Source: an uncultured bacterium
GTDB lineage: Bacteria > Acidobacteriota > Aminicenantia > Aminicenantales > UBA4085
Assembly: GCA_937868205.1 (NCBI GenBank)
Contig: CALMMC010000124.1
Coordinates: 33,046 to 97,045 of the forward strand
DNA: 64,000 nt
Direction of reading: 5' to 3'
Part shown: positions 1-64,000 of the stretch, piece by piece
Layout of the letters: every line of letters starts with the position of its first letter
How positions within the stretch are numbered: position 1 is the first letter of the stretch
The notes under the pieces: generated by a model
The model's database searches: none
What the model saw: only the letters and a program-made list of their open reading frames with translations
What the model was told of the DNA's origin: nothing
Position numbers and translations under genes: made by a program

Positions 1-2
1 CG

Positions 3-482
3 GTGATCGAGGGCGATATCGAGACCGAGCGCGACGCCGAGCGGATCCGAGCCCGGGGAATCCCGGCGTGGCAGATCACCACGGGCGGCGCCTGCCATCT
101 CGAGGCGAAGATGATCGGCAAGGTTCTGCCGGACATCCCGACCGACATCGACTTCTTGTTCATCGAAAACGTCGGCAATCTCGTTTGCCCGGCCGGTTAC
201 GATCTTGGAGAACGGCTCCGCGTGGTTCTTCTTTCCGCCCCCGAGGGAGACGACAAGCCGAAAAAATATCCTCTGGCCTTCGTCACGGCCGATGTCCTCC
301 TCCTCTCCAAGTCCGACCTTCGCCCCTTCCTTCCTTTCGACGCGGAGAAGGCCCAGGCCGAAGCCTTGGCCCTCAATCCGAAGCTCCGGGTGTTCATCAT
401 CTCGGCCGTCAGCGGCCAGGGGCTGGACGATCTTGTCGACTTTCTTTTCCGCGCCCGGGAGGAGATCGCCTCCCGTGCATGA
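3..482 (+). CDS. hypB: Hydrogenase maturation nickel-incorporation GTPase HypB (5'-partial, C-terminal part only)
   Basis: ORF runs off the left edge; C-terminal HypB-like motifs (GGACHLEA..., IENVGNLVCPA, LLSKSDL) typical of the HypB/UreG GTPase family. Confidence 0.8.
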   Translation: MIEGDIETERDAERIRARGIPAWQITTGGACHLEAKMIGKVLPDIPTDIDFLFIENVGNLVCPAGYDLGERLRVVLLSAPEGDDKPKKYPLAFVTADVLLLSKSDLRPFLPFDAEKAQAEALALNPKLRVFIISAVSGQGLDDLVDFLFRAREEIASRA

Positions 483-840
483 GCTTTCTCTGGTGGCCTC
501 GATGTTCGAGACCCTCCTCGAACAAGCCCGCCTTCATAAGGCCCGCCGCATCACCGGAGTGAGGATCCAGGTCGGGGCCCTGGCCGGAGTGGTTCCCGAG
601 CTTCTCGAAAGCGCGTTCGACTCGTATAAGAAGGGGACGATCGCCGACGGAGCGGTTTTGACCATCGTCAAGCCGCCGTTTACCATCCGCTGCCGTGCCT
701 GCGGCGACGAAACCGTCCGGGAAGACTTTGCCCTGGCCTGCCCCGCCTGCGCCTCCACCGACCTCGAGATCGTTCACGGGATGGAGCTGGTCCTCGAAAA
801 AATCGAGATGGAGACGGACGACCCGCTTCCGGCGCCTTAG
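475..840 (+). CDS. hypA: Hydrogenase nickel insertion protein HypA
   Basis: GTG at 475 gives MHELSLVASMFETLLEQA..., matching the HypA N-terminal consensus (MHE.SL); two CxxC pairs (CRACGD...CPACAS) form a Zn ribbon; the start overlaps the hypB stop by 8 nt. Confidence 0.75.
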   Translation: MHELSLVASMFETLLEQARLHKARRITGVRIQVGALAGVVPELLESAFDSYKKGTIADGAVLTIVKPPFTIRCRACGDETVREDFALACPACASTDLEIVHGMELVLEKIEMETDDPLPAP

Positions 841-912
841 ACGACGATGGCGCCGGAGGCCCCTCGGCGGCTTCCGGCCGGATAAAACATCCCGTTTCGC
901 GAGAGACGTCGA

Positions 913-2961
913 TCAGCGCAGATACCCAAGCGATCTCAGCGTTTCCCGCGTTTTTTCATCGGCCGTCGGGCCGGGGGGTTCGGGTGAAAAATGCGGGATA
1001 TGAAGGCCCGCCCGCCAATGCTCGAGAAGACGCTCGAGCCGCGCCCCCTGGGGCGAGGAACGGGGATCCAAGGGGATTTCCTCTCTGGGATCCGCGGCCA
1101 GGTTATAAAGAAAGGATCGTCCGTCCGAGCGGGAGACCAGCTTCCAGGAATCCGTCTGGATCGCCTTCTGGCTGAGGCAGAAGGCGGAGGCATCCGCGCC
1201 GGGCAGCTCGGCAAGCGCCCCGAGCTCGGAGAGGGGAAGTTCGTATTCAGAAACGGCGGCTTCCTCCTCCGGGGCGATTCCCGCCGTCGGGCCGGCGTCC
1301 GGAAGAAGCCCGAAAGCGCTGGGCCAGTTGTCCGCCGGCGAGACGCCGGCGAGCTTCAAAACAGTCGGGAAGATCGATCCCGTCGACACGACGCCCGCGT
1401 ACCGCTTGTTTTTCCCGAAAACCCTCGGATACCTCACGATCAAGGGAACGCGGAGAAGGGTCTGGTGGATGGAGAACGAATGATTCAACAAGCCGCCGTG
1501 CTCGCCGAGGTTCTCCCCGTGATCGGAGGTAATGATCACGACGGTCTCCTCGAGCAAATCCCTCTCCCGAAACATCGCGATCAGGCGCTCCAAGCAGGAA
1601 TCCAGGAAAGCAAGCTCGCCGTCGTACAGCTCGGCCAGCCGGCCGTAATCGGCCGGCCTCATCAGGGTCGGGAACGCGATCAGCCTCCAGACCTCCGGAT
1701 AGCAAGCGTCGGTCATCAGCTTGCGGACGGGAGGAGAAGGCCGATTCTTCAGGAAGCGTCGGCGATACGCCGGAGGCGGATTATAGGGAAGATGGGGCGG
1801 CATGTAGTTGACGAAAATGAAAAACGGCCGGTTCTTGTCCCGCCGGTTTTGCGAATCGAGCCACCGGGCGATCCAAGGCTGCGTCTCGGCGGCCGCCCGG
1901 TCGGACCGCTTTTTTCGGGGCGATCCCAAGGCCGCGCCCAGCCCCTTTAGGATTTTCAGGTTCTCGACGGGATCCAGGCCTCTTGCATCCCACAGCCCGG
2001 AGAGCCGGAACATTTCATAGAAGCGGTCGAATCCCTGGTCGAAGTGAAACAAAGAGGACACATTCGGATTGGAGGAAAAAGCGGCCGTGGAATAGCCGGC
2101 GCTCCTCAAGAGTTCGGCCATGGTTTCCAATTCCGGACGGAGCGTGCGATGCTCGAAGGTCGCTTGATGAACCTCGGCGTACTGTCCGGTGAAAAGGGAA
2201 GCGTGGGCCGGAACCGTCCAGGGGCTGGGAGAAACCGCCCGCTCATAAACGGCGCTTTCGGCCGCCAGCCGGCGGAGAAACGGCATCGTTTCCCGCTCCC
2301 CTTCCCTTAAGGAAACATGATCCGCCCTGGCCGTATCCATCACGATGAGCAGAACGGACGGGGATCCGGCCGGAGGAGCGGGTCGGCCCGCGGGGGCGCC
2401 GCCGCCGGCATCAATTTTCCCGGCGCGGGTTCCTCCTCTGTCCAGGGCGATGATTATTAGGACGAGACCGAGGCCGGCAAAACCGGCGATCCGTAAAAAA
2501 CGCGTCCGCCTGCCGGGAGGTTGTCTCCAGGTCGCGATCCCGGCGGCCGAGAGAACGAAGGCCGTGGCCGCGACTCCGGCCGCCAGCCCCGCGAAATCCT
2601 TCGCCCCTGACACGAGGATGGCCGTCCGGCCGGCCAGGAGGCCCGCCGCCGAAACGAAAAGAACGGTCAAAACAAAATCAAAAAGAGCCTTCTTGCAAAA
2701 AGAAATCACGGTCGTTTTCTGCCGGGCGGGCGCGTCTCCGCCGGCCTCGGGAAAAACGGCGCCGACGGCGGCCGTCCCCAGTCCTCCGATCATTCCCCAC
2801 AGGGAAAGGGAGATAAGGAACGCCGCCAATGATGATCCGGCCAGGCCGCCGCCGGATTGGGCGACGGCGAAGAGCGCGTCGACGAGCCCGGCCGCCAAGC
2901 CGGCCGCGAACCCCGTCCGGAGCCCCCCCCAAACTGTTCCTTTATTCACCGCTCCTCCCAA
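913..2961 (-). CDS. Membrane-anchored sulfatase-like hydrolase/transferase (alkaline-phosphatase superfamily; LtaS/EptA-like architecture)
   Basis: Hydrophobic N-terminal ~180 aa followed by IVMDTARADH, SPSPWTVPAHASLFTG and TSDHGENLGEHG motifs characteristic of the sulfatase domain; no Cys/Ser-x-P-x-R signature, so not a classical arylsulfatase. Confidence 0.65.
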   Translation of the reverse strand: MGGAVNKGTVWGGLRTGFAAGLAAGLVDALFAVAQSGGGLAGSSLAAFLISLSLWGMIGGLGTAAVGAVFPEAGGDAPARQKTTVISFCKKALFDFVLTVLFVSAAGLLAGRTAILVSGAKDFAGLAAGVAATAFVLSAAGIATWRQPPGRRTRFLRIAGFAGLGLVLIIIALDRGGTRAGKIDAGGGAPAGRPAPPAGSPSVLLIVMDTARADHVSLREGERETMPFLRRLAAESAVYERAVSPSPWTVPAHASLFTGQYAEVHQATFEHRTLRPELETMAELLRSAGYSTAAFSSNPNVSSLFHFDQGFDRFYEMFRLSGLWDARGLDPVENLKILKGLGAALGSPRKKRSDRAAAETQPWIARWLDSQNRRDKNRPFFIFVNYMPPHLPYNPPPAYRRRFLKNRPSPPVRKLMTDACYPEVWRLIAFPTLMRPADYGRLAELYDGELAFLDSCLERLIAMFRERDLLEETVVIITSDHGENLGEHGGLLNHSFSIHQTLLRVPLIVRYPRVFGKNKRYAGVVSTGSIFPTVLKLAGVSPADNWPSAFGLLPDAGPTAGIAPEEEAAVSEYELPLSELGALAELPGADASAFCLSQKAIQTDSWKLVSRSDGRSFLYNLAADPREEIPLDPRSSPQGARLERLLEHWRAGLHIPHFSPEPPGPTADEKTRETLRSLGYLR

Positions 2962-3004
2962 GACGAGGGGAAGCCGAGGACGCCTCAGGCGCGCGGCGGT
3001 TTCC

Positions 3005-3766
3005 TCAGGAAATTTCCCCGGTCAAGTAGGCTTTCATCCGGGGATCCTTCGGCTCGGCAAAGACCTCGGCCGCCGGGCCGTGCTCGACCAGCTCCCCCAG
3101 GTACATGAAAACGATATAATCCGCGATCCGCCGGGCTTGGCGGAGAATATGGGTCACGACGATGACCGTATAATCGGTTTTCAGGTCGATCAACCGCTGC
3201 TCGACGGTGCGGCTGGATTGCGGGTCAAGGGCGGAGGTGGGCTCGTCGCCCAGGATGATCTCCGGTTCGACGGCCAGGCCGCGGGCCAGGCACAGCCGCT
3301 GCTGCTGACCGACGGACAGCCGGGAGGCGGGCTCATGAAGACGGGTTTTCACCTCGTCCCAGAGCCCGGCGGCCGCAAGCTGGCGCTCGACAATCTGCCG
3401 CAGCTTCGCTTTCTCCCGAACGCCGTGGATCCGCGGACCATAGGCGATGTTGTCGAAAATCGACATCGGCAGAACCTGCGGTTTCTGGGACAACAGCCCC
3501 ATTTTCTTCCGGATCCGCGTCACCTCGATCTTCGGATCGTAAATGTTTTCCCCGTCGACCAGGACCTGACCCTCGACCTTCACGCCATCCACTTTGTCCA
3601 AAAGCCGGTTGAGGGTTTTAAGCAAGGTCGTCTTGCCGCAGCCCGAGGGGCCGATGATGGCCGTGACCCGGTGATCAGGGAGATCCACCGAGACGTCCTT
3701 AAGGACTTTCTGCCGGCCGAAGGTCACCGTCAGGTTCTTGATGGAAATATGCGTCTTGGCGTTCAT
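3005..3766 (-). CDS. pstB: Phosphate ABC transporter ATP-binding protein PstB
   Basis: Walker A GPSGCGKTT, ABC signature LSVGQQQRL, Walker B ILGDEPTSALD, and the PstB-typical C-terminus. Confidence 0.95.
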   Translation of the reverse strand: MNAKTHISIKNLTVTFGRQKVLKDVSVDLPDHRVTAIIGPSGCGKTTLLKTLNRLLDKVDGVKVEGQVLVDGENIYDPKIEVTRIRKKMGLLSQKPQVLPMSIFDNIAYGPRIHGVREKAKLRQIVERQLAAAGLWDEVKTRLHEPASRLSVGQQQRLCLARGLAVEPEIILGDEPTSALDPQSSRTVEQRLIDLKTDYTVIVVTHILRQARRIADYIVFMYLGELVEHGPAAEVFAEPKDPRMKAYLTGEIS

Positions 3767-3779
3767 GGCAATCCTTCGG

Positions 3780-4640
3780 TCAAATGGCGGAGTTTTTTCT
3801 GAATTTCCGGCTGTACCACCGGGAGAGAAGGCTGATGACGAGAATGATGATCGTCAGGATCGCGGCCGACGCATAAGCCCGCTCCTGGACCTCCGGGTAG
3901 GGCGTGCCGAGCTGGAAGAAAATCGCCAGCGGAAGCGTCGCCGCCGGCTGGAGGAGCGCCCCGGGGACGCGGTCGCTGAAACCGGCGGTGTACAAGACCG
4001 AGGCGGCGTCGCCGATGCCGCGGCCGAAGGCGATCAAAATCGCGGTGATGATGCCGGGAAGGCACTGACGGACGATAACGTGGACGGCCGTTTCAAGCTT
4101 CGTCGCCCCCAGGGAGGCCGAAGCGTCCTGGAGCGAGGAGGGGACGAGCCGGACGACCTCGTCCATCGCCCGGGCCATGATCGGAAGCTCCAGGAGGGCC
4201 ACGGCGATGATGCCCGCCAGGAGCGACGTCCGCAGGCCGACCATCATCATCAGGATGAAGCCGAAGGCCCCGTAGACGATGGAGGGGATGCCCCAAAGGA
4301 CGTCCAGGGAGAAGCGGACGAAGACGGCAAACCGCGATTTCCGCCGCTTGTAGAGATTAATGTACAGGACGATCGGCAGGCTGAACAGGAGAGCCAGGAG
4401 GGTGGCCCCGCCGGCCAGCTCCAGGGACCCAACGATGGCGTTGAGAATGCCGCCCTCTTTTCCCAGGTAGTACCCGCCCTTGGGCGTCTGAGTGATCATG
4501 GCCAGGTTCATGGCCGGGAATCCCTTGACGATGACCGTAGCGATGATGAGGAGAAGGCTTCCGATGACGATCACGGTCGAGCCGATCATCAACACCTTGA
4601 AGATCGATTCCTCCAGTTTCCGCCGCCGGAAGCCCATCAT
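3780..4640 (-). CDS. pstA: Phosphate ABC transporter permease PstA
   Basis: Multi-TM permease with an ABC transporter inner-membrane motif region; sits between pstB and pstC; ATGA overlap with pstC. Confidence 0.9.
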   Translation of the reverse strand: MMGFRRRKLEESIFKVLMIGSTVIVIGSLLLIIATVIVKGFPAMNLAMITQTPKGGYYLGKEGGILNAIVGSLELAGGATLLALLFSLPIVLYINLYKRRKSRFAVFVRFSLDVLWGIPSIVYGAFGFILMMMVGLRTSLLAGIIAVALLELPIMARAMDEVVRLVPSSLQDASASLGATKLETAVHVIVRQCLPGIITAILIAFGRGIGDAASVLYTAGFSDRVPGALLQPAATLPLAIFFQLGTPYPEVQERAYASAAILTIIILVISLLSRWYSRKFRKNSAI

Positions 4641-5524
4641 TCCGCCTTTTGCTCGGCCCGGATCAGGACCACGCGGGCGCCGATGTTGAACACAAGGACG
4701 ATCAGGAGAAGGACGAAGGCGGCCAGCATCAGAGCTCCGTCGTACAGGGGAATGGACATCATTTCCCCGTAATTATTGGCCAGAAGAGCCGGCAGGGGAT
4801 AGGCGCTGTCGAAGACGGATTTCGGGATGATGGGCGTGTTGCCGACGACCATGAGCACGGCCATCGTTTCGCCGAAGGCCCGGGAAAATCCGAGGGCCAC
4901 GGAGGCGATGATCCCGGCCAGCCCCTTGCGTAAAACGACGTGCTTGACCGTCTCCCATTTCGTCGCCCCCAGCGAGAGGGAGGCGTCGCGGAGGGATTGA
5001 GGCACCGAGGCGAAGACCTCCAAGGAGACATGGATGATCGTCGGAAAGACCATGATGGCCAGGACGATCGCTCCGGCCAGCACCGAGTACCCGGTGGAAT
5101 ACGCCCCGAACGCCGGAGCGATTTTCGCCACAAAGGGGACGATCATCAGGACGCCCCAGACGCCGAAAACAACCGAGGGGATGCCGGAAAGGAGGTCGAC
5201 GATGGGCTTGATGGTCTCCCGAATCCGCCGCGGCGCGTATTCGGACAGGTAAATCGCGCTCAGCAGGGAAACCGGGACGGCGATGGCCATGGCCGCCAGC
5301 GTCACCCAGACCGTCCCCATGAGGAACGGGTACAAGCCGAATTCGCCCTTCAAGGGGAACCAGGACGAACCGAAGAGAAGATCGGAAAAAGAATGAAGGG
5401 CAAGAATGCTCCGCGACCGGGAGTACAGCCCGAACAGCATCAAAAAGACGAGCGCCCCCGGCAGGATGGTGACGAGAAACATCAGCCGCCGGGCGGCAAG
5501 CTCTTTAAACAGCCGTTTGACCAT
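4637..5524 (-). CDS. pstC: Phosphate ABC transporter permease PstC
   Basis: Multi-TM permease, paralogous to PstA; conserved pstSCAB order. Confidence 0.9.
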   Translation of the reverse strand: MVKRLFKELAARRLMFLVTILPGALVFLMLFGLYSRSRSILALHSFSDLLFGSSWFPLKGEFGLYPFLMGTVWVTLAAMAIAVPVSLLSAIYLSEYAPRRIRETIKPIVDLLSGIPSVVFGVWGVLMIVPFVAKIAPAFGAYSTGYSVLAGAIVLAIMVFPTIIHVSLEVFASVPQSLRDASLSLGATKWETVKHVVLRKGLAGIIASVALGFSRAFGETMAVLMVVGNTPIIPKSVFDSAYPLPALLANNYGEMMSIPLYDGALMLAAFVLLLIVLVFNIGARVVLIRAEQKAE

Positions 5525-5583
5525 GCCTTGACCGTCTCCGGAAAGGGCGCATCATATCAGAAAACAGGGGTCGATTTCATCCC

Positions 5584-6534
5584 TTATTTATCGAGAAGGG
5601 CGAGTCCCGCCTTGAGCTTGTCCTCGCTCAGCCGGATATAACCGGTTTCGGGGACGTATTTTTGCCCTTCTCCGAGGATCCACCGAAGGAAGGCGGCCGC
5701 CGCCGGCTTGGCCGGCACGCCCTTGGAAACCAGGTAAAGGTCCCGGGCGGGGGGAGAGGGATACTTGTTTTCGCCGATGGCCTTCGTCAAGTCATCGCGC
5801 GTCCCGTAGAACCGCTCGACCGGATCGATCATGCCGTTGCCGTCGAGATCGATGGGCACGGCCACTAGGCCGGCGATCGGGGCCAGCGTTTTCGGGTCAT
5901 AAGCGAAATTGACGTTGTTGAACCCGATGCCGAGGGGATCCCGGCGGACGGCGTCGGCTAAGCCGGGATCGCCGTAGACGGCCACGCCGCCCAAGTCTTC
6001 TTGGCGCTTGTCAAGAAACAAGGCCCAGGTTTCGGCCGCGCCACAGGCGTCCGAGCGAGTGAAGACATGAATCGGCGCCGGCGCCTTGCCGTCCAGGACG
6101 TCGCCCCAGACGGTCGCCGACTTCGTAATCCAAATGTCGATGAACGCCTGGCGGGTCAGCCCTTTCCGCAGGATTTCGGGGAGATAGGGATTCTTGGAGT
6201 TGATCATGGGAACGACGGCGTCCTTGGTGACGGCGAACGGCAGAGCGCCCTTCTCCATCTCCACGGGGTGAACGTCGCGCGAGACCATGCCGAAATCGAC
6301 CATGTCGGCGATCACATCGGCGATCCCCTTGCCGGCGCCGCCGGCCTGGACATCGATCCGCACCCGGGGATGCAATATCTGAAATTCCTCGGCCCACTTG
6401 ACGACCATGGGATAAAGAGCCCAGGCGCCGGAAATCGAGACCTGGCCTTCCAGGACGGGGGCTTGAGCCGGGCCGGCGGCAAAGCCGCCCAGGACCGAGA
6501 CGGCCAGGAGAACCGCGATCATCAGTTTTTTCAT
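5584..6534 (-). CDS. pstS: Periplasmic phosphate-binding protein PstS
   Basis: Signal peptide MKKLMIAVLLAVSVLGGFAAGPAQA followed by a PBP-fold protein; first gene of the pst operon. Confidence 0.85.
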   Translation of the reverse strand: MKKLMIAVLLAVSVLGGFAAGPAQAPVLEGQVSISGAWALYPMVVKWAEEFQILHPRVRIDVQAGGAGKGIADVIADMVDFGMVSRDVHPVEMEKGALPFAVTKDAVVPMINSKNPYLPEILRKGLTRQAFIDIWITKSATVWGDVLDGKAPAPIHVFTRSDACGAAETWALFLDKRQEDLGGVAVYGDPGLADAVRRDPLGIGFNNVNFAYDPKTLAPIAGLVAVPIDLDGNGMIDPVERFYGTRDDLTKAIGENKYPSPPARDLYLVSKGVPAKPAAAAFLRWILGEGQKYVPETGYIRLSEDKLKAGLALLDK

Positions 6535-6552
6535 GGATCTCTCCTTCTTTAA

Positions 6553-7542
6553 TCAGAATCCGGCCTGAAATTGAACCAAGAGGGCTTTATTCACCGTCCC
6601 CCCCAGCTCGTTTCTCAGGTATTCATAATTAACCTGAAGCTTCGTTTTGCCGGAAATCATCCAATTCAAACCGGCGGTATAAAGGTTGGTTCGGTCATCG
6701 TCCAAAGCCGTGTTCTTGTCGTACGCATCCACCTTGGCGACGATCTGCAGCTGCTTGGGAAGAACAAACCAGCCGGCTTGGACGAACCATCCCCGGCGGT
6801 CCATCTCGCCGTCGGCCGCCCAGATCATCTCCCCTTTCAGCGACACGTCCTCGAAAGAGACGCCGGCGTGGAGCCCGGTCCGATCCCGGCGGATGAGCGG
6901 CGCTCCGGCCGCGGCGTCGGCTTTTCCCTTGTAGAGGGACGCGCCGATCGTGAGAAAGTCAAATGGCTTCACCCCCACCCGGCCGGCGAAATCCTTCGCG
7001 TCGTTCGTATCGGTCTTGTTGGCTCCGGCGCCGTTGAAGAGCCCTAGGCTGTAATCAAAAACGGAGACTTGTCCGGTCAGCATGGCGCCCACGTCGCGGC
7101 CCATCGTGCCGACGTCGCGGCCCGGGGCCAGCTTGCTGACGGGTTGGGAAAAATTAATCGTATCCAAGTCGGCCGAGGACGTGTCATTTTCCGCGCCGAA
7201 AGGAACCCGGAATTGGCCGAAGCGGAGAGCCGCAGACTCGGCGAAAACCACGTCCACCATGGCATCGACAAGGATGGGATTTCGGACGGCATCGACCGTG
7301 AACTTGGCCTTGATATTCTTCATGAGATCGGCGGACAGGCTGAAGCGCGAACGGCGGACGCTCAAGGCGTCGACGCCTTGGTCCTGCAGAGCGCCGAGGA
7401 CTTGGGTGAAACCCGAAAGCTTGAGGGTTTTCCCCGCCGTCACCGATGGGGGCGGCGTTTTTTCCTCGGCGAAAGCCGCCGGGATCAGGGCAAGGACCGC
7501 GATCAGGAGCCCGGCCGTCTTCTTCCATTTCGACATGATCAC
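6553..7542 (-). CDS. Outer-membrane porin, probably phosphate-selective porin O/P (OprP-like)
   Basis: Signal peptide, alternating beta-strand pattern, C-terminal aromatic residue (…FQAGF); 18 nt upstream of pstS on the same strand; GGGAGG Shine-Dalgarno 6 nt before the ATG. Confidence 0.55.
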   Translation of the reverse strand: MIMSKWKKTAGLLIAVLALIPAAFAEEKTPPPSVTAGKTLKLSGFTQVLGALQDQGVDALSVRRSRFSLSADLMKNIKAKFTVDAVRNPILVDAMVDVVFAESAALRFGQFRVPFGAENDTSSADLDTINFSQPVSKLAPGRDVGTMGRDVGAMLTGQVSVFDYSLGLFNGAGANKTDTNDAKDFAGRVGVKPFDFLTIGASLYKGKADAAAGAPLIRRDRTGLHAGVSFEDVSLKGEMIWAADGEMDRRGWFVQAGWFVLPKQLQIVAKVDAYDKNTALDDDRTNLYTAGLNWMISGKTKLQVNYEYLRNELGGTVNKALLVQFQAGF

Positions 7543-7554
7543 CTCCCGGTATTT

Positions 7555-7586
7555 AGTTGATATAGTCTATTGTTAATATCGACTAT
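7555..7586. promoter_or_regulatory. Inverted repeat TAGTTGATATAG-n8-TAATATCGACTA in the AT-rich leader of the porin-pst operon; candidate Rrf2 operator and/or promoter element
   Basis: 10 of 12 positions match between the arms. The 8-mer TTAGTTGA recurs exactly at 8081-8088 on the other side of the Rrf2 gene. Confidence 0.3.
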
Positions 7587-7599
7587 TCCTAAAAAAATT

Positions 7600-8067
7600 T
7601 TATCCCTTATCCGGCGTCTTTTGATTTCCGTTTTCATTATTGGCCCTCATCGCTTTTCGCGTCATTTCTGCGACATCGGCAAAGGAAGTGCTTTCCAGGA
7701 TTTCGGCGATCGCGTCCCGGTTTCTCTTCCAAAGCCAGCGGAGGCCGCACGATTTTTCCCGTGGACAGACTTCGCGGGCGGTGACGCTGACGCAGTCGAT
7801 CGGGGCGAGGGGACCATCCATGACGCGGATGATCTCCGCCACGGAGATCTCTTCGGGCGGCTTGGAGAGCATATATCCGCCGTTGGGCCCCTTCCGGCTG
7901 CGCAGGTATCCGGCCCTTTTGATTTGGAGGAGGATTTGCTCAAGGAAACGTTCCGGAATGTCTTGGACCCTGGAAATGTCTCGGATGTGAAGAGGCGGTC
8001 CGCCGTAATGCAACGTCAGCTCGAGCATCGCCCGGCTCGCATACTCGCCTTTCGTCGACAGTCTCAA
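7600..8067 (-). CDS. Rrf2-family transcriptional regulator (IscR/NsrR-like, probably Fe-S cluster binding)
   Basis: N-terminal wHTH (LSTKGEYASRAMLELT...IRDISRVQDIPERFLEQIL) and three C-terminal Cys (CVSVTAREVCPREKSC) as in cluster-binding Rrf2 proteins. TTG start with an AGGA Shine-Dalgarno. Confidence 0.8.
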   Translation of the reverse strand: MRLSTKGEYASRAMLELTLHYGGPPLHIRDISRVQDIPERFLEQILLQIKRAGYLRSRKGPNGGYMLSKPPEEISVAEIIRVMDGPLAPIDCVSVTAREVCPREKSCGLRWLWKRNRDAIAEILESTSFADVAEMTRKAMRANNENGNQKTPDKG

Positions 8068-8080
8068 AAGAACTATCCTA

Positions 8081-8096
8081 TTAGTTGACTATACCA
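8081..8096. promoter_or_regulatory. Second copy of the TTAGTTGA-containing motif, overlapping a candidate extended -10 (TGgTATAGT on the minus strand) of the Rrf2 gene
   Basis: Exact 8-mer shared with 7554-7561. It lies 14-29 nt upstream of the Rrf2 TTG start in the divergent region shared with the sensor-kinase operon. Confidence 0.3.
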
Positions 8097-8145
8097 ATCG
8101 GCCATCTGATTTATCATTTCCCGGGCCTTCTGTCAAGTTCATTTA

Positions 8146-8154
8146 TGATAAAAT
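8146..8154 (+). promoter_or_regulatory. Candidate extended -10 promoter element TGaTAAAAT for the kinase operon
   Basis: TGnTAnAAT match 17 nt upstream of the kinase ATG. Confidence 0.25.
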
Positions 8155-8170
8155 AACTGCGGCGGAAAAG

Positions 8171-10120
8171 ATGCCTTTCCGGTTTGTCGATCTCCCTCTC
8201 AGGCGAAAAATGATCCTCGCCATTCTCGCCATCGTTCTCTTCGGAGGGATTGTTTTCGGCATCCTCGGCCTGCGACTCGAACACCAGACGATCATGTCCC
8301 TGGCGGAAAACCGGATCCACCACGATATGGACTCCGCCCGGACCATTTATTCCTTTTACTTGGACAATCTGCTGACGGCCGTGACCCTGACGGCCGAATC
8401 GGAGCTCTTGCGTCTCCCCCGCTCCGCCCAGCCGAACGCCGAACTGGATTTCCATCTGGCTCGGGCCGCGGAAGCGGGACGTTTTGATTTTCTATCGTTC
8501 GCGGCCGCCGACGGAAGACGGATCGCTCTCTCCGATCCGGCCGTTCCGGCCGGCGGATTCCGGGACCGGGATTCTTTTTTCTCCCGGGTCCTCGAGGGAA
8601 AGCGGCTCGCCGCGACGCGGCTTCTCCCCCTGGATTCCCTCCGCCGGGAAAGCACCCGGTTCGGAGAATCCGCGGCCGGGGACATCCTCGTCCTTGTCGC
8701 GGCGGCGCCCGTCCGCGGCCCGGAAGGAAGGATCATCGGCGTCCTGGAGGGCGGACGGCGGATCAACGGCGACAACGAGATCGTCGACCGGGTCAAAGCC
8801 GCGATTTTCGATCCCGAAAAACGCGGCGGCCGGGACACGGGCGTCGTCACGATCCACCAAGGCGACATCCGGGCATCGACAACCCTCAAAAACCCCCAGG
8901 GGAGCCGGTTGAACGGAACGCGGGCGGATCCCCGCTTCCGGCAGGAGGCGCTCGAACGAAGGAAAGCTTGGGCCGGGCGGGCCGTCATTCTCGGGGAACG
9001 GTACATCAGCGCTTCCGAGCCCCTGGCCGATTACGACGGGACCGTCGTCGGAATGCTGAGCATCGGTCTTTTAGAACGGCCGTTTCTCGCTCTCCGCAAC
9101 CGGGTGATCACCCAAAACGCCGCCTGGGCCGCGGCCACGGCGGCCGTTCTGCTGATCCTCCTTTCCCTCATGGCGACGCGTCTCGTCCGGCCGTTGGGAG
9201 ACTTGGCCGCGGCCGCGTCCCGGATCGCCCAAGGCGACCTGAACCTGAAAGTCCCGGTCGGCGGCCGCGACGAAATCGGAGAGCTCGGCGGGGCGTTCAA
9301 CCGAATGACCGCCGAGCTTCGCAAGGCCAAGGAAAATCTTCTCCAATGGACGTGGACTCTTGAAAGCCGGGTCGCCGACCGAACCCACGCCCTCCGCAAC
9401 ATCCAGGAATCCATGGCCCGATCGGAAAAAATGGCCTCCCTCGGGCAACTCGCCGCCGGCATCGCCCACGAAATCAACAATCCCCTGACGACCATCCTCA
9501 TCAACGCCCATCTTCTGCTGGAAAAAGCTCGGCCGGACGATCCGGCCGCGGCCGCTCTCCGCCTGATCGCCGAGGAAACCGAGCGCTGCGGCCGGATCGT
9601 CAAGGGGCTTCTCGAATACTCCCGGCGGACGCCGCCCGAAAAATCCGCCCTCGACGTCAACGCCGTCGTGGAACGCACCATCGGCCTGCTTTCCGGCCAG
9701 GCCTGGGCCCGCAACGTCCGTCTCTCCCATCATTTGGACCGGACGCTCCCTCCGCTCTTTCTCGACAGAGCGAAAATCCAACAGGTGTTCTGGAACCTGA
9801 TCCTCAACGCCTGCGAGGCGATGCCCTCGGGAGGAACGATCGATGTTTCCAGCCGCCGCTCGGCCGACGGCCGGTCGATCGAGGTCGTATTCGCCGATTC
9901 GGGGCCGGGAATCCCGGAGGAAAACCTCGACCGGATTTTCGACCCCTTTTTCACGACCAAATCCTCGGGAACGGGCTTGGGGCTGGCCGTCGCCGCCAGG
10001 CTCGTCGAGCAGCACGGCGGAACCATCTCCGCCCGAAACGGGGCTGGCCGCGGCGCGGTCTTTACGATACAATGGCCGCTGGCGGACACGGAAACCGGGG
10101 ACAGAGGAATTGGACCATGA
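8171..10120 (+). CDS. Sensor histidine kinase (N-terminal TM, periplasmic sensor, HAMP, HisKA, HATPase)
   Basis: H-box HEINNPLTTI, N-box, and G-boxes DSGPGIP / GTGLGLAV; coiled-coil HAMP-like segment with GDLNLKVPVGGRDEIGELGGAFNRM. Confidence 0.9.
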   Translation: MPFRFVDLPLRRKMILAILAIVLFGGIVFGILGLRLEHQTIMSLAENRIHHDMDSARTIYSFYLDNLLTAVTLTAESELLRLPRSAQPNAELDFHLARAAEAGRFDFLSFAAADGRRIALSDPAVPAGGFRDRDSFFSRVLEGKRLAATRLLPLDSLRRESTRFGESAAGDILVLVAAAPVRGPEGRIIGVLEGGRRINGDNEIVDRVKAAIFDPEKRGGRDTGVVTIHQGDIRASTTLKNPQGSRLNGTRADPRFRQEALERRKAWAGRAVILGERYISASEPLADYDGTVVGMLSIGLLERPFLALRNRVITQNAAWAAATAAVLLILLSLMATRLVRPLGDLAAAASRIAQGDLNLKVPVGGRDEIGELGGAFNRMTAELRKAKENLLQWTWTLESRVADRTHALRNIQESMARSEKMASLGQLAAGIAHEINNPLTTILINAHLLLEKARPDDPAAAALRLIAEETERCGRIVKGLLEYSRRTPPEKSALDVNAVVERTIGLLSGQAWARNVRLSHHLDRTLPPLFLDRAKIQQVFWNLILNACEAMPSGGTIDVSSRRSADGRSIEVVFADSGPGIPEENLDRIFDPFFTTKSSGTGLGLAVAARLVEQHGGTISARNGAGRGAVFTIQWPLADTETGDRGIGP

Positions 10121-10503
10121 CCGAGACAAAACGGAGAATCTTGATCATCGACGATGAACGCTCCGTTGTCCAAAGCATCGCCCTGGCCTTGGCCGGGGAA
10201 GGCGTCGAAATTGAGACCGTCCTTTCCGGAGAGGACGCGCTCATCCGGACGGCCGCCGTCCGCTACGATCTTATTATCTGCGATTTGATGATGCCCGGTC
10301 TGAGCGGCCTCGACTTGTTGAAGTCCCTCCGGACATACCGGCCCACCACCCCTGTTCTGATGATCACCGGCTATCCGACGATCAAAACGGCCCAGGAATC
10401 CTTGAAAATGGGCGCCTTCGCCTTCATCACCAAGCCGTTCACGCCGGCGGAAATCCGGAGCGCCGCGGCCCGGGCCCTCGCCCAAGCGGATTCGAAGGAA
10501 TGA
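10117..10503 (+). CDS. Single-domain response regulator (CheY-like receiver)
   Basis: ILIIDDE...DLIICDLMMPGLSGLDLL...ITKPF receiver motifs; ATG overlaps the kinase stop (ATGA). Confidence 0.85.
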   Translation: MTETKRRILIIDDERSVVQSIALALAGEGVEIETVLSGEDALIRTAAVRYDLIICDLMMPGLSGLDLLKSLRTYRPTTPVLMITGYPTIKTAQESLKMGAFAFITKPFTPAEIRSAAARALAQADSKE

Positions 10504-11408
10504 CCGGCCGTTTCCTTCGCGCCGGGGCTTGCCCCGTTTGCCGCGGCCTCGACATTCGTCCATGGAAAAAAGGGACGTTCGATTTCTCCGGCCTCCGATC
10601 CGACCAGATTAAAATCACGGACAGCGAATACGGGAAAACGTGGGACCTTCAAGCCTGCGGCGCCTGCGGCCACATCTTCGCCGATCCGTACCCGGCGCCG
10701 GATTTCCTTGCCTCCCTTTACGGGGAAGTGGAAGATCCGCTTTATGACCAGGAGGCCGAAGGACGGACGCGGAATTTCCTGCCCATCCTGAACCGGCTGG
10801 ATCTCTTCCGTCCCGGCCGCGGAGCCCTGTTCGACGTCGGCGCGGCCACGGGCATCCTGGGCGACGCCGCCCGCCGGCGCGGCTGGCGGGTCGACGGCGT
10901 GGAGCCGAGCGCCTGGGCCGTCCGGAAGGCCGCGGAAAAGTATGGCTTGATCCTCCGCCGGGGAGGATTCGAGGACATCGCCGCCGCCGGCGATTCCTTC
11001 CAGGCCGTGACCATGGTCGATTTCATCGAGCACACGCCCCGCCCGTCCGAGGCGGCCGCCATGGCCTTCTCCCTTCTGGCCCCGGGCGGCGTCCTGTGCC
11101 TCGTCACCCCTGACATTCACAGCCCGGCGGCCCGCCTGGCCGGCCGGCGCTGGTGGCACCTGCGGCCGGGCCACCTGGCTTATTTTTCCAAGAGAAGCCT
11201 CCGGGTTCTTCTTGAGGGAGCGGGATTCCGGATCGTCGAAATCCGCCGCTATGCCTGGACATTCAGCCTTCATTATCTCGTCTCCCGCTTCCGCTGGATG
11301 GATTCCTTCGCCCGAAGCCGGGCCTCTTCATTTCTCCGCAAGATCCCGATAAAATTGGCCCTCGGCGATTCGTTCGAGATATACGCCGTCAAGGATCCAT
11401 TTTCGTGA
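10500..11408 (+). CDS. Class I SAM-dependent methyltransferase with N-terminal C4 zinc ribbon
   Basis: CPVCRG...CGACGH Zn ribbon; LFDVGAATG (motif I) ... LAPGGVLCLVTP (post-II); ATGA overlap with the regulator stop. Confidence 0.75.
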   Translation: MTGRFLRAGACPVCRGLDIRPWKKGTFDFSGLRSDQIKITDSEYGKTWDLQACGACGHIFADPYPAPDFLASLYGEVEDPLYDQEAEGRTRNFLPILNRLDLFRPGRGALFDVGAATGILGDAARRRGWRVDGVEPSAWAVRKAAEKYGLILRRGGFEDIAAAGDSFQAVTMVDFIEHTPRPSEAAAMAFSLLAPGGVLCLVTPDIHSPAARLAGRRWWHLRPGHLAYFSKRSLRVLLEGAGFRIVEIRRYAWTFSLHYLVSRFRWMDSFARSRASSFLRKIPIKLALGDSFEIYAVKDPFS

Positions 11409-12313
11409 ACGCCTATCTGCGGGCCCTGCGCCTGGAGCGGTGGCCGAGAAGCTCGGCCATTTTCCTGGGCAGCGCCGTCTTCGTTTTCCTTCACCGGGAG
11501 GATGTCGCCGCGCTCTCTCCGGCGGAAACCATCTGGAGGCTGGCCGCGGCGTTCCTTCTGACTTGGGGCATCTCGACGGCCAATTACGTCCTCAACGAAA
11601 TCGTCGACCGCCCCTTCGACGTCCACCATCCGACCAAGCGTCTCCGGCCTCTTGTCAGCGGTGAAATTAAAGCCTTTCCCTTCGCTCTCATCGGCCTTCT
11701 TCTCGTCGCCGCCTGCGGCGGGGCGGCCGTCCTCTTGTTCGACCGGACATTCACCCTCGCCCTGCTGTCCCTGCTCGCCGCCGGGATTGTTTACAACGTC
11801 CCCCCCATCCGGACCAAGGACATCCCTTTCCTCGACTCCGTCTCCGAATCGGTCAATAATCCGATTCGTTTTCTCATCGGCTGGTCGGCCCTGGCTGTTT
11901 CCGGAAAGCTTCCTCCCCTCTCCGTCCTCGTCTGCTGGTGGGCGTTCGGCAATTTTCTCATGGTCGCCAAGCGGCTGTCCGAGTTCCGTTTCCTCAAGGA
12001 GAAAGCCGGAGAATACCGGATATCCCACCGGAAATACTCGCGGACGTCGCTGGTGATCGGCATGTCCGTCAGCGCCCTGATCTGTCTTCTGGCCTTTCTT
12101 TACTTCGGCTGGATCTTCAAGCTTCAATCCTTTTATGCCATCGCTCCGTTCCTCCTCGTTTTCTTCGGCTTGATTTTCCGGAAAACGCTCCGGGAGGCGG
12201 AGATGATGGAGGAGCCGGAAAAGCTTTTCATCCATCCGAAATACGCGCTCTATGCGCTCTTTCTTGTTCTTCTGTTCGTCCTCGCGTTCTTAAAGGACGC
12301 CATCGGACAATGA
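11405..12313 (+). CDS. UbiA-family integral-membrane prenyltransferase
   Basis: About 8 TM helices; aspartate-rich motif NEIVDRPFD (N/DxxxDxxxD) plus a second Asp-rich region; overlaps the neighbouring genes. Confidence 0.7.
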   Translation: MNAYLRALRLERWPRSSAIFLGSAVFVFLHREDVAALSPAETIWRLAAAFLLTWGISTANYVLNEIVDRPFDVHHPTKRLRPLVSGEIKAFPFALIGLLLVAACGGAAVLLFDRTFTLALLSLLAAGIVYNVPPIRTKDIPFLDSVSESVNNPIRFLIGWSALAVSGKLPPLSVLVCWWAFGNFLMVAKRLSEFRFLKEKAGEYRISHRKYSRTSLVIGMSVSALICLLAFLYFGWIFKLQSFYAIAPFLLVFFGLIFRKTLREAEMMEEPEKLFIHPKYALYALFLVLLFVLAFLKDAIGQ

Positions 12314-12930
12314 CATCCGCGGCCGGCCCGGGAGAGCCCCTCCTGATCGCGACGACCAACCGCGGGAAAGCCCGGGAGATCGCCGCTGCCCTGGCGATGC
12401 AAGCCGTCCGCTTCGTCGCCCTGGACGACGCGGGCATCGAAGCCGTCTGCCCCGAAACAGAGAAAACGCTCGCGGCCAACGCTCGGGCCAAAGCCGAATT
12501 CTACAGCCGCCGAAGCGGCCTCCTGACCCTGGCCGAGGATTCCGGCCTGGAAATCAAGGTCCTCGGAGGAGAACCGGGCGTCCGCTCCGCCCGGTTCTCC
12601 GGGCCGAAGGCGACGGACGCAAAGAACGTCTCCAAGGTTCTCCGCCTCCTTGCCTCCGTTCCCCGGTCCGGCCGGCGGGCCCGCTTCGTCTGCGCCATGG
12701 CTCTGGCCCGAAACGGCCGGATCGTCGCCGCGGCCCGCGGCGTCGTCCGCGGAACAATCGCCGTCGGACCCAAGGGAACCGCCGGCTTTGGATACGATCC
12801 TATTTTCTACTACCACCCCCGGGGCAAGACATTCGCAGAGCTCTCTCCCGAAGAGAAAAACGCGGTCAGCCATCGCGGCCGGGCCCTGGCCGCCATGAAG
12901 GTCCGTCTCCGTCGCTTTCTCTCGAAATAA
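12310..12930 (+). CDS. rdgB: Non-canonical purine NTP pyrophosphatase RdgB/HAM1 (dITP/XTP pyrophosphatase)
   Basis: LLIATTNRGKAREI ... GFGYDPIF ... LSPEEKNAVSHRGRAL are the Ham1 signature motifs; ATGA overlap with the upstream stop. Confidence 0.85.
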   Translation: MTSAAGPGEPLLIATTNRGKAREIAAALAMQAVRFVALDDAGIEAVCPETEKTLAANARAKAEFYSRRSGLLTLAEDSGLEIKVLGGEPGVRSARFSGPKATDAKNVSKVLRLLASVPRSGRRARFVCAMALARNGRIVAAARGVVRGTIAVGPKGTAGFGYDPIFYYHPRGKTFAELSPEEKNAVSHRGRALAAMKVRLRRFLSK

Positions 12931-12964
12931 AAAAGGCGGCCCTCCCCTTCCGGGAAGGGCCGCC
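12930..12964 (-). terminator. Rho-independent terminator for comEA (GC-rich 13-bp stem, 4-nt loop, followed by a T5 run on the minus strand)
   Basis: GGCGGCCCTCCCC-ttcc-GGGAAGGGCCGCC pairs at 12 of 13 positions and is flanked by AAAAA on the plus strand; it sits in the 73-nt convergent gap between rdgB and comEA. Confidence 0.45.
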
Positions 12965-13003
12965 GGCGGGATATTCCCGCACGCGTGGAGGGAGCGCCGG
13001 ATC

Positions 13004-13306
13004 TTAAACGCTCAACTGGTCCTTGAATCGGAGAAAAATCTTCTCGCCGATTCCTCGGACTTTCATCAAGTCTTCGATCTTCTTGAACGGACCGTTCATC
13101 TTGCGGAAATCGATGATCCGCTGAGCGATCGCGGCGCCGACGCCGGGGAGCTTTTGCAGCTCGTCCAGCGGCGCCGTGTTCAAATTGATCTTTCCGCCCG
13201 CGGCCTTTTCGCCGCCGGCGGCGGCCGCCTGTTGGGCCAAGGCCGGAACGACCAAGAGAGCGGCGATGATTCCCAAAACCGCCCCTTTCATCCACAAGCT
13301 CTTCAT
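13004..13306 (-). CDS. comEA: Competence protein ComEA (helix-hairpin-helix DNA-binding)
   Basis: Signal/anchor sequence followed by NLNTAPLDELQKLPGVGAAIAQRIIDFR...KVRGIGEKIF tandem HhH motifs. Confidence 0.8.
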   Translation of the reverse strand: MKSLWMKGAVLGIIAALLVVPALAQQAAAAGGEKAAGGKINLNTAPLDELQKLPGVGAAIAQRIIDFRKMNGPFKKIEDLMKVRGIGEKIFLRFKDQLSV

Positions 13307-13465
13307 GTTGAGCCTCCTTTCGCCCTTTCTTTAGCGAGCGGCATGCCAAAACCGAAATTTTATTATCTCCATTTATTGCAATGACTTGAATCGAACCGCG
13401 GCTCCGCCCCCGGCAATTTTTGGAGACGGATGGCGATTCGGGCGTCAACGGCGGGAGACGGGACG

Positions 13466-14350
13466 TCAAGCCCGCGGATGGCTCTTGCGGTAGACGGCGA
13501 GCAACTGGGGCAGGTCCAGATGGGTGTATTTCTGGGTCGTCCCCAGGCTTTCGTGGCCGAGCAGCTCCTGGATGACCCGAAGATCGGCCCCCCGGCCGAG
13601 GAGATGGGAAGCGAACGAATGCCGAAGGGAATGGGGGCTGATTTTTCTCCGGATGGCCGTTTTTCTGATATATTTGGCGACCAGCCGCTCCACCGAACGG
13701 GACGTGATCCGTCCCCCCCGGTAATTCAGGAACAAGGCCGCTTGGTCGAGAGGTCCCTTCAAAAAGCCGGGCCTTGTTTCAAAATAAGCCGCCAGGCTGG
13801 AGGCCGCCGTCCGCCCGAACGGAACGATGCGCTCCTTTTTCCCCTTGCCCCGGACGCGGAGGAGGCGCTCCTCCAAGCCGACGTCGGAGACGTCCAAGCC
13901 GGCCAGCTCGCCGACCCGGATGCCGGTGGCGTAAAACAACTCGAAAATGGCCCGGTCCCGCGGCCCCAGACGGTCGTTTCTATCCGGAAGATCCAGAAAC
14001 CGCTCGATCTCCCCCTCCGAAAGAAAACCGGGGACGGGACTGTCGAGTTTCGGCCGGGTCACGACCACGGCCGGATTATCATCGCAAATCCGTCGCTTGA
14101 GGCAATACTGGAAAAACGACCGGACGGCGGCCAGCTTGCGGGCGACGGACGTCTTGGAAAGGCGCCGGTCGTGAAGATCCGCCATCCAGCCGCGCAAAAT
14201 GATGTTATCGACCCGGGCCAGGCGGACTTTTCGGCGGTCAAGATAAGCGGCCATCTGGAGAAGATCGCGCCGGTAGGCGGCCACGGTATGGGCCGAGGCG
14301 TTTCTTTCATACCGGAGGTACTCGAGGAACTCATCGATGTTTTTGCGCAT
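13466..14350 (-). CDS. xerC: Tyrosine site-specific recombinase XerC/XerD family
   Basis: N-terminal SAM-like domain; catalytic R...HxxR...Y (HSLRHSFASHLL ... GHESLGTTQKYTHL). XerC versus XerD cannot be distinguished by eye. Confidence 0.8.
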   Translation of the reverse strand: MRKNIDEFLEYLRYERNASAHTVAAYRRDLLQMAAYLDRRKVRLARVDNIILRGWMADLHDRRLSKTSVARKLAAVRSFFQYCLKRRICDDNPAVVVTRPKLDSPVPGFLSEGEIERFLDLPDRNDRLGPRDRAIFELFYATGIRVGELAGLDVSDVGLEERLLRVRGKGKKERIVPFGRTAASSLAAYFETRPGFLKGPLDQAALFLNYRGGRITSRSVERLVAKYIRKTAIRRKISPHSLRHSFASHLLGRGADLRVIQELLGHESLGTTQKYTHLDLPQLLAVYRKSHPRA

Positions 14351-14515
14351 GCGTCCGGATCCGGCGCCGCCGGCCCTGTTTCATTTTAACGAAATCCGTC
14401 CGCATATCCAAAAAAAGGGCGGATCGATATTTCCGGTTTATTCTTCCCAGACTCCTCGGGCGTTCTCCCTCAAGGCGGAGAAGCTGCGCCACGGCCGCGA
14501 TTTTGGGAATTGATC

Positions 14516-16852
14516 TTAGACCCCGCCGGCTTCCGGCCCCGGTTTGTCCGGAGCACCCCCCCCGTCTTCCCTCGAGTCGCCGTCTTTCCCGGCCGGCTCG
14601 GGTTCTTCCCCCGCCGGACGAGGCGGGACGGCCGGAGGAGACGCCGGCTCGCGCCAGCCGCAGTTCTCGTCGACACAGTGCTTGTACGTCCCGTCCTTCT
14701 TGGTCGTTTTCCGGAGGACGAACGGCCGGCCGCATTTCGGACAGGATTCCGGAAGCGGCTCGTCCCAGGTGGCGAACCGGCACTTCGGGAAGGAGCTGCA
14801 GCCGTAAAAGAATTTCTCCCGTTTCGTCTTTCTTTTCAAAAGCGTCCCGCCGCACCCTTGGGGACAGGCGATCCCCGTATCGACCTTTTCCTTCCCCTTG
14901 ATGAACCGGCATTTCGGATAGTTCGAGCAGGCCACGAACATCCCGTAGCGGCCGACCCGCTGGACCAGGTTCGCCCCGCACGTCGGGCATTTTTCCTCGA
15001 GGGGAACGGGCTCGCTTTTTTTATAAAGATCATCCGAGTAATCGCATTCGGGATATCCCGAGCAGGACTTGAACCGTCCGAACTTGCCGCCCTTGTTGAC
15101 CAGCGGCTTCCCGCATTTCGGGCACTTTTCGTCCAGGGGGATTCCTGTCCCGGCGACGCTTTCGACTTTGCCCGCGGCCGCGAGATCATTTTGGAGCCGG
15201 CCGTAGAAATCCCGCATCGCCCCGACCCAGTCCAGCGTCCCCTCGCTCACTTCATCCAGCTCCCCTTCCATCCGGGCCGTGAATTTGTACTCCATCAGGT
15301 CGGGGAAATGCTTGACCAGGAAATCGGTGACGAACATGCCGAGATCGGTCGGAACGAACTTGTTCTCCTCCTTGACGACATACACGCGGTTCTGCAGGGT
15401 GACGATGATCGGGGCGTACGTCGAGGGCCGGCCGATTCCCTTGGCTTCAAGTTCCTTGACGAGCGTTCCCTCGGTATAACGGGCCGGAGGCTGGGTGAAG
15501 CTCTGTTTCGGCTCAAGCTCGGCCAGGGTCAGCGTTTCGTCTTTCTTGACCGGCGGGAGGGCATCTTCCTCGTCCTCCTCTTTTTTGGGATAAAGCTCCC
15601 ACCAGCCCTTAAACTTGATCACGCCGCCCTTAACCGTAAACAGGAACCGCTCGCCGGCGGCGATGGTCAGGGCCGTCTCTTCGAGAACCGCCGCGCTCAT
15701 CTGGGAGGCGAAGAACCGGTTCCAAATCAGCTGGTAGAGGCTGAATTCCTCTTTTTTCAAATAGGGCCGGACCGCCTCCGGCGTCAGTTCGGGCGAAGTC
15801 GGCCGGATGGCCTCGTGAGCGTCCTGGGCCTTGCCTTTGTTGGCGTGAACCCGCGGATGAGAGGGAACGTGAGCCGCCGAAAAGGACTGGACGATGGCCG
15901 CCCGGGCCCACGCCTGGGCCTCGGCCGAAATCCGGACTGAATCAGTGCGCATGTAGGTGATGAGGCCCATCGGCCCCCGTTCACCCAGCGGAAGCCCCTC
16001 GTAGAGCTTCTGGGCGACGGACATCGTCTTCTTGACGGGGAAGCGGAGAAGCCGGAAAGCTTCCTGCTGAAGAGTGCTGGTGATATAGGGCGGCGGCGGA
16101 TTCCTCTTCTTTTCGGTGACGGCGACGTCTCGGACGACATAGCGGGCGCCTTTCAGCGCATCGACGATCGCCTGAGCCGAGGCGCCGTCGGGGATTTTGG
16201 CTTTCTTTCCGTCGATTTTGGACAACGCCGCCTTGAACCGGGGGGGGAGCGAGGCCTCCAGGTAGGCGAAGATCGTCCAGAATTCCTCTTTTCGGAAAGC
16301 CCGGATCTCGCGCTCCCTCTCGACGACGAGGCGAAGGGCGATGCTCTGGACGCGCCCGGCGCTTAAGCCCCGGCCGATCTTTTTCCAAAGCAGCGGGCTG
16401 ATCTTGTAGCCGACAAGCCGGTCGAGAACGCGGCGGGCCTGCTGGGCTTCGAACATATGAACATTTAATTCGCCCATGTGCCGGACGGCGTCCTCCACCG
16501 CCTGCTTCGTGATTTCCTGGAGCCGGACGCGGAACACCGGCTTCTTCCCGTCATCGAAAATCGCTTTTAGATGCCAGCAGATCGCTTCTCCCTCGCGATC
16601 CGGATCGGCCGCCAGGATGATCGATGAGGCCGTCCGGGCCGCCGCCCGAAGCTCGCCGACGACCTTCTCGCGCTCGGGAATGATGATGTATTGGGGTTCG
16701 AAATCCTTGTCGACGTCCACGCCGAGCTTGCTTTTCGGAAGATCCCGGACGTGCCCCATCGAGGCCATCACCCGATAGCCCGAACCCAGGTATTTATTGA
16801 TCGTCTTGGCCTTGGCCGGCGACTCGACGATCAAGAGGGCCTTGTCCATCAC
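14516..16852 (-). CDS. topA: DNA topoisomerase I with C-terminal zinc ribbons
   Basis: Toprim LIVESPAKAKTI, active-site region, and multiple C4 Zn-ribbon repeats (CPKCG, CPTCG, CSNYPKC...). Confidence 0.95.
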   Translation of the reverse strand: MMDKALLIVESPAKAKTINKYLGSGYRVMASMGHVRDLPKSKLGVDVDKDFEPQYIIIPEREKVVGELRAAARTASSIILAADPDREGEAICWHLKAIFDDGKKPVFRVRLQEITKQAVEDAVRHMGELNVHMFEAQQARRVLDRLVGYKISPLLWKKIGRGLSAGRVQSIALRLVVEREREIRAFRKEEFWTIFAYLEASLPPRFKAALSKIDGKKAKIPDGASAQAIVDALKGARYVVRDVAVTEKKRNPPPPYITSTLQQEAFRLLRFPVKKTMSVAQKLYEGLPLGERGPMGLITYMRTDSVRISAEAQAWARAAIVQSFSAAHVPSHPRVHANKGKAQDAHEAIRPTSPELTPEAVRPYLKKEEFSLYQLIWNRFFASQMSAAVLEETALTIAAGERFLFTVKGGVIKFKGWWELYPKKEEDEEDALPPVKKDETLTLAELEPKQSFTQPPARYTEGTLVKELEAKGIGRPSTYAPIIVTLQNRVYVVKEENKFVPTDLGMFVTDFLVKHFPDLMEYKFTARMEGELDEVSEGTLDWVGAMRDFYGRLQNDLAAAGKVESVAGTGIPLDEKCPKCGKPLVNKGGKFGRFKSCSGYPECDYSDDLYKKSEPVPLEEKCPTCGANLVQRVGRYGMFVACSNYPKCRFIKGKEKVDTGIACPQGCGGTLLKRKTKREKFFYGCSSFPKCRFATWDEPLPESCPKCGRPFVLRKTTKKDGTYKHCVDENCGWREPASPPAVPPRPAGEEPEPAGKDGDSREDGGGAPDKPGPEAGGV

Positions 16853-17982
16853 AGTCTCCTCAAATAGCGCTTCCCGGGGAGCTGGGCGGCGACGCCCTTG
16901 ATCTCCAAGGAAAGCAATATGGTCAGGAGCTCCGAAATCGAGAGCTCCGTCCGTTCCAGCAATTCATCCACGTGAACCGGGGACTCGGGCGAAAGAAGCC
17001 TCCGGACGGCCGCTTCCCCGCTGGAAAGCAGCGGCAGAGGCTCCCGTGGTTCGTCCTCTTCCCGGCTCAGCAACGCCTCCCGGACCGGGGCCGGCAGCTC
17101 TTCGGCCACATCCTTCCAGGTCTCGACTAGCTTCGCCCCGGCCTTGATCAGGCCGTTCGTTCCGCGGCTGACCTCGGAAGTGATGTTGCCCGGCACGGCC
17201 ATAACCTCCCGGCCCTGCTCGAGGGCGAAACCGGCCGAAATCAACGAACCGCTCTTTTCCGCCGCCTCGACCACGATCAGGGCCCTGGAAAGCCCGCTGA
17301 TGATCCGGTTGCGCCGGGGGAAATTCGCCGCCAGCGGGTCCGTTCCCAGAGGAAACTCGGATATCACAGCCCCCTCCTCGGTGATCCGCTCGAACAACCG
17401 GCGGTTGGCCCGCGGATAAGGCACGTCGAGACCGGATCCCAGAACGGCCACGGTTTGTCCTCCGTCCAGGGCGCCCTGGTGTCCGGCGGCGTCGATGCCG
17501 ACCGCCAAGCCGCTGACCACCACGATCCCCCGTCCGGACAGGTCGCGGGCCAAACGTTCGGCCACGTTCCGTCCGTACGGCGTCGGCCGCCGCGAACCGA
17601 CCAGGGCGACCGCCGGCCTCTCGAGGATGTCGGTCCGTCCCGCGCAATACAGGACGGCCGGCGGATCGAATATCTCTCTAAGAAAGGAGGGATATTCGGC
17701 GTCCCCGAGAGTCAGGAGAGAATATCCTTTCTCCTTGGACCTGTCAAATTCCTTTTCGGCCCGGTCCAGGAGCCCGGGCGCGCCGAGCCGGGCCGCGATC
17801 TGCGGCCTGAAACCGATGGCCGACCACTCCTCCGAGGAGAGAGCGAACGCTCCGGCCGGGTCGGGAAACAGGGTCAGGATTTTTTTCACGGCCGCCAACC
17901 GGTCCCAAAGAGCCAGGTTGAGGGCCAAGAAAGCGATTTTCTCCGGAGAACGGCGTCCTTTGAAGAGCGGCATCACCATCAA
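16849..17982 (-). CDS. dprA: DNA processing protein DprA (Smf)
   Basis: Rossmann-like DprA core VALVGSRRPTPYG...VVVSGLAVGIDAAGHQGAL...VAVLGSGLD; ATGA overlap with topA. Confidence 0.9.
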   Translation of the reverse strand: MMVMPLFKGRRSPEKIAFLALNLALWDRLAAVKKILTLFPDPAGAFALSSEEWSAIGFRPQIAARLGAPGLLDRAEKEFDRSKEKGYSLLTLGDAEYPSFLREIFDPPAVLYCAGRTDILERPAVALVGSRRPTPYGRNVAERLARDLSGRGIVVVSGLAVGIDAAGHQGALDGGQTVAVLGSGLDVPYPRANRRLFERITEEGAVISEFPLGTDPLAANFPRRNRIISGLSRALIVVEAAEKSGSLISAGFALEQGREVMAVPGNITSEVSRGTNGLIKAGAKLVETWKDVAEELPAPVREALLSREEDEPREPLPLLSSGEAAVRRLLSPESPVHVDELLERTELSISELLTILLSLEIKGVAAQLPGKRYLRRL

Positions 17983-18043
17983 AGGACGGCCCGGAACCGG
18001 ATTTTTCTCAGGGCCCGGGAACCGCCTCGGAGTCCGACGCGGG

Positions 18044-18814
18044 CTACTTAATGATGGTTTTGTATTTTTCGAAAATCTGCTTCAGCTGAAGCTTGGTCAC
18101 GACGTATCCGCTGAGAGTCATCGAAATCGTCGACCGGAGGGGGTCGTTGGTCTTAAAAAGAATGAATTCACGGACGAATCCCGCCCGGCCCGCCAGCGGG
18201 AAACGGACGGTGATCTCCGCTTCTTTTCCAGCCGCGACCTTGATGGGAAAGGCGGCCGGCTTTCCCTTGGCGAAAAAGGCGGCTCCCGGCAGGGCGCATT
18301 CAAACGAGAGCTCCAGCTCGCCGCGGTTCTTGACGACGACGGGAGTCTCCAGGGATTCCCCTTCAACGATCAGCCCGGCGTCATAAGTATACTGGCTCAA
18401 GTCGATCTTCGGCTGAGGGGGGACATCCACGGCCGCTTGGACTTTAAGCTGGATCCGGCGGGCGTTCGGGTCGTTGGACTCCACATAGATATATTTGACG
18501 ACTTCGCCGCTGTAGCCGGCGGATTTGAACGTGACCTGAAGCTTCCCCGCTTTGCCGGGATTTACTTTTTTGTCCGAGACCAAGACCGCGGTGCAGCCGC
18601 AGGAGGACTCGACGTTGCCGATCTGGAGCACGTCGTCGCCCTCGTTCGTGAAAACGAAATCAACCGAGACGTCCTGACCTTGCTTGATCTTGCCGAAATC
18701 CCACGATTCCGTCTTGAACACGATTTTCGGCTTCACGGCCGCGGCCGCTCCGGCGGCCAGAACGGCCGCGAGGCAAAGGGCGACGGCCGTTTTAAGCGAA
18801 CGGTTTCTGCTCAT
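18044..18814 (-). CDS. DUF1573-domain secreted protein (two tandem DUF1573 repeats)
   Basis: Signal peptide MSRNRSLKTAVALCLAAVLAAGAAAA; VFTNEGDDVLQIGNVESSCGCT, the hallmark DUF1573 motif; start chosen at the ATG with a GGGAGG Shine-Dalgarno rather than the longer ORF. Confidence 0.7.
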   Translation of the reverse strand: MSRNRSLKTAVALCLAAVLAAGAAAAVKPKIVFKTESWDFGKIKQGQDVSVDFVFTNEGDDVLQIGNVESSCGCTAVLVSDKKVNPGKAGKLQVTFKSAGYSGEVVKYIYVESNDPNARRIQLKVQAAVDVPPQPKIDLSQYTYDAGLIVEGESLETPVVVKNRGELELSFECALPGAAFFAKGKPAAFPIKVAAGKEAEITVRFPLAGRAGFVREFILFKTNDPLRSTISMTLSGYVVTKLQLKQIFEKYKTIIK

Positions 18815-18939
18815 GGGAACCTCCCTGACGACCAAAATGTACATCATTTCAACCCCCCTCTTCAAGGAGGCAAGCGAACGCCTCACGAAGTCCCTCCAGG
18901 GAAGGGAGGGGATGAATGAGGCGTCCCTTCATCGGGAGG

Positions 18940-18961
18940 TTGCCGCGGAACGCCGCGGCAA
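18940..18961. repeat. Perfect inverted repeat TTGCCGCGG-aacg-CCGCGGCAA in the divergent intergenic region
   Basis: 9-bp arms are exact reverse complements with a 4-nt spacer, 59 nt upstream of the OMP gene at 19020. Confidence 0.5.
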
Positions 18962-19019
18962 GTAAGATAGGCGTCCTCATGGCTGCCGCCAACCCTTTGA
19001 GGTTCGAACGGATGACAAA

Positions 19020-19916
19020 ATGAAACGGTCTCTCTTTCCAGGCGTTGTTCTGGCCCTGGCGGTCCTGGCCGCCGGCCCGGCGGCCTCCCTCGGCCGGGAA
19101 TCCGCCCCGTCCACGGCCGGCGATGCTCCCCCCCGTCTCTGGGAACGGGTGGAAATCGTTGTTTTCGGCGGACTCGGCCTCCCGGCGGCGGAGGGAATGT
19201 CGCTCCATCGGGCCGAGACCGCCTCTCCGGCGGCTTCCCCGACGGTTGAGAACCGAATCCGGACATCCTCCGCCCCGGCCGTGTTCACCGGCGCGGCCGC
19301 GACCTTTTTCTTGAAAAACGGATTCGGGATCCAAGCGGGCTTCGGCTACCTCAAAGCCGGATTGGAAAGCGTCGGCCGGTTCTCCTGGAATCCGCCCGGA
19401 TCGACGCCGGCCTCGACCGCCGTCGACGGAGGGGGCGAAGGCGAGATCACGTCCGTCCCCTTTTTCATCGGGGTTTTCAAGAGCTTCGAATTCCGCTTCG
19501 CCGGAAAAGCTCTTCGGGCGCACGTCGCCGCCGGTCCGGCTCTTTTTTTCCATTCGATCCTGACCTCGAGCCAGGCGGGCGCGGTGGCGATCCGGGACGG
19601 CCTGACGGACGCGATCCTCGTCCCCGTCCGCGTGGAGGACACCACCTGGATCTCCCCCGGCGCGACGGCCGGGGCCGGACTCGATCTTCCGCTCTCTCCG
19701 GCCCTTTCCCTCGCCGTCGAGGGACGTTACGGCTTCGCTCCGCGGAAAGAATTTTCCTGGATTTGGACGCCGGGCGTCTATGACGGGATTTTTCACCGGG
19801 TGGCCGCTTTCAACTTCGACGAGGCGGCCGCGGCCCGGGAAGCCGGGCGGACGACACCCTTGTCCGTCGACCCGTCGTTTTTTCAGATCGCCATCGGATT
19901 GAAGCTGATTTTTTAA
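19020..19916 (+). CDS. Hypothetical outer-membrane beta-barrel protein
   Basis: Signal peptide MKRSLFPGVVLALAVLAAGPAAS, amphipathic beta-strand pattern, terminal …IGLKLIF (C-terminal Phe); paralogous to the C-terminal domain of the next gene. Confidence 0.5.
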   Translation: MKRSLFPGVVLALAVLAAGPAASLGRESAPSTAGDAPPRLWERVEIVVFGGLGLPAAEGMSLHRAETASPAASPTVENRIRTSSAPAVFTGAAATFFLKNGFGIQAGFGYLKAGLESVGRFSWNPPGSTPASTAVDGGGEGEITSVPFFIGVFKSFEFRFAGKALRAHVAAGPALFFHSILTSSQAGAVAIRDGLTDAILVPVRVEDTTWISPGATAGAGLDLPLSPALSLAVEGRYGFAPRKEFSWIWTPGVYDGIFHRVAAFNFDEAAAAREAGRTTPLSVDPSFFQIAIGLKLIF

Positions 19917-19937
19917 GCCGCCGCCCGGCCGCAAACG

Positions 19938-19946
19938 TGCTATACT
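19938..19946 (+). promoter_or_regulatory. Candidate extended -10 element TGcTATACT
   Basis: 29 nt upstream of the ATG (19975) with a GGAGG Shine-Dalgarno in between; the identical 9-mer recurs at 26746-26754. Confidence 0.3.
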
Positions 19947-19974
19947 GAAGGCGAATCCGGATCGGAGGTTGGAA

Positions 19975-21219
19975 ATGGAATATCGCGCGACCCGCATCCT
20001 CCCGATCGCTTTCCTGGGATTCATCCTCGCCGCGGCAGCCGCCTTCGGCTCGCCTGTCATCAAGCTCAAAGTCACGGCCGAAATCGCCAACGTCCGGGTC
20101 AAGCCGTTTATCGGCAGCAACATCGTCCGCCAGTTCCCCGAAGGCACGGTTCTCGAGGCCGCGCGCAAGGAAGGGGAATGGTTCCTGGTCAAGATGGAGC
20201 CCGACGAGACCGGCACGATCTCCGGTTATGTTCACGAAAGCCTGGTTTTGGCTCTCGAGGACATTCCCATCACCGAGCCCGTTCCCGCTCCGGTCGTCGA
20301 GATCCCTCCGGTCGAGGAAGTCGAAAAGGAAGAGCCGCCGCCGGCCAAGGCCGTCCCCCGGCCGAAAGCGACCCAACCCGCCCCGGTCGAGCCCCCGCCG
20401 TCCGTCTACGAGGCGACCCGGGAAATCATGGTCGCGGCGGCCGCCGAAAGTCCCGTTTCACTCTTCCTTTGGGGCGGCGGCGGAATAACGGCCGTCGGGG
20501 ATTTGAACGACGGCATCCAAGGCCTGGCAGATTTCTATGCCGACCAGATCCATCGGCCGGCCGGCGGAGAGACCGCCCCCCTCCGGACCGGGCTGCAATA
20601 CGGCGGCGAAATCGGATTCAAGCTTCTCCCGCGGCTGCGTCTCTCGGTGGGCGCCGAATTTCTCCGGGCATCCAAGAAAAACGTCCTGGCCTTTGCCGGC
20701 GATTCCGAAATCCCGTCCGATCTGACGGTCAAGCCCTCGTTTTCCGCAATTCCCGTACATCTTACGCTCGCTTATTATCCCCTGGACTTCCTCTATCTCA
20801 AGGCCGGAGCCGGCTATTTCTTCACCCGGGCGGAATACCGTTATGTCTTCACTCATGGAGACATCCTGCGGGATTGGGAAGGGGAGGCGACCGCTTCGGG
20901 AGCCGGCTTCCTGGCGGGAATCGGCCTCGATTTATCCTTAGGCCGCTATTTCTGTCTCACGGCCGAAGCGAGCGGGCGGTACGCGAAAATTTCCGGATTC
21001 TCGGGAACCAACGCCTACCGCGACGAGATTTCAACCGAACCGTATCTTGAGACGGGCACCCTCTACGCTTTTGACGTTCGAACCACGAGCCGGACCGCGT
21101 ATCCCCTGGTCTTCATCCGGAACGGGAAACCGTTCGAAAGCGGCGTGGAGAACGCCCGGGAAGCGCGGCTCGATCTGACCGGGCTCTCCGTCCGGATCGG
21201 GTTGAAATACCGATTCTAA
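19975..21219 (+). CDS. SH3b-domain / proline-rich linker / outer-membrane beta-barrel protein
   Basis: Signal peptide; SH3b-like N-domain (ANVRVKPFIGSNIVRQFPEGTVLEAARKEGEWFLVKM...GYVHESLV); about 60-aa Pro/Glu/Val linker; beta-barrel ending …RIGLKYRF. Confidence 0.55.
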   Translation: MEYRATRILPIAFLGFILAAAAAFGSPVIKLKVTAEIANVRVKPFIGSNIVRQFPEGTVLEAARKEGEWFLVKMEPDETGTISGYVHESLVLALEDIPITEPVPAPVVEIPPVEEVEKEEPPPAKAVPRPKATQPAPVEPPPSVYEATREIMVAAAAESPVSLFLWGGGGITAVGDLNDGIQGLADFYADQIHRPAGGETAPLRTGLQYGGEIGFKLLPRLRLSVGAEFLRASKKNVLAFAGDSEIPSDLTVKPSFSAIPVHLTLAYYPLDFLYLKAGAGYFFTRAEYRYVFTHGDILRDWEGEATASGAGFLAGIGLDLSLGRYFCLTAEASGRYAKISGFSGTNAYRDEISTEPYLETGTLYAFDVRTTSRTAYPLVFIRNGKPFESGVENAREARLDLTGLSVRIGLKYRF

Positions 21220-21905
21220 TCCGCCGGCCGCTTTTTCAACAAGGCCAGATGGTAGGCGTGGATTCCGCCGAACAGCGGAAGGACGCGGACGACGGAGAAT
21301 CCCGCCTCGCCGGCGGCTTTTTCAAACACCCCGGGCTCGACCATCTTGATGTTCGTCCGGCTCTTGCCGAAGGCCCGGCGGAGACGCCGCTGAACCTCGT
21401 GCAGGCCGTTGGCCCGGTAGAACGAAACGAGAGCATACGCCGAGGAGACCCGGGAAAACTCTCCCAGAATCGCCTCCCGGCTCTCGGGGGAGTGGATATG
21501 GTGGAACAAGCGGATGGAAAAAACGAGATCGAAGGCTCCGGCCCGGAACGGCAGCCGGCGCGCGTCGGCCGCGAGCACCGGAATCCCGCGTCCGGCCCCT
21601 CCCTCCTCCGGCGCCCCCCCGGCCGTGTTTTCCGCCGCCCGGCGGGCCATCTCGAGCGAGAGGTCCGCGCCGACGACCTCAAGCCCCCGGTCCCGGAGCA
21701 TCGCCGTGAACCGGCCGTAACCGCAGGGCATGTCGAGAACCCGCCTCATTCCGTCGCGGCCGGCGGCGTCTTTCGCGGCCTCGGCAAGCATCTTCCGGAT
21801 GATCTTCGTCTCCCGGGCATGGACGATCCTCTGGTCGAGTCCTCGATAGCGGCGCTTTTCATACTCCCGCACGCCACCCCCGGTGAATCTACTTGAAGAT
21901 GACAT
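21216..21905 (-). CDS. Class I SAM-dependent methyltransferase (Methyltransf_11-like)
   Basis: VLDMPCGYGRF (motif I), DLVFSIRLFHHI (motif II/III). Start chosen at the ATG with a GGGAG Shine-Dalgarno; the long upstream ORF extension is R/G-rich and not protein-like. Confidence 0.75.
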   Translation of the reverse strand: MSSSSRFTGGGVREYEKRRYRGLDQRIVHARETKIIRKMLAEAAKDAAGRDGMRRVLDMPCGYGRFTAMLRDRGLEVVGADLSLEMARRAAENTAGGAPEEGGAGRGIPVLAADARRLPFRAGAFDLVFSIRLFHHIHSPESREAILGEFSRVSSAYALVSFYRANGLHEVQRRLRRAFGKSRTNIKMVEPGVFEKAAGEAGFSVVRVLPLFGGIHAYHLALLKKRPAD

Positions 21906-23211
21906 AACGCGGACTCCCATCGAGACGGATAAGACCGCCGTCGCGGTCCTGGGCGAGGCCGCGGCCGCTCCGGTCCAAGACGCTGGCGACCGGCCGGTCG
22001 AACTCCCGGCGAAGCGGCCCTCCCCGCGTCCAGGCCAGGGCGAACTCCCGGCCGCCCTTGCGGAAATGATAGACTTCACCGCCCCGGCCGGCTGTCCCTC
22101 CGCCCCGGGGCGTCTCCTCCTTGCCGGTGAACACGCTTCCGGAAAGCATGGACGCCATGAAGGCGAACGCGGCGTAGCTCGGCCGTTTCCGCCAGGGCGA
22201 CTCCCGGCTGTCGACCAGGCCGTATCCGGGCGCGACGAGCTGCCACCAATAGGCGCGGTCGATCCATCCGCTCGCCAAGGCGATGACGTAATACCGCACC
22301 AGGAAATCCGCCTGGACGTCCTCTCCGACGTTGGGCTTGCCGGCCGCCGGCGACCAGGCCCCGGTGTTCTCCAAGGGCCAATTGAATTCCGTGATCCAAG
22401 CGGGCCGGCCGCCCGGGACGAGCACGTCGGCGCACGCCCGAAAGAAAGCGATTTTTTTCGCCGCCGTGAATCCATACTGGGGATTCTCCGGAGCGCCGAC
22501 GCGATCGACGTACAAAAGCGAGCTGATCACGTCGAAATCCACGGCCCTTAGAACGGGCGGATAGAGGTGATATTCGAAATCGATGACCGCCGGGCCGATG
22601 AGCTTGATGTTTTTTCGGCCGATCCGGTCGCGGGCGGCCGCGGCCGCCCGGGCCAGGCGGATATATTCCCGGTGGTCCCAAACCCCCCATTTCGTCCGGT
22701 TCCAAGCATGCCCGATTTCAAAATAGGGACAGGCCGGGCCGAGGCGGTCGAAAGCGGACTCCGCGAAATCCGTCCAGGCTTCCACGGCGAACACGTCCTC
22801 TCGCCGCTGCAGCAGGGCGGCCGCCGGTTCGAAGCCCTCTGAATGAAGGCGGCCGGCGAATCCGGCATAATCCTCGAGCCGATCCCTTTCCCACGAGGGA
22901 AAACGGAACAGCACCCGGCGGACGCCCGTTTCCCGAAGCAGGGCCAGGACGGCGTCCGTTTCGCCGGGACGGCCGAAGCGCGGCGAAACCGCCAGGCCGA
23001 ACATGCCGGGAGTGATGTCCACCGGCCGGCGGAACAGGCGTCGGCGGAGCGCCCGGTATCGCCAAAAAATCGCCGGGTCCCAAACGAGGTTGAGGCCGAT
23101 CAGCTCCAAGTAGGACGGCCAGCGGCGAAGATGATGCCGGGTCCGATCGGACCGCGGAGCGACATTGTGCGGCTGATCGGCCATGTCATTCCACTCGAAT
23201 TTGAACCTCAT
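21889..23211 (-). CDS. TIM-barrel glycoside-hydrolase-like protein (GH-A clan-like ITEFNWP nucleophile region, acid/base NEP motif not evident)
   Basis: Trp-rich sequence with an ITEF motif; the N-terminal 180 aa of the tracked ORF overlap the upstream kinase gene in another frame and are judged spurious; starts 7 nt after the kinase stop. Confidence 0.45.
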   Translation of the reverse strand: MRFKFEWNDMADQPHNVAPRSDRTRHHLRRWPSYLELIGLNLVWDPAIFWRYRALRRRLFRRPVDITPGMFGLAVSPRFGRPGETDAVLALLRETGVRRVLFRFPSWERDRLEDYAGFAGRLHSEGFEPAAALLQRREDVFAVEAWTDFAESAFDRLGPACPYFEIGHAWNRTKWGVWDHREYIRLARAAAAARDRIGRKNIKLIGPAVIDFEYHLYPPVLRAVDFDVISSLLYVDRVGAPENPQYGFTAAKKIAFFRACADVLVPGGRPAWITEFNWPLENTGAWSPAAGKPNVGEDVQADFLVRYYVIALASGWIDRAYWWQLVAPGYGLVDSRESPWRKRPSYAAFAFMASMLSGSVFTGKEETPRGGGTAGRGGEVYHFRKGGREFALAWTRGGPLRREFDRPVASVLDRSGRGLAQDRDGGLIRLDGSPRYVIFK

Positions 23212-23218
23212 GATCGAA

Positions 23219-24049
23219 TCACTGGATCCGGAGCCGGCGGGCGAGGGCCCGGAGGCGGAGCCTTTTTTTGAAAGCCAGCCAGGAGATAAAAACCCGCTTG
23301 GAAATCCGGTAAGACAAACCGAACCGTCGCCGCCGGAACCGGCCGCCCGCCGCCGCGGCGTATTGGTCGAGAAAAAACGGCTGGAGTCCGGGCGGCACGC
23401 CCAGGCGGACGAGATTCCGGGCCCGGTTGAAAATCCCCGGCCGCCGGCGCCGGACCCGGTTCGTATCGAGAAACAGAAACCGGAATCCGCCTCCGGCCGG
23501 AGCGGCCGCGGCCTCTTCGTTTTCAAAAACGAGAATGTTGCCGTCGGAAAGATCGCGATGGACGATCCCCCGGCCGTGCAGGCGGGCGAGAACCGGGGCC
23601 AACGAGGAAAGCAGGCGGCGCAAAACGATCTCGGAAGACTGGAGGAAGTGCTCCCGGATTTCCCGTCCGCCTCTGACGCGGCCGGAGATGAAGACGCTTT
23701 CAACGGCGATTCCGCCGCGGCGGCGTTCAAACACGGCGATCGGCTCGGCCGTTTCAAAGCCGTTTTCCACCAGAGCCAGGGCTCCCTTCCAGGCCCGAAG
23801 TCCTTTGGAGGGAAGAAGCAGGGTTTTCCACTTCTGAACCCCGCGCGTCCCGAAGATCTTCACGACGGCGTCCCGGTCCGGGGAAAGACGGACGGCGATG
23901 ACTTGATTTCGTCCGGCCTGGAGCGTTTCAGCCTCGGGCGAGCGGAGAAATCCCGGAAAATCCTCCAGAGCGGCGGCCGCCGCCTCTCCTTCCCGGGAGG
24001 CCGTTCGGAAGCCGCGGTAGGGCGGGACGGCGAGCGGGCGGATTTCCAT
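23219..24049 (-). CDS. Lipopolysaccharide kinase (Kdo/WaaP/InaA-like protein-kinase fold)
   Basis: HRDLSDGNILV catalytic loop and FLDTN(R) DFG-equivalent typical of the Kdo/WaaP family. The start ATG shares a nucleotide with the upstream stop (TGATG). Confidence 0.7.
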   Translation of the reverse strand: MEIRPLAVPPYRGFRTASREGEAAAAALEDFPGFLRSPEAETLQAGRNQVIAVRLSPDRDAVVKIFGTRGVQKWKTLLLPSKGLRAWKGALALVENGFETAEPIAVFERRRGGIAVESVFISGRVRGGREIREHFLQSSEIVLRRLLSSLAPVLARLHGRGIVHRDLSDGNILVFENEEAAAAPAGGGFRFLFLDTNRVRRRRPGIFNRARNLVRLGVPPGLQPFFLDQYAAAAGGRFRRRRFGLSYRISKRVFISWLAFKKRLRLRALARRLRIQ

Positions 24050-25200
24050 CACCGGCCTCCTCCCGGCGCCGGCGGAGAAAGGGCGAAAGCCGGCCCGAAG
24101 TGATCGGCCGCGAAGCCGGCGAGGCGGCGGGCCACGGCCTCCGGGGTGAACTCGCGGCGGACGAGGGAAAAGCCGGCCCGGGCGATCCGCTCCCGTCGGC
24201 CGGGATCTCGGGCCAACTCGAGAACGGCCCGGGCCAGGGATTCCGGATCCGGTTTGTCGCATAAAACGATGTTTTTGTCGTGGGCGAAGAATTCCTCAAC
24301 GGCCGGAGTCCTGAGAGTGACGACCGGACGGGCCAGGCCCATCGCCTGGAAGATTTTATGGGGAACGACCCGCCGCGTTTTCGCGGTCCGGCCGAAGATC
24401 CCCAGGCAAACGTCCGCCGCAGCCGCCGCCCGGGCGAGTTCCGTCATGGGCACGCGCCCCGAGAAATCGATGTTGGCTAAATCCGCGGCCGCCGCCCGGG
24501 TCGCAGCCGACGTCCGCCCCTCTCCGATCAGCCGGAAGCGGATCGACCGATCCCGCAGCCAAACCAAACGGGCCGCCTCGACAATGATCTCGACTCCGTG
24601 AAGGGGCAGAAACGAGCCGAAAAAGAGGACCTGAAAACCGTTGCCGGGCCGGAGCGCCCGGGAGAGGAGTTCCGTCTCCGCCGGCGGGCGGAAAACGTCG
24701 TCGTCGTAGCCCAAGGGCACAACCTCGACCTTGGCCGGCGAAAGGCCGTAGGTTTCGCAATAATACCTCTTATGGGCGGCCGTGTCGGCCAAGACGAGAT
24801 CGGCCAAGGCGAAGGATGCCCGGTCGATCTGGAAATTCCACCAGGCCCCGGGCGAGTCCGGGCGCCCCCAGCCCCAGTCAATGACTTTCGTCTCGTAGCG
24901 GGCGGCGAGCGGATCGAAAATCAACGGCCGGGCGGTCAAAGAGGCGAGCAACCGGGCCGGGGGGACGTCCTTGGCGCAGAACTCCGGGACGAAGAGACAG
25001 CGGCCGGCCGCCGCCCCCTCCGGCCGGAGAAGGCCCCGACGGAACGCATCCAGGAGAAGCAGCGGGTGACGGGCCCAGGATTTCAGCCCCGCCCCAAAGC
25101 GGCATTCGACGACTTCGGCTCCAATCCGGCCGAGACCCTTGCGGAGAACCGCGCCGCGCGGGTAGCCCGGAAGAAAACCGCCGAAAAATTCAAAACGCAC
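24049..25200 (-). CDS. Glycosyltransferase family 4 (GT-B, RfaG-like)
   Basis: GTG start; C-terminal donor-binding domain; motif region consistent with E-x7-E. Confidence 0.75.
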   Translation of the reverse strand: MRFEFFGGFLPGYPRGAVLRKGLGRIGAEVVECRFGAGLKSWARHPLLLLDAFRRGLLRPEGAAAGRCLFVPEFCAKDVPPARLLASLTARPLIFDPLAARYETKVIDWGWGRPDSPGAWWNFQIDRASFALADLVLADTAAHKRYYCETYGLSPAKVEVVPLGYDDDVFRPPAETELLSRALRPGNGFQVLFFGSFLPLHGVEIIVEAARLVWLRDRSIRFRLIGEGRTSAATRAAAADLANIDFSGRVPMTELARAAAAADVCLGIFGRTAKTRRVVPHKIFQAMGLARPVVTLRTPAVEEFFAHDKNIVLCDKPDPESLARAVLELARDPGRRERIARAGFSLVRREFTPEAVARRLAGFAADHFGPAFALSPPAPGGGR

Positions 25201-25333
25201 GGACCTGTTTTATTCCACGGCTTCGGCTCTTGTCAATCGGGAAGGCGCTTCTTAAGGCTTTATCTCGATTTCGGATCGGGGCAGCCGAAGCCGGGAGGAA
25301 GGAGGCGGGATTAGAGGGAAGCGACCCTGAACG

Positions 25334-25362
25334 ATTGACGGCGATCGAGCGGTGGCGTATCC
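25334..25362 (+). promoter_or_regulatory. Candidate sigma70-type promoter TTGACG-17-TATCCT for the trm112-heptosyltransferase operon
   Basis: Canonical spacing, 35 nt upstream of the AGGAG Shine-Dalgarno / ATG at 25397. Confidence 0.25.
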
Positions 25363-25396
25363 TTACGGCAGCGGAGACCATCCGCAGGAGTCCGTC

Positions 25397-25585
25397 ATGG
25401 CCCTCGACTCTTTTCTCCTCGACATTCTCGCCTGCCCGGAATGCCAGGGCGACGTCAAGATCACGGCCGATGAACAAGGCCTCAAGTGCCTCCGCTGCCA
25501 CCGGGTCTATCCGATCCGGGACGACATTCCGGTGATGCTGATCGAGGAAGCGGCGATCGAACCCGGGCGGGCCGTCAAAGAGTGA
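25397..25585 (+). CDS. Trm112/YcaR-family small zinc-ribbon protein
   Basis: LLDILACPECQGDVK...LKCLRCHRVYPIRDDIPVML is the Trm112 (DUF343) signature; AGGAG Shine-Dalgarno 6 nt upstream. Confidence 0.75.
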   Translation: MALDSFLLDILACPECQGDVKITADEQGLKCLRCHRVYPIRDDIPVMLIEEAAIEPGRAVKE

Positions 25586-25586
25586 T

Positions 25587-26651
25587 TTGAATCCCCGCTC
25601 CCTCCTCCTTCTCCGTTTCCGCCGTCTCGGCGACATCGTTCTGACGACGCCGGCCGTCTCCCTCCTCAAGAGCCGGTTTCCCGGCTCCTCCCTGACCTAT
25701 CTCGTCGAAGAGCCGTACCGACGCTTGGTCGAGGGCCATCCCGACATCGACCGGGTCATCGTCGTCCCGGCCAAGCAGAACCGGTCCGATTTCCTCCGCC
25801 TCATCCGGGAGATCCGCCGGGAGCGGTACGACGCGCTTTTGGATTTTCACGGCGGTCCCCGGGCCGCCTGGATCGCGCTCTTGGGAGGCGCCCGTCTCAA
25901 GATCGGCCACGCCATCAAGTCCAAGGGCTTTCTCTACCACCGGACGACGCCCCGGCGCGGTCTCGATTCGCCCCTTCATTCCGTCGAAACCCACGCCGGT
26001 CTCGTCCGGGCCCTGGGCGCGGATTTCCGGAAAGAGGACATCCCTCCCTTGATCCTTCCCCCCGCCCGGCCGGAGGAAATCGCCCGGGTCGAGGCCTTGA
26101 CCGCGGCCGTCGCCTCCGGACAAGCCGGACCGGGCGGCGGCCCCCTCCCCCTCGTCGTTCTTCACATCGGCGCCGGCAACGCCTTCCGGGACTGGGGCGA
26201 GGAAAACGCGGCCGTCCTGGCTTCCCGTCTTCTCGAAATCCCGGGGATCTCCCTCGCCGCTGTCGGCGGCGAAGGCGACCGGCCGCGGGAGGACCGGATC
26301 GCCGCCCGCTTGGGCTCGCCCCGATTCCTTTCCTTGTCCGGACGCTTGAATATGATCGAGGTGCGGGAGCTTGTCCGCCGGGCGGTCCTGTTCATCGGTC
26401 CCGACAGCGGCCCGATGCACCTGGCGGCCGGTACCGCCACGCCGATCATCGCTTACTTCGGCCCGACGCTTCCGGCCTTGTTCGGACCCTGGCGGCCGGG
26501 CCTCAACCCGGCGAAAACGGTGATTCTCGAGACGAATCCGGACTGCCGGCCCTGCCGCCAGCGCGTCTGCGAACCGGGGGATTACCGGTGCCTGCGGAAC
26601 ATATCTCCCGACGAAGTACTTGCCGCCGCCCGGCCGTTTCTTCCTTCCTAG
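25587..26651 (+). CDS. ADP-heptose:LPS heptosyltransferase (GT9, WaaC/WaaF/WaaQ family)
   Basis: LLLRFRRLGDIVLTTPAV N-terminus and GPDSGPMHLAAGTATPIIAYFGPT C-terminal motif typical of GT9; TTG start 1 nt after the Trm112 stop. Confidence 0.85.
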   Translation: MNPRSLLLLRFRRLGDIVLTTPAVSLLKSRFPGSSLTYLVEEPYRRLVEGHPDIDRVIVVPAKQNRSDFLRLIREIRRERYDALLDFHGGPRAAWIALLGGARLKIGHAIKSKGFLYHRTTPRRGLDSPLHSVETHAGLVRALGADFRKEDIPPLILPPARPEEIARVEALTAAVASGQAGPGGGPLPLVVLHIGAGNAFRDWGEENAAVLASRLLEIPGISLAAVGGEGDRPREDRIAARLGSPRFLSLSGRLNMIEVRELVRRAVLFIGPDSGPMHLAAGTATPIIAYFGPTLPALFGPWRPGLNPAKTVILETNPDCRPCRQRVCEPGDYRCLRNISPDEVLAAARPFLPS

Positions 26652-26745
26652 TCCGCCCTCCCGCCTTCCCTCCCGGCGGAGGATCCGGCCGCTTGAATCC
26701 GTCCTCGTTTCCCCTGAGACGGGCGTTCAATTCGCTGAAAATAAA

Positions 26746-26754
26746 TGCTATACT
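26746..26754 (+). promoter_or_regulatory. Candidate extended -10 element TGcTATACT immediately upstream of waaL (possible leaderless transcript)
   Basis: Same 9-mer as at 19938; only 7 nt before the ATG at 26762. Confidence 0.25.
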
Positions 26755-26761
26755 CCCCCCC

Positions 26762-28021
26762 ATGATGAAAATCATCCGTGATTTCGTCTCCGGACGCCCG
26801 GCCGGCGACGTCGTTCTCGCTTCCGCCCTGGCCGCCGCCCTCCTTTTCTCCATGATTTCCATCAGCTTAGCCCAAGGATTCCTGGCGATCGCCCTGATCG
26901 TCTGGCTCATCCTTCTTGCCCGGGGAAAACGCAGGTTCGAGACGCCGGTCTTCTTTTGGGCCTTGGCGGCTTACGCCGGTCTTTCGCTCCTTTCCTCGGC
27001 CGCTTCGGTCAACCCTCGGATCAGCTTTTGGGACTCGCGGGATCTCCTGCTCATCCTGGCCGTCCCGGTCACCCTCGCGGCCGTCCGCCGCCGGGCCGAC
27101 CTCACGCTCGCTCTGTCGGCTTTATTTTTATCGGCGGCCGTCAACGGCGTTTACGCCGTCTTCTGCCGCTTTGCGACGACGGCCGAGCGGATCCGGGCGT
27201 TCATGGGTCATTACATGACCCAGGCCGGCCTCACGGCCTTGTTCATCTCCCTGGTTCTGGGCTTGCTGTTCGCCGGATTCGGCCGGAGAAAAAGCGCGGC
27301 CGCCGGGCGCGCCGAGGTCAAGGGAATCCGGATCGAGCGGGCCGTTCTGGCGGCCGGTTTTCTTCTGGCCTCGGCGGCCAATATTCTGACATACACCCGG
27401 GGTGCTTGGATCGGGCTGGCGGCCGCCCTGGCCGTCGCCGTCTTTCTCTGGAAACCCAAGGCCTTGATTCTCCTGCCCGTGATCGCCGCCCTCGGATTCC
27501 TGGCCGCCCCCAAGCCGGTCAAAGACCGCGCCCTGAGCATTTTCACGATGCGCGACGATTCGAATGTCGCCCGCGTCCAGTATTTCAAGGCCGGGGTTAA
27601 GATCATCTCCGATTACCCCCTCCTGGGAACCGGACCGGACACCGTCGACATGGTCTTCCAGGACGAAAAGTACGGGCTCGGCTACTTGGCGAAACACAAT
27701 GTCCATCTGCACAGCAACATCATTCAGATCGCGGCCGAACGCGGCCTGGTCACGCTGGCCGCCTGGCTCGCGTTCATCGGCCTGGCCCTGGCGGGCCTCG
27801 GGCGCCTTTGGCGCCTCCCCGAGACCGGCTTCTCCTTTTGGGCCGCCCGGCGGAAGCTCGCCGCCGGCGGCCTGGCCGCCCTGACCTCTCTCTTTGTCGC
27901 CGGATTTTTCGAATACAACTTCGGCGACTCGGAAATCGCCCAGCTCCTTTTCATTTTGATCACCCTGCCTTTCGCCGCCCGACGGCTCGAACGGGAATCC
28001 CATGAATCCGCGCCGTCTTGA
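26762..28021 (+). CDS. O-antigen ligase (WaaL / Wzy_C family)
   Basis: About 10-12 TM helices with a large periplasmic loop containing the Wzy_C-like region (TYTRGAWIGLAAALAV); genomic context next to the heptosyltransferase. Confidence 0.7.
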   Translation: MMKIIRDFVSGRPAGDVVLASALAAALLFSMISISLAQGFLAIALIVWLILLARGKRRFETPVFFWALAAYAGLSLLSSAASVNPRISFWDSRDLLLILAVPVTLAAVRRRADLTLALSALFLSAAVNGVYAVFCRFATTAERIRAFMGHYMTQAGLTALFISLVLGLLFAGFGRRKSAAAGRAEVKGIRIERAVLAAGFLLASAANILTYTRGAWIGLAAALAVAVFLWKPKALILLPVIAALGFLAAPKPVKDRALSIFTMRDDSNVARVQYFKAGVKIISDYPLLGTGPDTVDMVFQDEKYGLGYLAKHNVHLHSNIIQIAAERGLVTLAAWLAFIGLALAGLGRLWRLPETGFSFWAARRKLAAGGLAALTSLFVAGFFEYNFGDSEIAQLLFILITLPFAARRLERESHESAPS

Positions 28022-29216
28022 AAAGAAAAGACGATGGGGCCGCCTCCTTCGGATCGTCCTCGGGACGGCGTTCGCCGTCTATCTCGCCTGGCTGGCTCTT
28101 GAAATCCTGTCGTATCGGAAATACGAGGCGCCGCCGAAGCCCGCCCGGACCGAGAGGACGATGGTTCCGCCCGGCGGCCCGGCGGAGGCCTCTCCCCTTT
28201 CCGCCGCCCCCCCGGAACCCGTCGAGCTCCGCGGCGCTTATCACCTCCATTCCCGGCATTCCGATGGATCGAAGACCCCCGCCGAGCTGGCCGCGGCGGC
28301 CGAACGCGCGGGCTTGGATTTCATCATTCTCACCGACCACGGCGTTCCCAATCTCGCTTCCCTCGAGGCCCAGGGGCGCGCCGGCCGGATCCTGGTTATC
28401 GCCGGTACCGAAATCTCCTCCAGCCGCGGTCATTTAGTCGCCCTGGGCTTTGACCCGCCCGCCCGGCCGTTCTCCCAGGAAGCCGGGGCGGCCGCCCGCG
28501 AAGTCCATGCCCAAGGCGGATTCACCGTCATCGCCCATCCCTATTCCAAAACCCGCTGGTCCTGGGGAAGCGCGAAGGACGCCGACGGGCTCGAGATCAT
28601 CAATCTTGACGGCGATCTTCGCCGGGGATGGGGCACCGCCCTGTTTTACGCCCCCGTCCTTCTCGTCAAACCCACGCTGGCCCTTCTGAAAATCCTGGAT
28701 CCTCCGACGGCCGCGGCCGGCAAGTGGGACCGGATTCTGGCCGAAACCGAAGAGCGCCTCGATCCCCCCGTCGCCGGATATTACAGCCTCGATACGCACC
28801 GTGTTCTCCACGAGACGGCCTTCGGCGTTCTCAACCTCCACATCCAGCTTGATTCCCTCATCCCCGCCGACGATGCCGCGGCGTCCCGGGCCGTGCTTGA
28901 CTCCCTCCGCCGCGGCCGGTTTTACAACGCCGTCGACGCCGCCGCCGATCCGGCGGGCTTCCGGTTCTGGGCCGAGGGCGGGCCGACGGCTCCCGCGACT
29001 CTCCACGTCCGCGCCCCTTTTCCCTTCGCCCATGAAATCCGCCTCCTGCGGCGGGGAGAGCCGGTCGCCGCCGGAACCGGGCCGGAGCTCGTCTTCAACG
29101 CCCGGGAACCGGGCGCCTACCGGGTCGAAGTGCATCTTCGGGCCCGGACGCCGCTCCCTCGCGGCGTTCCCTGGATTTGCAGCAATCCCATCATTGTTCG
29201 AAAGGAAGTCCCATGA
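28002..29216 (+). CDS. Membrane-anchored PHP-domain metallophosphoesterase
   Basis: N-terminal TM; PHP motifs GAYHLHSRHSDG, FIILTDHG, ISSSRGHLVALGF, VIAHP. Confidence 0.7.
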   Translation: MNPRRLEKKRRWGRLLRIVLGTAFAVYLAWLALEILSYRKYEAPPKPARTERTMVPPGGPAEASPLSAAPPEPVELRGAYHLHSRHSDGSKTPAELAAAAERAGLDFIILTDHGVPNLASLEAQGRAGRILVIAGTEISSSRGHLVALGFDPPARPFSQEAGAAAREVHAQGGFTVIAHPYSKTRWSWGSAKDADGLEIINLDGDLRRGWGTALFYAPVLLVKPTLALLKILDPPTAAAGKWDRILAETEERLDPPVAGYYSLDTHRVLHETAFGVLNLHIQLDSLIPADDAAASRAVLDSLRRGRFYNAVDAAADPAGFRFWAEGGPTAPATLHVRAPFPFAHEIRLLRRGEPVAAGTGPELVFNAREPGAYRVEVHLRARTPLPRGVPWICSNPIIVRKEVP

Positions 29217-30190
29217 CCACGATTTCTCTGTCCCTTCCCAAGGCCCGCCGGGCCGTTCTCGGGTTCCGCAACCGCCGGGTGCTCGTCCTCGGCGACCTGA
29301 TGCTCGACAAATACATTTGGGGCAGCGTTTCCCGCATATCCCCGGAGGCGCCCGTGCCGGTCGTTGAAGTCCAGAGAAGCACCACCGCCCTGGGCGGGGC
29401 GGGCAACGTCGCCCACAACCTGGAAGCCCTGAAAGCGGCCCCCCTGCTGGTCGGCGTCGTCGGGGACGACGAGGAGGGGCAGTGGATCAAGAAACACGTT
29501 CCGGACGGACGGGGGATCTTTCTCGACCCTGAACGGCCGACGACGGTCAAAACCCGGATCATCGCCCAGCACCAGCAGGTCGTCCGGGTGGACCAGGAAA
29601 AAAAGCAGGCCATTCCCGTGGGGATGGAGGACCGGATCGTCCGGCTCATCAAAAAGGAAAAATACGCCGGGATCATCATCTCCGACTACTGCAAGGGAAT
29701 CGTCACCCGGCAGATGATGACCCGGGTGCTGGCCCACGCGACGGAAGCCCGCATCCCCGTTTTCGTCGATCCCAAGGTCGAGAATTTCTCCCTCTTTTCG
29801 CCGGTGACGCTCATCACCCCCAACCATCATGAGGCCGAGCGGGTCGTCCGCCATTCCTGCCGAACGGACGAGGAGGTCGAACAGGCCGGCCGGGAAATCA
29901 TGGAGATGATTTCCTGCCTTTACCTGATCCTGAAGCGGAGCGAGCAGGGAATGTCGATTTTCGAGCGGGGAAAGAAGCCCGTCCACATCCCGACGATCGC
30001 CCGCGAAGTGTTCGATGTGACCGGGGCCGGGGATACGGTCATCGCCACGGCCGCCCTGGCCATGCTCGGCGGGTTGTCGATCCGGGAAGCGGCGGTCATG
30101 GCCAACGCCGCGGCCGGCGTCGTCGTCGGCAAGATCGGCACGGCGACCTGCGCCCCCGAGGAGCTCTTAGCCGCCGTCGAAGACCATTAA
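29213..30190 (+). CDS. hldA: D-glycero-beta-D-manno-heptose-7-phosphate kinase (RfaE domain I / HldA, pfkB family)
   Basis: VLVLGDLMLDKYIWGSVSRISPEAPVPVV and GAGDTVIATAALAMLGG, the ribokinase-family anion-hole motif; ATGA overlap with the PHP gene; no adenylyltransferase domain. Confidence 0.8.
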   Translation: MTTISLSLPKARRAVLGFRNRRVLVLGDLMLDKYIWGSVSRISPEAPVPVVEVQRSTTALGGAGNVAHNLEALKAAPLLVGVVGDDEEGQWIKKHVPDGRGIFLDPERPTTVKTRIIAQHQQVVRVDQEKKQAIPVGMEDRIVRLIKKEKYAGIIISDYCKGIVTRQMMTRVLAHATEARIPVFVDPKVENFSLFSPVTLITPNHHEAERVVRHSCRTDEEVEQAGREIMEMISCLYLILKRSEQGMSIFERGKKPVHIPTIAREVFDVTGAGDTVIATAALAMLGGLSIREAAVMANAAAGVVVGKIGTATCAPEELLAAVEDH

Positions 30191-30218
30191 AGCCCGTCGA
30201 AGCGGAAGTTCCGTTCGG

Positions 30219-31262
30219 TCAACGGATCATCTTGGCTCTCCAGTCGTTGAGAAGATCGGAGAGCGTTGTTTCCAGGGGGATGCGGGGGCGCCACCCGGTC
30301 TCCCGGGTGATCTTGGCGTGGCTTCCGGAAAGAAGCGGGATATCGGACCTGCGGACCCGGGCCGGGTCGACCTCCACGACGATCTTCTCCCGGGAATCCC
30401 GAAGCAGCATCTTGAGGATCTCCCGCAGGGGACGGGCTTTGCCTGAACAAATGTTGTACGCTTCGCCGGGCCGTCCTTTCTCGATGAGCAGGGTGTACGC
30501 CCGGACGACGTCCCGCACGTCGCTGTAGTCGCGCCGGACGGAGGTATTTCCGACCTTGAGGACCCTCGAGGGTCCGCGGCCGCTCTTTTTCCCCGTCGCC
30601 GCCGCTTCGATGACGGCGATTTGACGAGCCCAGTCCGAGCAGACGAAATCCGGGCTCTGCCCCGGGCCGGTATGGGTGAACGGCCGGGCGATGACGACGG
30701 CCGTTTTTTCCGCCCGGGCGTAAAGCGCGGCCAGGGCTTCGGCGCTCAGCTTCGTGAAACCGTACGGGCTGGCCGCGTTCAACGGAAATGTTTCCCGAAG
30801 CGGCATCCTCCGGGACGGCTGGTTTCCGTAGACATCCGAGGAGCTGATGATCAGGAGTCGGGCTTCCGGAGCCCGAAGCCGGGCCGCCTCGAGGAGGTGG
30901 AACGTCCCCATCAGGTTCGTCTCGATCGTTTCCCGCCGCTGGTTCCAGGAAGCCCGGACCTGGGAGATGGCGGCCAAGTGGAAAATCCGGTCGGGCCGGC
31001 AGGCGGCCACGGCGGCCGAAACGGCGGCCGCGTCGCGGAGATCAAGCGGAAGGAGGGTCACCCGGGGGGCCGCGGCCCGGAAATCAGGGCATTCCTCCGG
31101 GCGCTCGGGATAACACGTGCCGGTGATTTGGAGCCGGGGGTGGCGCCCCGCCTTTTCCTCCGCCTCGAGACGGGTGATGAGATGGCGGCCGACGAAACCC
31201 GTCGCTCCGGTGATGAGAACGCGGAGGGTTTTCCGAGGTCGCGGCGAAGCGGCGGACGTCAT
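30219..31262 (-). CDS. NAD-dependent epimerase/dehydratase, GDP-4-keto-6-deoxymannose reductase (Rmd/Fcl)-like
   Basis: VLITGATGFVGRHL Rossmann motif, catalytic YxxxK (SPYGFTK); start taken at the internal ATG. Confidence 0.65.
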   Translation of the reverse strand: MTSAASPRPRKTLRVLITGATGFVGRHLITRLEAEEKAGRHPRLQITGTCYPERPEECPDFRAAAPRVTLLPLDLRDAAAVSAAVAACRPDRIFHLAAISQVRASWNQRRETIETNLMGTFHLLEAARLRAPEARLLIISSSDVYGNQPSRRMPLRETFPLNAASPYGFTKLSAEALAALYARAEKTAVVIARPFTHTGPGQSPDFVCSDWARQIAVIEAAATGKKSGRGPSRVLKVGNTSVRRDYSDVRDVVRAYTLLIEKGRPGEAYNICSGKARPLREILKMLLRDSREKIVVEVDPARVRRSDIPLLSGSHAKITRETGWRPRIPLETTLSDLLNDWRAKMIR

Positions 31263-31288
31263 GATGTTTCCCGGATCGAGGAAAGAGC

Positions 31289-32251
31289 TCAGAGGGCGGA
31301 CCGCCAGTATTCGAGGAGATCCCGCAGAGTCGTCTCGAAGGTGATTTTCGGAGACCAGCCGGTGGCCGCCTTGAACTTGGAGACGTCGGCGCACAAGATC
31401 TGGACATCGGACGGGCGCAGGCGGTCCGGATCTATCCGGACCTCGACTTTCGCCGGGCTGAGAGCGAGCAGCCGGTCGAGCAAGTCCTTCATCGAGACGG
31501 CGTTCCCCGTGCCGATGTTGTAGACCTCGCCGGACGCGCCTTTCTCCAAGGCCAGCCAGTACCCGCGCACCGTGTCCCGCACGTCGGTGAAATCGCGCTT
31601 GGCCTCGAGGTTGCCGACGTGGATGACCGGAGGGACGAGGCCCTTCTCGATCATCACGATCTGGCGGGCGAAATTGGAGGTGACGAACACCTCGCCGCGG
31701 CGGGGTCCGGTATGGTTGAAGCCGCGCGTCCGGACGACGCGGAGTCGGTAGCTTTGCCAGTACTGAAAGCCCAAGAGGTCCTGGGCGACCTTGCTGACCG
31801 CGTACGGGCTGAGCGGCCGGAGCGGATTGGTTTCCTTCATCGGGACTTCATCGGGGTGGACCAGCCCGTATTCCTCGCTCGAGCCGGCGATCTGGATCCG
31901 GGGATCGAGCTTCTCGGCCATGACCGCCTCGAACAGGTTGATCTGCCCGACGGCGTTGATCATGAACGTCTCGGCCGGAAGCTTCCAGGAGGCCGGGACG
32001 AAGCTCTGGGCGGCCAGGTGGAAGATCCGGTCCGGGCGGGCGGCGGCCAACGCTTTCCGCAGGGAGCTCATGTCCTTGAGGTCGGCTTCATAAAGGGTGA
32101 TTTTCCCCGTATGGAGGAGCGGGGCGATGTTCTCCATCCGGCTCCGCCAGCGGACGAGGCCGTGGACCTTGACGCCGGGATGATGGGCCAGGATGTACTC
32201 GGCCAAGTGGCTGCCCGCGAAACCGGTGATTCCCGTGATCAGAATGTTCAT
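31289..32251 (-). CDS. GDP-mannose 4,6-dehydratase family SDR
   Basis: MNILITGITGFAGSHLAEYIL...VHGLVRWRS resembles the GMD N-terminus; SPYAVSK catalytic YxxxK; ATGA overlap with purF. Confidence 0.65.
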   Translation of the reverse strand: MNILITGITGFAGSHLAEYILAHHPGVKVHGLVRWRSRMENIAPLLHTGKITLYEADLKDMSSLRKALAAARPDRIFHLAAQSFVPASWKLPAETFMINAVGQINLFEAVMAEKLDPRIQIAGSSEEYGLVHPDEVPMKETNPLRPLSPYAVSKVAQDLLGFQYWQSYRLRVVRTRGFNHTGPRRGEVFVTSNFARQIVMIEKGLVPPVIHVGNLEAKRDFTDVRDTVRGYWLALEKGASGEVYNIGTGNAVSMKDLLDRLLALSPAKVEVRIDPDRLRPSDVQILCADVSKFKAATGWSPKITFETTLRDLLEYWRSAL

Positions 32252-33720
32252 GTGATGTTCAACTCCATCTGGCCGGAAGACGCCTTCCGGCGCTGGTCTT
32301 CGATCGATTGAAGCATTTCGGGGGTGACGTCCCCCGTGATGTAATTTCCGTCGAAACAGGCCGCGCAGAACCGGCCGAGGTTCGGATTTTCCATCCGAAT
32401 GGCCTTGACCAGGTTCTCCTGCGTTTGATAGATGACCCGGTCCGCCCCGATCCGGAGGGCGACCTCCTCCTCGTTGCGGTCGCGGGCGACGAACTCCTTC
32501 CGGGTCTGCATGTCGACGCCGTAGACGCAGGGATAGCGAAGCGGCGGGGAGCAGGAGGCGAAATAGACGTTCCGGGCTCCGCAGTCCCGGACAAGACCGA
32601 CGATGGCCCGGGCGGTGTTGCCCCGGACAATGCTGTCGTCGACCAATAGGACGTTGCGGTCCTTGAATTCCGCGGCGATCGGATTGAGCTTGAACCGAAC
32701 CATGTTCTGCCGATCGTTGACGGCGGGCATGATGAACGTCCGGCCGATGTAGCGGTTCTTCACCAGGGCCTCGCGGTATTTCAGGTTGAGCTTTCGGGCG
32801 ATCTCGATGGCCGCGTCCCGGGCCGAGTCGGGGATCGGGACGACGATGTCGATCGGCAGCCCGGCTTTGCGGATCTCCTCGGCCAGGAGCTCGCCGAGGT
32901 GGACGCGGGCCCGGTAAACATTGACGCCGTCGATGATCGAATCGGGCCGGGCGAAGTAAACCCATTCGAACAAGCAGGGCGAATGGGGCTTGTCCCAGAT
33001 CCGCTTCATGTGGATTTCCCGGTTGTGATCGAAGAAGATCGCCGAGCCGGGAGGAATATCGCGGATGTCGCTGAAATTCATGATGTTGAGAGACACGCTC
33101 TCCGAGGCGATCGCGTAGGACGGGACGACGCCGTCGCGGCGCTGGCCCCAGGACAGCGGCTTGATCCCGAAGGGATCGCGGAAGGCCGCCATCCCCTGGC
33201 CGGCGATGTAGGCGACGACGGAGTAGCCGCCGATGACCTGTCGAAAGACGGACTCGACGGCCCGAAAGACGATCTCAGGGGTCAAGGAATCGGGATTCTG
33301 GGCTTCCAGGGCGACGGCGAACACGTTCAGGATGCTCTCGACGTCATTGTCCGAATTGAGGAGGCGATGGTGCCTCTCGGCAAGGTGCTTTTTAAGGGCG
33401 ACGTAATTCACGACGTTGCCGTTATGGGCCATCATGAGGCCGAAGGGGGCGTTCAGCTGGAAGGGTTGGGCGTCCTCGCCCCGGCCGCCGCCGATCGTCG
33501 GGTAGCGGGTGTGGCCGATTCCGATGGCCCCGGTCAGCCGCTCGGCGTGGGCGGCTTTGAAGATGTCGCGGACCAGCCCGTTGCCCTTCTTGGTGTGAAA
33601 ACGGCCGTCATAGGTGATGATCCCGGCCGCGTCCTGGCCCCGGTGCTGGATCGCCAGCAATCCCTGGTAAAGGTCCCGGAAGACCTGTCCGTTGGCCCAG
33701 ATACCGATAACGCCGCACAT
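32248..33720 (-). CDS. purF: Amidophosphoribosyltransferase
   Basis: N-terminal MCGVIGI nucleophile, Ntn glutaminase domain, PRTase motif VLLVDDSIVRGNT, and C-terminal Cys cluster for the 4Fe-4S centre. Confidence 0.95.
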   Translation of the reverse strand: MCGVIGIWANGQVFRDLYQGLLAIQHRGQDAAGIITYDGRFHTKKGNGLVRDIFKAAHAERLTGAIGIGHTRYPTIGGGRGEDAQPFQLNAPFGLMMAHNGNVVNYVALKKHLAERHHRLLNSDNDVESILNVFAVALEAQNPDSLTPEIVFRAVESVFRQVIGGYSVVAYIAGQGMAAFRDPFGIKPLSWGQRRDGVVPSYAIASESVSLNIMNFSDIRDIPPGSAIFFDHNREIHMKRIWDKPHSPCLFEWVYFARPDSIIDGVNVYRARVHLGELLAEEIRKAGLPIDIVVPIPDSARDAAIEIARKLNLKYREALVKNRYIGRTFIMPAVNDRQNMVRFKLNPIAAEFKDRNVLLVDDSIVRGNTARAIVGLVRDCGARNVYFASCSPPLRYPCVYGVDMQTRKEFVARDRNEEEVALRIGADRVIYQTQENLVKAIRMENPNLGRFCAACFDGNYITGDVTPEMLQSIEDQRRKASSGQMELNIT

Positions 33721-33757
33721 GGATCGACCTGCCTGGAATTATATCAAATCCGCCGAC

Positions 33758-34876
33758 TTATTTCCGGTCTTTATAATAGCTCTCGTAGAAGGATTTGAAG
33801 GCGGCGTTTTTTTCCTTGATCCTCGTCCACCAGGCCCGGTTATCCATGTACCACCGCACGGTCGCCTCGAGCCCTTCCTCGAAATCGACCTTCCGCTTCC
33901 ATCTCAAAGCCTTGATTTTATTGATGTTGACGGCATACCGGGTGTCGTGCCCAAGCCGGTCGGGAACGAACTTGATCAGGTCCTTGGAAGCCCCCGTGAG
34001 CTTGACGATCCTCCGGGCGACCTCGATGTTCGTCCGCTCGTCGTTGGCTCCGACGTTGTAGACCTCCCCGAGCCGGCCCCGCCGGATGAGGCATTCGATC
34101 GCCCGGCAGTTGTCCTCGACGTGCAGCCAGTCGCGGACGTTCCGGCCCTTCCCGTACAGGGGCAGCGTTCGTCCCTCCAAGGCGTGGGTGGTGAACAGCG
34201 GGATGAATTTTTCGGGATGCTGATACGGACCGTAGTTGTTGCTCGGGCGGAGGATGATCGTCGGCGCGCCGTACGTCGTGTGATAGGCCTGGACCATCCG
34301 GTCGGCTCCGACCTTGCTGGCGGCGTAGGGCGAGGAGGGATTCAAGGAATCCGTCTCCCGGAAAAAGCCTTTCTCCCGGCTGCCGTAGACCTCATCGGTC
34401 GAGATGTGGACGAAGAATTCGACGCCGGGCGCTTTGCGCAGGGCTTCAAGCAAAATATACGTCCCGAAAACGTCCGTCAGGACAAATTCCCCCGCGTCGA
34501 CGATCGACCGGTCGACGTGGGTTTCGGCGGCGAAGTGGACGACGCCCTGGACGCGTTCGAAACAACCGGCGACGAGGGCCGCATCGCGGATGTCGCCGTG
34601 GATGAATTCGTGTCGCGGATCGCATGAAACGTCGGCCAGGTTTTCCAGGTTTCCGGCGTAGGTCAGCTTGTCGAGATTGATCACGCGGAGCCCGGGATAT
34701 TCGGCCAGCATCATCCGGATGAAGTTGCTGCCGATGAAACCGGCTCCGCCGGTGACGAGAATCGTTCTCCCGTTCAAGGCGCGCTCGAGAACGGAGGGAG
34801 CCGCTTTGAGCCCGGACGCCCGGCGGCCGGCCGACGGAACGGCTTTTTTCACGGGACGGCGTTTCGTCTGCTTCAT
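33758..34876 (-). CDS. rfbB: dTDP-glucose 4,6-dehydratase
   Basis: ILVTGGAGFIGSNF, SPYAASK (YxxxK), and the RfbB-typical C-terminus; about 35-aa basic N-terminal extension; GGAGAG Shine-Dalgarno. Confidence 0.9.
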   Translation of the reverse strand: MKQTKRRPVKKAVPSAGRRASGLKAAPSVLERALNGRTILVTGGAGFIGSNFIRMMLAEYPGLRVINLDKLTYAGNLENLADVSCDPRHEFIHGDIRDAALVAGCFERVQGVVHFAAETHVDRSIVDAGEFVLTDVFGTYILLEALRKAPGVEFFVHISTDEVYGSREKGFFRETDSLNPSSPYAASKVGADRMVQAYHTTYGAPTIILRPSNNYGPYQHPEKFIPLFTTHALEGRTLPLYGKGRNVRDWLHVEDNCRAIECLIRRGRLGEVYNVGANDERTNIEVARRIVKLTGASKDLIKFVPDRLGHDTRYAVNINKIKALRWKRKVDFEEGLEATVRWYMDNRAWWTRIKEKNAAFKSFYESYYKDRK

Positions 34877-34968
34877 CTTCTTCTCTCCACGGGTCTCGTT
34901 TTGGATTCCATCCCGCCGGCGACGGGACGAGGATTCACGGCAACGACGGGAATCAAACGAATTCCGTC

Positions 34969-35424
34969 TCAGCCGTCCTTCCGCTCCCATTCATACGGTA
35001 TCTCTCCGGAATGGGGATCGAGCCGCTGCTCGTCCGGCTCCTTGTAGTTGTACGGCTCGGTCGGGACATTGACGACGATCGCTTCTTCCGGGCTCGTGCA
35101 CATCCAGCCATGGTAAACGCCGGCCGGAATATGGATGAGGAGGGGATTATGGACGCCCATGTAAAACTGGTTGATCTCGCCCTTGGTCGGCGAGCCTTCC
35201 CGGGCGTCGCAGAGGGCGACCTTGACCATCCCGTGGACGCAGGCCATGTTGTCGGCCTGCCTCTCGTGCTTGTGCCAGGCCTTGATGACGCCGGGATAGG
35301 TCGTCGTCATGTAGGCCTGGCCGAACTTCTCGAAACACTCGTCGTCGGCCCTGAAGATCTCCATCAGCCGGCCCCGCTCGTCGGGGATGACCCGGAGCTT
35401 TTTTACGCTCACGCCTTGAATCAT
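34969..35424 (-). CDS. rfbC: dTDP-4-dehydrorhamnose 3,5-epimerase-like cupin
   Basis: Cupin-fold motifs (…RGIHYH-like [13 protein letters not shown]) and short RmlC-like length; sits between rfbA and rfbB. Confidence 0.7.
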
Positions 35425-36305
35425 GGCTTCTTTCCTCCCATCGGCTCGCGGGACAACCGGAGCAGGTACTCGCCGTAGGCGTTCGGGATGGCCTCGGCCA
35501 AACGGCGCAGTCTCTTAACGTCGATATAGCCCAGGCGAAAGGCGACCTCCTCGGGACAGGAGATCATCAGGCCTTGCCGGTCCTCGACCGCTTGGACGAA
35601 ATTGGCCGCCTGAAGAAGAGATTCATGGGTCCCGGCGTCGAGCCAGGCCGTGCCCCGCCCCATCTCCTCGACCCGGAGCTCGCCCCGCCGCAGGTAGACG
35701 AGATTAAGGTCGGTGATCTCGATTTCGCCCCGGGCCGAGGGCTTGAGGCCGGCGGCGAAATTTGAAGCCCGGCCGTCGTAGAAATAAAGCCCGGGAACGG
35801 CGAAATGCGACCGGGGCTTGGCCGGCTTCTCCTCGATGCTGACGGCCCGGCCCCGGCTGTCTAACTCGATGACGCCGTAGCGCTCGGGATCCTTCACCGG
35901 GTAGGCGAAAACGATCGCGCCGGTCTTCAGCCGGGCGCATTTCCTGAGCTGTCCGGGCAATCCGTGGCCGAAAAAGATGTTGTCGCCGAGGATCAGGCAG
36001 GACGGCTTGCCGCCGATGAAATCGCGTCCGACGAGAAAGGCGTCGGCCAGGCCCCGCGGCTCACTTTGCTCCCGGAACTCGAACCGGAGCCCCCATCGCC
36101 GCCCGTCCCCGAGGAGAGCCCGGAACGCCTCGAGCGACTCCGGCGCGGAGATCACGAGGATGTCCCGGATCCCGGCCAGCATCAGCAGGGACAGGGGATA
36201 ATAAATCATCGGCTTGTCGTAGACCGGCAGAAGCTGCTTGCTGACCGAATGCGTCAGCGGATGGAGGCGGGTGCCTTTGCCTCCGGCCAGAATGATTCCC
36301 CTCAT
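35421..36305 (-). CDS. rfbA: Glucose-1-phosphate thymidylyltransferase
   Basis: [18 protein letters not shown] nucleotidyltransferase signature; RmlA-length protein; ATGA overlap with rfbC. Confidence 0.9.
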
Positions 36306-36349
36306 CGGATTGTCCTTTGCCCGGGATTCGCCCGAAAATATAACATAGA

Positions 36350-36378
36350 TTGACAGTTTTTTCCAAAACGCATAATCT
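36350..36378 (+). promoter_or_regulatory. Near-consensus sigma70 promoter TTGACA-17-TAATCT (alternatively CATAAT with a 15-nt spacer)
   Basis: Consensus -35 hexamer with canonical spacing, 36 nt upstream of the ATG at 36414, in the divergent rfbA/membrane-protein intergenic region. Confidence 0.35.
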
Positions 36379-36413
36379 GTCCATAGTCATGAAAAACGGG
36401 GCGGAACGACCGA

Positions 36414-38546
36414 GTGGATAATCCAAGCCATCGACGTCTTCTTCGCGGACTCGCGGTCATTTTATATTCCTTGCTGCTGGCTCTTTTCTATTGGAAGTAT
36501 GTGCCCCTTGTCGCCGCTTACCAGGCCGTTCTTATTCCCCTTCTCCTTTTCGTCGCCGTCGCCGCGGCGACCGACGTCCGAAAGGGCTTGCTGGGATTTC
36601 TTTTTCTATTTCCGCTGATCAACAATCTCCCGTATTTTTTCAAGCTCTACGATCCGCTTCCCATGGCCCCCTCGGCCTTGGTCCTGTTTCTCTTTTTCTT
36701 CCTGGGCCGGCTGATCCACGGGGTCTTCTTCCCTTTTCCGCCGGAAGAAAGCGGAAAAGGACCGAAGGAACCTCTCTTCACGCCGCTCCGCCTCTTTGCC
36801 GGCCTCGTCCTTTTCTCCGCCCTGATCACGTTTTGGCGCTACACGAATTTTTTCCCCCTCTGGCGGCCGCGGATTTATGAGCTTGTGACGAACGTCAAGG
36901 GCGTCAGCGCCGGCGGGGCGATCATGAGCGTCGTCTTCTACAGCCTGACGTACCTGACCGGCATCGTTTTTTTCACCCTTTGCGTCCGGGTTCTCCGGAC
37001 GGAGGGGTTCATTAAAAAAGCCGTCGCGGCGTTTGGGGTCGGATCATTTCTCTCGATCGGTTTCGGGTTTATTCAAAAATTTCATTCCCCCGCCCTCGGC
37101 AATCTTCCGGCCAGTCTCCGTCACGGCCTTCTCAACGCGACCTTCAAGGACGCCCTGTCCTTCGGGGCTTTTCTCTCAATGCTCATTCCCTTCTTGGCCG
37201 GACTCCTGCCCGCCGTCAAGGGAAGGACGAGGCTGACGGCGGCCGTCATGACGGCCGCGGCCGGCTATTTCTTGTTCCACGCCGGCTCCAAGAGCGCCCT
37301 CATCGCCGCCGCCGCCGCCCTTCTCTTCCTGGGAATCCTCATGCTTCCGGCGATTCTCGAGCGGCGCGGTCCGTTAGCCCGCCTGGTCATCCCTCTGGGG
37401 CTGGCGGCCGCCGTATTCGCCGGCGCCTCGATCTATCTCTTGATATCGGGAAATTTCCCCTCCGAGAACGGACAGCGCACGGCGACCATCGAACGCATGG
37501 AGGATTTCGCCTCAGCCCTCGAAATCCGCACCGCCGGCCACTGGAGGATCGCGGGCCAGATGATCCGGGATTATCCCCTAAGCGGCGTCGGGGTCGGGGC
37601 CTATATCATCGAAATGGCCAACACGGCGAAAACCCTCAAGATCTCGATCGGAGTTCCCGAATCGGCCGAAAACCTTCCTCTCCACGTCGGGTCCGAACTG
37701 GGGATTCCCGGCATGCTTCTATTCCTTTGGATCCTTTGGGAGATGGGAAGGCGGATTTTTCTCTCGTTCCGGGCGGCGCCTTCCGGGACGTTCCCCAGGG
37801 CCCTCATCGCCGCCTCGGCCGCCGGATTGTTCGCCTTCCTTGTGAATTCCCAGTCGCATTCCTACATCGGAAGCTATGAAATCCAGTACCTCTTCTGGTT
37901 TCTCGGCTCCCTGGCGTTCGCCGGGGACGTCCCTTCGCCCGCCGCCGCGGCAGGGCGGAAGCCGTCGAGCCGGCGCTTGGGACGCCTCTTCGGAACAATC
38001 CTCCTTTTTCTCGGCACGGCGGGGCTTCTTTGGAATTCAGCTCATTCGCTCTCGCTCAACGCCCGCACCGAGCGCTACCGGCTCCGGCAGGGATTCGGCC
38101 TCGGTCCCTATGAAAAGGACGCGGACGGACGGCGTTTCCGCTGGAGCGGACGATATGCGGGACTGACCGGCCGGGCCGGCGCTCCTCCGCTCAAGGCGTG
38201 GCTCCTCGCTTCTCATCCGGACATCCGCGTCCGGCCGGTCCGGCTGCGCCTCTTCGCCGCCGCCGACCTGGCCACGAAACCGGTCCTTCTCCAAGACCTC
38301 GTCCTTAAAGAAAACCTATGGAAAAGGATCGAGCTCCAGGCCCCCCCCGGCTTCCCGGAATCTTCCCTTTTTCTGTTCGAGGTGGATCGGACGTGGAATC
38401 CGCGTAAGGCGGGCGTATCGGACGATCCCCGGGACCTCGGCCTGGCGATCGGGATCATCCAGGCGGCCGGCCCGATCAAGCCGAAGGAAAAAACCGAGGC
38501 GGCCAAGCCCGCAAACAGTCCTCCGGAAAAGAAGGAAAACAGTTAG
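36414..38546 (+). CDS. Large Wzy_C/O-antigen-ligase superfamily membrane protein with about 200-aa C-terminal periplasmic domain (candidate polymerase or PglL-like O-oligosaccharyltransferase)
   Basis: About 12 TM helices, Wzy_C-like loop (FLFHAGSKSALIAAAAALLF); 710 aa is much larger than a typical WaaL; adjacent to a bacillosamine-like sugar pathway. Confidence 0.55.
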   Translation: MDNPSHRRLLRGLAVILYSLLLALFYWKYVPLVAAYQAVLIPLLLFVAVAAATDVRKGLLGFLFLFPLINNLPYFFKLYDPLPMAPSALVLFLFFFLGRLIHGVFFPFPPEESGKGPKEPLFTPLRLFAGLVLFSALITFWRYTNFFPLWRPRIYELVTNVKGVSAGGAIMSVVFYSLTYLTGIVFFTLCVRVLRTEGFIKKAVAAFGVGSFLSIGFGFIQKFHSPALGNLPASLRHGLLNATFKDALSFGAFLSMLIPFLAGLLPAVKGRTRLTAAVMTAAAGYFLFHAGSKSALIAAAAALLFLGILMLPAILERRGPLARLVIPLGLAAAVFAGASIYLLISGNFPSENGQRTATIERMEDFASALEIRTAGHWRIAGQMIRDYPLSGVGVGAYIIEMANTAKTLKISIGVPESAENLPLHVGSELGIPGMLLFLWILWEMGRRIFLSFRAAPSGTFPRALIAASAAGLFAFLVNSQSHSYIGSYEIQYLFWFLGSLAFAGDVPSPAAAAGRKPSSRRLGRLFGTILLFLGTAGLLWNSAHSLSLNARTERYRLRQGFGLGPYEKDADGRRFRWSGRYAGLTGRAGAPPLKAWLLASHPDIRVRPVRLRLFAAADLATKPVLLQDLVLKENLWKRIELQAPPGFPESSLFLFEVDRTWNPRKAGVSDDPRDLGLAIGIIQAAGPIKPKEKTEAAKPANSPPEKKENS

Positions 38547-38595
38547 GGAGAGGAAAGGGGGATTCGCCGCGCCTCCGGTCCGCCGGACGCGCGGC

Positions 38596-40527
38596 TCACC
38601 AATGATTGATCGAGCTCGTGTCCGGGCCCGGGACGTAGGTGGGCACGATTTCCCGTAAAAGAGGAATGATCTCGGATTTCCGGCAGGACCCCGATTCGCA
38701 GGCATCAATCAGCCGGTCCACGCTTTTCCAGATATGGGCGGCATTCAAGGGTTTCGAATTCCTGGCCAGGAAGATTTTTCGATGTTCCGTGGGCATCGCC
38801 CCTTCCTCGGCCATGATCAGCTCTTCGTAAAGCTTTTCGCCGGCCCGCAGTCCCGTGTAGACGATCATGATGTCGACATCCGGCTCCAATCCGCTCAGCC
38901 GGATCATCTCCCGGGCGAGTTCATCGATGGACACGAGCTCCCCCATGTCCAAGACGAACGCCTCGCCGCCTTTCCCCGCCGTCGCCGCCTCGAGGACGAG
39001 AAGGACCGCCTCCGAGACGGCCATGAAGTACCGCTTCATGTCGGCGTGGGTGACGGTGACCGGTCCGCCTTTCCGGATCTGCTCTTTGAACAGCGGGATA
39101 ACGCTTCCCCGGCTTCCCAGGACATTGCCGAACCGGACGGAGATGAACCGGGTTCCGCCCATCGCGTTCAGCGCCCGCAGGATTTCCTCCCCGGCCCGCT
39201 TCGAAGCCCCCATGACGCTCGTCGGGTTGATCGCCTTGTCGGTCGAGATGTTCACGAACCGTTCCGCCCCGTACCGCATGGCCGCTTCGCCGAGAATCCG
39301 GGTCCCCCGGATATTCGTCTTGACCGCTTCCTCGGGGTAGTGCTCCAGAATCGGGACGTGTTTGAGGGCGGCCGCGTGGAGGACGATTTCCGGCCGCGTC
39401 TGCTCGAAGATCCGATCGATCTTGGCTTCATCGCGGATCGTCGCGACCACCGGGAGGACCCCGGCGACGGCGTTTTTCAGCCTGTTCACGACGTAGAAAA
39501 GCTCGGTCTCGTCGTTATCGAGAAGGATCAGCTCGCCCGGCTCGAATTGGCTGATCGTCCGGGCCAGCTCGCCGCCGATCGATCCCCCCGCCCCGGAAAC
39601 GAGCACGCGCTTGTTCTTGAGAAACGCCCGGATTCCCTCAAAGTTGATTTGAACGGGCGCCCGGCCAAGGAGGTCCTCGACCTCCACGTCCTTGATGTCC
39701 ATCAGGGATACTTTCCCCTCCACGATGTCGTGGATGCCGGGAAGGAGCTTGATGCTCCGGACTTCCCCCGTCGAGCGGACCAGCTCGACGATTTTCCGAA
39801 TGTCCTTCGAATTCACCGTCGGAATGGCGATCAGAACCTCGTCGACGCCGTTGCCGTGAAGGATTTGGGGGATATCCTGTCGTTTTCCCAGGACTTTCAC
39901 CCCATGGATCTCCGTTCCCCGCTTCGCTTCGTCGTCGTCGACGAATCCGATTGGGAAATGGGCCGATTTCCGGTTTCCCGTCATTTCCCGGGCGATCTGC
40001 TCTCCGGCCGTCCCCGCCCCGACGATCAGGACTTTTTTCCGACCCCGGCTCAAGCCTCTTTTGCGGAAATGGTACTCCCTCAAGGCGCGCTTGGATATCC
40101 GGAGCATCCCGAGCAGGACCAGGGTGAAATTGTAGTTGAGGAGAAGAACCGAACGGGGGATTTCCCTCATTCCGGCCAGCCAATTGAACGCATAAATGAT
40201 GACGATCAGCAAAAGATAGGACAAGGTCACGGCCTGCAGGAGCTTCAGCATGTCCTTCAGGCCGAAGAATCTCCAGGCGACATTGTAGAGGCCGTGGAGG
40301 GCGATCATCGTGATCGTCACGACCACGACGACGCAGATCCTCACCCACAGGCCTTTGGTGAACGTCGCCGGGATGCGGCCGTCGAAGCGAAGCCAAAAGG
40401 AAAGATAAACGGACAGGGCGATCAGGACGGCGTCGGCGGTTAAGAAAAAAACCTTCCTTTTGAGCACCGTGGGCCGGAAAACCGGCGCGATTTTTGATTC
40501 GAAACGGGCGGTTTCGCTTTTTCCCAT
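38596..40527 (-). CDS. Membrane-bound UDP-N-acetylglucosamine 4,6-dehydratase (PglF/WbpM/CapD family)
   Basis: N-terminal 4 TM, two Rossmann regions (VLIVGAGTAGEQI; VLVSGAGGSIGGEL), catalytic region of the Polysacc_synt_2 domain. Confidence 0.85.
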   Translation of the reverse strand: MGKSETARFESKIAPVFRPTVLKRKVFFLTADAVLIALSVYLSFWLRFDGRIPATFTKGLWVRICVVVVVTITMIALHGLYNVAWRFFGLKDMLKLLQAVTLSYLLLIVIIYAFNWLAGMREIPRSVLLLNYNFTLVLLGMLRISKRALREYHFRKRGLSRGRKKVLIVGAGTAGEQIAREMTGNRKSAHFPIGFVDDDEAKRGTEIHGVKVLGKRQDIPQILHGNGVDEVLIAIPTVNSKDIRKIVELVRSTGEVRSIKLLPGIHDIVEGKVSLMDIKDVEVEDLLGRAPVQINFEGIRAFLKNKRVLVSGAGGSIGGELARTISQFEPGELILLDNDETELFYVVNRLKNAVAGVLPVVATIRDEAKIDRIFEQTRPEIVLHAAALKHVPILEHYPEEAVKTNIRGTRILGEAAMRYGAERFVNISTDKAINPTSVMGASKRAGEEILRALNAMGGTRFISVRFGNVLGSRGSVIPLFKEQIRKGGPVTVTHADMKRYFMAVSEAVLLVLEAATAGKGGEAFVLDMGELVSIDELAREMIRLSGLEPDVDIMIVYTGLRAGEKLYEELIMAEEGAMPTEHRKIFLARNSKPLNAAHIWKSVDRLIDACESGSCRKSEIIPLLREIVPTYVPGPDTSSINHW

Positions 40528-40586
40528 TCCTTCGTCACGTCCTTTTCAGGGGACGGTAAACAATATACTCTTTCGGCCCGGGCATT

Positions 40587-41783
40587 TCAAACCGCCTCTT
40601 CCCCGCCCCGGGCGGAAAGAATCTCTTTCAGGGACCGGCAGATGTACGCCAGCTCCTCCAGCCGCAAGTCCGGATAGATGGGGAGGGAAAGGCAGCCGTT
40701 CCAGATCCGCTCCGAATTCGGATAGTCGGCCGGATTCAGACCGTACCTTTCCCGGTAATACGTCATCCGGTACAAGGGTTTATAATGGACGGACGTCCCG
40801 ATGCCGCGATCGGCGAGCCGCTCCACGCACCGGTCCCGGGAGAGCGGGGCTTTCGGCGTGAGAACGACCGGAAACAAGTGCCAGGCATGATCCTCGAATC
40901 CGACCTGGAGCTTTGGCAGATCGAGCCCCGGGATTCCGGCCAGCGCTTCCATGTAATAGCGGGCGCAGCGTTCGCGCCCTTTCCGCAGCGCCTCGGCCCG
41001 CTCCAATTGAGCCAAGCCGATGGCCGCGGAGACGTCGGGCAGGTTGTATTTGAAGCCGGGGGCGACCACGTCGTACTCCCAGGACGGCTTGTCGGACACG
41101 TAGCGGTTCCAAATATCGCGGTCGATGCCGTGAAGCCGCATCACTTTCGCCCGGGCGGCGACGCGATCGTCGGCCGTGACCAGCATCCCGCCCTCGGCCG
41201 TGGTGATCGTCTTGTTGGCGTAGAAGCTGAAACACGTGACGTCGCCGAAGGTTCCGACCAGGCGGCCGCCGCGCCGCGAGGGAAAGGCATGGGCCGCGTC
41301 CTCGACGACGCGGATTCCCTTCCGCCGGCAGACGTCGAGGATCCCCGCCCCTTTCTCAACGGTCATAGCCGCCGCCTGGCCGCCGTAATGTACGACCACC
41401 ACCGTCTTCACTTCAGGGAAACGCCGGACGGCTTCTTCCAGGATCTCCGTCGTCAAAAGCGAAGTTCCGTATTCAACATCCAGGAAGACGGGATCAGCAT
41501 TAAGGTAACGGATGACCTCGGCCGAGGCGGTGAACGTCATCGCCGGGACGAAGACCTTTGAGCCGGGCCCAACGCCGATCGCTTCCAGGGCCAGGTGGAG
41601 GGCGGCCGTGCCGGAATTGACGGCGCAGGCATGGCGGGCCCCGACCGCCGCCCCGAACTTTTTCTCGAATTCCAGGGTCTTGGAAGCCGTCGTCAGCCAG
41701 CCGCTTTCGAGGACCTCCCGGACGTAGGCCAACTCGTTCCCGTCGCACAAAACGCGGCTGTAAGGGATTTTCATCTCAGCCAT
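40587..41783 (-). CDS. DegT/DnrJ/EryC1/StrS-family PLP-dependent sugar aminotransferase (PglE/WbpE-like)
   Basis: NSGTAALHLAL, ...SFYANKTITTAEGG (PLP-Lys region) typical of the family. Confidence 0.9.
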   Translation of the reverse strand: MAEMKIPYSRVLCDGNELAYVREVLESGWLTTASKTLEFEKKFGAAVGARHACAVNSGTAALHLALEAIGVGPGSKVFVPAMTFTASAEVIRYLNADPVFLDVEYGTSLLTTEILEEAVRRFPEVKTVVVVHYGGQAAAMTVEKGAGILDVCRRKGIRVVEDAAHAFPSRRGGRLVGTFGDVTCFSFYANKTITTAEGGMLVTADDRVAARAKVMRLHGIDRDIWNRYVSDKPSWEYDVVAPGFKYNLPDVSAAIGLAQLERAEALRKGRERCARYYMEALAGIPGLDLPKLQVGFEDHAWHLFPVVLTPKAPLSRDRCVERLADRGIGTSVHYKPLYRMTYYRERYGLNPADYPNSERIWNGCLSLPIYPDLRLEELAYICRSLKEILSARGGEEAV

Positions 41784-41801
41784 GCCGGCACCTGCCTTCC
41801 T

Positions 41802-42395
41802 TCAGAACTTGAGGACGGCCGCGATCGTTTTAAAGATCAGGCCGAGGTCGCGGCCGAAGCGGGGCGGGCCCTCGGCGTATCGCTCGTAGAGATCCAGCTT
41901 GCGGGGAAGGATCTCGTTTCGGTAGACGGCTTCCGGATCGGCCGCCGCCGCCAGCAGCTCCTCCTCGTTCCGGTAGATGATGGACGCCGGATCGGTGATC
42001 CCCGGCTTGACCCGGTGGACGACCGCCCACCGCCGCGGATAGGCCGCCACCCACTTCGACACCTCGGGCCGGGGACCGACCATCGACATGTCCCCCTTCA
42101 GCACGTTGAACAGCTGGGGCCACTCGTCGATTTTGGTCTTGCGAAGAAACCGGCCGAAGGATGTCACCCGGCGGGAATCGCCGGGCTCGAATCCGCCGCC
42201 CTCGCCTTCCGAGGCCGGGATCATCGTTCGAAACTTGAAAAGCGAAAACGGCCGCCCCGCCCTTCCGATCCGCGTTTGGCGGAAAAGGACCGGCCGGCCG
42301 TCGGCGAGAAAAATCAAGACGGCCACGAGCAGGAAAACCGGCGAAAGCAAAAGCAGCCCCAGCCCGGACGCCCCGAGGTCAAACGCTCTTTTCAT
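41802..42395 (-). CDS. Small phosphoglycosyl transferase (PglC/WbaP C-terminal 'bacterial sugar transferase' domain)
   Basis: Single N-terminal TM, FKFRTM, DEWPQLFNVLKGDMSMVGPRP signature. Confidence 0.8.
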   Translation of the reverse strand: MKRAFDLGASGLGLLLLSPVFLLVAVLIFLADGRPVLFRQTRIGRAGRPFSLFKFRTMIPASEGEGGGFEPGDSRRVTSFGRFLRKTKIDEWPQLFNVLKGDMSMVGPRPEVSKWVAAYPRRWAVVHRVKPGITDPASIIYRNEEELLAAAADPEAVYRNEILPRKLDLYERYAEGPPRFGRDLGLIFKTIAAVLKF

Positions 42396-43056
42396 CACTC
42401 GCCGCGGCCGACCGAAGACCGAGCTCCCCGGCAAAGGCCTCATCCAAATAGGCGACATAGAAGACCGTGTCCTCGGTTTCCAATTCCGGCGTTTCGATCC
42501 ATCGGCCCTTGATAAAAACCCTGCGGCTCGGCTGGTTGATCTTGTAACTTCCCGCCCGAATCGCCCGGCTTCTCCGTCTTCGGCTGTCGGTTTTCGTCTC
42601 CTCGACCAGAGCCGGGAAAATGCCCCGACCGCGGCAATTCTTGTCGACGACCCCGATCGTCATCTGGGCGAATCCGGGCTGGTCGGCGATTTTTCTGCCG
42701 GCGCTCGTCACATCCGGCCGGCGGAAAAGACGGCTCCAGAGCTTATGATTGAAAAGCAGCGCCGGCCTCCGGACCAGGCTGACGGCGAACGCGGGAAGGC
42801 AGGCCAGAAACATCGGCCGGGTGAACGGGCCGTCGCAGACGGCCACAATCCCGACGATTTTTCCTTCTCTCTCGGCGACCAGGGCATAGGACACCGCGCT
42901 CGTCACGAGCCAGCGGTACATCGCCCGGACATAATGCCGGCCGAGCATGGCCGGGACGTGCTCGCCGAATTTGAAGGAATCGCAATGGAGAGCCGTCATA
43001 TCCTCCAAGTCCCCCCGCCCGGCCAGCCGAATAACGGGATCGTCGGAATGAGTCAT
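42379..43056 (-). CDS. GNAT-family N-acetyltransferase (probable sugar N-acetyltransferase)
   Basis: GNAT motif A IGVVDKNCRGRGIFPALVE; ATGA overlap with the upstream GT4 gene. Confidence 0.6.
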   Translation of the reverse strand: MTHSDDPVIRLAGRGDLEDMTALHCDSFKFGEHVPAMLGRHYVRAMYRWLVTSAVSYALVAEREGKIVGIVAVCDGPFTRPMFLACLPAFAVSLVRRPALLFNHKLWSRLFRRPDVTSAGRKIADQPGFAQMTIGVVDKNCRGRGIFPALVEETKTDSRRRRSRAIRAGSYKINQPSRRVFIKGRWIETPELETEDTVFYVAYLDEAFAGELGLRSAAASDEKSV

Positions 43057-44318
43057 CGTCCCCCTTCCTTTCTCCGCGGCCGGACGGCCGCCTCTTCGAA
43101 TACCGCCGTCATCCGGCCGACGCCGATGGAAAACGCCAGCTCCTTCCGGTAGAACTCGGCGTTTCTTCTCCCCATCGTCTCCCGCTCATTCCAGGAAAGG
43201 GAGGCCAGCCCCAGGACCGCCTCGGCCAGGGCGGCCGGATCTTCGGGGCGGCATGTCCAGGCTCCTCCGGCCCGGGCCGCCAGCTCGGCCGCGCTTCCCC
43301 GGATCGCCAGGAGAACCGGTTTTCCCGCGGCCAAGGAGGCTTGGGTTTTCTGGGGAATCCCCATCCGGGCCAGGGGATCGTCCTTCAGATGCACGAGAAG
43401 CACGTCGGCCCGGGCCGTGATCCGGCCCAGGCTCTCCGGCGCCTGCCGGGGAATGAACAGGACGTTTTTCTGCCCGCGGCCGTCGGCCTTTTTCTTCAAG
43501 GCCGATTCCTCCACTCCGTCTCCGACAAAAACGAAGCGGATGTCCGGACGTTTTTCCTCGATCAAGAAAGCGGCGTCTAAGACGCCGCCCAAGGCCTGGA
43601 GCGCTCCGAAATTGCCGGAATAAACGACATTGAACCGGCCGGCGAGCCCGAACGGATCGGATCCCTCCCCGTCCGTTTCCCCCGGAAGCGACCGTTCGTC
43701 GCACCAATTATAGACGACCTCGATTTTCTTCTCGGGAACGCCCCGGGCCTCCAAGCATTTTTTGTATCCGTTCGAAAGAACGATGATTTTCCGGGCCAGC
43801 CGGTAGGTCGCCTTGCTCCAAGCCCCCAAAACGGCTGAAACGCCGGGAAGAGAAAGCATTCCAGTCACGGTCACGCTTTCCGGCCACATGTCCTGGACGT
43901 CGAGGACGTACGGCGTCCCGAACATCATCCGGAACACCATCGCCGGCCAGGCCAGCGTGGCCGGCCCCTGGTAGACATGAACGACGTCGGGGCGGGCGAC
44001 CAACGGCGGCCCCAGCAGGGCGGCCGTGCCGGCCAAACTCAGATATCCTGCCGTCCGCCGGACGGCCGAACGGTCGTGGCTCGGATACATCATGACGCGG
44101 GTGACGGGGACGCCGTCGAGGATTTCCCGCATCCACGGCCGGATCCGGTAGCCGGGATAGACTTTCCCGGCGGGATAATGGGGGAATCCCGTCAACACTT
44201 CGACGTCATGGCCGCGGCGGACCAACTCCCGGGCAAAGGCCAAACCCTTCAAATGGTTCGGCTCCGGCTGGAACAGCGGCGTCAGGAGAAGAACGCGCAT
44301 CAATCGGCCGCGCGCCAC
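43053..44318 (-). CDS. Glycosyltransferase family 4
   Basis: GT-B fold, E-x7-E-like region in the C-terminal half. Confidence 0.75.
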   Translation of the reverse strand: MARGRLMRVLLLTPLFQPEPNHLKGLAFARELVRRGHDVEVLTGFPHYPAGKVYPGYRIRPWMREILDGVPVTRVMMYPSHDRSAVRRTAGYLSLAGTAALLGPPLVARPDVVHVYQGPATLAWPAMVFRMMFGTPYVLDVQDMWPESVTVTGMLSLPGVSAVLGAWSKATYRLARKIIVLSNGYKKCLEARGVPEKKIEVVYNWCDERSLPGETDGEGSDPFGLAGRFNVVYSGNFGALQALGGVLDAAFLIEEKRPDIRFVFVGDGVEESALKKKADGRGQKNVLFIPRQAPESLGRITARADVLLVHLKDDPLARMGIPQKTQASLAAGKPVLLAIRGSAAELAARAGGAWTCRPEDPAALAEAVLGLASLSWNERETMGRRNAEFYRKELAFSIGVGRMTAVFEEAAVRPRRKEGGR

Positions 44319-45433
44319 ACCGTCCGGTTCACATAGTCCGTGTAGCTCAGGACGATCCGGAGGACTTTTTCGGACACGTTGGGAACGTCATAATCCGCGA
44401 CGATCCGCGGTCCCCGGCACTCGCCGCGCGGCTGGGTGGCCAGGACGGCCAAGCCGCGGCGGACGTTTTCGTAATCCAAGCCGGTCATCATCACCGCTCC
44501 TTCCTCCATCCCCTCGGGGCGCTCATGGGCTTCCCGGATGTTGAGGGCCGGGAAGTTGAGGATGGAGGATTCCTCGGTGATCGTCCCGCTGTCGGAAAGG
44601 ACGGCGCAGGCCTCGAGCTCGAGCTTCACGTAATCCGTGAATCCGAACGGCTTTTCCAGCATTATCCCAGGGGCCAAGGCCGGTTTCCGGGCCTCGATGA
44701 TTTTTCGGGTCCGGGGGTGGGTGGTCACGACGACTTTCTTTTTTCCGTCTCCGGCCAGGCCGTTGAGGATTTTCATCAGCCCATCGAACGGCTTGGACGA
44801 ATCGACGTTTTCCTCCCGGTGGGCGCTGACTACGTAATACTCGCCGGGCCGGAGCTTCAGCCGCTCGAGAACGCCGGATTTCTTAATCTTGGGAAGGTAA
44901 TGATGCAGGACTTCGAACATCGGGCTGCCCGTCTTGATGACCCGGTCCGGCGGAAGCCCCTCGCGGAGGAGGTACTCTCGGGAAATCGCGCTGTAGGGAA
45001 GGTTGACGTCGGCGAGGTGGTCGACGATCCGCCGGTTGATCTCCTCGGGGACGCGCTGGTCGAAGCACCGGTTGCCCGCTTCCATGTGGAAAATCGGGAT
45101 TTTCCGCCGCTTGGCCGGATAAGCGGCCAGGCAGCTGTTCGTGTCTCCCAGGACAAGCAGCGCGTCCGGGCGGTCGCGGTCCAGGACGGCGTCCATCCGC
45201 TCGATGATCCGCCCGATCGTTTCGCAGGGGGTCGCCCCGGCCGCTTCCAGGAAGCGGTTCGGCTTGCGGATCTCGAGGTCCTCGAAAAAGACCTGGTTCA
45301 GCTCATAGTCGTAATTCTGGCCGGTATGGACGAGGACATGCTCGCATTCCCGGTCCAAGGCCGGAATCACCCGGGACAGGCGGATGATCTCGGGGCGCGT
45401 TCCGACGACGGTCATCACCTTAAGCTTTTTCAT
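44300..45433 (-). CDS. fnlC: UDP-N-acetylglucosamine/UDP-2-acetamido-2,6-dideoxy-hexose 2-epimerase (WecB/FnlC/CapG family, non-hydrolysing)
   Basis: MKKLKVMTVVGTRPEIIRLS...HTGQNYDYELNQVF is the WecB family N-terminus; context with the fnlA/fnlB homologues. Confidence 0.8.
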   Translation of the reverse strand: MKKLKVMTVVGTRPEIIRLSRVIPALDRECEHVLVHTGQNYDYELNQVFFEDLEIRKPNRFLEAAGATPCETIGRIIERMDAVLDRDRPDALLVLGDTNSCLAAYPAKRRKIPIFHMEAGNRCFDQRVPEEINRRIVDHLADVNLPYSAISREYLLREGLPPDRVIKTGSPMFEVLHHYLPKIKKSGVLERLKLRPGEYYVVSAHREENVDSSKPFDGLMKILNGLAGDGKKKVVVTTHPRTRKIIEARKPALAPGIMLEKPFGFTDYVKLELEACAVLSDSGTITEESSILNFPALNIREAHERPEGMEEGAVMMTGLDYENVRRGLAVLATQPRGECRGPRIVADYDVPNVSEKVLRIVLSYTDYVNRTVWRAAD

Positions 45434-46550
45434 TTCTCACCTTTGCCGCGAACGTGTCGGGCCGGGCCGGGTCGAAGATCTCGCTGGCCCAGAAAAGAAC
45501 GATCATCTCCGCGGTCCCGACATTCTCGATGGAATGGGTCCAGCCGGGCGGGATGTCCACGACCCGCATCTCCCGTCCGCAGACGGGATATTCGATGATC
45601 TCGCCCGTCGTCAGGCGACGGAAGCGGATGACCGCCTCTCCTTCGAGAACAACGAACTTTTCAACCTTGGAGTCGTGATAATGATTTCCCCGGGTGACTC
45701 CCGGACGGGTCCGGGAAACGAAGATCTGGCCGTGGCCGCCGAGCTTGAGCAGCTCGGCCAGCGCCCCCCGTTCGTCTTCCCGGACCGCCAGGTCGTAGTC
45801 AAACTCCTCTTCGGGAAGGTAAGAGACGTACGTCCCGAAGAGCCGGCGGTCGAAAGGATCGTCCAAGGCCGGCTGGGCCAGGGTTTCCCGGACGGCCCGG
45901 AACGCCTGGATCTTCCCGGCCAACGCCCCCAAAGAGACGCGGAAGACCGGCGTCACGGAAAGAAAGGACGCGCCGCCGGGGCCGGGGCCGGCCTTGAGAG
46001 CGGCCAGAAAGGCGGCGACGACGTCGTCCACATGGACAAGATCGATTTCCCGGTCCGGATCGGATATCGAAATCGGCAGATCCCGGGCGATATTGTGGCA
46101 GAACGTGGCCACGACGGAGTTATAATTCGGCCGGCACCATTTGCCGAAGACGCCGGGCAGGCGGAAAATCCGGACGGCCGCCCCGGTTCGGCGGTGGAAA
46201 TCGAGGAGAGCGTCTTCAGCCCGTTTCTTGGAGCGGCCGTAGGGATTGTCCAAGAGGGCCTGGATCGAGGAGGAAAGGACGACCAGCGGACGGCGGCCGC
46301 GGCGCTCGAGGCCCGCAAGGACCGCCGCCAGGGAGCCGACGTTTCCGTCCTCAAATTCGTTTTCCTTTTCCGGCCGGTTGACTCCGGCCAAGTGAATGAC
46401 GGCTTCCGCTTCGTCAAGGCCGCGCTCCAGGACCGCGGCCGCCGTCCCGAGATCGACGCCGATGATTTCGGTCCCGGCTTCGCGGCCCAAGGCCAGCCGG
46501 AGATTCTTTCCGATGAATCCCTCGGCCCCGGTGACGAGTACCCGGTTCAT
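45420..46550 (-). CDS. fnlB: Bifunctional SDR reductase plus C-terminal cupin (CapF/FnlB/WbjC-like)
   Basis: N-terminal VLVTGAEGFIGKNL Rossmann domain without a classical YxxxK, plus a C-terminal cupin (HYHDSKVEKFVVLEGEA), the CapF architecture. Confidence 0.75.
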   Translation of the reverse strand: MNRVLVTGAEGFIGKNLRLALGREAGTEIIGVDLGTAAAVLERGLDEAEAVIHLAGVNRPEKENEFEDGNVGSLAAVLAGLERRGRRPLVVLSSSIQALLDNPYGRSKKRAEDALLDFHRRTGAAVRIFRLPGVFGKWCRPNYNSVVATFCHNIARDLPISISDPDREIDLVHVDDVVAAFLAALKAGPGPGGASFLSVTPVFRVSLGALAGKIQAFRAVRETLAQPALDDPFDRRLFGTYVSYLPEEEFDYDLAVREDERGALAELLKLGGHGQIFVSRTRPGVTRGNHYHDSKVEKFVVLEGEAVIRFRRLTTGEIIEYPVCGREMRVVDIPPGWTHSIENVGTAEMIVLFWASEIFDPARPDTFAAKVRNEKA

Positions 46551-47566
46551 TTCGATTCCGTCCCAAGCTCGTCCCGAACCAGGGCGAGCTTCATCAAGAG
46601 ATCGGCCATTTCGCCGGTGTCGAGACGCCGGGTGTTGTGGGAGTTATAGTCGTTTTCCTTCGAAACGCGCTCCTGCCCCTCGGTGAAATAAAGATTGTAA
46701 TCCAGTCCTCGGTTGTCGGCCGGGATGCGGTAGTAATCCCCGAGGTCCTCGGCCCGGGCCAGCTCCTCCCGGGTCAGCAGCGTTTCGTAAAGCTTTTCGC
46801 CGTGGCGGGTGCCGATACTCTGAAGGGGATTCCGGGCCTTGAAGATCTCCAGCAGCGCCCGGGCCAGCGTCTCGATGGTCGCCGCCGGCGCTTTCTGGAC
46901 GAAGATGTCCCCCGGCCGGGCATTTTTGAAGGCATAGAGAACGAGATCGACGGCGTCGTCGATCGTCATCATGAACCGGGTCATCTTTGGATCGGTGATC
47001 GTCAGCGGCTTCCCCTGCTTGATCTGCTCGATGAAAAGCGGGATGACCGATCCGCGCGAGGCCATGACGTTGCCGTACCGTGTCCCGCAGAAAACGGTCT
47101 TTTCGTTCCCGCCCAGGCGGGCCTTGGCGACCATGAGCTTTTCCATCAGGGCCTTGGACAACCCCATGGCGTTGATCGGGTAGACGGACTTGTCGGTCGA
47201 GAGGACGATGACGCTCGAGGCCCCGGCTTCGGCCGCGGTGTTCATGACATTTTCCGCGCCCAAGGCATTGGTCCGGATCGCCTCCATGGGATAAAACTCG
47301 CAGGACGGAACCTGCTTGAGGGCGGCCGCGTGAAAGACGAGATCGACGCCGGCCATGGCCGGCGCGAGGCTGTCGGCCTGGCGGACATCGCCGATGATAA
47401 ACTTGAGCTTGGGGCTCTTGTAGGCCAGCCGCATGTCCTCCTGTTTCTTCTCGTCCCGGGAGAAAACGCGGATCTCCCGGATGTCGGTCTTGAGGAAGCG
47501 GCCGAGGACGGCATTGCCGAACGTCCCCGTTCCGCCGGTGATAAGGAGAACCTTGTTTTTAAACAT
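46547..47566 (-). CDS. fnlA: UDP-N-acetylglucosamine 4,6-dehydratase/5-epimerase (inverting; FnlA/CapE/WbjB family)
   Basis: MFKNKVLLITGGTGTFGNAVL...IRVFSRDEKKQEDMR...FIIGDVRQ closely matches the CapE/FnlA N-terminal consensus. Confidence 0.85.
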   Translation of the reverse strand: MFKNKVLLITGGTGTFGNAVLGRFLKTDIREIRVFSRDEKKQEDMRLAYKSPKLKFIIGDVRQADSLAPAMAGVDLVFHAAALKQVPSCEFYPMEAIRTNALGAENVMNTAAEAGASSVIVLSTDKSVYPINAMGLSKALMEKLMVAKARLGGNEKTVFCGTRYGNVMASRGSVIPLFIEQIKQGKPLTITDPKMTRFMMTIDDAVDLVLYAFKNARPGDIFVQKAPAATIETLARALLEIFKARNPLQSIGTRHGEKLYETLLTREELARAEDLGDYYRIPADNRGLDYNLYFTEGQERVSKENDYNSHNTRRLDTGEMADLLMKLALVRDELGTESK

Positions 47567-47641
47567 GGGCGGATCATTTCCCCCTGAGGGCGTTTTTCAT
47601 CACAGCGATTGGATTCAAATTATGCCTCCTCCCGGATGAAG

Positions 47642-48592
47642 TCAAGGCGTTCGGCGGCGATCCGCGCGGGCGGAAAGAACCTCGCGCAGCTTGAGCAGGA
47701 CGTAAGGAGCGGCGTAAAGGCCGCGCGAAAGGATCTCGACGGCCCGCTTCGGAAGCCGGCCCCGCTGCTCGAGGCGCTTGACGGCCGCGTCGGCCCGATG
47801 GCACATCCGGTAGCCCAACCTCGTCGCGCCATCGATTCTTTCCGCCTCCGGACGCGCCCGGTCCCGGATGAACTCCTCCCAAATCTGGGCCTTGGCTTGG
47901 AGTTGGACGCGGGCCCGCCGGGCCGCGTTCCCCCCCCGGATCCGGACCCGGGTCAGGACTTCGGGAACCGCCGCCAGCGGATATCGGGCCGCCAGGTTGA
48001 TCCAGAAAAGACTGTCTTGGCCGTAGCGCATTTTTTCCGAAAAGCGCAGATTCGGGCTTTCTCTCAGGATCTCGGCCCGGATCATGACGCAGGGCGTGGC
48101 GATGGGGGCCGATCGAAGGCATCGGAGAAAGACATCCCCGCGGCAGGCCGAGACATCGACCGTTTTCTCGGCCCGGCGAGGATTTCCGCCGCGGAAAAGC
48201 GTATAACCGGTATGCGACCACGCCGCGCCCGTCGCCGTCATGAGGCCGAGTTGTTTCTCGATTTTCCGTTCCTCCCAGACATCATCCGAATCGAGGAACG
48301 CGATGAACTCCCCGGCGGAGTTCTCGATTCCGAGATTTCTCGCTGAGCCGGGACCGCCGTTGTCCTTGTGGAAATAGCGGATTTTTCCGGCGAAGCGGCC
48401 AAGGACGCCTCCCACATCCTCCGGCGAGCCGTCATTGACGAGGATGATCTCCGTGTTTTCATATGTCTGGCGGACGGCGCTTCCGACCGCTTCCTCCAGC
48501 CAGCCCGCCCCGGCGTAAAAAGGGATGATGACGCTGACTTTAGGCGTCAACCGCCCGTGAATCTGATCGAATCCCTTAAAAAGTCCAAGCAT
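47642..48592 (-). CDS. Glycosyltransferase family 2
   Basis: VSVIIPFYAG...VNDGSPED...LDSDD (DxD) GT-A motifs. Confidence 0.8.
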   Translation of the reverse strand: MLGLFKGFDQIHGRLTPKVSVIIPFYAGAGWLEEAVGSAVRQTYENTEIILVNDGSPEDVGGVLGRFAGKIRYFHKDNGGPGSARNLGIENSAGEFIAFLDSDDVWEERKIEKQLGLMTATGAAWSHTGYTLFRGGNPRRAEKTVDVSACRGDVFLRCLRSAPIATPCVMIRAEILRESPNLRFSEKMRYGQDSLFWINLAARYPLAAVPEVLTRVRIRGGNAARRARVQLQAKAQIWEEFIRDRARPEAERIDGATRLGYRMCHRADAAVKRLEQRGRLPKRAVEILSRGLYAAPYVLLKLREVLSARADRRRTP

Positions 48593-48659
48593 TTCTTATC
48601 CGGCCAAGCCATCGCATCGGCCGATTTGATATTTTTTCGGGAGACCCTATCAAAAGAAA

Positions 48660-49524
48660 TCAGCGCTTCTTCGCCAAAACGATATTAATCATCCCGGAAT
48701 TGGGAACAATCGACGAGGCCACACGATAAAGAGGATTCATCACATGTCGAAGAATCGACGCGCCTTTCGGCAGAGAGATATGCGTATCCGCAGAGCGTGT
48801 CATTAAAACATTAAATCCATAGTGATGGACAATATCGATTGTCTCGGCCATCGTGTACTCCCGCACATGACCGAAACCGTGGACCCAGATTCCGTCCCCA
48901 TGTGAAGACGCCGACTTTTCCTCTTTGTACACTCGATACACCGGATCGAGCACCGCCTTCCCCATAATCGCTTTGATGCGTTTGCTGAGCATCGCGATAT
49001 TTTGGAAGAGAAAAGACCAGAATCCCTCCCGCTCTAAGAATTTTTTTTATTTCCGAAAACACTTTTCCCGGGCCTGTATTCAAATGTTCAAAAACCTCCG
49101 TAAAAACGACCATGTCCATCTGACCGGGAGAAAACGGGATTTCATCTTTTAAAAGGTCACACACGCAATGCTCTATTCGATTTTTATGACATCGATCCGC
49201 TAGGAGCGAAGTGAGATCAATCGTGAACATCCGTACATTTGGAAAACACTTTCGATAAACAAACGTCATCGGCGAAGTACCAATATCAAGAATCGCCGAT
49301 TCCTTCCCTTTGGGCAATATCCTCAGGCCTTTTTGGATCATGAGGACATTCTGCCGGACAGATTCCTTATGGTTTATGAAATATTGTTTTTCGACGTTTC
49401 GGCTTTGTCCCAAACAGTTGTCGTCCGAAGAAAGGGATATTTCCATAATCACTTTTTCAAAAGAGGCCTTGAAATCCGGATCATCTTCGCGTGAATGCCG
49501 CCATTTAATACTACGGCGCGTCAC
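48660..49524 (-). pseudogene. Class I SAM-dependent methyltransferase interrupted by a single-base frameshift (extra A in a run at 49000-49003)
   Basis: N-part (ILDIGTSPM motif I ... FSEIKKILRAGGILVFSLP) in one frame; the protein-like continuation NIAMLSKRIK...WVHGFGHVREYTMAETIDIVHHYGFNVL lies in the +1 frame (ORF 48660..48992); the original-frame continuation is G/R-rich nonsense. Low-GC region. Confidence 0.6.
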
Positions 49525-49526
49525 GT

Positions 49527-50654
49527 TTATTTCATTCCTTTTTCTTCAAGGATTCTCACTAATTGTTTTGCGTGCCGTTCCTTTTTATCGCATAAATAAG
49601 CGATGATCGTCTTTGTTCCTTTTTCCGCGATGCTGGATTTATTATCGTAGTCCTGCAAAACACTCCGGATCGTTTTTGCAATATGCTCGGGATTTTTTCG
49701 CAAGATCCGGTAGCAATTATACCCATCTTTCATCAAATACGGGATCGTTCCGACGAACGTCGTGAGGATCGGAGTTCCGGCGATCATGGCTTCATACAGG
49801 ACCCGCGGAAAGCCCTCATGGTGCGTCGGGAGAACGAAGAGGTCGGCTTGCCGGTACATTCTTTTCAAGAAATCCCGATCGGAGACAACCCCGTGAAGGC
49901 GGATCCATCCGCCAAGGTCCTCCTCCGCGATGATTTGTTTGATCTTCGCCGCATCCGCTCCGTCGCCGACCATGTCGAGGCTGAAGTCGACTTCCCCCCT
50001 GTCCTTCAGGATTTTCACCGCTTGGACGAGATCATAGGAGCCTTTCGGCTCTTCGACGCGGCCTACATAGAGGAGGCGATAATGATCCCGTCGCTCATAC
50101 GTGCGGCCGGAAACGATATCCTTCTCCCCCTCTTCCATCATCGGACGTATTGTTTGCGCCTCGCCTCCTCCTTTCCTGATGATTTCAGTGAATTGAGGCG
50201 AGATTGTCAAAGAAATCATCGCTTTCCGAAATAATATTTTTGAGAGGCGAGACCGCATCCCTTTTTCCCCCCGGATATAAAAACCAAATGGTTTTCTCCA
50301 TAGGACGGCAAAGATGGCCATAAAGAGATTGATATTTCCGGGATAATATAGATAGAGAAAATCATATTTTCGGACGATTTTAAATCCAACAATCAACCCT
50401 TGGATATAGGCGGCGTATTTTATTTTCCCCCTCGATATCGATATGATTTTAATATCGCGGTCATTGATTTTGTAATCAAAGATACTGTTTTTTTCCTGGT
50501 TTTTAATACGAAATTGGAAAAATCCTACCTGTTCAACAAGATGGGACAATTCAACAAGGAATCGGCCGTCACTTCGAAAGATAAACAAATCGTTGCCTTT
50601 TTCAAGCATGACATTATTTCTAACAAGAAGGATTTTCATTTTTTTCCATGCCAT
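49527..50654 (-). CDS. Glycosyltransferase family 4 (low-GC, horizontally acquired)
   Basis: EGFPRVLYEAMIAGTPI (E-x7-E motif); about 45% GC against about 66% background. Confidence 0.8.
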   Translation of the reverse strand: MAWKKMKILLVRNNVMLEKGNDLFIFRSDGRFLVELSHLVEQVGFFQFRIKNQEKNSIFDYKINDRDIKIISISRGKIKYAAYIQGLIVGFKIVRKYDFLYLYYPGNINLFMAIFAVLWRKPFGFYIRGEKGMRSRLSKILFRKAMISLTISPQFTEIIRKGGGEAQTIRPMMEEGEKDIVSGRTYERRDHYRLLYVGRVEEPKGSYDLVQAVKILKDRGEVDFSLDMVGDGADAAKIKQIIAEEDLGGWIRLHGVVSDRDFLKRMYRQADLFVLPTHHEGFPRVLYEAMIAGTPILTTFVGTIPYLMKDGYNCYRILRKNPEHIAKTIRSVLQDYDNKSSIAEKGTKTIIAYLCDKKERHAKQLVRILEEKGMK

Positions 50655-50660
50655 TCCCGC

Positions 50661-52118
50661 TTACGCGCCGCTCCCCGCGAACGGGCTTCCTTCCGCCGCC
50701 GGTTTCCGAACGAATTTTTCAAACAACCAGACGATCGCCGCCGGCCAGAGGATGCCGCGCAAGGCGGTGAAGTAGCCCGAGCGGGGATAATAAATGGAAA
50801 ACGACAGGGAAACGACGTAAGCGATGAGGTAATAGAGATGGACCTTGTCGATCGCCCCCCTCTGGAATTTCATGTTGGCATAGCCGAACAGCATCATCAT
50901 CACGAGGACGCCCGCCGCTCCGAACGAAATATAAACGTCGGCGATGATCGTATTGCCGAGGCCGGCGCCACGAGCCCCCCCCTCGTACTCATGATACGTC
51001 AAAAGCTGCCCGGAGGAAATGTCCTGGAGATCGACATGAAAAAGCGTAACATACACGCTCTGCAAGCCGGGGACGACGCTGAGGATTTGAGTCAAGAATG
51101 TCCGCCCGAGCGTGCGCTCGTTATTTTGAACATAGCTCACGGCGAGATAGAGATTGCGGTTGTTGACGATCATGTCCCGCCCGAAATCAAAAACCGATTC
51201 CGGCACGAATCGTTCCGCTCCCCGCTTATAGTATGCGATGATAGTGCTTTCGTCTTCCCGCGTGTCGTCATAAACCGTTCTCGCCTGCGAGACGAACATC
51301 ATGAGATACATCCCGGCCGCAATGAGGATCGCGAAGACCATCAGCCTCAGGGGACGGAGGAACGTCGTGAACAAGGCGCCGTAGATCAGGACGATTTGAA
51401 TCGCCGGCCCGCGGTCTCCGACATAGAGGAAAACAAAAACGGCGAGGACCGACAGCCCGACGAGACGCGGCCGGAAGACCCGAAACAAGCTTCTCCCCCG
51501 TCCGTCATCGTGAGGCAGCCGACCGACGAAGGAGACCATGAGGGCCAGCGGGAAGATCCCTTGAAATGCGATCAAGAGATACTCCGAGGCCGCGCTGTAG
51601 GCGTTGAAAACGCCCCGGGCGATGTTGTCGCGGGAAAAGAAGACGAAGAGCGCGAACAGGGCCAAGGAAAGGACAAACAACGGCGTTTCGAGCGGTCGGT
51701 ACCGCTCCGCGTCCCAGCCGCCCGGCGGAACGTTCTTGATTTTTCCGCCGAACACCGCGCCCAGGATGTACGCGTTCATGCCGAGGAGGGCCAGGGCCGT
51801 CGAAACGGTGATGAGAGAGGGATCGAATCCCCTCTCGAAGACCTTGAAGAGAAACGGCCGGTTTGGATAAACGAAGACGGGATAGACGAAATGGACGAGA
51901 AAAAATCCGATGATGAAGAGGACATGAAAATTAAAATAGTTTCCGAAAAGACTCTTTTTGATGAACCAGGCCGTTGAAGCCAAGAACACCGCCAGCACGG
52001 CCGCGCAATATCCCAGGGAATAATCGTCCGGGGCGAACGCGTACAGGGCGAAGCTGAGGACGAGGAAGAAGAACGCGACGGCCAGAGTCAGGCGCTGAGC
52101 GGAAGGACGGGCGGTCAT
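50661..52118 (-). CDS. wzy: O-antigen/oligosaccharide repeat-unit polymerase Wzy
   Basis: 485 aa, about 11 TM helices, no soluble domains; sits between a GT gene and wzx as in Wzx/Wzy-dependent loci. Confidence 0.65.
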   Translation of the reverse strand: MTARPSAQRLTLAVAFFFLVLSFALYAFAPDDYSLGYCAAVLAVFLASTAWFIKKSLFGNYFNFHVLFIIGFFLVHFVYPVFVYPNRPFLFKVFERGFDPSLITVSTALALLGMNAYILGAVFGGKIKNVPPGGWDAERYRPLETPLFVLSLALFALFVFFSRDNIARGVFNAYSAASEYLLIAFQGIFPLALMVSFVGRLPHDDGRGRSLFRVFRPRLVGLSVLAVFVFLYVGDRGPAIQIVLIYGALFTTFLRPLRLMVFAILIAAGMYLMMFVSQARTVYDDTREDESTIIAYYKRGAERFVPESVFDFGRDMIVNNRNLYLAVSYVQNNERTLGRTFLTQILSVVPGLQSVYVTLFHVDLQDISSGQLLTYHEYEGGARGAGLGNTIIADVYISFGAAGVLVMMMLFGYANMKFQRGAIDKVHLYYLIAYVVSLSFSIYYPRSGYFTALRGILWPAAIVWLFEKFVRKPAAEGSPFAGSGA

Positions 52119-52823
52119 TTATCTCGCGTATTCAAAATGAACGAAATCCGGCTCGTAATATTTTTGAACCGCGTTCTTCATTTCCCCGGTATACCGTTTT
52201 TCCTTCGCCGCCGGGCGGAACGACAGGCGAAAGACGATTCCGGGGTGTTTTTTGATGATTCTCCAGCCCCGAACAGCATGAGTTCCCGGGCTCAAACCGC
52301 TCGAATCGTTGAGATTTTGAAGCCGCGCGCCGCCGAGGTTCAACCGCCGGGCGACTTGGGCGAAATCCTCGTTGATCGTCTCCAGCTTCCCGACGTAATC
52401 AACGAGCCGAGTCCCCGATTCATCATACACATAGGACGACATGGGCTTGATGAAGTAATGGAGACTCGGATCGCCGAACAGACGAGGAAGCTCGTCTAGA
52501 ATGAACGTTTCAAACGAGACTAGACGGGCGTATCCCAGGTACTTGTAAAAAGAATAAACCCGGTCATAGGGATTCCGGACGAACGCGAATTTAAAGTAGG
52601 CGTCGAACGTTTCTTGGTTGACATATCCATATTCCACATATTCCCGGGCCGTCAGGTGGGACAGGATCCCGGGCCCCCGATCTCCCCGGTTGACGATCCC
52701 CAGAAGAAGCGATTCCCGGCGGGCGAAGTCCAGGCCGAGCGCATCGAGAAAAACCTGCTCAATGCTGATGCCCGCCACTTTCGGGATGTGAACAAAAATG
52801 CATTTGTATTCATGAGACAACAT
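52119..52823 (-). CDS. Sulfotransferase (Sulfotransfer_2 / carbohydrate sulfotransferase-like)
   Basis: N-terminal PAPS 5'-phosphate-binding region (IFVHIPKVAGIS) and FVRNPYDRVYS 3'-phosphate-binding motif. Confidence 0.7.
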   Translation of the reverse strand: MLSHEYKCIFVHIPKVAGISIEQVFLDALGLDFARRESLLLGIVNRGDRGPGILSHLTAREYVEYGYVNQETFDAYFKFAFVRNPYDRVYSFYKYLGYARLVSFETFILDELPRLFGDPSLHYFIKPMSSYVYDESGTRLVDYVGKLETINEDFAQVARRLNLGGARLQNLNDSSGLSPGTHAVRGWRIIKKHPGIVFRLSFRPAAKEKRYTGEMKNAVQKYYEPDFVHFEYAR

Positions 52824-52850
52824 CGAAACGCCGTAACCTCCGTCCCGGAG

Positions 52851-54413
52851 TCATGGGATCTCCGTAGTGTTTTCCGCCTTGAGCCGCTTTTTTATTCTCA
52901 GGATCTGCGCCGCTTTTTCTCCGACCACCCGGCCGTAATCCAGAAACTGCCGCCGCTCGGCCTTCGTCGCGATCAGGACGTAACATCCGGCGAAATAGAG
53001 AAGGACGCTGAAAACGGCGACGGCCGCCCGGCCGAGGAATTGATCGAACCCGGCCAAGCGGATGATCCCCCAGGCCGGCAGCAACACGGCCGCCGTCATC
53101 GCCGATGACTGGCCGAAGATCCGGATCCAGACGCCGCGCCAGCGGGCCTGGACGGCCTTTAATCCATACACGATATTGAGACACCCGCAGAGGAGGCTGC
53201 CCCCGCACAGGCCGATGGTGACGGAAAGATAGGGGTTCCGCGTCAGATGAAACAGGGCGAGGATCGCGGCAAACGGCACGAGGACAAGGGCGATCAAGTA
53301 GATGAGCACGACGGTCTTCAACCGGCCCAGTCCCTTGAGCATGTGATGGGCCGAGGACGTACTGAGCTGGAAGGAGACGCAAGCGAACAAAGCGAACGCA
53401 TAGGGCGCCAGAAACGCATATCGGGACCCGACCCAGATCGTCAGGATGTTCCTCGTCAAAAGGCCGGCCGCGATCACCCCGGCCAGGACGAACATCGTCG
53501 TATACCGCATGCTGCGAATGAGCAGTTCCTTGAGCATCGGCTGGTTTCCGACCGCCTCGTAGGCGCTCGTCAACGGCATGACGGTGATCGTCATCGGCCG
53601 GATGATGTCGGCCAGCACCGAGACCGGCATCAAGATGCTCGCCAGGTGCGAGACGAAGCTGGGAGAGACCATCCCGCCCATCAACCACCGGACGCCCGTC
53701 GAATTGGCGGCGAGGGAAAAATTCACCAGGACCGTCGCTCCGCCGAAGGCGGCGATCAGCCGGAAGCTCGTCCAGTTGAAAAAGCGCGGCCGGTTCTGCA
53801 GTCCGGGGACAAGGCGATAGGCGATCGGGACCTGGGACGTCCGCGAGAGGAATAAAAACACCGCCGTGATGACGACGACGCTCTCGAGGGACGGCTTGAC
53901 CAGTTGAAACCAGGCCACGATGGCCAGGAGGCTGCCGTATTTCGAGACCGTGTCCAGGACGGCGCCGACGTAATAACGCTGCCGGGATTGAATCACGGCC
54001 ACATACGGCGTCAAGGGAACGATGAAGAGAACGATGAGGGCGACCACGGTCAGGGCGGTTCTCATCGGGCTGGAGGGCGCGATGAATAATATCGCCGCCG
54101 CCAACAACCCGCCGCTTGTCACCACCGCCAGGAGAAGGGAATAAACAAAGCTCGAGGAAACGATTTTTTTGACCTCGTCCAGGCGTCCCTGGGCGAGAAA
54201 ACCCGCGCTGTACTTGACCACGCCCTGCTGCAGGGCGATTTCGAGCTGAACGACCGACATCAGCAAAGACCAGATCAGGGCGTAGAGGCCGTATCCTCCC
54301 TCTCCGATCGTCCGGATCAAGTAAGGCACCAGAATGACCTGGGGAACGATCAGGAAAGCTCGGGTGATCCACATGATCGCGGCGTTGGAAAGAACTAAAT
54401 GGGACTGTCGCAT
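52851..54413 (-). CDS. wzx: Oligosaccharide flippase Wzx (MOP superfamily polysaccharide biosynthesis protein)
   Basis: 520 aa, 12-14 TM helices, typical Wzx-like N-terminus; the overlapping alternative-frame ORF 52810..54372 is R/G/P-rich and rejected. Confidence 0.8.
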   Translation of the reverse strand: MRQSHLVLSNAAIMWITRAFLIVPQVILVPYLIRTIGEGGYGLYALIWSLLMSVVQLEIALQQGVVKYSAGFLAQGRLDEVKKIVSSSFVYSLLLAVVTSGGLLAAAILFIAPSSPMRTALTVVALIVLFIVPLTPYVAVIQSRQRYYVGAVLDTVSKYGSLLAIVAWFQLVKPSLESVVVITAVFLFLSRTSQVPIAYRLVPGLQNRPRFFNWTSFRLIAAFGGATVLVNFSLAANSTGVRWLMGGMVSPSFVSHLASILMPVSVLADIIRPMTITVMPLTSAYEAVGNQPMLKELLIRSMRYTTMFVLAGVIAAGLLTRNILTIWVGSRYAFLAPYAFALFACVSFQLSTSSAHHMLKGLGRLKTVVLIYLIALVLVPFAAILALFHLTRNPYLSVTIGLCGGSLLCGCLNIVYGLKAVQARWRGVWIRIFGQSSAMTAAVLLPAWGIIRLAGFDQFLGRAAVAVFSVLLYFAGCYVLIATKAERRQFLDYGRVVGEKAAQILRIKKRLKAENTTEIP

Positions 54414-54500
54414 AAGGCGAGACTTGAAAGCGCGGGTCGTCAGAGAACGGCGTCAGCCTCCCTTTCGTTCTTCATCCCGCTGTTTTCAACGTTCAAATCG

Positions 54501-55610
54501 TCAATCCGTCGATGGATTTGATTTATCTCGGGCTCTGGCCTGGTCGCGGAAGAAAGCGATCCCCGAGGAAAGACAGAATCCGATGAAGGCCGCGACGAAA
54601 ACCATCATGGTCTTTCGCGGAGAGACGGGCTTGACCGAAGGCGACGGATCCTTGACCAGCTGGGAATAATCGATCCGGTTTTTCTTGTCTTCGAGAAGCT
54701 CGATGTCGTTTTTCGCGTTATTCAGCTCGATCTGGATCTGTTCGATCTGGTTGTCGACCTGTCGCATAAGCTGTTCGTTGTTTTTGATCGCATTCGTCAA
54801 GTCCTCGATGTTCACTTTCTCCGAGCTGACCTTGTCCTCGAGAACGGTCATGTACCGGATGTTTTGCTGGACTTCGTTGGAATAGAGAAGAAGAGCGAGC
54901 GTCTCTGTTCCGTTCTTCTTTTCGGCCAGCGTTTTCCGCTGAAGTTCGTCCAACTCGGCGATGCGCGTTCTCACCGACCTCATCTCGTCCTGGATGCCGG
55001 CGACACGGCGTTCGGAAATGGCTTTTTTGTTTTCGTCCGCGGCAATGTTCTGGCGGATCTTTTCCTTCTCGATTTTTTTTGATTCGATCCGGAGCTCATA
55101 ATCGAGGATCTTGTTTTTGGTTTGGTCGATTTGGTTGTTGATGTTGCTGAATTCGACATCGATTTTCTTGTCGAACTCGCTTTTCAAATGGTTGAAGAGG
55201 GCGAAAAGAATCTCCCGTCCTTTCTGCGGCTCCCGGACGCGGATGGAAATCCGGACAAGGTTCGTGTTCCGGATGTTATCGGATTTCAATCTCGGGAATT
55301 TCTTGTAATCGATGTTCATTTCGGCGGCGATCAGGGCGTTATAGGAACCCTCGCTGATTTGACTCGCCACCTGCCCGGGATTGACCGCCAGAATTTCCTT
55401 GAACTCGCCGGTTTCCGTTTGGGCGAGGAATTTGCTCGGGACGACGATCGCTTCCACCTCCCAGGCCTTGGGAAGGAAATAGGACAGGATTCCGGCCGCC
55501 ACGGCGAGGGCCGCCGTCGCGATCAGAATCCGCCAGCGGTGTTTCCAAGAAACGAGGATGTATTCCGTCAAATCAACTCCTTCAAAAGCTTTTTGATCTT
55601 GCTGGGGCAT
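54501..55610 (-). CDS. wzz: Polysaccharide co-polymerase / chain-length determinant (Wzz, PCP family)
   Basis: TM1 near the N-terminus, long coiled-coil periplasmic region (EKIRQNIAADENKK…), TM2 near the C-terminus (MMVFVAAFIGFCLSSGIAFF); lower GC; start taken at the ATG with an AAGGA Shine-Dalgarno. Confidence 0.75.
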   Translation of the reverse strand: MPQQDQKAFEGVDLTEYILVSWKHRWRILIATAALAVAAGILSYFLPKAWEVEAIVVPSKFLAQTETGEFKEILAVNPGQVASQISEGSYNALIAAEMNIDYKKFPRLKSDNIRNTNLVRISIRVREPQKGREILFALFNHLKSEFDKKIDVEFSNINNQIDQTKNKILDYELRIESKKIEKEKIRQNIAADENKKAISERRVAGIQDEMRSVRTRIAELDELQRKTLAEKKNGTETLALLLYSNEVQQNIRYMTVLEDKVSSEKVNIEDLTNAIKNNEQLMRQVDNQIEQIQIELNNAKNDIELLEDKKNRIDYSQLVKDPSPSVKPVSPRKTMMVFVAAFIGFCLSSGIAFFRDQARARDKSNPSTD

Positions 55611-55663
55611 CAAGCCGTCCTTTACATCAGATTTTTTTATCGATTACGAGCTTGGAAAAAGGG

Positions 55664-56149
55664 TCAACGCTGGCGGATATCCTCGGCCTCATAGGCCAGG
55701 ACATACGCATCGTAACCGTCGATGGGGACACGGCCGACTTTCTGCCAATCGCCCTCCGGCAGGAATGTCGTTCGGGCGTAGCATTTCTTCAAATCCGCCG
55801 CTCCCCTCGATTCATCCGCGGAAGCGAAATGAAAGGTGAAGCTGTGATACAGCTTCGGATGCGCGGCGATGATTTGATCCAAGGCGAGCCTCGAGATTTC
55901 CAGAAGCTTGTCCCTCAACGGCCGCCCCTCGACCTGGATCCAGTAGAACCGGTTGACCGGCGAGACCCCGACCGATTCCGTCTTCAGAACCCTAATCTTC
56001 ACGCCCGTCGCCTCCGAAACCGCGGTTTCGTTGATTTCCGCAATCACCGCCGCGGCCGGTGGCGCGGGGGCGTCTTGGGCTTTCCGGCAAGACGGGATAA
56101 GCAGGCTGCCGATCAGGACGCTGCAGGCAAGCAACCCTTCCCTTTTCAT
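55664..56149 (-). CDS. Hypothetical lipoprotein
   Basis: Signal peptide with a lipobox-like LIPSC; no recognisable domain. Confidence 0.45.
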   Translation of the reverse strand: MKREGLLACSVLIGSLLIPSCRKAQDAPAPPAAAVIAEINETAVSEATGVKIRVLKTESVGVSPVNRFYWIQVEGRPLRDKLLEISRLALDQIIAAHPKLYHSFTFHFASADESRGAADLKKCYARTTFLPEGDWQKVGRVPIDGYDAYVLAYEAEDIRQR

Positions 56150-56256
56150 GCTCTTCCTCCCTCACAAAGTCCTTCCTTGCCCCTAGTGTGGACTAAACGG
56201 CTTTGGGAATCAAGCTCTCTCCGAACGAAGCGCCGGGCGAAGGGAAGGAAGACGGA

Positions 56257-57669
56257 TCAGGCCGTCGGAGAGCCGACGGCGATGATTTTAAACCCCGCTT
56301 TGCGCAAGGGGCCGTAAGCGCTCTGGAGCATCCGCCGTCCGTCCATGAGGAGCGGCCGTTTTTTATGCTTTTTCAGAAGCTCGTCCAAACCGCGGAATTG
56401 GGGCCAGTCGGTGGCGATGATCACCGCGTCCGCCCCGGCCACGGCCTCCGCCTCCGAGGAGGCATAAACGAGGGCGGGCGAGGGAGGGAACAGCCGCCGA
56501 AAATTGTCCATGGCCGCCGGGTCGAAAATCCGTGTTTCCCGGACTTTTTTCCCGGCGAGGAACGGGACGATATCGAGGGCCGGGGAATTGCGGATGTCGT
56601 TCGTATTCCGCTTGAAGGCGACGCCGAGAAGGGCGACTTTCTTGCGCGTCCAGTCGAAGCGGGCCTCGGTTTCGGCCCGGTTGAGGAATCCCAGGAGCTG
56701 GCGGCGGTTAGCCCCGAAAATCTCCTGGACAAGGGAGGCGTCTTTCTTCCGGGCTTGAAGCTGGTAACGGAGCGAGCGGGCGTCCTTGATGAAGCAGCTC
56801 CCCCCGGCGTACAGGCTGTCGTAAAGGCCCCAAGCGCCGATCCGGGGATCGCTCGAGAGGATTCTCCGGACGTTTTCGAAATGAATGCCGGGGAACGATT
56901 CGCACGTCCGGCCGATCACGTCGAAACAAACGGCCAAGCGGCTGAAAAGAGTGAAATTGGCCAGCAGCTTGCCGGCCGCCGCCTCCCGGGGGTTGACCTC
57001 GATGTACCGGACCGTCGGGGCGTTCAGAAACCGCTGGTAAATGCGGCGCAGGACGGCGAAATCCTTTTCCTTCTCGGCCCCGATCACGATCCGGTCCGGC
57101 CGGAGCGCCCCCATGACGGCCTGGCCCTCGACGAGGAATTCGGGGTTGGATACAACCCCGGTGTTACGGACCCCGGCCTCCCGGAGGATCTTCCGGGTTC
57201 GGCTGACCGTGTCGATCGGGACGGTGCTCTTGTTGACGATGACGATATACTTTTCCTGGGCGCCTTTGTTCCGGCGACGGAGGGCGGCCGCGATTTTCCG
57301 GGCGGCCTCCAGGTAGTACGTGAGATCGCTCTCGCCCGTTTCATTGATTTCCGGCGTCGGAAGGCACATGAAAACGGCGTCGCAGCGGTCCAGGAATTTC
57401 TCGACCTTGGAGTAATCGGACGTGAATTCAATCCGGTCCCGGTTCCGGACGAGCAGATCGCCGAGGCCTTCCTCATAAATGCACGATTCGATCTGATCGC
57501 GGTCTCCGGAGCGGAGCTTGGCGATTTTTTTCGCGTCCACGTCATAAGCCAGGGTGGAGTGGCCGCTGTCGGCCGAGACGGCGGCCGAACAGGCCCCGAC
57601 GAAACCCGTCCCCAGATACAAGACGTTCATCCCGGACACGGAATCCTCAATCCTCGTTTTCTGCGACAT
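56257..57669 (-). CDS. Nucleotide-sugar dehydrogenase (UDP-glucose/GDP-mannose dehydrogenase family; possibly UDP-GlcNAc/ManNAc dehydrogenase)
   Basis: NVLYLGTGFVGACSA N-terminal NAD fold, catalytic Cys region (GGSCFIKD); start ambiguous between 57669 (GGAG Shine-Dalgarno) and 57630. Confidence 0.8.
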   Translation of the reverse strand: MSQKTRIEDSVSGMNVLYLGTGFVGACSAAVSADSGHSTLAYDVDAKKIAKLRSGDRDQIESCIYEEGLGDLLVRNRDRIEFTSDYSKVEKFLDRCDAVFMCLPTPEINETGESDLTYYLEAARKIAAALRRRNKGAQEKYIVIVNKSTVPIDTVSRTRKILREAGVRNTGVVSNPEFLVEGQAVMGALRPDRIVIGAEKEKDFAVLRRIYQRFLNAPTVRYIEVNPREAAAGKLLANFTLFSRLAVCFDVIGRTCESFPGIHFENVRRILSSDPRIGAWGLYDSLYAGGSCFIKDARSLRYQLQARKKDASLVQEIFGANRRQLLGFLNRAETEARFDWTRKKVALLGVAFKRNTNDIRNSPALDIVPFLAGKKVRETRIFDPAAMDNFRRLFPPSPALVYASSEAEAVAGADAVIIATDWPQFRGLDELLKKHKKRPLLMDGRRMLQSAYGPLRKAGFKIIAVGSPTA

Positions 57670-57880
57670 ACCGGGCTCCAATAGGAATCGTTTTCTCTCC
57701 ATCGACTTCGGATACAGGCTACCGCCGATGGGCTTGGGAGACCTCATGGACGGACATCGATTCAACGACGGAGGAAGGACGCCGGGCGACGACGGAAAGC
57801 CGGCCGGATATCCCCTCGCCTGATCACAAAAACATCATAGGAAAAATAACGCGAAAAAACAATTGACTTCATTTGATTTT

Positions 57881-60112
57881 TCACCGCCCCCTGCGTCCGA
57901 GGATATCCTCGGACGGCCCGATGTTGCCCAGCCCCAGGGAGAACAGAAATTGGATGTCCGGCGTTTCCCGAAAGAAAAACGCCCGGAGGCCCATCTGGAT
58001 GTCGATGCATTGGACATGCCAGACGGCGGCCAGGCCCGCGTAGAGCACCTTTTTCGCCTGGAGGTTGTATTCAAACTCGCCGAGCGTCTCCAGGCGGAGG
58101 GTGGAGAACTCCGCCCCTCCCCGAAGCCCGATCTGATGGCGGCTGATGCTCGTGTAGCCGCGATAGGGATTGATGCTTTTGTACCAGGAAACGGCCAGGT
58201 AAGCGCCGTCGGAGGCGTTTCCAAGACCGGCTGAAGCCCGAACGCTGGACAGGAATCTTTTATAAGTGTTGTATCCCAGGCTGAGGTCCAGGTTGACGCC
58301 GGAGACCGGGAAGAAGCGGAGCTTGTTGAGGATTTCCGAGAACCGCGGGATACTCCCGTCCTCGAGCCGGTACCGGCTCAAGGGGCTGTTTGCGGCGTCC
58401 ACATAGTAAGTCTGCTCCAGCTGCCAGGTCAGCAACTCGCGGGCCCTCTCCTCGCCCCGCTTGACCAGGATCTGGTTCTGCACCCCGTAGTTGACATAGT
58501 GGTATCGGAAGAAAAAGCCGCTCGTCGTGATGATCCGGTCGGAGTCGATGGCCGGCGTGTCGTACCGGTACGTGATCGTCGGCTCGATGACGTGTTTCAA
58601 CCGGGTCGAAGACTTCCGGATGTCGAAAATCCGGTACAAGACCGGGCCGGTCATCGTCGCCGAGAAGGATCCGTTTCCGCTTAGGAGCCCCCGGTTGAGG
58701 GTTTCATGGCTCTCCGGATCGCGGCTGTTTCCGTAATAATCGAGGTTGCCGGCGACGGAGAAATCAAAACCGAGCCAAGCGATCTCGGTGAAGGGCAGGG
58801 TGATCCTCGGCGAAAGGGACAGGACGCTCGATTTCACCTGGGTGCCCGCCTTGAACTGGTTGGTGAATCCATACTGCCAGTTGTCGTAGCCGGCGCTCAA
58901 GGAAAAATAGCTCGGCCCCCAGAGCTTTTTCTTGAACAGGCTGAAGCTGATTTGCGGAAGGGATTGGCGGATCCGGGCGAACGTCCAGGCGGGGTAGGTC
59001 GTCTCGAACCGGCTGAGGCGGACGCTCAAATTCGATCCGGTCCAGCTTTTCGTCACGTAGACCTGGGAGCTCCGGTTGTAAACCAGGGCCCGGGTGAAGT
59101 CGTTGTCGAACTCCCGGGTGAAGGAGAAGGAGTTCTGGTAGTCGACGTTGGCGACGATGTTGAGCTTTCCGGGAAGAGGCTGGTTGTGGCTCCAGCGAAA
59201 GATGACGGCATCTTCCGGCTTGACGCCCGTCGACGGAGTCCGGTAGCCGAAATAGAAGGCGTTGAGGCGGCCGCCCCATCCGCCCTCGAACAGGTAGCGG
59301 AATTCGAGGCCCCCGCCGGCGCCCTTGGCCGCGTAATAATCCAGGGAAAAGGTGGCGTCCATATTCCGGGCCATGGCCCAATAGAACTGCTGGGTCAGGT
59401 TCAAGCCTTTCTGTTTCGAATAACCGATCCGGGGGAAGAGAAAGCCCGTGGCCCGGTCCCGGTCAAGGGGATATTTGAGGTAGGGAAGATAGAAGATCGG
59501 AACGTCCTTGATCTTGAAGACCGGATCCCACATCTTAATGTATTCGTTCCGCACGAATTCGGCCCGGGAGGCGGAGAACTTCCAGCGGGGGACGGGCTGG
59601 GAGCAGCCGGTGATCGTGCTTTTCCCCACCCGGAACAGGTCGGGGCTTTCGCGCTCGACCCGGTCGGACTCGTACCGATATTCGGGTTGAACGAGCCCGA
59701 CGACGTTTTCGGCCCGGCCCAGGCCGGTTTCCATGTTCAAGGCGAACCGGTCGGCCGAGAACGTCTCGTCGGGCCGGATCAGGGTGACGTGGCCGACGGC
59801 CAGGGCGTCCTTGGTCGTCTCGTCATAGACGACCTGGTCGGCGCAGAGAATGATCTCGCCATAACGGATCTCCACGTTTCCGGAGGCGGTGATTTTGTTT
59901 TCGAGCCGTTCCTTGTAGTCCGCCTTGATGACGAGCTTGCCGACGGCGGTTTCGGCCGGGGACGGCGCGGCCGCCTGGGGCGGAACGGCCTGAGACCCGG
60001 TCTGCGGCCGGGACTGGGCCGAAGTCTCGGCCGCGGACCCGACCAGGGCGGCAAGGAAAATCACAATTCCGGCCAGGGCGGAAACAGTAAAAATGCTCCG
60101 CCGGCCCGCCAT
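57881..60112 (-). CDS. lptD: LPS-assembly outer-membrane protein LptD (OstA N-domain plus large beta-barrel)
   Basis: Signal peptide, OstA-like N-domain (GNVEIRYGEIILCADQVVYDETTKDALAVGHVTL), about 550-aa beta-barrel; start chosen at the ATG with an AGGAAGGA Shine-Dalgarno. Confidence 0.8.
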   Translation of the reverse strand: MAGRRSIFTVSALAGIVIFLAALVGSAAETSAQSRPQTGSQAVPPQAAAPSPAETAVGKLVIKADYKERLENKITASGNVEIRYGEIILCADQVVYDETTKDALAVGHVTLIRPDETFSADRFALNMETGLGRAENVVGLVQPEYRYESDRVERESPDLFRVGKSTITGCSQPVPRWKFSASRAEFVRNEYIKMWDPVFKIKDVPIFYLPYLKYPLDRDRATGFLFPRIGYSKQKGLNLTQQFYWAMARNMDATFSLDYYAAKGAGGGLEFRYLFEGGWGGRLNAFYFGYRTPSTGVKPEDAVIFRWSHNQPLPGKLNIVANVDYQNSFSFTREFDNDFTRALVYNRSSQVYVTKSWTGSNLSVRLSRFETTYPAWTFARIRQSLPQISFSLFKKKLWGPSYFSLSAGYDNWQYGFTNQFKAGTQVKSSVLSLSPRITLPFTEIAWLGFDFSVAGNLDYYGNSRDPESHETLNRGLLSGNGSFSATMTGPVLYRIFDIRKSSTRLKHVIEPTITYRYDTPAIDSDRIITTSGFFFRYHYVNYGVQNQILVKRGEERARELLTWQLEQTYYVDAANSPLSRYRLEDGSIPRFSEILNKLRFFPVSGVNLDLSLGYNTYKRFLSSVRASAGLGNASDGAYLAVSWYKSINPYRGYTSISRHQIGLRGGAEFSTLRLETLGEFEYNLQAKKVLYAGLAAVWHVQCIDIQMGLRAFFFRETPDIQFLFSLGLGNIGPSEDILGRRGR

Positions 60113-60155
60113 TATTTTCCTTCCTGGCAATTGCATAGGACCGCCCAAGCCTTAT

Positions 60156-60164
60156 ATTGTAGCA
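60156..60164 (-). promoter_or_regulatory. Candidate extended -10 element TGcTACAAT (minus strand) upstream of lptD
   Basis: Reverse complement of attgtagca; 44 nt upstream of the lptD ATG. Confidence 0.25.
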
Positions 60165-60214
60165 CAACGGAAGCGGCTTCGATTCCGCCGCGACGGGGGA
60201 TGCCTGGCCCTGAA

Positions 60215-61180
60215 TCAGAGGAGCGGGTGGCGTTCGCCCCGGCGGGGATCGACGGCGGCCTGCCGGATGTCGTGGACGATCTCGACCGCCCGGCGGTTTT
60301 CCTCGAGGCCGAAGCCGCGGCCGGCGAGGATCTCCTCGTAAACGCGGGAATGAAGGTCCGCGCAGCCCTCGGTGAAGTCCGCGGGCTCCCCGTCGACCGT
60401 GATCCGGCGGAACGCCCGCGGGCTCCGCGCACGGCCGGCGGCGGGAACGTCCCCGGCCCGGAGCGAGAGATACCACCGGATCCGGGCCCGGCGGAGCTCC
60501 AGGAAGCCGGCCGCCCTGTCCGGCTCCTTCAAGTGAACGATATTGCCGCCGGCGACCGCCTCCCCGAAGATCCACGTCAGGACATCGAAGAAATGGATGC
60601 CGATGTTGGTCGCGACTCCCCCTGATTTCGCCTCATCCCCTTTCCAGGAATAGAAATACCAGCGGCCGCGGGCCGTGACATTGGTCAGCTCGACGTCGTA
60701 AACCCGCCCGGCCGGGCCGGTCTCGACCCGCGACTTCAGCGCCCGAAGGGCCGGGTGGAGCCGCATTTGGAGGACGGTATACACCTTCCGGCCGTACTCG
60801 GCCTCGATGGCTTTCAAGGCGTCGAGGTTCCAAGGATTCAAGACGACGGGCTTTTCGCAGATCGCCGAGGCGCCCAGGCGGAGAGCAAACCGGATGTGGG
60901 CGTCATGGAGGTAATTGGGCGTGGCGATGCTCAGGCAATCGATCCCTCCGGCCGGATCCGCCCGCCGGAGTTTTTCCAGGAAACGATCGAAACGCTCGAA
61001 CTCGGTGAAAAAAGACGCCCCGGGAAAATAGGAATCGAGCACGCCGACGGAATCGGATTTGTCCATCGCCGCGACGAGGACGTTGCCGGTGTTCTTGATC
61101 GCCTTCAAGTGCCGGGGGGCGATATAGCCGGCGGCCCCGATCAGGGCGAATCGCTTGAGCGAGGGGATGAATTCCTGCAT
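60215..61180 (-). CDS. Gfo/Idh/MocA-family NAD(P)-dependent oxidoreductase (possibly sugar-nucleotide 3-dehydrogenase, WbpB-like)
   Basis: FALIGAAGYIAPRHL Rossmann N-terminus and EKP motif (ICEKPVVLN) typical of the family. Confidence 0.7.
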   Translation of the reverse strand: MQEFIPSLKRFALIGAAGYIAPRHLKAIKNTGNVLVAAMDKSDSVGVLDSYFPGASFFTEFERFDRFLEKLRRADPAGGIDCLSIATPNYLHDAHIRFALRLGASAICEKPVVLNPWNLDALKAIEAEYGRKVYTVLQMRLHPALRALKSRVETGPAGRVYDVELTNVTARGRWYFYSWKGDEAKSGGVATNIGIHFFDVLTWIFGEAVAGGNIVHLKEPDRAAGFLELRRARIRWYLSLRAGDVPAAGRARSPRAFRRITVDGEPADFTEGCADLHSRVYEEILAGRGFGLEENRRAVEIVHDIRQAAVDPRRGERHPLL

Positions 61181-61277
61181 CGACGGCTTCTCCTTCCGTC
61201 TCCGGGCTCCGGAGAAAATCATATCGAAAAAGAAACCGGAGCTCAACTCGAACCCTGGACAGGCAGGCGCCCGTGGA

Positions 61278-63881
61278 TTATTTTTTCCGGTTGGCCCGGC
61301 AAAAATCCATCATCGCCTGGAGGGCGTTTTCCACCGCTTCCGGCGAGCCGTCCTGGCGGGCGAACGCGTCGACGAAGGCCAGGAGGTCGGGGGCGGGCGG
61401 ACGCCGGCCGTAGCCGTGAAAGACGTTGACGATCGCCGCGTCCAGGCCGAGCTCCATGGCCCGGGCCAGGTAGGCGCGGGTGACGCCCGTCCGGCGGCCG
61501 GGCAAGTCGCGGACGGCGTTGGTCACGCCCAGGGAAAAATGAACCCCCCTGAACTCGGGATCGGCCTTGAGCCTCCGGATCGTCTCGAACGCCCGGAACG
61601 TATAGCCCGGTTTGGCCGCCTCCATCGGGACGTCGATCGAGAGGGGGAAGACGGTCGAATCCAGAAAGATATCGCCCGGGGCGAATCCGTGCGATCCGGT
61701 CGCGGCCCGGACGATCCGCCGGGCCAGCGCTTGAAGCTCCTCAACGCCGTAGGCGCCGTCGAGACCGGCCGTTTTCTCGTCTACGAGGAGACCGATGAAC
61801 TTGAAGGGGAAGCGGGCGCGCAGCGGGAGCAGCCGCTCCATCGTGTAGGTTTTGACGGAGTTGACGAGCGGGGCGGCCGACGGCCGGCCGCCTTCCCGCC
61901 CGCCCTCGTACCAGGCGGCCAAGCCCGCCTCCAGCATTTCCGTCGAGCCGCTGTCGATGCAGACCGGGACGCCCAAGGAGTGTCCGCGGATCAGGCGGAC
62001 GAAAAAGCGCAGGATCTCCTTCCGGAATTCCGGATCATCCTCGCTGAGGGCATCGACGTTGACGTCGATATAGGCCGCCCCCTGCTTGGCCTGCCGCCGG
62101 ATGAGCGAAACGAGATACCCGAGGGCGGCGGAGCCGGACGCCCGGACGGCCCCGGGCGGGGCGCCGATGAGGCCCTCCTTGATCACCTCCTGGACGGCCG
62201 CCGCCGTCCGGGGGATGCTGGCGTGGAGCAGCTCGGCGATTTGGATCAGCGGAAAGCCCCGGGCGTGGTCGCGGTCAAACACGTAATTCAGAACGCCGGA
62301 GGTGTGCTCGAGGGCGGCGATCCGCGGGGGAAGCGCGGTTTCCGCCAAGCCGTCGAGCTTTCCAGCCGCGGCGGCCGCTTGGAAGATCGGCTCGGCCACG
62401 CAGACGCGCGTCTCGTCGTTTCCGCAGCGGCCTTCCGGCGTGGCGTCGCCGCAGGGAGGATTGGGCAGCCCCTTGGCGCATTCCCCGAGCGTGCAATAGC
62501 CGAAGTTTTCCGGCAGGAAGCAGTCTCCGCAGTCCTCGCAAGCGAAAAGAACGGCCTTGGCCGCCGCTTCCGCTCCGTGAAACCACCGGTAAAGGCTCCC
62601 CTCCCCTTTTTCGAGTCCGAAGGCCCGGGCGGTCCCGGCGACCGCCGGACAGAGGCGCTTTCCCTTCGTCAAGAAGTTCCGGTGAAGAAAATCGAACCGC
62701 CGCTGGCGGAACGTCCGGGGCCGCGGGGACGGCCGGAACGGCGGCCTTGGGGCGGAACCTCCCTCCGTCTCCGGTCCGTAGAGGTAGAACAATCCCGGCC
62801 CGGAAGCGGGCGGGGGCGGCGGATAATCCAAGATGATCCGGCGTTGGCGCCAGCCCGGACCGATCTCGCCGGCCCGAACGGCGATCCGGACCAGGGCGTC
62901 GAAATCGGGCAAACCGCCGAGATCGACGCCGTCGGCTCCGAGATCGCGGTACATCGCGACCTGGCAGGCGGCCCGCTCGAGATGAGCCTCCGCTTTCTCC
63001 CGCCGGACGGCGGCCAGGAGCTCGTCGGAAACGAAGCAGCCGGGCATCCGGCCCTCGTTCATCAGCCGGGCAGCCGGGTTGGCGTTGGAGAGATAATAGA
63101 CATTGCCGAGGACGGGCGCGTCGAGGCGGGCTTGGCGGAAATACCGAAAGAGCTCCTCGGACTTGCGGGAGTCCCAGCCCATCTGCAGAAGAAAGGCTTG
63201 AGCGCCGGCCTGGAGTTTTTTGGCCGCTTTGAAATATTGCTGAAGGAGCGAGGCCTCGGTGTACTTGAACGGAGAAACCGCGGCCAGGGCGAAAAATTGA
63301 GGGACCGAGGAAAATCTGGAGGCGAAGGAGGCCGAACCTGGGCGCGGGCCGGCCAGCATCTCCCCGATTCTCGAGAAGCCGCCGGGGGCGGGCGGATGCT
63401 CCGGGGACGGAACCGTCCGCTTCGCCGGAGGGGAGACCGGAGCTCGCTGAAACGCGTCGAAATTCAGCTCGGAGACGAGCTCGAGCAGGCCGATGGAGTC
63501 CAGCTCGAAGACCCGCTTTCCGGACGCCGGCTTGTCGCCGGTGATCGCCAGGACCGTTGTCAGGCCCATGGCCCGGAAGCCCATCAGGGCGGACCGGAGG
63601 GCCTCGGCGTTCTGTTCCTTTCCGGTGACATGGGGAACGACGTCGAGATCATCCCACAGTCCCCGGCCCGACGGCCCCTTGGCCGCGATGATCGAAAAGA
63701 TGTCGGCCGGATCAAGCATGGGAATGCCCCGCGGATTCTGCGGAAGAGCGACGCCCGCCAAACGGAAGCCGGAGGGGATTTCAGATTTTCGGCCGGCGTA
63801 ATCCCGAAGAAAACATTCGATCGGCCGGACGTCGTCCCCCTGGGCGGGGACGAGCTCGGCCAGCAGTAAAAACGGTTTCAT
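61278..63881 (-). CDS. Fusion protein: methylenetetrahydrofolate reductase (MetF) + MTHFR_C/MetV-like Cys-rich domain + pterin-binding (DHPS/MeTr-like) domain
   Basis: MetF-like region (VLAITGDKP ~ ILALRGDPP; AGAQAFLLQ); Cys-rich CEDCGDC...YCTLGEC...PCGD...RCGND as in the MTHFR C-terminal domain; then YIDVNVDAL...PVCIDSGSTEMLEAGL...GLDAAIVN resembling the methyl-THF-binding TIM barrel of MetH/AcsE. Confidence 0.65.
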   Translation of the reverse strand: MKPFLLLAELVPAQGDDVRPIECFLRDYAGRKSEIPSGFRLAGVALPQNPRGIPMLDPADIFSIIAAKGPSGRGLWDDLDVVPHVTGKEQNAEALRSALMGFRAMGLTTVLAITGDKPASGKRVFELDSIGLLELVSELNFDAFQRAPVSPPAKRTVPSPEHPPAPGGFSRIGEMLAGPRPGSASFASRFSSVPQFFALAAVSPFKYTEASLLQQYFKAAKKLQAGAQAFLLQMGWDSRKSEELFRYFRQARLDAPVLGNVYYLSNANPAARLMNEGRMPGCFVSDELLAAVRREKAEAHLERAACQVAMYRDLGADGVDLGGLPDFDALVRIAVRAGEIGPGWRQRRIILDYPPPPPASGPGLFYLYGPETEGGSAPRPPFRPSPRPRTFRQRRFDFLHRNFLTKGKRLCPAVAGTARAFGLEKGEGSLYRWFHGAEAAAKAVLFACEDCGDCFLPENFGYCTLGECAKGLPNPPCGDATPEGRCGNDETRVCVAEPIFQAAAAAGKLDGLAETALPPRIAALEHTSGVLNYVFDRDHARGFPLIQIAELLHASIPRTAAAVQEVIKEGLIGAPPGAVRASGSAALGYLVSLIRRQAKQGAAYIDVNVDALSEDDPEFRKEILRFFVRLIRGHSLGVPVCIDSGSTEMLEAGLAAWYEGGREGGRPSAAPLVNSVKTYTMERLLPLRARFPFKFIGLLVDEKTAGLDGAYGVEELQALARRIVRAATGSHGFAPGDIFLDSTVFPLSIDVPMEAAKPGYTFRAFETIRRLKADPEFRGVHFSLGVTNAVRDLPGRRTGVTRAYLARAMELGLDAAIVNVFHGYGRRPPAPDLLAFVDAFARQDGSPEAVENALQAMMDFCRANRKK

Positions 63882-64000
63882 TCAAACCTTTTCCTTGGAA
63901 AGTCGGGCTTTATGATAAACGATCGCTCCCGGACTTACAACGTATTGATTCCCCGGCCGGCATGAATTGAGGAGGGGCCGTGTTTCTGGTATATTTTCGT

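Follow-up and report, generated by a model that had tools for sequence, protein, structure and literature searches.

A probable Rrf2-family autorepressor at the head of a porin-pstSCAB gene cluster in uncultured Aminicenantia

To our knowledge, high-affinity phosphate uptake is described nearly everywhere as the output of PhoR, PhoB and PhoU. At the locus studied here, in a 64-kb stretch of Aminicenantia DNA (hereafter the window), the genes for a phosphate-selective porin and for PstSCAB lie beside a gene encoding an Rrf2-family regulator, which raises the question of what controls them. Based on gene order, domain matches and phylogenetic footprinting, we concluded, with a probability of roughly 0.7, that Rrf2 is an autoregulated repressor of an rrf2-porin-pstSCAB operon, probably dependent on an Fe-S cluster. 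A type of regulator not previously linked to phosphate uptake probably governs it here; our literature searches found no connection between Rrf2 proteins and pstS, pstSCAB or phosphate uptake, and no account of pst control in Aminicenantes.

Gene order and the search for Pho regulators

Domain matches agreed with the initial annotation in placing an Rrf2-family gene between porin-pstSCAB on one side and kinase genes on the other (Table 1). PstC and PstA clear the NCBIfam equivalog cut-offs for phosphate-specific subunits, and the operon may end with the sulfatase / alkaline-phosphatase superfamily gene that follows pstB. There are no terminator-like sites across 7400-8300, and our model treats rrf2-porin-pstSCAB as a single co-directional unit with its own regulator at the head. 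The kinase and receiver genes are conserved neighbours of rrf2, without an operator of their own.

The annotated absence of phoU and phoBR beside pstSCAB was also borne out, as domain searches found PhoU, PhoB and PhoR all missing there. None of these domains was detected in any scanned ORF of the window, no PhoB-type DNA-binding response regulator lies near the locus, and phoU follows pstB in none of the related loci examined. Inspection by eye gave no Pho box, that is, no 11-bp-phased CTGTCAT repeats; CTGTCAA at 8130-8136 was considered and rejected, being merely the reverse complement of the rrf2 -35 hexamer.

To place the locus among its relatives, we surveyed about 90 Aminicenantes loci. 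In 84 of the 86 with enough downstream DNA to be informative, rrf2 is directly followed by (tauE)-(porin)-pstSCAB, and in three loci (L014, L015 and L018) the rrf2 stop overlaps the start of the following gene. The hosts are abundant, uncultured anaerobes from sediments, groundwater, and sewage or digesters. In Planctomycetota, a sister clade of Rrf2 proteins without the cysteines also heads pst or tauE operons, such that a set comprising rrf2, tauE, porin, pstSCAB, Cache-kinase and receiver genes recurs in two phyla. Since this Cys-less clade is linked to pst, the link needs no Fe-S cluster, and the signal may be of another kind.

Table 1. Positions of genes and sequence elements in the window
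Feature	Positions	Strand	Remarks
Membrane-anchored sulfatase / alkaline-phosphatase superfamily protein	913..2961	-	43 nt past pstB, same strand
pstB ATPase	3005..3766	-	TIGR00972, 337.1 bits, just under the cut-off of 343.2
pstA permease	3780..4640	-	TIGR00974, 195.9 bits, passes the cut-off of 193.45
pstC permease	4637..5524	-	TIGR02138, 263.6 bits, passes the cut-off of 196.45
pstS-like periplasmic binding protein	5584..6534	-	best family PstS, 95 bits, below the curated cut-off of 206
Phosphate-selective porin (Porin_O_P family)	6553..7536	-	327 aa from ATG at 7536
First TTAGTTGA copy	7553..7560	+	2 nt outside conserved O2; gene strand reads TCAACTAAAT
Operator O2 (putative)	7562..7588	+	ATAGTCTATTGTTAATATCGACTATTC; 29.2 bits, top site in window; antisense to genes
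rrf2	7600..8067	-	155-aa Rrf2-family regulator, TTG start
Operator O1 (putative)	8079..8105	-	ATGGCCGATTGGTATAGTCAACTAATA; 26.7 bits; spans predicted rrf2 transcription start, 3 nt past -10
Predicted rrf2 -10	8109..8114	-	ATAAAT preceded by TG; inferred position
Predicted rrf2 -35	8131..8136	-	TTGACA
Cache-HAMP histidine kinase	8171-10120	+	divergent from rrf2
Receiver-only response regulator	10117-10503	+	divergent from rrf2, next to kinase

Conserved pseudo-palindromes on both flanks of rrf2

The initial annotation had pointed to an 8-mer, TTAGTTGA, in both flanks of rrf2, which it read as an operator pair suggestive of autoregulation or, alternatively, as a promoter signature. The 8-mer does occur in both flanks, at 8081-8088 as described, and at 7553-7560 rather than at 7554-7561. 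These are its only two copies in the window, where whole-window shuffles expect 0.28 and give at least two copies in 3 of 100 cases. An 8-mer common to both spacers (28% and 39% GC) arises in 19.6% of composition-matched shuffles, and the sharing by itself is no more than chance. The inverted repeat said to surround the first copy, TAGTTGATATAG-n8-TAATATCGACTA, failed on inspection, with only 9 of 12 positions complementary; our repeat search gave instead ATAGTCTAT-n7-ATCGACTAT at 7562-7586, in a register that is kept in relatives.

Footprinting across the approximately 90 loci supported the notion that rrf2 has operators on both sides, through which Rrf2 would regulate its own gene and the porin-pst genes, but the motif had been mis-defined, as the real element is 25-27 bp long. 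In 83 non-redundant rrf2 promoters, a conserved pseudo-palindrome (aTAGTCkATTGAnwTAGTCGACTAwT) lies just 3' of a TTGACA/TAAAT promoter. Its core is TAGTCGA-N9-TCGACTA, with an invariant asymmetric ATTGA, and its positions reach up to 2 bits, while the rest of the spacers is unconserved. These O1-type sites begin 3-4 nt past the -10 across the 83 promoters, and the TTGAC hexamer ends 26-28 nt ahead of the operator in 71 of them. The regulator's own promoter is overlapped by this conserved dyad-symmetric site, as expected for autoregulation. In the window's own O1 the left arm is degenerate (TGGCC for TAGTC), and the 8-mer at 8081-8088 is the right half-site in degenerate form, with G changed to A.

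O2, found in 65 non-redundant loci and absent where the rrf2 stop abuts the following gene, extends in the window from 11 nt past the rrf2 stop to 26 nt ahead of the porin ATG. It retains the asymmetric ATTG, in an orientation opposite to transcription. The 8-mer copy at 7553-7560 belongs to a weak match (7551-7577, minus strand, 10.5 bits) that overlaps O2, and it shares bases with CTAAAT, a -10-like hexamer. Because this copy is outside O2 and conserved in the closest relatives only, the two 8-mers are not equivalent. A fixed sigma-70 promoter at O2 was also sought; the best pairs of hexamers have no common position and match at only 7-10 of 12 bases, and we therefore claim no internal promoter there.

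The specificity of the element was assessed with a scoring matrix made from orthologues only, with the window and its near-twin left out. O1 and O2 were the sole strong sites in the window, which holds about 50 genes; the next site scored 10.5 bits and the shuffle maximum was 5.3. In 590 kb of related loci the matrix gave 189 matches scoring 14 bits or more, and every one of them falls at an O1 or O2 position. Matches to the pattern TAGTTGAYNTATA at 1805, 52615 and 58488 were discarded, none of them scoring above 0 bits with the orthologue matrix.

These figures bear on the reading that the common 8-mer is AT-rich promoter sequence or a chance likeness, and no operator at all. The shuffle frequency of 19.6% and the overlap with CTAAAT are in its favour, as is TGGTATAGT, an extended -10-like match within the window's O1, and for the copy at 7553-7560 the promoter interpretation may be partly right. 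For O1 and O2, however, it is largely refuted: neither has a strong counterpart at any other promoter in the window, the operator positions are invariant in 83 divergent promoters, and the promoter-scan match inside O1 (ATGATA-18-TATAGT) is not conserved in relatives, position 2 of its second hexamer being A in 38 sites and T in 37. We consider this explanation exceedingly improbable.

Equally hard to credit is the proposal that the palindromes, transcribed into the 5' leader and the rrf2-porin spacer, fold as RNA hairpins and influence mRNA stability, attenuation or translation, instead of serving as DNA operators. With G-U pairs permitted, most O1 sequences could form the inner pairs between positions 7-10 and 14-17, but disrupted pairs in the outer arms go uncompensated: the 83 sequences show one two-sided change, and in 52 of them positions 6 and 18 do not pair. 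At O2 the asymmetric sequence is on the antisense strand, where G-U pairs would become C-A. Folding was no better than that of shuffles (z of 0.33 and -0.88), there was no Rfam match, and the transcript has no T-run after the hairpins.

The Rrf2 protein and its relatives

The protein matches PF02082 over residues 3-134 (E 1.1e-37, 129.6 bits, cut-off 30) and TIGR00738 (122.8 bits, cut-off 73.3), which places it in the Rrf2 superfamily. As the initial annotation had stated, it contains three cysteines, exactly three in the ORF, at 92, 101 and 107. None of these residues varies among 14 orthologues, nor do Glu8 and Arg12, and three conserved cysteines past the winged helix are the mark of the Fe-S subgroup of Rrf2 proteins. 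In ScNsrR the cluster is ligated by three Cys and by Asp8 of the other subunit, which is salt-bridged to Arg12 (PMC5411485); Glu8-Arg12 of our protein corresponds to that pair as a match in sequence only. We consider that Rrf2 most likely holds an Fe-S cluster, with the three invariant Cys and Glu8 as candidate ligands.

NsrR and RsrR of Streptomyces resemble our protein in having three Cys and, at residue 8, a carboxylate that pairs with Arg12, and also, as predicted here, in a small local regulon that includes their own gene and in a pseudo-palindromic operator of ~23 bp. They differ in Cys spacing (C-x5-C-x5-C, against C-x8-C-x5-C here), and the present locus has no NO-detoxification genes. 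The NsrR equivalog model (NF008240) gave 42.5 bits against a cut-off of 182.

The best solved relative is PDB 4cic, a BadM/Rrf2-family regulator, which we take to be IscR of Thermincola potens, crystallised as a Cys-to-Ser mutant; its Ser92, Ser101 and Ser107 align with our three Cys. With IscR of T. potens and E. coli the protein shares the Rrf2 winged-helix fold, a position first in the operon and, as predicted here, autoregulation through a pseudo-palindrome of ~25 bp. The E. coli IscR type-1 consensus is ATASYYGACTRwwwYAGTCRRSTAT, with GACT...AGTC in its inner part, whereas the operator here has AGTC...GACT in the outer arms. Further differences are the lack of a His three residues past the last Cys and an operon that comprises porin-pstSCAB, with no isc or suf genes in the window. 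The IscR models gave 94.4 bits against 207.55 (TIGR02010) and 75.3 against 275 (NF008110).

CymR of Bacillus subtilis and Staphylococcus aureus is the best named NCBIfam match (NF047409, 104 bits, cut-off 195), and CymR structures are the second and third PDB matches. CymR likewise controls nutrient uptake systems, in its case for sulfur compounds, but it lacks the three-Cys cluster site in the alignment. The Aminicenantes Rrf2 proteins of these loci carry the JGI annotation 'cysteine metabolism repressor', a label that is probably wrong for them, because the target here is a phosphate transporter and not sulfur/cysteine genes.

These relationships leave room for a second reading, in which Rrf2 is a general Fe-S or sulfur regulator of the IscR/CymR type, with pst as one of many targets or a mere neighbour, and phosphate status is detected by another system, such as a PhoBR/PhoU encoded away from this locus. 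Support for it comes from 4cic as closest solved relative, from CymR and IscR as best named NCBIfam matches, and from the unusual conservation of Rrf2 (70-87% identity across relatives, versus 34-75% for the porin). In addition, one outgroup (P0125, 51% identity) adjoins cysE-iscS-iscU and another (P0124, 60% identity) a Na/sulfate symporter gene, and our operator scan covers no more than the window and 590 kb of loci. Nevertheless, the scores for IscR, CymR, NsrR and RirA fell short of their equivalog cut-offs about twofold or more, not one isc or suf gene occurs at the approximately 90 loci, where pst linkage is near-universal, and the operator is confined to the rrf2 and pst flanks in all DNA scanned. 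We regard a general regulator as unlikely.

A third reading assigns the element to some other factor, which could be a regulator encoded elsewhere or one that works with the kinase/receiver pair, and sees Rrf2 as merely co-transcribed with pst. The operator's invariant asymmetric bases (ATTGA; A at -2, T8, G10, A11) are left unexplained by a symmetric dimer, and in two phyla the kinase/receiver genes are conserved beside rrf2. The receiver protein, however, has no DNA-binding domain in our domain search. In the divergent Planctomycetota Rrf2 clade, moreover, the element becomes a different palindrome, GTCTATAGAC, and so the element tracks the regulator. Rrf2 operators are pseudo-palindromes of ~23 bp and autoregulation is classic for the family, a pattern that our element follows in size, dyad symmetry and place at the regulator's own transcription start (PMC9338935). 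Binding by another factor is, in our judgement, very improbable.

A proposed model of phosphate control by Rrf2

With Rrf2 retained as the preferred regulator, we built a model on the computed gene order, conservation, and operator position and specificity, from which we infer the binding of Rrf2 to O1 and O2, the repression, the cluster and the signal. A Rrf2 dimer would bind the two copies of the 25-27 bp pseudo-palindrome, each of 8-9-8 architecture. O1 would lie behind a near-consensus promoter (TTGACA, 16-17 nt, TG-n-TAAAT) and cover the transcription start, and its occupation would therefore shut off rrf2 together with the read-through genes, that is, autoregulation. O2, ahead of the porin gene, may block read-through or occlude a weak internal promoter, allowing pst to be repressed more tightly than rrf2; where O2 is absent, the operon would be under O1 alone. 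Cys92, Cys101 and Cys107, with Glu8 from the partner subunit, would ligate the cluster, and upon its loss or modification Rrf2 would most likely leave the DNA, so that phosphate uptake is derepressed.

The output is the same as under PhoR-PhoB-PhoU control of pstSCAB, namely a phosphate porin and PstSCAB behind a tightly controlled promoter. The canonical Pho regulon differs in that its cis element consists of 11-bp-phased direct repeats, as opposed to a dyad-symmetric 25-27-mer, and in that control is by activation, where repression is suggested here.

A broader version holds that in Aminicenantia and the Cys-less Planctomycetota clade a Rrf2 repressor stands in place of PhoB and replaces PhoBR-PhoU altogether, its activity being set by the Fe-S cluster (redox/iron) or by a partner protein (the Cache-HAMP kinase with the receiver, or PstB). 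It is the recurrence of the gene set in two phyla that leads us to offer this reading, as a distinctly doubtful one. The founding member of the family, rrf1-rrf2 of Desulfovibrio vulgaris, and Dde_3717-3719 of D. alaskensis G20 resemble our locus, by gene neighbourhood alone, in having Rrf2 beside a CheY-like response regulator, with a histidine kinase as well in G20. In a study of phosphate limitation, Dde_3717-3719 are listed together in a table of mutant fitness, where, however, the phenotypes are not phosphate-specific and pst linkage is not reported (PMC5193443); we treat this as a loose lead. For a partner protein the precedent is CymR, a Rrf2 regulator that needs CysK in order to bind DNA (PMC9338935).

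The autorepressor model that we favour describes a new wiring, in which a whole class of uncultured anaerobes places pst behind a three-Cys Rrf2 regulator. The system is small, comprising one protein and two 27-mers, and in vitro tests of it require no culture of the organisms; the operator matrix is usable for regulon prediction in metagenomes. If the protein does carry an Fe-S cluster, the acquisition of phosphate would be coupled to redox or iron status. We speculate that such a coupling may suit settings in which iron redox chemistry governs the availability of phosphate.

Gene content and synteny of the rrf2 locus

The rrf2 gene and the porin and pstSCAB genes (encoding a phosphate ABC transporter) that follow it are listed in the table, together with the divergently encoded kinase and receiver genes. 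As the initial annotation had remarked, phoU and phoBR do not adjoin pstSCAB; no PhoU, PhoB or PhoR domain was detected beside pst or in any window ORF scanned, and phoU was never found after pstB among the related loci. The gene downstream of pstB encodes a 682-aa protein that combines a membrane region at its N-terminus with a sulfatase/phosphodiesterase domain of the alkaline-phosphatase superfamily, and could be a phosphate-scavenging or lipid-remodelling enzyme that is co-expressed with pst.

Features of the rrf2-pst region (window coordinates)
Feature	Position	Strand	Remarks
Sulfatase/alkaline-phosphatase-superfamily gene	913-2961	minus	membrane-anchored product; 43 nt after pstB, same strand
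pstB	3005-3766	minus	6 bits under NCBIfam equivalog cut-off
pstA	3780-4640	minus	passes phosphate-specific NCBIfam equivalog cut-off
pstC	4637-5524	minus	passes phosphate-specific NCBIfam equivalog cut-off
pstS	5584-6534	minus	divergent sequence; PstS still best family
Porin_O_P phosphate porin	6553-7536	minus	next after rrf2
Third-best matrix site	7551-7577	minus	10.5 bits (64-kb window); overlaps O2
O2	7562-7588	plus	29.2 bits (64-kb window)
rrf2	7600-8067	minus	TTG start, 155 aa
O1	8079-8105	minus	26.7 bits (64-kb window)
Cache-HAMP histidine kinase	8171-10120	plus	divergent from rrf2
Receiver-only response regulator	10117-10503	plus	same divergent side as kinase
Methyltransferase and UbiA prenyltransferase		plus	further along divergent side, after response regulator

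Elsewhere in the window lie the topoisomerase I gene, a large cluster for envelope polysaccharide and, at the left edge (3-840, plus strand), two genes for hydrogenase maturation: hypB, which is partial and has a CobW/HypB domain, and hypA. Within the polysaccharide cluster, a stretch at about 48000-56000 has a GC content of 46-56%, against about 62-65% elsewhere; its products include a Wzz-like protein and a sulfotransferase, several of its ORFs have no Pfam match, and it looks like a horizontally exchanged O-antigen-type cassette.

The window derives from an uncultured Candidatus Aminicenantes bacterium, and MAG GCA_028749145.1 as well as sewage, fermentation and other metagenome assemblies contain identical or near-identical loci. 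Genome and metagenome scans added 92 Aminicenantes loci encoding an Rrf2 with 65-99% identity to that of the window. Synteny was judged in the 86 loci with sufficient downstream DNA. A porin gene or pstS directly follows rrf2 in 69 of these, a TauE/SafE-family permease gene comes first in 15 (L051, L057, L062, L064, L066, L069, L072, L076, L081, L088, L094, L100, L105, L110 and L112), and only two have another gene. In all seven permease loci whose sequence reaches that far, porin or pstSCAB genes come next. The inserted permease (PF01925, 254 aa) lies between rrf2 or the operator-like site O2 and the porin or pst genes, and resembles the product of the gene after a Cys-less Rrf2 in Planctomycetota (L028, L127, L128). 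In L014, L015 and L018, the gene after rrf2 begins in overlap with the rrf2 stop codon, so that these loci, at least, have a single operon; in the window, no terminator-like structure was found between rrf2 and the porin gene. The divergent kinase/receiver pair is the upstream neighbour of rrf2 in 43 loci.

The operator-like sites O1 and O2

The 83 non-redundant rrf2 upstream regions that we compared are unalignable save for two features, namely a promoter (TTGACA hexamer and TG-n-TAAAT-like -10) and a block, aTAGTCkATTGAnwTAGTCGACTAwT, which begins 3-4 nt past the -10 and in the window constitutes O1, at the predicted rrf2 transcription start. Many block positions are invariant or nearly so, while the flanks hold 0.0-0.4 bits, and the distance from the end of the TTGAC hexamer to the block is 26-28 nt in 71/83 regions. 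The block is a dyad, TAGTCGA-N9-TCGACTA. Several invariant bases of the O1 sites (8079-8107, minus strand, in the window) break it, namely A at -2, T8 and G10 (each 83/83) and A11 (80/83), and O2 has the asymmetric ATTG again, on the opposite strand. Binding of a symmetric dimer leaves this asymmetry unexplained.

A position matrix was made from the orthologue sites, with neither the window nor its near-twin L040 contributing. Beyond the three sites in the table, nothing in the window exceeded 6.5 bits, and the maximum over 20 shuffles was 5.3 bits. Across 590 kb of related loci, all 189 matches of at least 14 bits lie directly upstream of rrf2 or directly past its stop. O2 was found in 65 non-redundant loci, 10-40 nt past the rrf2 stop and usually in the orientation opposite to O1; it is missing where rrf2 abuts the next gene. 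Between the rrf2 stop and O2, a run of about 5-7 T on the gene strand (an A-run on plus; 7591-7597) is present in most O2-bearing loci. Since no hairpin precedes it, it is not an obvious terminator; it might serve as an UP-like element or a bend.

The block was weighed as a DNA site against an RNA structure. Its arms lack compensatory change (one two-sided substitution in 83 sequences), and positions 6/18 are non-pairs in 52/83. Furthermore, O2 bears the same asymmetric sequence but antisense, the predicted folding of both leaders was no better than that of shuffles (z 0.33 and -0.88), and neither leader matched Rfam. Taken together, these sequence comparisons favour a protein-bound DNA site.

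The initial annotation had proposed an 8-mer, TTAGTTGA, as an operator pair flanking rrf2. There are indeed exactly two copies in the window, the second at 8081-8088 and the first at 7553-7560 rather than 7554-7561. By whole-window shuffling this seems unusual, with an expectation of 0.28 copies and 3/100 shuffles reaching two. Because both copies sit in AT-rich spacers, shuffling only the two spacers is the fairer comparison; some common 8-mer then appeared in 19.6% of trials, so that by itself the 8-mer is no evidence. The accompanying inverted repeat is 9/12 complementary, and a repeat finder chose another register, ATAGTCTAT-n7-ATCGACTAT at 7562-7586. The 8081-8088 copy is the right half-site of O1, where the consensus TCGACTAA appears as TCAACTAA. 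The 7553-7560 copy lies outside O2, 2 nt beyond it, belongs to the weak overlapping matrix match only, and is kept as TCAACTAA in the closest relatives only, being merely ATCAnnTAA-like elsewhere. Given this differing placement and conservation, the copies are not equivalent. The accompanying hedge, that the motif overlaps candidate -10 elements, may hold for the 7553-7560 copy, which on the gene strand overlaps a -10-like CTAAAT.

A perfect 8-nt inverted repeat, TTTATCAT (8110-8117) and ATGATAAA (8145-8152), coincides with a divergent pair of extended -10-like elements, TGATAAAT for rrf2 (minus) and TGATAAAAT (8146-8154, plus) for the kinase operon. A similar ATGATAgAAT-like element lies upstream of the kinase gene in L007-L009.

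The Rrf2 protein, its relatives and its possible signal

Only Rrf2 superfamily models passed their cut-offs; CymR (104 bits vs 195), IscR (94 vs 207), RirA and NsrR all failed. Fourteen orthologues all retain Cys92, Cys101, Cys107, Glu8 and Arg12. The best solved relative is 4cic, a structure deposited under the name of a BadM/Rrf2-family regulator; precisely the three positions aligned with the Cys are Ser in it, and we take it to be the Cys-to-Ser variant of T. potens IscR. The ScNsrR cluster has as its ligands three Cys and Asp8 of the other subunit, this Asp8 being salt-bridged to Arg12 (PMC5411485); Glu8-Arg12 in the window protein would, on paper, be the same arrangement.

The next-nearest Rrf2 clusters, at 50-60% identity, adjoin cysE-iscS-iscU (P0125), a Na/sulfate symporter with two SBP_bac_11 binding proteins (P0124), or unrelated genes (P0123). 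From these neighbours, the pst-linked clade looks like an offshoot of IscR/CymR-like regulators with a newly acquired target. The nearest outgroup proteins (L122/L123, L124/L125) have the same C-x8-C-x5-C motif, and their neighbours are the symporter and two binding proteins at 60% identity and cysE-iscS-iscU at 51%. Such gene neighbourhoods suggest that the clade switches between oxyanion-uptake and Fe-S-assembly targets.

A 133-aa Rrf2 clade of Planctomycetota (Sedimentisphaerales, Phycisphaerae), 36-38% identical to the window protein, is without the three Cys. Its genes head tauE operons (L028, L035, L127, L128) or pst operons (L033, L129), and the Cache-kinase and receiver pair often has homologues next to them. 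That this gene set recurs in two phyla speaks for a functional linkage. The promoter of the Cys-less clade, TTGACA-N17-TATAAT, is directly followed by another palindrome, GTCTATAGAC; that the palindrome differs along with the regulator agrees with the prediction of autoregulation. In one Planctomycetota contig (L129, 7417-13176), the Rrf2-headed pst operon is interrupted, its order being pstS, an extra ABC ATPase, a CobW-family GTPase, a PF04060 'FeS' domain protein, pstC, pstA and pstB.

We consider it probable (roughly 0.7) that an Rrf2 dimer acts at O1 to repress the strong promoter of its own gene and thereby all of rrf2-porin-pstSCAB. O2 would add a further layer of control over the transporter genes, as a roadblock or by acting at a weak internal promoter; no consistent promoter could be placed there. 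An Fe-S cluster as the effector is about an even bet, with oxygen, NO, iron or redox state as candidate signals. Since the Cys-less clade is also pst-linked, a cluster is not required for the pst link. A partner-protein mechanism, for which CymR is the precedent (PMC9338935), is by analogy a live alternative, with the conserved kinase/receiver pair or PstB as candidate partners.

In its fold, its dimer-type operator and its autoregulation, the proposed system is ordinary for an Rrf2 regulator. In the literature searched, we found no description of an Rrf2 target comprising a phosphate porin and PstSCAB without phoU/phoBR nearby, of this operator sequence, or of class-wide conservation of the rrf2-pst wiring. 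In Desulfovibrio alaskensis G20, Dde_3717-3719 place a BadM/Rrf2 regulator beside a sensor kinase and a CheY-like response regulator, and a study of phosphate limitation groups the three in its mutant-fitness table (PMC5193443); by description, they may be comparable to the window genes. The rrf2-pst finding is solid and can be tested, and specialists may find it mildly surprising; the surprise would lie in a putative control of phosphate uptake by Fe-S or redox state, or in a putative replacement of PhoBR.

What the first reader, a model, noticed from the sequence alone, without database searches (positions are those of the whole stretch)
19020..21219. Tandem paralogous outer-membrane beta-barrel genes; the second carries an N-terminal SH3b domain and a Pro-rich linker
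Both proteins have signal peptides and end in Phe, the OMP assembly signature, and their barrel regions are paralogous. The second has an SH3b-like domain (ANVRVKPF…GEWFLVKM…GYVHESLV) and a PVPAPVVEIPPVEEVEKEEPPPAKAVPRPKATQPAPVEPPP linker ahead of the barrel. This inverts the OmpA architecture (barrel then C-terminal peptidoglycan-binding domain). It suggests a periplasmic peptidoglycan- or ligand-binding tether on the N-terminal side of an OM barrel, an uncommon envelope-stapling design.
Basis: partly seen in the sequence, partly recalled or inferred. Interest (0 to 1): 0.5.

Follow-up and report, generated by a model that had tools for sequence, protein, structure and literature searches.

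The report
SH3b-linker-barrel outer-membrane protein of Aminicenantes
The second gene encodes a signal peptide, a bacterial SH3 domain, a proline-rich spacer and a small outer-membrane barrel; it is conserved across the uncultured Aminicenantes and probably links the outer membrane to the cell wall from the periplasmic side, while the first gene is an unrelated-looking accessory barrel, not a recent duplicate.

Summary
Both ORFs are real genes at the stated coordinates, in a Candidatus Aminicenantes genome. AlphaFold2 models are confident (pLDDT 84.5 and 86.7) and match only outer-membrane barrels in the PDB.

ORF B (19975-21219) has four parts:
- a signal peptide;
- an SH3b domain (aa 31-95), confirmed by fold against phage cell-wall-binding SH3 domains, with Pfam SH3_3 hit by 53/54 relatives;
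- a disordered Pro/Glu/Lys-rich spacer;
- a barrel with eight membrane-competent strands, ending in YRF.

The "tandem paralogue" claim fails. A and B share only superfamily-level similarity (BLASTP E 0.05; hhalign 70%). A is absent from 51 of 72 species loci that carry B.

B is the conserved core gene of the class, next to an LPS-core gene cluster. Its barrel is a modular anchor. Relatives carry SH3b with short or long linkers, TPR, TPR+PEGA, or nothing.

The best reading is a periplasmic SH3b tether to peptidoglycan. It has the same layout as OmpM (SLH-stalk-porin) and intimin (LysM-barrel) but is built from non-homologous parts. Binding and topology are inferred, not shown. I rate it a new variant of a known kind, of moderate interest.

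The parts
19020..19916 (+). ORF A: 298-aa accessory outer-membrane beta-barrel. Signal peptide about aa 1-24, disordered aa 16-35, barrel aa 43-297 with very long strands, ends LIF.
   Evidence: ORF. AF2 pLDDT 84.5, strands up to 32 aa. Foldseek hits OmpT, OmpA, OprG, OpcA, OmpW. Pfam OMP_b-brl_2 scores 18.8 bits here (below GA 27) and is hit by 11/18 relatives. Present in only 20 of 72 species loci.
19964..19968 (+). GGAGG ribosome-binding site, 6 nt upstream of the ATG at 19975, the probable true start of B.
   Evidence: Sequence read directly. P0001, 99% identical, is 414 aa.
19969..20052 (+). B N-terminus and signal peptide (aa 1-28 counted from the TTG; the ATG start is at 19975). Positive n-region, hydrophobic core ILPIAFLGFILAAAAA, AFG|S-like cleavage site, no lipobox.
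   Evidence: AF2 helix 6-25. A hydrophobic N-terminal 12-mer occurs in 51/54 relatives, and a lipobox-like motif in only 1/54.
20059..20253 (+). SH3b (bacterial SH3, SH3_3-type) domain, aa 31-95. Invariant N41, R43, P46, G86, H89, E90, S91.
   Evidence: Translation. pLDDT 90-96 with seven short strands. Pfam SH3_3 scores 24.9 bits here (GA 27) and is hit by 53/54 relatives, best 1.7e-10. Foldseek against BFVD matches phage SH3b and endolysin wall-binding domains over 67-76 columns, rmsd 1.3-3.9 A, TM up to 0.82.
20254..20454 (+). Pro/Glu/Lys-rich disordered spacer, aa 96-162. It includes a low-confidence helix at 146-158 that is not conserved in distant relatives.
   Evidence: Translation. pLDDT 42-60. 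In the family the spacer is 37-78 aa (median 56), with 20% P, 17% E and 10% K, and the sequence is not conserved. Across 113 representatives the SH3-to-barrel spacer is 16-107 aa. No DNA tandem repeat.
20455..21216 (+). C-terminal outer-membrane beta-barrel, aa 163-416. Eight membrane-competent strands: 163-174, 207-220, 223-235, 257-272, 275-285, 312-322, 328-338, 405-415. It also has long extracellular hairpins and a large last loop.
   Evidence: pLDDT above 90. Foldseek hits OmpA-TM, OmpW, OprG, CarO, Pla/OmpT. Pfam OMP_b-brl scores 19.4 bits here (GA 28.7), is hit by 23/54 relatives, and the barrel-only relative P0247 scores 49.5 bits. Family-averaged alternating hydrophobicity.
20500..20547 (+). 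Conserved helix in the first barrel loop (aa 178-193, motif GDLNxGxxGLADYY). This is the signature of this barrel family.
   Evidence: AF2 helix with pLDDT 96-97. N180 and G185 are invariant; D178, L179, G182, L186 and Y190 are at least 90% conserved. The motif is also present in barrel-only and TPR/PEGA variants.
21181..21216 (+). C-terminal beta-signal strand GLSVRIGLKYRF (terminal Phe, hydrophobic residues at -3, -5, -7).
   Evidence: Terminal F in 48/54 relatives; positions -3 and -5 are hydrophobic or aromatic in 53/54.
18044..18886 (-). Context: divergently transcribed secreted DUF1573 / Ig-like protein, conserved next to B in most Aminicenantes loci.
   Evidence: Pfam DUF1573 1.3e-30. 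NCBIfam OS_HP2 family, 104.7 bits. Synteny.
21216..25200 (-). Context: convergent block of SAM methyltransferase, a conserved ~440-aa protein with no Pfam hit, a Kdo/WaaP-family LPS kinase and a GT1 glycosyltransferase. It is followed by GT9 heptosyltransferase and Wzy_C ligase on the + strand (25587-28021).
   Evidence: Pfam. The block is conserved downstream of B in most of the 72 species loci.

Best explanation
ORF B is a Sec-exported, BAM-assembled outer-membrane protein. Its small (most likely 8-stranded, OmpA/OmpW-class) C-terminal barrel anchors it in the outer membrane. From the barrel, a 40-70-residue Pro/Glu/Lys-rich flexible spacer hangs into the periplasm and carries an N-terminal SH3b domain. 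The SH3b domain most likely binds the peptidoglycan layer, probably its peptide stems, so the protein works as a non-covalent staple between outer membrane and cell wall.

It is the conserved, single-copy core gene of this locus throughout the class Aminicenantia. ORF A is a separate, probably 10-stranded, surface-extended barrel of unknown role that was inserted upstream in one sub-lineage.

Shown: the domain architecture, the folds, conservation, synteny and modularity. Inferred: the strand count, the periplasmic position of the SH3b domain, and above all the ligand.
For: Architecture and folds:
- Confident AF2 model with an SH3-like domain, a disordered linker and a barrel.
- OM-barrel-only Foldseek hits in the PDB.
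- SH3b fold matches to phage wall-binding domains, rmsd 1.3-3.9 A.
- SH3_3 hit in 53/54 relatives.

Export and assembly signals:
- Hydrophobic N-terminus in 51/54 and C-terminal Phe in 48/54 relatives.

Topology:
- Only eight strands have a membrane-length alternating hydrophobic face. An even count puts the N-terminus in the periplasm and leaves no pore for a passenger.
- The best TM-scores are to 8-stranded barrels.

Spacer behaviour:
- Length and composition are conserved but the sequence is not.
- One relative (P0230) replaces it with a 107-aa Lys/Glu-rich segment whose composition suggests a helix (my reading of the sequence).

Conservation:
- 72 species-level genomes, all Aminicenantes or Saccharicenans.
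- 296 representatives at E<=1e-30, and 113 of the best 150 are SH3+barrel.

Context:
- The gene sits beside an LPS core/O-antigen cluster.

Precedent:
- SH3b domains of lysostaphin and endolysins bind peptidoglycan (PMC6461655).
- N-terminal periplasmic wall-binding modules on barrels are established for OmpM (PMC10628300) and inverse autotransporters (PMC5595812).
Against: - No binding data exist, and the organisms are uncultured.
- The invariant SH3 residues (ANxRxxP, GYVHES) are the generic structural motifs of SH3_3, so they say nothing about the ligand.
- SH3b-like domains can bind carbohydrates instead (PMC8179006).
- Relatives of the same barrel carry TPR or PEGA modules, which are protein-binding or surface-type domains. 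This shows the barrel is a general anchor, not specifically a wall tether.
- The window protein itself scores below the Pfam gathering thresholds for SH3_3 (24.9 vs 27) and OMP_b-brl (19.4 vs 28.7).
- The strand count comes from sequence and DSSP, not from coordinates.
- Conserved synteny may only reflect vertical inheritance, because B is flanked by divergent and convergent genes and so shares no operon with them.
- I could not check whether these genomes also have Pal or OmpA.
Confidence: 0.5

Rival explanations
1. The architecture and periplasmic location are the same, but the SH3b domain binds something other than peptidoglycan. Candidates are a periplasmic or inner-membrane protein partner, such as the conserved DUF1573 neighbour or an LPS/OM-biogenesis factor, or a glycan. 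B would then be an OM-anchored adaptor or scaffold rather than a wall staple.
For: - The barrel family is modular, with TPR, TPR+PEGA and unknown N-modules that typically mediate protein contacts.
- A TPR variant sits at the same position next to the orthologous methyltransferase, 46% identity.
- The DUF1573 and LPS-gene neighbourhood is conserved.
- SH3b-like repeats are known to bind non-peptidoglycan ligands (PMC8179006).
Against: - The closest structural matches of the domain are wall-binding modules of endolysins, amidases and NlpC/P60 peptidases.
- The only NCBIfam hit is to the SH3b region of the wall peptidase EntFM/CwpFM.
- No partner is co-transcribed with B.
Confidence: 0.25
2. B is a miniature autotransporter-like protein. 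The C-terminal barrel exports the N-terminal SH3 domain and Pro-rich stalk to the cell surface, where the SH3 domain acts as an adhesin or polysaccharide binder.
For: - Weak Pfam Autotransporter hit: 17.2 bits here, and 10/54 relatives at E<0.01.
- NCBI names P0005 'autotransporter outer membrane beta-barrel domain-containing protein'.
- The barrel domain is about 255 aa, preceded in this sub-lineage by a predicted helix at 146-158.
Against: - All Autotransporter scores are below GA 26. OMP_b-brl matches more members and with better E-values.
- Only eight membrane-competent strands are found, not twelve.
- NalP ranks 25th in Foldseek with TM 0.18-0.23, behind 8- and 10-stranded barrels.
- Helix 146-158 has pLDDT about 56-60 and is deleted in distant relatives.
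- Variants with 16-22-aa spacers could not span a barrel and still display a domain.
Confidence: 0.08
3. The barrel is the functional part, acting as a channel, a lipid/LPS-modifying enzyme or a receptor. The SH3b domain and linker would be only an accessory that positions, regulates or stabilises it.
For: - The most conserved barrel features lie in loops: the GDLNxGxxGLADYY helix and the PLVFIRxKxPxExGVxxAREA segment.
- Barrel-only relatives exist, 16 of 150 representatives.
- The LPS biosynthesis neighbourhood recalls the OM lipid A enzymes PagP and PagL, which are 8-stranded barrels (my own knowledge).
Against: - No invariant His/Ser/Asp constellation is present. The invariant barrel residues are mostly Gly, Pro or aromatic, plus N180.
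- An 8-stranded barrel is too narrow for a general channel.
- The SH3 domain is the most conserved part of the protein, with a block of invariant residues, which is not expected of a dispensable accessory.
Confidence: 0.1
4. One reading: A and B are tandem paralogues from a local duplication, with B later gaining the SH3 domain and linker.
For: The genes are adjacent on the same strand with a 58-nt gap. The two barrels show remote profile-level similarity.
Against: - BLASTP E 0.049 over 26 aa.
- hhalign probability is only 69.7% at 18% identity.
- The two match different Pfam families.
- B occurs without A in 51/72 species loci, with one A in 15 and two A in 5. True tandem duplication is seen between A copies, not between A and B.
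Confidence: 0.05

Closest known systems
OmpM / Mep45 / SlpA-type SLH-porins of diderm Terrabacteria (PMC10628300; bioRxiv 10.1101/2021.05.31.446380)
   Same: Same order of parts and same presumed logic: signal peptide, an N-terminal periplasmic wall-binding module, a spacer spanning the gap to the wall, and a C-terminal OM beta-barrel. It is conserved clade-wide as an envelope protein.
   Different: Every part is non-homologous. B has SH3b instead of SLH, a disordered Pro/Glu/Lys spacer instead of a trimeric coiled-coil stalk, and a small barrel (about 8 strands) instead of a 16-stranded trimeric porin. OmpM is reported absent from Gracilicutes, whereas Aminicenantes belong to Acidobacteriota. 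Wall binding is demonstrated for OmpM and not for B.
OmpA family (8-stranded barrel + C-terminal OmpA_C peptidoglycan-binding domain, Pro-rich hinge)
   Same: A small OmpA-like barrel (the best Foldseek hits are OmpA-TM), a Pro-rich hinge, and one globular periplasmic domain presumed to bind the wall.
   Different: The domain order is reversed. The periplasmic domain is SH3b rather than OmpA_C (no PF00691 hit). The spacer is several times longer than the short Pro-rich OmpA hinge (its length is from my own knowledge).
Inverse autotransporters (intimin, invasin, YeeJ): N-terminal periplasmic LysM + barrel (PMC5595812; bioRxiv 10.64898/2026.01.22.700529)
   Same: An N-terminal periplasmic peptidoglycan-binding module precedes an OM barrel.
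   Different: Those have a 12-stranded barrel and a large C-terminal passenger. B ends at the barrel's beta-signal, has no passenger, and uses SH3b rather than LysM.
SH3b cell-wall-binding domains of lysostaphin, phage endolysins and NlpC/P60 peptidases (PMC6461655, PMC8179006)
   Same: Same fold and Pfam family as B's N-domain.
   Different: Those domains target soluble hydrolases to Gram-positive walls. Here the domain is fused to a membrane barrel in a diderm, with no catalytic domain.
Pfam OMP_b-brl / OMP_b-brl_2 (clan MBB) small barrels: opacity proteins, OmpW, OprG; OmptinS (OmpT/Pla) for ORF A
   Same: Fold-level similarity for both barrels. A has omptin-like, very long surface-protruding strands.
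   Different: Scores are below the gathering thresholds for the window proteins. A has no invariant His, so it lacks an omptin-type Asp/His catalytic site (catalytic residues recalled from my own knowledge).

Membership tests
Pfam SH3_3 (PF08239), bacterial SH3 domain | HMM score at or above the gathering threshold (27 bits) | tested here: inconclusive
   The window protein scores 24.9 bits, E 2.4e-5, just below GA. 53 of 54 family members match at E<0.01, best 1.7e-10. The relatives P0230, P0251 and P0263 score 28.0-31.3 bits, above GA.
Pfam SH3_3 (PF08239), bacterial SH3 domain | SH3b fold: a small beta-barrel of 5-7 strands | tested here: met
   AF2 gives seven short strands at aa 31-95 with pLDDT 90-96. 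Foldseek against BFVD matches SH3 domain proteins and endolysin wall-binding domains with prob 1.00, rmsd 1.3-3.9 A over 67-76 columns, TM up to 0.82.
SH3b as a peptidoglycan-binding module | Binds peptidoglycan or muropeptide | not testable with these tools
   Needs a sacculus pull-down or NMR titration. It is inferred only from fold relatives (PMC6461655).
Outer-membrane beta-barrel (Pfam clan MBB; OMP_b-brl PF13505 for B, OMP_b-brl_2 PF13568 for A) | HMM score at or above the gathering threshold | tested here: inconclusive
   B scores 19.4 vs 28.7 and A scores 18.8 vs 27. At family level, 23/54 B relatives and 11/18 A relatives match. P0247, a barrel-only relative of B, scores 49.5 bits.
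Outer-membrane beta-barrel (Pfam clan MBB; OMP_b-brl PF13505 for B, OMP_b-brl_2 PF13568 for A) | Closed antiparallel barrel fold resembling solved OMPs | tested here: met
   The barrels have pLDDT above 90. All significant PDB Foldseek hits are OM barrels.
Outer-membrane beta-barrel (Pfam clan MBB; OMP_b-brl PF13505 for B, OMP_b-brl_2 PF13568 for A) | Sec signal peptide and C-terminal beta-signal ending in an aromatic residue | tested here: met
   A heuristic hydrophobic N-terminus is found in 51/54 and 18/18 relatives. The terminal residue is Phe in 48/54 and 16/18, with hydrophobic residues at -3 and -5. No dedicated SignalP run was available.
OmpA family | C-terminal OmpA_C-like (PF00691) periplasmic domain after the barrel | tested here: not met
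   No PF00691 hit at E<=1. The protein ends at the last barrel strand.
OmpM / SLH-porin | N-terminal SLH domain | tested here: not met
   No SLH Pfam hit. The N-domain is SH3_3.
OmpM / SLH-porin | Coiled-coil stalk and 16-stranded trimeric porin barrel | tested here: not met
   The linker is Pro-rich and disordered (pLDDT 42-60). About eight membrane-competent strands are found. OmpF-type porins match poorly, TM about 0.10. Oligomeric state was not tested.
OmpM / SLH-porin | Wall-binding module placed N-terminal to the barrel, in the periplasm | tested here: inconclusive
   The N-terminal placement is met. The periplasmic location is inferred from the even strand count and the lack of a pore. 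It was not measured.
Classical (type Va) autotransporter | PF03797 beta-domain at or above GA; 12-stranded barrel with a pore-filling linker helix; large passenger | tested here: not met
   17.2 bits vs GA 26. Eight membrane-competent strands. NalP TM is 0.18-0.23. Helix 146-158 is of low confidence and not conserved. The would-be 'passenger' is a 65-aa SH3 domain.
Inverse (type Ve) autotransporter | C-terminal passenger after the barrel; LysM periplasmic domain | tested here: not met
   There is no sequence after the barrel and no LysM hit.
Omptin (OmpT/Pla) for ORF A | Conserved Asp-Asp / Asp-His catalytic residues in the extracellular rim (residues recalled from my own knowledge) | tested here: not met
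   The 18-sequence alignment of A relatives has no invariant His among its 33 invariant columns. The similarity to OmpT is at fold level only, TM about 0.28-0.35.

The most novel reading that the evidence does not exclude
The SH3b-spacer-barrel protein is the principal, class-wide outer-membrane-to-peptidoglycan staple of Aminicenantia. It would be an independently evolved analogue of OmpM inside the Gracilicutes, built from entirely different parts. Its barrel would be a general 'plug-in' anchor onto which evolution has swapped periplasmic modules (SH3b, TPR, PEGA) and spacers of tunable length (16-107 aa), which may set the distance between outer membrane and wall.
Probability: 0.25. Interest if true: 0.65.

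Novelty: new variant of a known kind. Interest (0 to 1): 0.45.

Why it matters
How diderm bacteria fasten the outer membrane to the wall is currently described with four systems: Lpp, Pal, OmpA and OmpM. These are split between the Gracilicutes and the Terrabacteria. A clade-wide SH3b-linker-barrel protein in an Acidobacteriota class would add a fifth solution that arose by convergence. It would also show that the OmpM-like layout, with the wall binder N-terminal to the barrel, is not confined to Terrabacteria.

The natural series of spacer lengths and N-terminal module swaps on one barrel family is a ready-made test set for ideas about how tether length sets periplasmic width. On the practical side, the family is currently annotated inconsistently as 'hypothetical', 'opacity protein-like', 'SH3 domain-containing' or 'autotransporter'. 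It could instead be given one consistent description.

Tried and rejected
1. Recent paralogy of A and B: rejected.
2. Autotransporter reading, suggested by a weak Pfam hit and an NCBI name: rejected on score, strand count, fold ranking and the non-conserved helix.
3. Curated NCBIfam model: none exists for A or B. The only hit is a 19-bit match to the SH3b region of EntFM.
4. PDB sequence search with the family profile: only marginal hits, PlyP35 SH3b-like CBD at E 0.13.
5. Promoter/terminator scan of 18700-21500: no more than chance, so it does not tell whether A and B are co-transcribed.
6. Tandem DNA repeats in the linker: none.
7. Rfam and tRNA scans of the window: nothing.
8. The first genome scan with the 54-sequence alignment failed because no stretch was conserved enough. 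It was redone with 14 sequences. The patterns used are family-specific, so the absence of hits outside Aminicenantes is not proof that no analogous fusions exist elsewhere.
9. Literature searches for an SH3b plus OM-barrel protein and for Aminicenantes envelope biology found nothing relevant.
10. I could not read model coordinates, so the strand count, the shear number and the position of the loop-1 helix are not determined directly.
Full report
1. WHAT IS THERE

The window is a 63% GC stretch of a Candidatus Aminicenantes (Acidobacteriota) genome. The closest database proteins are 91-99% identical and come from Aminicenantes or Acidobacteriota MAGs. ORF A is 19020-19916 (298 aa, ends LIF). 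ORF B is 19969-21219 (416 aa, ends YRF). B most likely starts at ATG 19975, 6 nt after a GGAGG, which gives 414 aa like its 99%-identical database twin. Both are real genes. A has 20 homologue clusters and B has more than 100. Both give confident AlphaFold2 models, with mean pLDDT 84.5 and 86.7.

2. CHECKING THE OBSERVATION

Signal peptides and C-terminal Phe. Hydrophobic N-terminal segments occur in 51/54 B relatives and 18/18 A relatives, without lipoboxes. The last residue is Phe in 48/54 and 16/18, with hydrophobic residues at -3 and -5, which is the canonical BAM beta-signal pattern.

Barrels. Both models are all-beta C-terminal domains with pLDDT above 90. Their significant Foldseek hits in the PDB are exclusively outer-membrane barrels: OmpA-TM, OmpT/Pla, OprG, OmpW, OpcA and CarO.

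SH3b domain.
- Residues 31-95 of B form seven short strands at pLDDT 90-96.
- Barrel hits swamped the PDB search, so I searched the viral structure library, where barrels are rare. There the domain superposes on phage SH3 domain proteins and on the wall-binding domains of endolysins, amidases and NlpC/P60 enzymes. The matches cover 67-76 columns at rmsd 1.3-3.9 A, with TM up to 0.82 normalised to the small targets.
- Pfam SH3_3 scores 24.9 bits for the window protein, just under the 27-bit threshold. It is matched by 53 of 54 relatives, best 1.7e-10.

Linker. Residues 96-162 are disordered (pLDDT 42-60). In the family this segment is 37-78 aa long (median 56) and contains 20% Pro, 17% Glu and 10% Lys, with no sequence conservation.

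The 'paralogous' part is not supported.
- BLASTP between A and B finds a 26-residue match at E 0.049.
- Profile-profile comparison gives 69.7% probability and 18% identity over 180 columns.
- They match different Pfam families of the same clan.
- Phyletically they are uncoupled. Among 72 species-representative genomes that carry B, an HMM screen finds no A-type gene nearby in 51, one in 15 and two in 5. One further locus (L072) has B split into two ORFs (possibly a frameshift or assembly error) with a divergent SH3+barrel ORF downstream.
- Real tandem duplication exists, but between A copies.

A is therefore an accessory insertion between B and its conserved upstream neighbour.

3. ANATOMY OF B AND ITS TOPOLOGY

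I had no access to model coordinates. Instead I combined the DSSP strands with family-averaged hydropathy.

Eight strands carry a membrane-length face of alternating, conserved hydrophobic residues: 163-174, 207-220, 223-235, 257-272, 275-285, 312-322, 328-338 and 405-415. The other predicted strands (238-242, 250-254, 286-311, 345-398) are short or polar. They read as extensions of long extracellular hairpins and of a large last loop.

This fits three other results:
- the Pfam OMP_b-brl (8-stranded) match;
- the best target-normalised TM-scores to OmpA-TM, OmpW and OprG (0.49-0.57);
- the poor match to 12-stranded autotransporter barrels (NalP 0.18-0.23) and to 16-stranded porins (about 0.10).

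An even-stranded small barrel puts both termini in the periplasm and offers no pore. So the SH3b domain and spacer should hang into the periplasm. This is an inference.

A conserved helix (aa 178-193, GDLNxGxxGLADYY, pLDDT 96-97) in the first loop, together with the segment PLVFIRxKxPxExGVxxAREA, forms the family signature of this barrel.

ORF A has strands of up to 32 residues. It looks like a taller, probably 10-stranded, OmpT/OpcA-shaped barrel, but it has no invariant His that could form an omptin active site.

4. DISTRIBUTION, CONTEXT AND MODULARITY

Distribution. B relatives were found in 72 GTDB species representatives. All those with informative names are Aminicenantes, Aminicenantia, Aminicenans or Saccharicenans. 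The search patterns were family-specific, so similar fusions elsewhere are not excluded. An exhaustive HMM search of 1.84 billion representatives gives 296 proteins at E<=1e-30.

Neighbourhood. It is strongly conserved down to about 32% identity. Upstream is a divergent secreted DUF1573/Ig-like protein. Downstream and convergent are a SAM methyltransferase, a ~440-aa protein with no Pfam hit, a Kdo/WaaP-family LPS kinase and a GT1 transferase. In the window these are followed by GT9 heptosyltransferase, Wzy_C ligase, a PfkB kinase and sugar-nucleotide dehydratases. Further on lie a low-GC O-antigen cassette and an LptD_2-family gene. B thus sits in an envelope/LPS region. However, it is transcriptionally isolated, so this is weak functional evidence.

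Architectures among the best 150 representatives:

| Architecture | Count |
|---|---|
| SH3 + barrel (spacer 16-107 aa, median 44) | 113 |
| Barrel only, with its own signal peptide | 16 |
| Other N-terminal module + barrel | 4 |
| Double barrel | 1 |
| Fragments or uncertain | 15 |
| SH3-repeat protein without a barrel | 1 |

The other modules include TPR (P0217) and TPR+PEGA (P0213). In P0230 the spacer is a 107-aa Lys/Glu-rich segment whose composition suggests a helix. That reading comes from the sequence and no prediction was run. The TPR variant comes from an Aminicenantes MAG and lies directly upstream of the orthologous methyltransferase (46% identity). This suggests a module swap at the same locus. 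The barrel is therefore a reusable outer-membrane anchor for N-terminal modules, and SH3b plus a Pro-rich spacer is its dominant form.

5. MECHANISM

Best explanation (confidence about 0.5 for the function, about 0.9 for the architecture): B is exported by Sec and inserted by BAM through its C-terminal beta-signal. The barrel anchors it. The Pro/Glu/Lys spacer behaves like the extended Pro-rich spacers of TonB and the OmpA hinge (my own knowledge). At 40-70 residues it can bridge the several nanometres to the wall. The SH3b domain binds peptidoglycan non-covalently.

Support comes from fold relatives that are wall-binding modules (PMC6461655). It also comes from the established precedents of OmpM (PMC10628300) and of LysM-bearing inverse autotransporters (PMC5595812; bioRxiv 10.64898/2026.01.22.700529).

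Rivals:
- The SH3b domain binds a protein or glycan partner, making B an adaptor (0.25). The TPR/PEGA swaps favour this, and SH3b-like repeats are known to bind teichoic acid (PMC8179006).
- The barrel itself is the functional unit (0.1).
- Autotransporter-like surface display (0.08), disfavoured by strand count, scores, fold ranking and the short-spacer variants.
- A local A/B duplication (0.05), already contradicted.

6. COMPARISON AND NOVELTY

In how it would work, B is closest to OmpM and is a mirror image of OmpA. It fails membership in every named family tested:
- no SLH domain, coiled coil or 16-stranded porin, so it is not OmpM;
- no OmpA_C domain, so it is not OmpA;
- no LysM or passenger, so it is not type Ve;
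- below threshold and with the wrong strand count, so it is not type Va.

Its parts do belong to known superfamilies (SH3_3 and the MBB clan barrels).

Databases label members inconsistently: 'hypothetical', 'opacity protein-like surface antigen', 'SH3 domain-containing' and 'autotransporter...'. No NCBIfam model exists. Full-text searches found no description of an SH3b-barrel protein or of Aminicenantes envelope tethers. OmpM is stated to be absent from Gracilicutes, so an analogous layout in Acidobacteriota would be convergent.

Verdict: a new variant of a known kind. Interest is moderate (0.45). The architecture is solid and clade-defining, and the modular series is attractive. The function rests on analogy, and the organisms are uncultured.

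Noticed in passing
window 47642-55613 (- strand): GC falls from about 0.63 to 0.50-0.54 over a cassette encoding GT2, a methyltransferase, GT1, a Wzy O-antigen polymerase, a sulfotransferase, an unknown 520-aa protein and a Wzz chain-length determinant. It looks like a horizontally exchanged O-antigen or polysaccharide serotype island.
   Followed up: partly
window about 21889-23210 (- strand; the ORF is listed as 21889-23757): A ~440-aa protein with no Pfam hit is invariably sandwiched between the methyltransferase and the Kdo/WaaP-family kinase across Aminicenantes (44-96% identity in nearly all loci). It is an uncharacterised, conserved member of the LPS-core-like block.
   Followed up: partly
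window 18044-18886 (- strand): The divergent neighbour is a secreted two-domain DUF1573/Ig-like protein. It passes the NCBIfam 'OS_HP2 family (seleno)protein' model (104.7 bits vs cutoff 100) and carries an SCGC motif. It stays next to B in most genomes, so it could be a partner.
   Followed up: partly
window 21216-21219: The 3' ends of B (+) and the convergent methyltransferase (-) overlap by 4 bp, as in L001-L003. This leaves no room for a terminator between them.
   Followed up: no
window 57881-60148 (- strand): A 755-aa LptD_2-family outer-membrane protein (Pfam 1.1e-22) lies next to a UDP-glucose dehydrogenase. Much of the annotated part of the window, roughly 18-60 kb, is devoted to envelope or LPS functions.
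   Followed up: no
L072 8001-10347: In one Aminicenantes MAG, B is split into two ORFs (possibly a frameshift or an assembly error). It is followed in tandem by a divergent 385-aa ORF with an SH3-like N-domain, a very short linker and the same barrel. This may be a paralogue replacing the original.
   Followed up: partly
L078 2804-5834; L080 1926-8487: Barrel-only and TPR+PEGA+barrel relatives sit beside large secreted proteins that carry SH3_3, PEGA and NHL repeats, and beside a PEGA-containing Ser/Thr kinase. This hints that the periplasmic module and the barrel can be encoded separately, or can work with PEGA/NHL partners.
   Followed up: no
P0230 (452 aa, metagenomic): This relative replaces the Pro-rich spacer with about 107 residues of Lys/Glu/Ala-rich sequence (KEAAKEARRKKAEEKKVEKEAKKK...). 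The composition suggests a long single helix or coiled coil, which would bring it closer to the OmpM stalk design. No structure prediction was run.
   Followed up: partly
L004 4080-5907; L008-L012, L067: In some genomes the A-type barrel is present as two tandem, clearly related copies (HMM E 1e-35 to 1e-81). This is the genuine tandem paralogy in this locus.
   Followed up: yes

Follow-up and report, generated by a model that had tools for sequence, protein, structure and literature searches.

Introduction

Sulfotransferase genes have been described within the Wzx/Wzy-dependent polysaccharide clusters of several bacteria. The xss cluster of Synechocystis sp. PCC 6803 encodes the sulfotransferases XssA and XssE together with a Wzx (XssH), a Wzy (XssF), and a PCP (XssK); its product, synechan, is a released exopolysaccharide (EPS) made with a PCP-2a and an OPX, the latter encoded by an unlinked gene, and its sulfation has been confirmed chemically (PMC8205485). 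In the O-antigen operon of Vibrio sp. KMM 8419, a carbohydrate sulfotransferase (ORF_404) is encoded beside Wzx (ORF_402), and the authors proposed potential sulfation of the O-antigen (PMC11641403). The wps-1 cluster of Actinoplanes missouriensis encodes two sulfotransferases (WpsB, WpsH), a methyltransferase (WpsF), and Wzx/Wzy/Wzz, and its predicted sulfated polysaccharide awaits chemical verification (PMC13390465). Bacterial PAPS-dependent sulfotransferases with glycolipid or oligosaccharide acceptors include KpsS of Mesorhizobium loti and the rhizobial NodH (PMC11625862). Both of these rhizobial enzymes are tied to symbiosis. They are also linked to the nodPQ PAPS genes. The heparan sulfate 2-O- and 6-O-sulfotransferases of animals exceed 300 aa, reside in the Golgi as type II membrane proteins, and modify polymers that are already complete.

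Here we analyze a 64-kb stretch of DNA, hereafter the window, from an uncultured Aminicenantes (Acidobacteriota) bacterium, in which a soluble sulfotransferase is encoded within a polysaccharide locus. A preliminary description of the window regarded sulfated bacterial surface polysaccharides as rare. This view is dated, given the published loci of Synechocystis (PMC8205485), Vibrio sp. KMM 8419 (PMC11641403), and Actinoplanes (PMC13390465) and the 1,088 clusters of the subfamily to which the window protein belongs.

The sulfotransferase and its predicted PAPS-binding site

The gene (Table 1) is already annotated in GenBank, and its start is preceded by a GGAGG at a distance of 13 nt. Its product matches the Pfam family PF03567 (Sulfotransfer_2) with E=1.5e-12, scoring 48.6 bits where the gathering cutoff is 22, in a single stretch that aligns residues 3–233 with positions 6–252 of the 252-position profile; this score and full coverage place the match far above chance. 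PF03567 is also present in all 120 sulfotransferase homologues among the matches listed, and at E≤1e-10 the subfamily comprises the above clusters, defined at 50% identity. We found no biochemically characterised member of this ~230-aa bacterial PF03567 subfamily, and a literature search on sulfotransferases of Aminicenantes or Acidobacteria found nothing relevant.

The preliminary description had called the protein a carbohydrate sulfotransferase and cited two Sulfotransfer_2-type PAPS-binding motifs. The profile match agrees with this, and both motifs are in the ORF, as residues 9–20 (IFVHIPKVAGIS) and 81–91 (FVRNPYDRVYS). In an alignment of 40 homologues (37–85% identity), H12, P14, K15, G18, and S20 of the 5'-phosphosulfate-binding (PSB) loop and R83, P85, R88, and S91 of the 3'-phosphate-binding (PB) motif are invariant, so that the predicted PAPS-binding residues K15, S20, R83, and S91 are retained throughout. 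The PSB of PF03567 is a strand-loop-helix whose conserved lysine is a defining feature of the family, and the PB is a strand-turn-helix with the consensus PxxRxxS (PMC11625862). The predicted model of the window protein has a strand at residues 8–10 and a helix at 18–28 for the former, and a strand at 77–82 and a helix at 85–95 for the latter.

The sulfotransferase alpha/beta fold is present around the PAPS site, and all 22 best structural matches are sulfotransferases. A family profile searched against PDB sequences gave no match at E≤1, and identity to the animal heparan sulfate 2-O- and 6-O-sulfotransferases (PDB 3F5F, 5T03) is about 15–17%. His56 is a candidate catalytic base, located where, we presume, the catalytic histidines of the heparan sulfate 2-O-sulfotransferases fall. 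Across the PF03567 family, the part of the alignment that holds the catalytic base is poorly aligned (PMC11625862). No hydrophobic segment was found in the protein and no leader, as the PSB strand already begins at residue 8. PAPS itself is a cytoplasmic metabolite.

Each half of the gene is under purifying selection (dN/dS 0.15 and 0.21–0.28); against a 66%-identical orthologue the value is 0.22, and the nucleotide sequence is the same in five assemblies of the population. The gene is located in a low-GC segment (0.46–0.56, against about 0.63) at the edge of a serotype-variable block. It may occupy the recombination boundary of that block, the cofactor half being conserved and the C-terminal half diverged yet constrained. 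This position and the difference between the halves suggest that the C-terminal ~130 residues (codons 101–234) may determine which acceptor is used and vary in step with the repeat unit.

The surrounding polysaccharide locus

The preliminary description placed the gene between wzy and wzx, and this arrangement stands, with PF14296 on one side and a MOP flippase on the other, wzx being recognized by fold only. The sulfotransferase stop abuts the ATG of wzy downstream (TAAATG), and a gap of 27 nt separates the gene from that of the flippase upstream. Together with the priming PF02397 protein, two GT4 and one GT2 glycosyltransferases, the methyltransferase, Wzz, and the ligase-like proteins, these genes form a complete-looking Wzx/Wzy-dependent set. 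The Wzy has at least nine hydrophobic segments; TIGR04370, used to test the Wzy/Wzz pair, scored 24, below its cutoff of 40.

Table 1. Features of the window and of the predicted sulfotransferase
Feature	Coordinates	Strand	Basis
Sulfotransferase (Sulfotransfer_2 family), 234 aa, soluble	52119..52823	-	ATG start, ORF bounds exact
PSB loop, residues 12-20, HIPKVAGIS	52764..52790	-	Invariant residues in alignment
His56, candidate catalytic base	52656..52658	-	Invariant in the same alignment; between PSB and PB motifs
PB motif, residues 83-91, RNPYDRVYS (PxxRxxS)	52551..52577	-	Invariant residues
MOP-superfamily flippase (Wzx-like), 520 aa, multi-helix membrane protein	52851..54413	-	Fold
Wzy repeat-unit polymerase, 485 aa	50661..52118	-	PF14296 O-ag_pol_Wzy 36.4 bits, cutoff 26.6
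Wzz chain-length determinant, PCP-1-like, 370 aa, without kinase domain	54501..55613	-	PF02706 30.5 bits, cutoff 25.5; weak GNVR match
Conserved 161-aa protein within the operon, no family match	55664..56149	-	Same position in sibling assemblies and context L009
Nucleotide-sugar dehydrogenase (Ugd-like), first gene of block	56257..57765	-	TIGR03026 267 bits, cutoff 189.8; three UDPG_MGDP_dh domains
GT4 glycosyltransferase	49527..50654	-	PF00534 107 bits
SAM-dependent methyltransferase, split by +1 frameshift in window	48660..49524	-	PF08241 and related families
GT2 glycosyltransferase	47642..48592	-	PF00535 98.6 bits
Three-gene UDP-2-acetamido-2,6-dideoxy-L-hexose (L-FucNAc-type) pathway: FnlA-like, WbcJ/FnlB-like reductase, WecB/FnlC-like 2-epimerase	44300..47566	-	Pfam domains and NCBIfam
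GT4 glycosyltransferase (WcaI-family-like)	43053..44318	-	PF13579, PF00534; NF007640 135.7 bits, below cutoff
Priming module: GNAT-like acetyltransferase, small Bac_transf phosphoglycosyl transferase, DegT aminotransferase, PglF/WbpM-like 4,6-dehydratase	38596..43056	-	PF00583 (weak), PF02397 175.9, PF01041 372.9, PF02719 352 bits
Wzy_C-domain protein (O-antigen ligase-like), 710 aa, divergent	36414..38546	+	PF04932 55.2 bits, cutoff 31.7

The flippase has no Pfam or NCBIfam match even at E=10, and an hhalign comparison of its profile with one canonical PF01943 Wzx returned a probability of 1%. Because these sequence-profile comparisons were negative, we took the Wzx identity from structure: the AlphaFold (AF2) model (pLDDT 88.1) matched MATE, MurJ, and WzxE in the PDB (Foldseek, probability 1.00, E down to 2e-7, TM 0.57–0.75). 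Many homologues are named 'O-antigen/teichoic acid export membrane protein' by JGI, and a few have PF01943. Homologues in three other phyla are encoded inside Wzy_C/GT4 loci. Although invisible to Pfam, the flippase is unusually conserved across phyla (50–60% identity). We considered a dedicated flippase-sulfotransferase module, as the pair is kept in one homologous locus (L009), and rejected it, since three foreign flippase homologues occur in polysaccharide loci that have no sulfotransferase.

For the L-FucNAc-type trio, TIGR04130 (FnlA) scored 525 bits and NF047837 scored 413, below their cutoffs of 730 and 500, and TIGR00236 scored 212, above its cutoff of 210. The methyltransferase frameshift stems from a single additional A within a run of A near 49003, relative to four sibling assemblies, in which the gene is intact and encodes 287 aa. 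The GT4 gene at 49527..50654 is in a low-GC (0.46–0.47) variable segment.

The preliminary description also pointed to a membrane sulfatase-like enzyme, of the opposing enzyme class, encoded at 913–2961. It is a membrane protein with a PF00884 domain, as described. The class does not hold: at the position of the formylglycine motif C/S-x-P-x-R the protein reads T-V-P-A-H (W-T-V-P-A-H-A-S-L-F-T-G), and with the catalytic Cys/Ser motif missing the remark about an opposing enzyme fails. Every NCBIfam sulfatase model scored far below its cutoff (best 123.6, cutoff 481). An LtaS/EptA-type transferase was considered and rejected, since sulfatase models lead the NCBIfam ranking and none of the matches is to an LtaS-type model. 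To judge from its motif and model scores, the product is a non-canonical sulfatase-fold membrane protein, not a canonical sulfatase.

As a conserved soluble sulfotransferase is encoded between the flippase and polymerase genes, the O-antigen-like polymer of this bacterium is probably sulfated. We think it likely that the protein works in the cytoplasm as a soluble, PAPS-dependent carbohydrate O-sulfotransferase and modifies the repeat unit of a surface polysaccharide of the Wzx/Wzy-dependent type, which is most probably the LPS O-antigen. The central proposal of the preliminary description, that such a gene in such a locus predicts a sulfated surface polysaccharide, is thus supported by the family assignment, the invariant residues of both motifs, the fold, the selection on the gene, its place in the operon, and the polysaccharide loci in which its homologues lie.

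Several features of the region bear on where the polymer goes. The Wzz has two hydrophobic segments (residues 27–48 and 334–356), the LptD gene is adjacent to the locus, a second Wzy_C protein (26588–28021, 77.6 bits) adjoins a GT9 heptosyltransferase, and among the ~55 window ORFs scanned there is no OPX/Poly_export and no kinase-domain protein. The kinase-less two-TM Wzz, the two Wzy_C proteins, the heptosyltransferase, the adjacent LptD, and the lack of OPX among these ORFs indicate that the polymer is most probably an O-antigen rather than a capsule. We give a small chance to a different destination, in which a real sulfotransferase acts on the same Wzy-dependent polymer but the product is capsular, is an exopolysaccharide, or is an O-glycan that a PglL-like Wzy_C enzyme attaches to protein. 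The 710-aa Wzy_C protein adjoins a bacillosamine-type priming module (PglF/PglE/PglC-like), an arrangement that we take to resemble Neisseria-type pgl loci. The Wzy_C domain is common to WaaL ligases, polymerases, and PglL-type O-oligosaccharyltransferases, neither Wzy_C protein has an NCBIfam equivalog, and synechan, the validated precedent, is itself an EPS. Against these points, neither OPX/Wza nor a PCP-2a kinase domain was found in the window, its Wzz has the PCP-1 topology, and LptD, the GT9 heptosyltransferase, and the second ligase-like gene lie within the same 35-kb region. Since the OPX gene of synechan is unlinked, the absence of OPX from the window is not decisive.

Homologue contexts and PAPS supply

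Homologues of the sulfotransferase lie in polysaccharide loci in seven of the seven independent contexts sampled, other phyla included. Four of these loci (L007, L008, L011, and L012) carry extra PF00685/PF03567 sulfotransferases beside Polysacc_synt flippases or GTs, and L009 preserves the flippase-sulfotransferase-polymerase order of the window, with a similar arrangement in L010. The window, L009, and L010 also have FnlA-type genes along with the sulfotransferase, and these are absent from the more distant contexts, so that L-FucNAc as the acceptor is a guess.

These contexts also bear on whether the locus sulfates its own polymer. The target might instead be lipid A-core, a glycolipid, a nucleotide sugar, or a small metabolite, the position of the gene being incidental or the result of horizontal insertion, which we consider unlikely. 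Bacterial glycolipid sulfotransferases do include NodH, Stf0, and KpsS (PMC11625862), and the low-GC setting of the gene, at the edge of the serotype-variable block, would also favor such a target. However, its stop abuts wzy and the flippase gene is only 27 nt away, the position between flippase and polymerase recurs in L009 and similarly in L010, and each of the seven family contexts is a locus for a repeat-unit polysaccharide. Low GC is, moreover, usual in the variable parts of O-antigen loci.

The preferred reading, sulfation of the repeat unit, would depend on PAPS. No sat/cysDN, cysC, or cysQ was found in the scanned ORFs of the window or of the 10 kb past its right edge (~74 kb). One study takes the presence of a sulfotransferase and PAPS-synthesis genes (cysN/cysD/cysC) in one cluster as the hallmark of sulfated-polysaccharide clusters (PMC11641403). 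The window has the sulfotransferase half of this hallmark and not the PAPS half; the whole is found in context L005 (47% identity), where APS kinase, CysD, and CysN are encoded in the same cluster. Most sampled homologue loci (L007–L012) are likewise without linked PAPS genes.

An intact sulfotransferase gene in an organism that makes no PAPS, for example one with APS-reductase-type assimilation and no APS kinase, would leave the polysaccharide unsulfated, and we rate this slightly lower still. The lack of PAPS genes in the ~74 kb examined speaks for it, as do the dedicated cysDNC copies that accompany sulfotransferases in L005, Vibrio, and Cobetia. Purifying selection on both gene halves and identity across the five assemblies argue instead for use, L007–L012 and the synechan cluster as published also have no linked PAPS genes, and a different Aminicenantes genome is reported to have sat and cysC, along with cysH (PMC4897734). 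That the protein is no sulfotransferase at all but a P-loop kinase-like protein matching PF03567 by chance is scarcely credible, given a Pfam score more than twice the cutoff over the full profile, motifs that read PKxxGxS and RxPxxRxxS and not Walker A GxxxxGK[ST], and structural matches that are sulfotransferases in every one of the best 22.

Comparison with described systems

Like the xss cluster, the window has its sulfotransferase gene inside a Wzx/Wzy-dependent cluster and directly beside wzy; in Synechocystis the neighbors are xssE (sll5046) and xssF (sll5047), by locus-tag order. The modification of synechan has been proposed to occur on the cytoplasmic lipid-linked repeat unit, as we propose for the window locus, and the xss cluster as published names no PAPS-synthesis genes, of which none was found in the scanned ORFs of the window. 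The two differ in enzyme family, XssA and XssE being 'ST3' (Sulfotransfer_3; PMC8205485 Supplementary file 2) and the window protein PF03567, and in product: synechan is an EPS whose sulfation is chemically demonstrated, whereas the window locus is O-antigen-like, with a PCP-1 Wzz and ligase-like genes, and its sulfation is predicted.

The likeness to Vibrio sp. KMM 8419 is one of gene content, as both have a sulfotransferase in a Wzx-dependent O-antigen operon and in both sulfation is predicted. That bacterium, a marine gammaproteobacterium, carries an additional copy of cysNDC in its broader polysaccharide region, whereas none was seen in the window. The window resembles wps-1 in combining a sulfotransferase and a SAM methyltransferase with Wzx/Wzy/Wzz. 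The wps-1 product, however, is the EPS of a Gram-positive actinomycete, its two sulfotransferases belong to other InterPro families, and knock-outs with a phenotype exist, whereas the window organism is uncultured and out of reach of genetics.

Among the rhizobial enzymes, NodH is a PF13469 protein, in contrast to the PF03567 window protein. KpsS is described as a fucosyl sulfotransferase (PMC11625862), and the window locus is predicted to make an L-FucNAc-type sugar, a likeness by description. Unlike the animal heparan sulfate enzymes, the window protein is a soluble bacterial protein of 234 aa whose expected acceptor is a lipid-linked oligosaccharide.

A predicted route to a sulfated O-antigen

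In the pathway that we propose, a PglC-like phosphoglycosyl transferase would prime undecaprenyl phosphate with a 4-amino-4,6-dideoxy-HexNAc-type sugar, and three glycosyltransferases would extend the primed lipid, one of the added sugars probably being of the L-FucNAc type and supplied by the FnlA/B/C-like trio. The sulfotransferase, and the methyltransferase where it is intact, would then decorate the lipid-linked oligosaccharide on the cytoplasmic face, with Lys15, Ser20, Arg83, and Ser91 holding PAPS and His56 serving as the base. The MOP flippase would carry the sulfated unit across the membrane, Wzy would polymerise the units to a chain length set by Wzz, and a WaaL-like ligase would join the polymer to lipid A-core. 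Most likely, sulfation takes place in the cytoplasm, while the lipid-linked repeat unit has yet to be flipped; we infer this timing, as well as PAPS as the donor, the O-antigen destination, and the identity of the acceptor sugar.

Implications

Sulfation of the polymer is a well-founded prediction. Predictions of this kind have been made for other bacteria, the system is not of a new type, and the window locus leaves the understanding of how Wzx/Wzy sulfation systems work unchanged. Bin names suggest methanogenic digesters, with 'ADurb' presumably denoting an anaerobic digester. Sulfated glycoconjugates have been detected chemically in the EPS of anaerobic sludge, and genome mining could not assign their source (PMC10483923). 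It is conceivable, if on balance doubtful, that the O-antigen of an abundant, uncultured Aminicenantes lineage is both sulfated and O-methylated, which would make it the first sulfated LPS to be predicted in Acidobacteriota, and that the large ~230-aa soluble PF03567 family is a main source of the sulfated glycoconjugates of sludge EPS. Should the polymer prove to be sulfated, such surface polysaccharides would extend to a candidate phylum without cultured members. From the size of the family and the polysaccharide setting of every context sampled, the genetic capacity of bacteria to make sulfated glycans looks much wider than the few solved structures suggest, and a small soluble bacterial carbohydrate sulfotransferase could help to make sulfated glycans in engineered hosts.

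A PF03567 sulfotransferase with conserved cofactor residues

The sulfotransferase ORF (234 aa from an ATG start, minus strand) occupies 52119..52823, where the preliminary description had placed it, and both peptides named there as PAPS-binding motifs are present, IFVHIPKVAGIS as residues 9–20 and FVRNPYDRVYS as residues 81–91. The protein matches PF03567 (Sulfotransfer_2) at 48.6 bits against a cutoff of 22 (E=1.5e-12), in one stretch covering profile positions 6–252 of 252 in Pfam, and matches no model in an NCBIfam search. It is 100% identical to GenBank entries from Acidobacteriota/Candidatus Aminicenantes MAGs that bear the name ‘sulfotransferase family 2 domain-containing protein’; thus the gene is real and already annotated at family level. 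GGAGG lies 13 nt upstream of its ATG, and its TAA stop directly abuts the wzy ATG. The PF03567 sulfotransferase family comprises 7,685 clusters (50% identity) at E<=1e-3, 1,088 at <=1e-10 and 132 at <=1e-30, and our literature search found no characterised member of this bacterial subfamily.

Aligning 40 homologues (37–85% identity) reveals eighteen invariant columns: H12, P14, K15, G18, S20, L31, L39, P51, H56, R83, P85, R88, S91, G145, E148, N172, D226 and Y232. The first cluster, H12 to S20, corresponds to the 5'-phosphosulfate-binding loop with its lysine, and R83-P85-R88-S91 to the PxxRxxS 3'-phosphate motif; these elements and a beta-sheet PAPS fold define PF03567 (review, PMC11625862). 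His56 is a plausible candidate for the catalytic base. The protein lacks hydrophobic segments, its highest Kyte-Doolittle score over 19 residues being 1.44, and its first strand begins at residue 8, so it should be soluble and cytoplasmic, unlike animal PF03567 members, which are Golgi-anchored.

The polysaccharide locus and its flippase

The genes from 57765 down to 38596 are all on the minus strand and tightly packed, with a GC content of 0.46–0.56 over 48–53 kb vs ~0.63 elsewhere. Between 24 and 36 kb lie genes for another Wzy_C protein and a GT9 heptosyltransferase, together with rmlA and several epimerase/dehydratase genes. No OPX/Wza was seen among the window ORFs scanned, nor any sign in the window of an island carrying the locus; genes for a XerC/D-like tyrosine recombinase, topoisomerase I and DprA sit together in what looks like a housekeeping group, not a mobile element.

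Features of the window and their coordinates
Feature	Coordinates	Strand	Remarks
PF00884-domain membrane-anchored protein	913-2961	-	five N-terminal hydrophobic segments before domain
pstSCAB-like phosphate transporter, phosphate-selective porin	3005-7542
XerC/D-like recombinase, topoisomerase I, DprA	13466-17982	-
Second Wzy_C protein	26588-28021	+	477 aa
Wzy_C (ligase-like) protein	36414-38546	+	710 aa; divergent
PglF/WbpM-like dehydratase	38596-40527	-
DegT aminotransferase	40587-41783	-
Bac_transf priming transferase	41802-42458	-	small
GNAT-like protein	42379-43056	-
GT4	43053-44318	-
FnlA-like, WbcJ/FnlB-like, WecB-like trio	44300-47566	-	UDP-L-FucNAc-type pathway
GT2	47642-48592	-
SAM methyltransferase	48660-49524	-
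GT4	49527-50654	-
Wzy	50661-52118	-	PF14296
Sulfotransferase	52119-52823	-
Flippase	52851-54413	-	520-aa membrane protein
Wzz	54501-55613	-	two TM segments, no kinase domain
161-aa protein	55664-56149	-	no family match; between Ugd and Wzz
Nucleotide-sugar dehydrogenase (Ugd)	56257-57765	-	heads operon
LptD	57881-60148

The gene earlier called wzx is supported as such by fold and not by sequence models. Its product has no Pfam or NCBIfam match even at E=10, and hhalign against one canonical Wzx gave no match; Foldseek pairs its structural model (pLDDT 88.1) with MATE, MurJ and the lipid III flippase WzxE at probability 1.00 and TM 0.57–0.75, and many homologues are named ‘O-antigen/teichoic acid export membrane protein’ by JGI. 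The modelled fold identifies it as a divergent MOP flippase. The family is 50–60% identical across Planctomycetes, Phycisphaerae, Kiritimatiellia, Desulfomonilia and Nitrococcus (labels as in the sources), which is unusually high for a Wzx. At two of the flippase-homologue loci L014–L016, namely L014 and L015, an APH-like kinase and a methyltransferase follow the flippase gene.

The membrane protein at the far end of the window had been described as sulfatase-like and of the enzyme class opposing the sulfotransferase. The sulfatase-like membrane domain stands; the opposing class does not, as the formylglycine motif C/S-x-P-x-R is replaced by T-V-P-A-H. This replacement, together with best NCBIfam matches to sulfatase models that all score far under their cutoffs, rules out a canonical sulfatase. 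The gene adjoins the phosphate transporter and porin genes, and its product is probably a Thr-nucleophile phosphoryl/sulfuryl hydrolase or transferase tied to phosphate metabolism; nothing found here connects it with the sulfotransferase.

Variation within the population and across serotypes

The same locus occurs in four other assemblies, 99.6–99.9% identical and from the same population, and the sulfotransferase shows zero nucleotide differences among the five. Against the 66%-identical orthologue of serotype locus L009 (9001-9705), dN/dS is 0.22 for the whole gene, 0.15 for codons 1–100 and 0.21–0.28 for codons 101–234, showing a gene under selection rather than in decay.

L009 has the same flanks and keeps the block of Ugd, 161-aa protein, Wzz, flippase and sulfotransferase, but differs in its polymerase, which is of Wzy_C type, and in its GTs, and it has an acetyltransferase. 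Its nucleotide identity to the window is 0.9–0.99 through the flippase, falls from 0.87 to 0.6 across the sulfotransferase, and is noise in wzy; the flippase shows a synonymous divergence of 0.24, the sulfotransferase one of 0.64 in its 5' part and 1.8 in its 3' part, with dN/dS <0.3. The gene therefore straddles the edge of the serotype-variable block, and the comparison places a recombination boundary inside it. The cofactor-binding half is conserved, and the C-terminal half, diverged yet constrained, appears to belong to the serotype-specific block. In the wider family, many members align over residues 1 to ~175 only.

Two genes in the variable part are disrupted. One extra A near 49003, in a short A-run (CCAAAATATC vs CCAAATATC), splits the methyltransferase into two ORFs; it is intact (287 aa) in the four other assemblies, so the split could reflect a mistake in assembly or sequencing, or else genuine on/off variation in O-methylation. 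The second single-gene disruption in this population is in L001, a sibling assembly (JGI 3300030394; 10706-12162), where wzy is split into 405 + 79 aa; the window and three other assemblies have it whole (485 aa). The 161-aa protein, whose N-terminus (LLACSVLIGSLLIPSC) looks lipoprotein-signal-like, keeps its place between Ugd and Wzz in L009 as in every assembly.

Homologous loci and PAPS supply

Repeat-unit polysaccharide loci surround the sulfotransferase family in all seven independent contexts. L010 (57% identity) encodes Bac_transf, Wzy_C, Wzz, the sulfotransferase, PF01943 Wzx, PF14296 Wzy, GT4, an acetyltransferase, GT2 and FnlA. In L005 (47%) the PAPS-synthesis genes for APS kinase, CysD and CysN and a Sulfotransfer_1/3 gene accompany the homologue, along with genes for a Polysacc_synt flippase, two pyruvyl transferases, GT4s and an EpsG polymerase. 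In three Flavobacteria-type loci (L007, L008, L011; ~42%) its neighbours are a Polysacc_synt flippase gene and a Sulfotransfer_1/3 gene as well as GT and Wzy_C genes, and rmlABCD is close by. Marinoscillum pacificum (L012) carries, among GTs and downstream of a PCP-2a, a tandem pair of PF03567 genes plus one PF00685 gene.

No ATP sulfurylase, CysDN, APS kinase or CysQ gene was found in the window or the 10 kb past its right edge. Co-location of PAPS genes with the sulfotransferase, taken in one paper (PMC11641403) as the hallmark of sulfated-polysaccharide clusters, is thus absent here, as it is from most sampled homologue loci; nor does the published description of the synechan cluster name any PAPS genes (PMC8205485). 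A different Aminicenantes genome carries sat, cysC and cysH (PMC4897734), which is only suggestive for PAPS supply here.

A predicted sulfated surface polysaccharide

The proposal of a sulfated O-antigen or exopolysaccharide, first made from the position of the sulfotransferase between wzy and wzx, holds up as a prediction, given what the analysis shows of family, cofactor residues, fold, solubility, operon position, selection and conserved context; we consider it likely that the repeat unit of this Wzy-dependent polymer is what the enzyme sulfates. In the reading with the most support, a cytoplasmic O-sulfotransferase, with PAPS as presumed donor, would decorate a sugar of the undecaprenyl-diphosphate-linked unit, before flipping because PAPS and enzyme are both cytoplasmic; the MOP flippase would then move the unit across, Wzy would join the units into a polymer whose length Wzz controls, and ligation of this polymer to lipid A-core would give a putative O-antigen. 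One priming transferase and three GTs suggest a unit of about four sugars, the first probably of the 4-amino-4,6-dideoxy-HexNAc type, probably with an L-FucNAc-type sugar, perhaps with a uronic acid since a nucleotide-sugar dehydrogenase heads the operon, and, given an intact methyltransferase, probably with an O-methyl group. The 710-aa Wzy_C protein adjoins the bacillosamine-type priming module, so a PglL-like role in protein O-glycosylation is possible.

This kind of system is already known. The xss/synechan system of Synechocystis follows the same logic, although sulfation there was shown chemically, whereas here it is predicted from genes, and its sulfotransferases are classed ST3, a different family (PMC8205485). 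In Vibrio sp. KMM 8419 a sulfotransferase adjoins wzx in the O-antigen operon, from which the authors conclude that the O-antigen may be sulfated (PMC11641403), and the wps-1 cluster of Actinoplanes brings Wzx/Wzy/Wzz together with a methyltransferase and two sulfotransferases (PMC13390465). With Cobetia and Pontiella as further sources of sulfated bacterial polymers, the examples of rarity offered earlier, Sinorhizobium and marine bacteria, prove incomplete.

Our literature search found no paper on sulfotransferases or sulfated polysaccharides in either Aminicenantes or Acidobacteria. The modest addition made here is a first prediction of a sulfated polysaccharide for this candidate phylum, with a possible connection to those sulfated glycoconjugates in anaerobic sludge that still lack an assignment (PMC10483923), and the placement of the sulfotransferase on a serotype recombination boundary.
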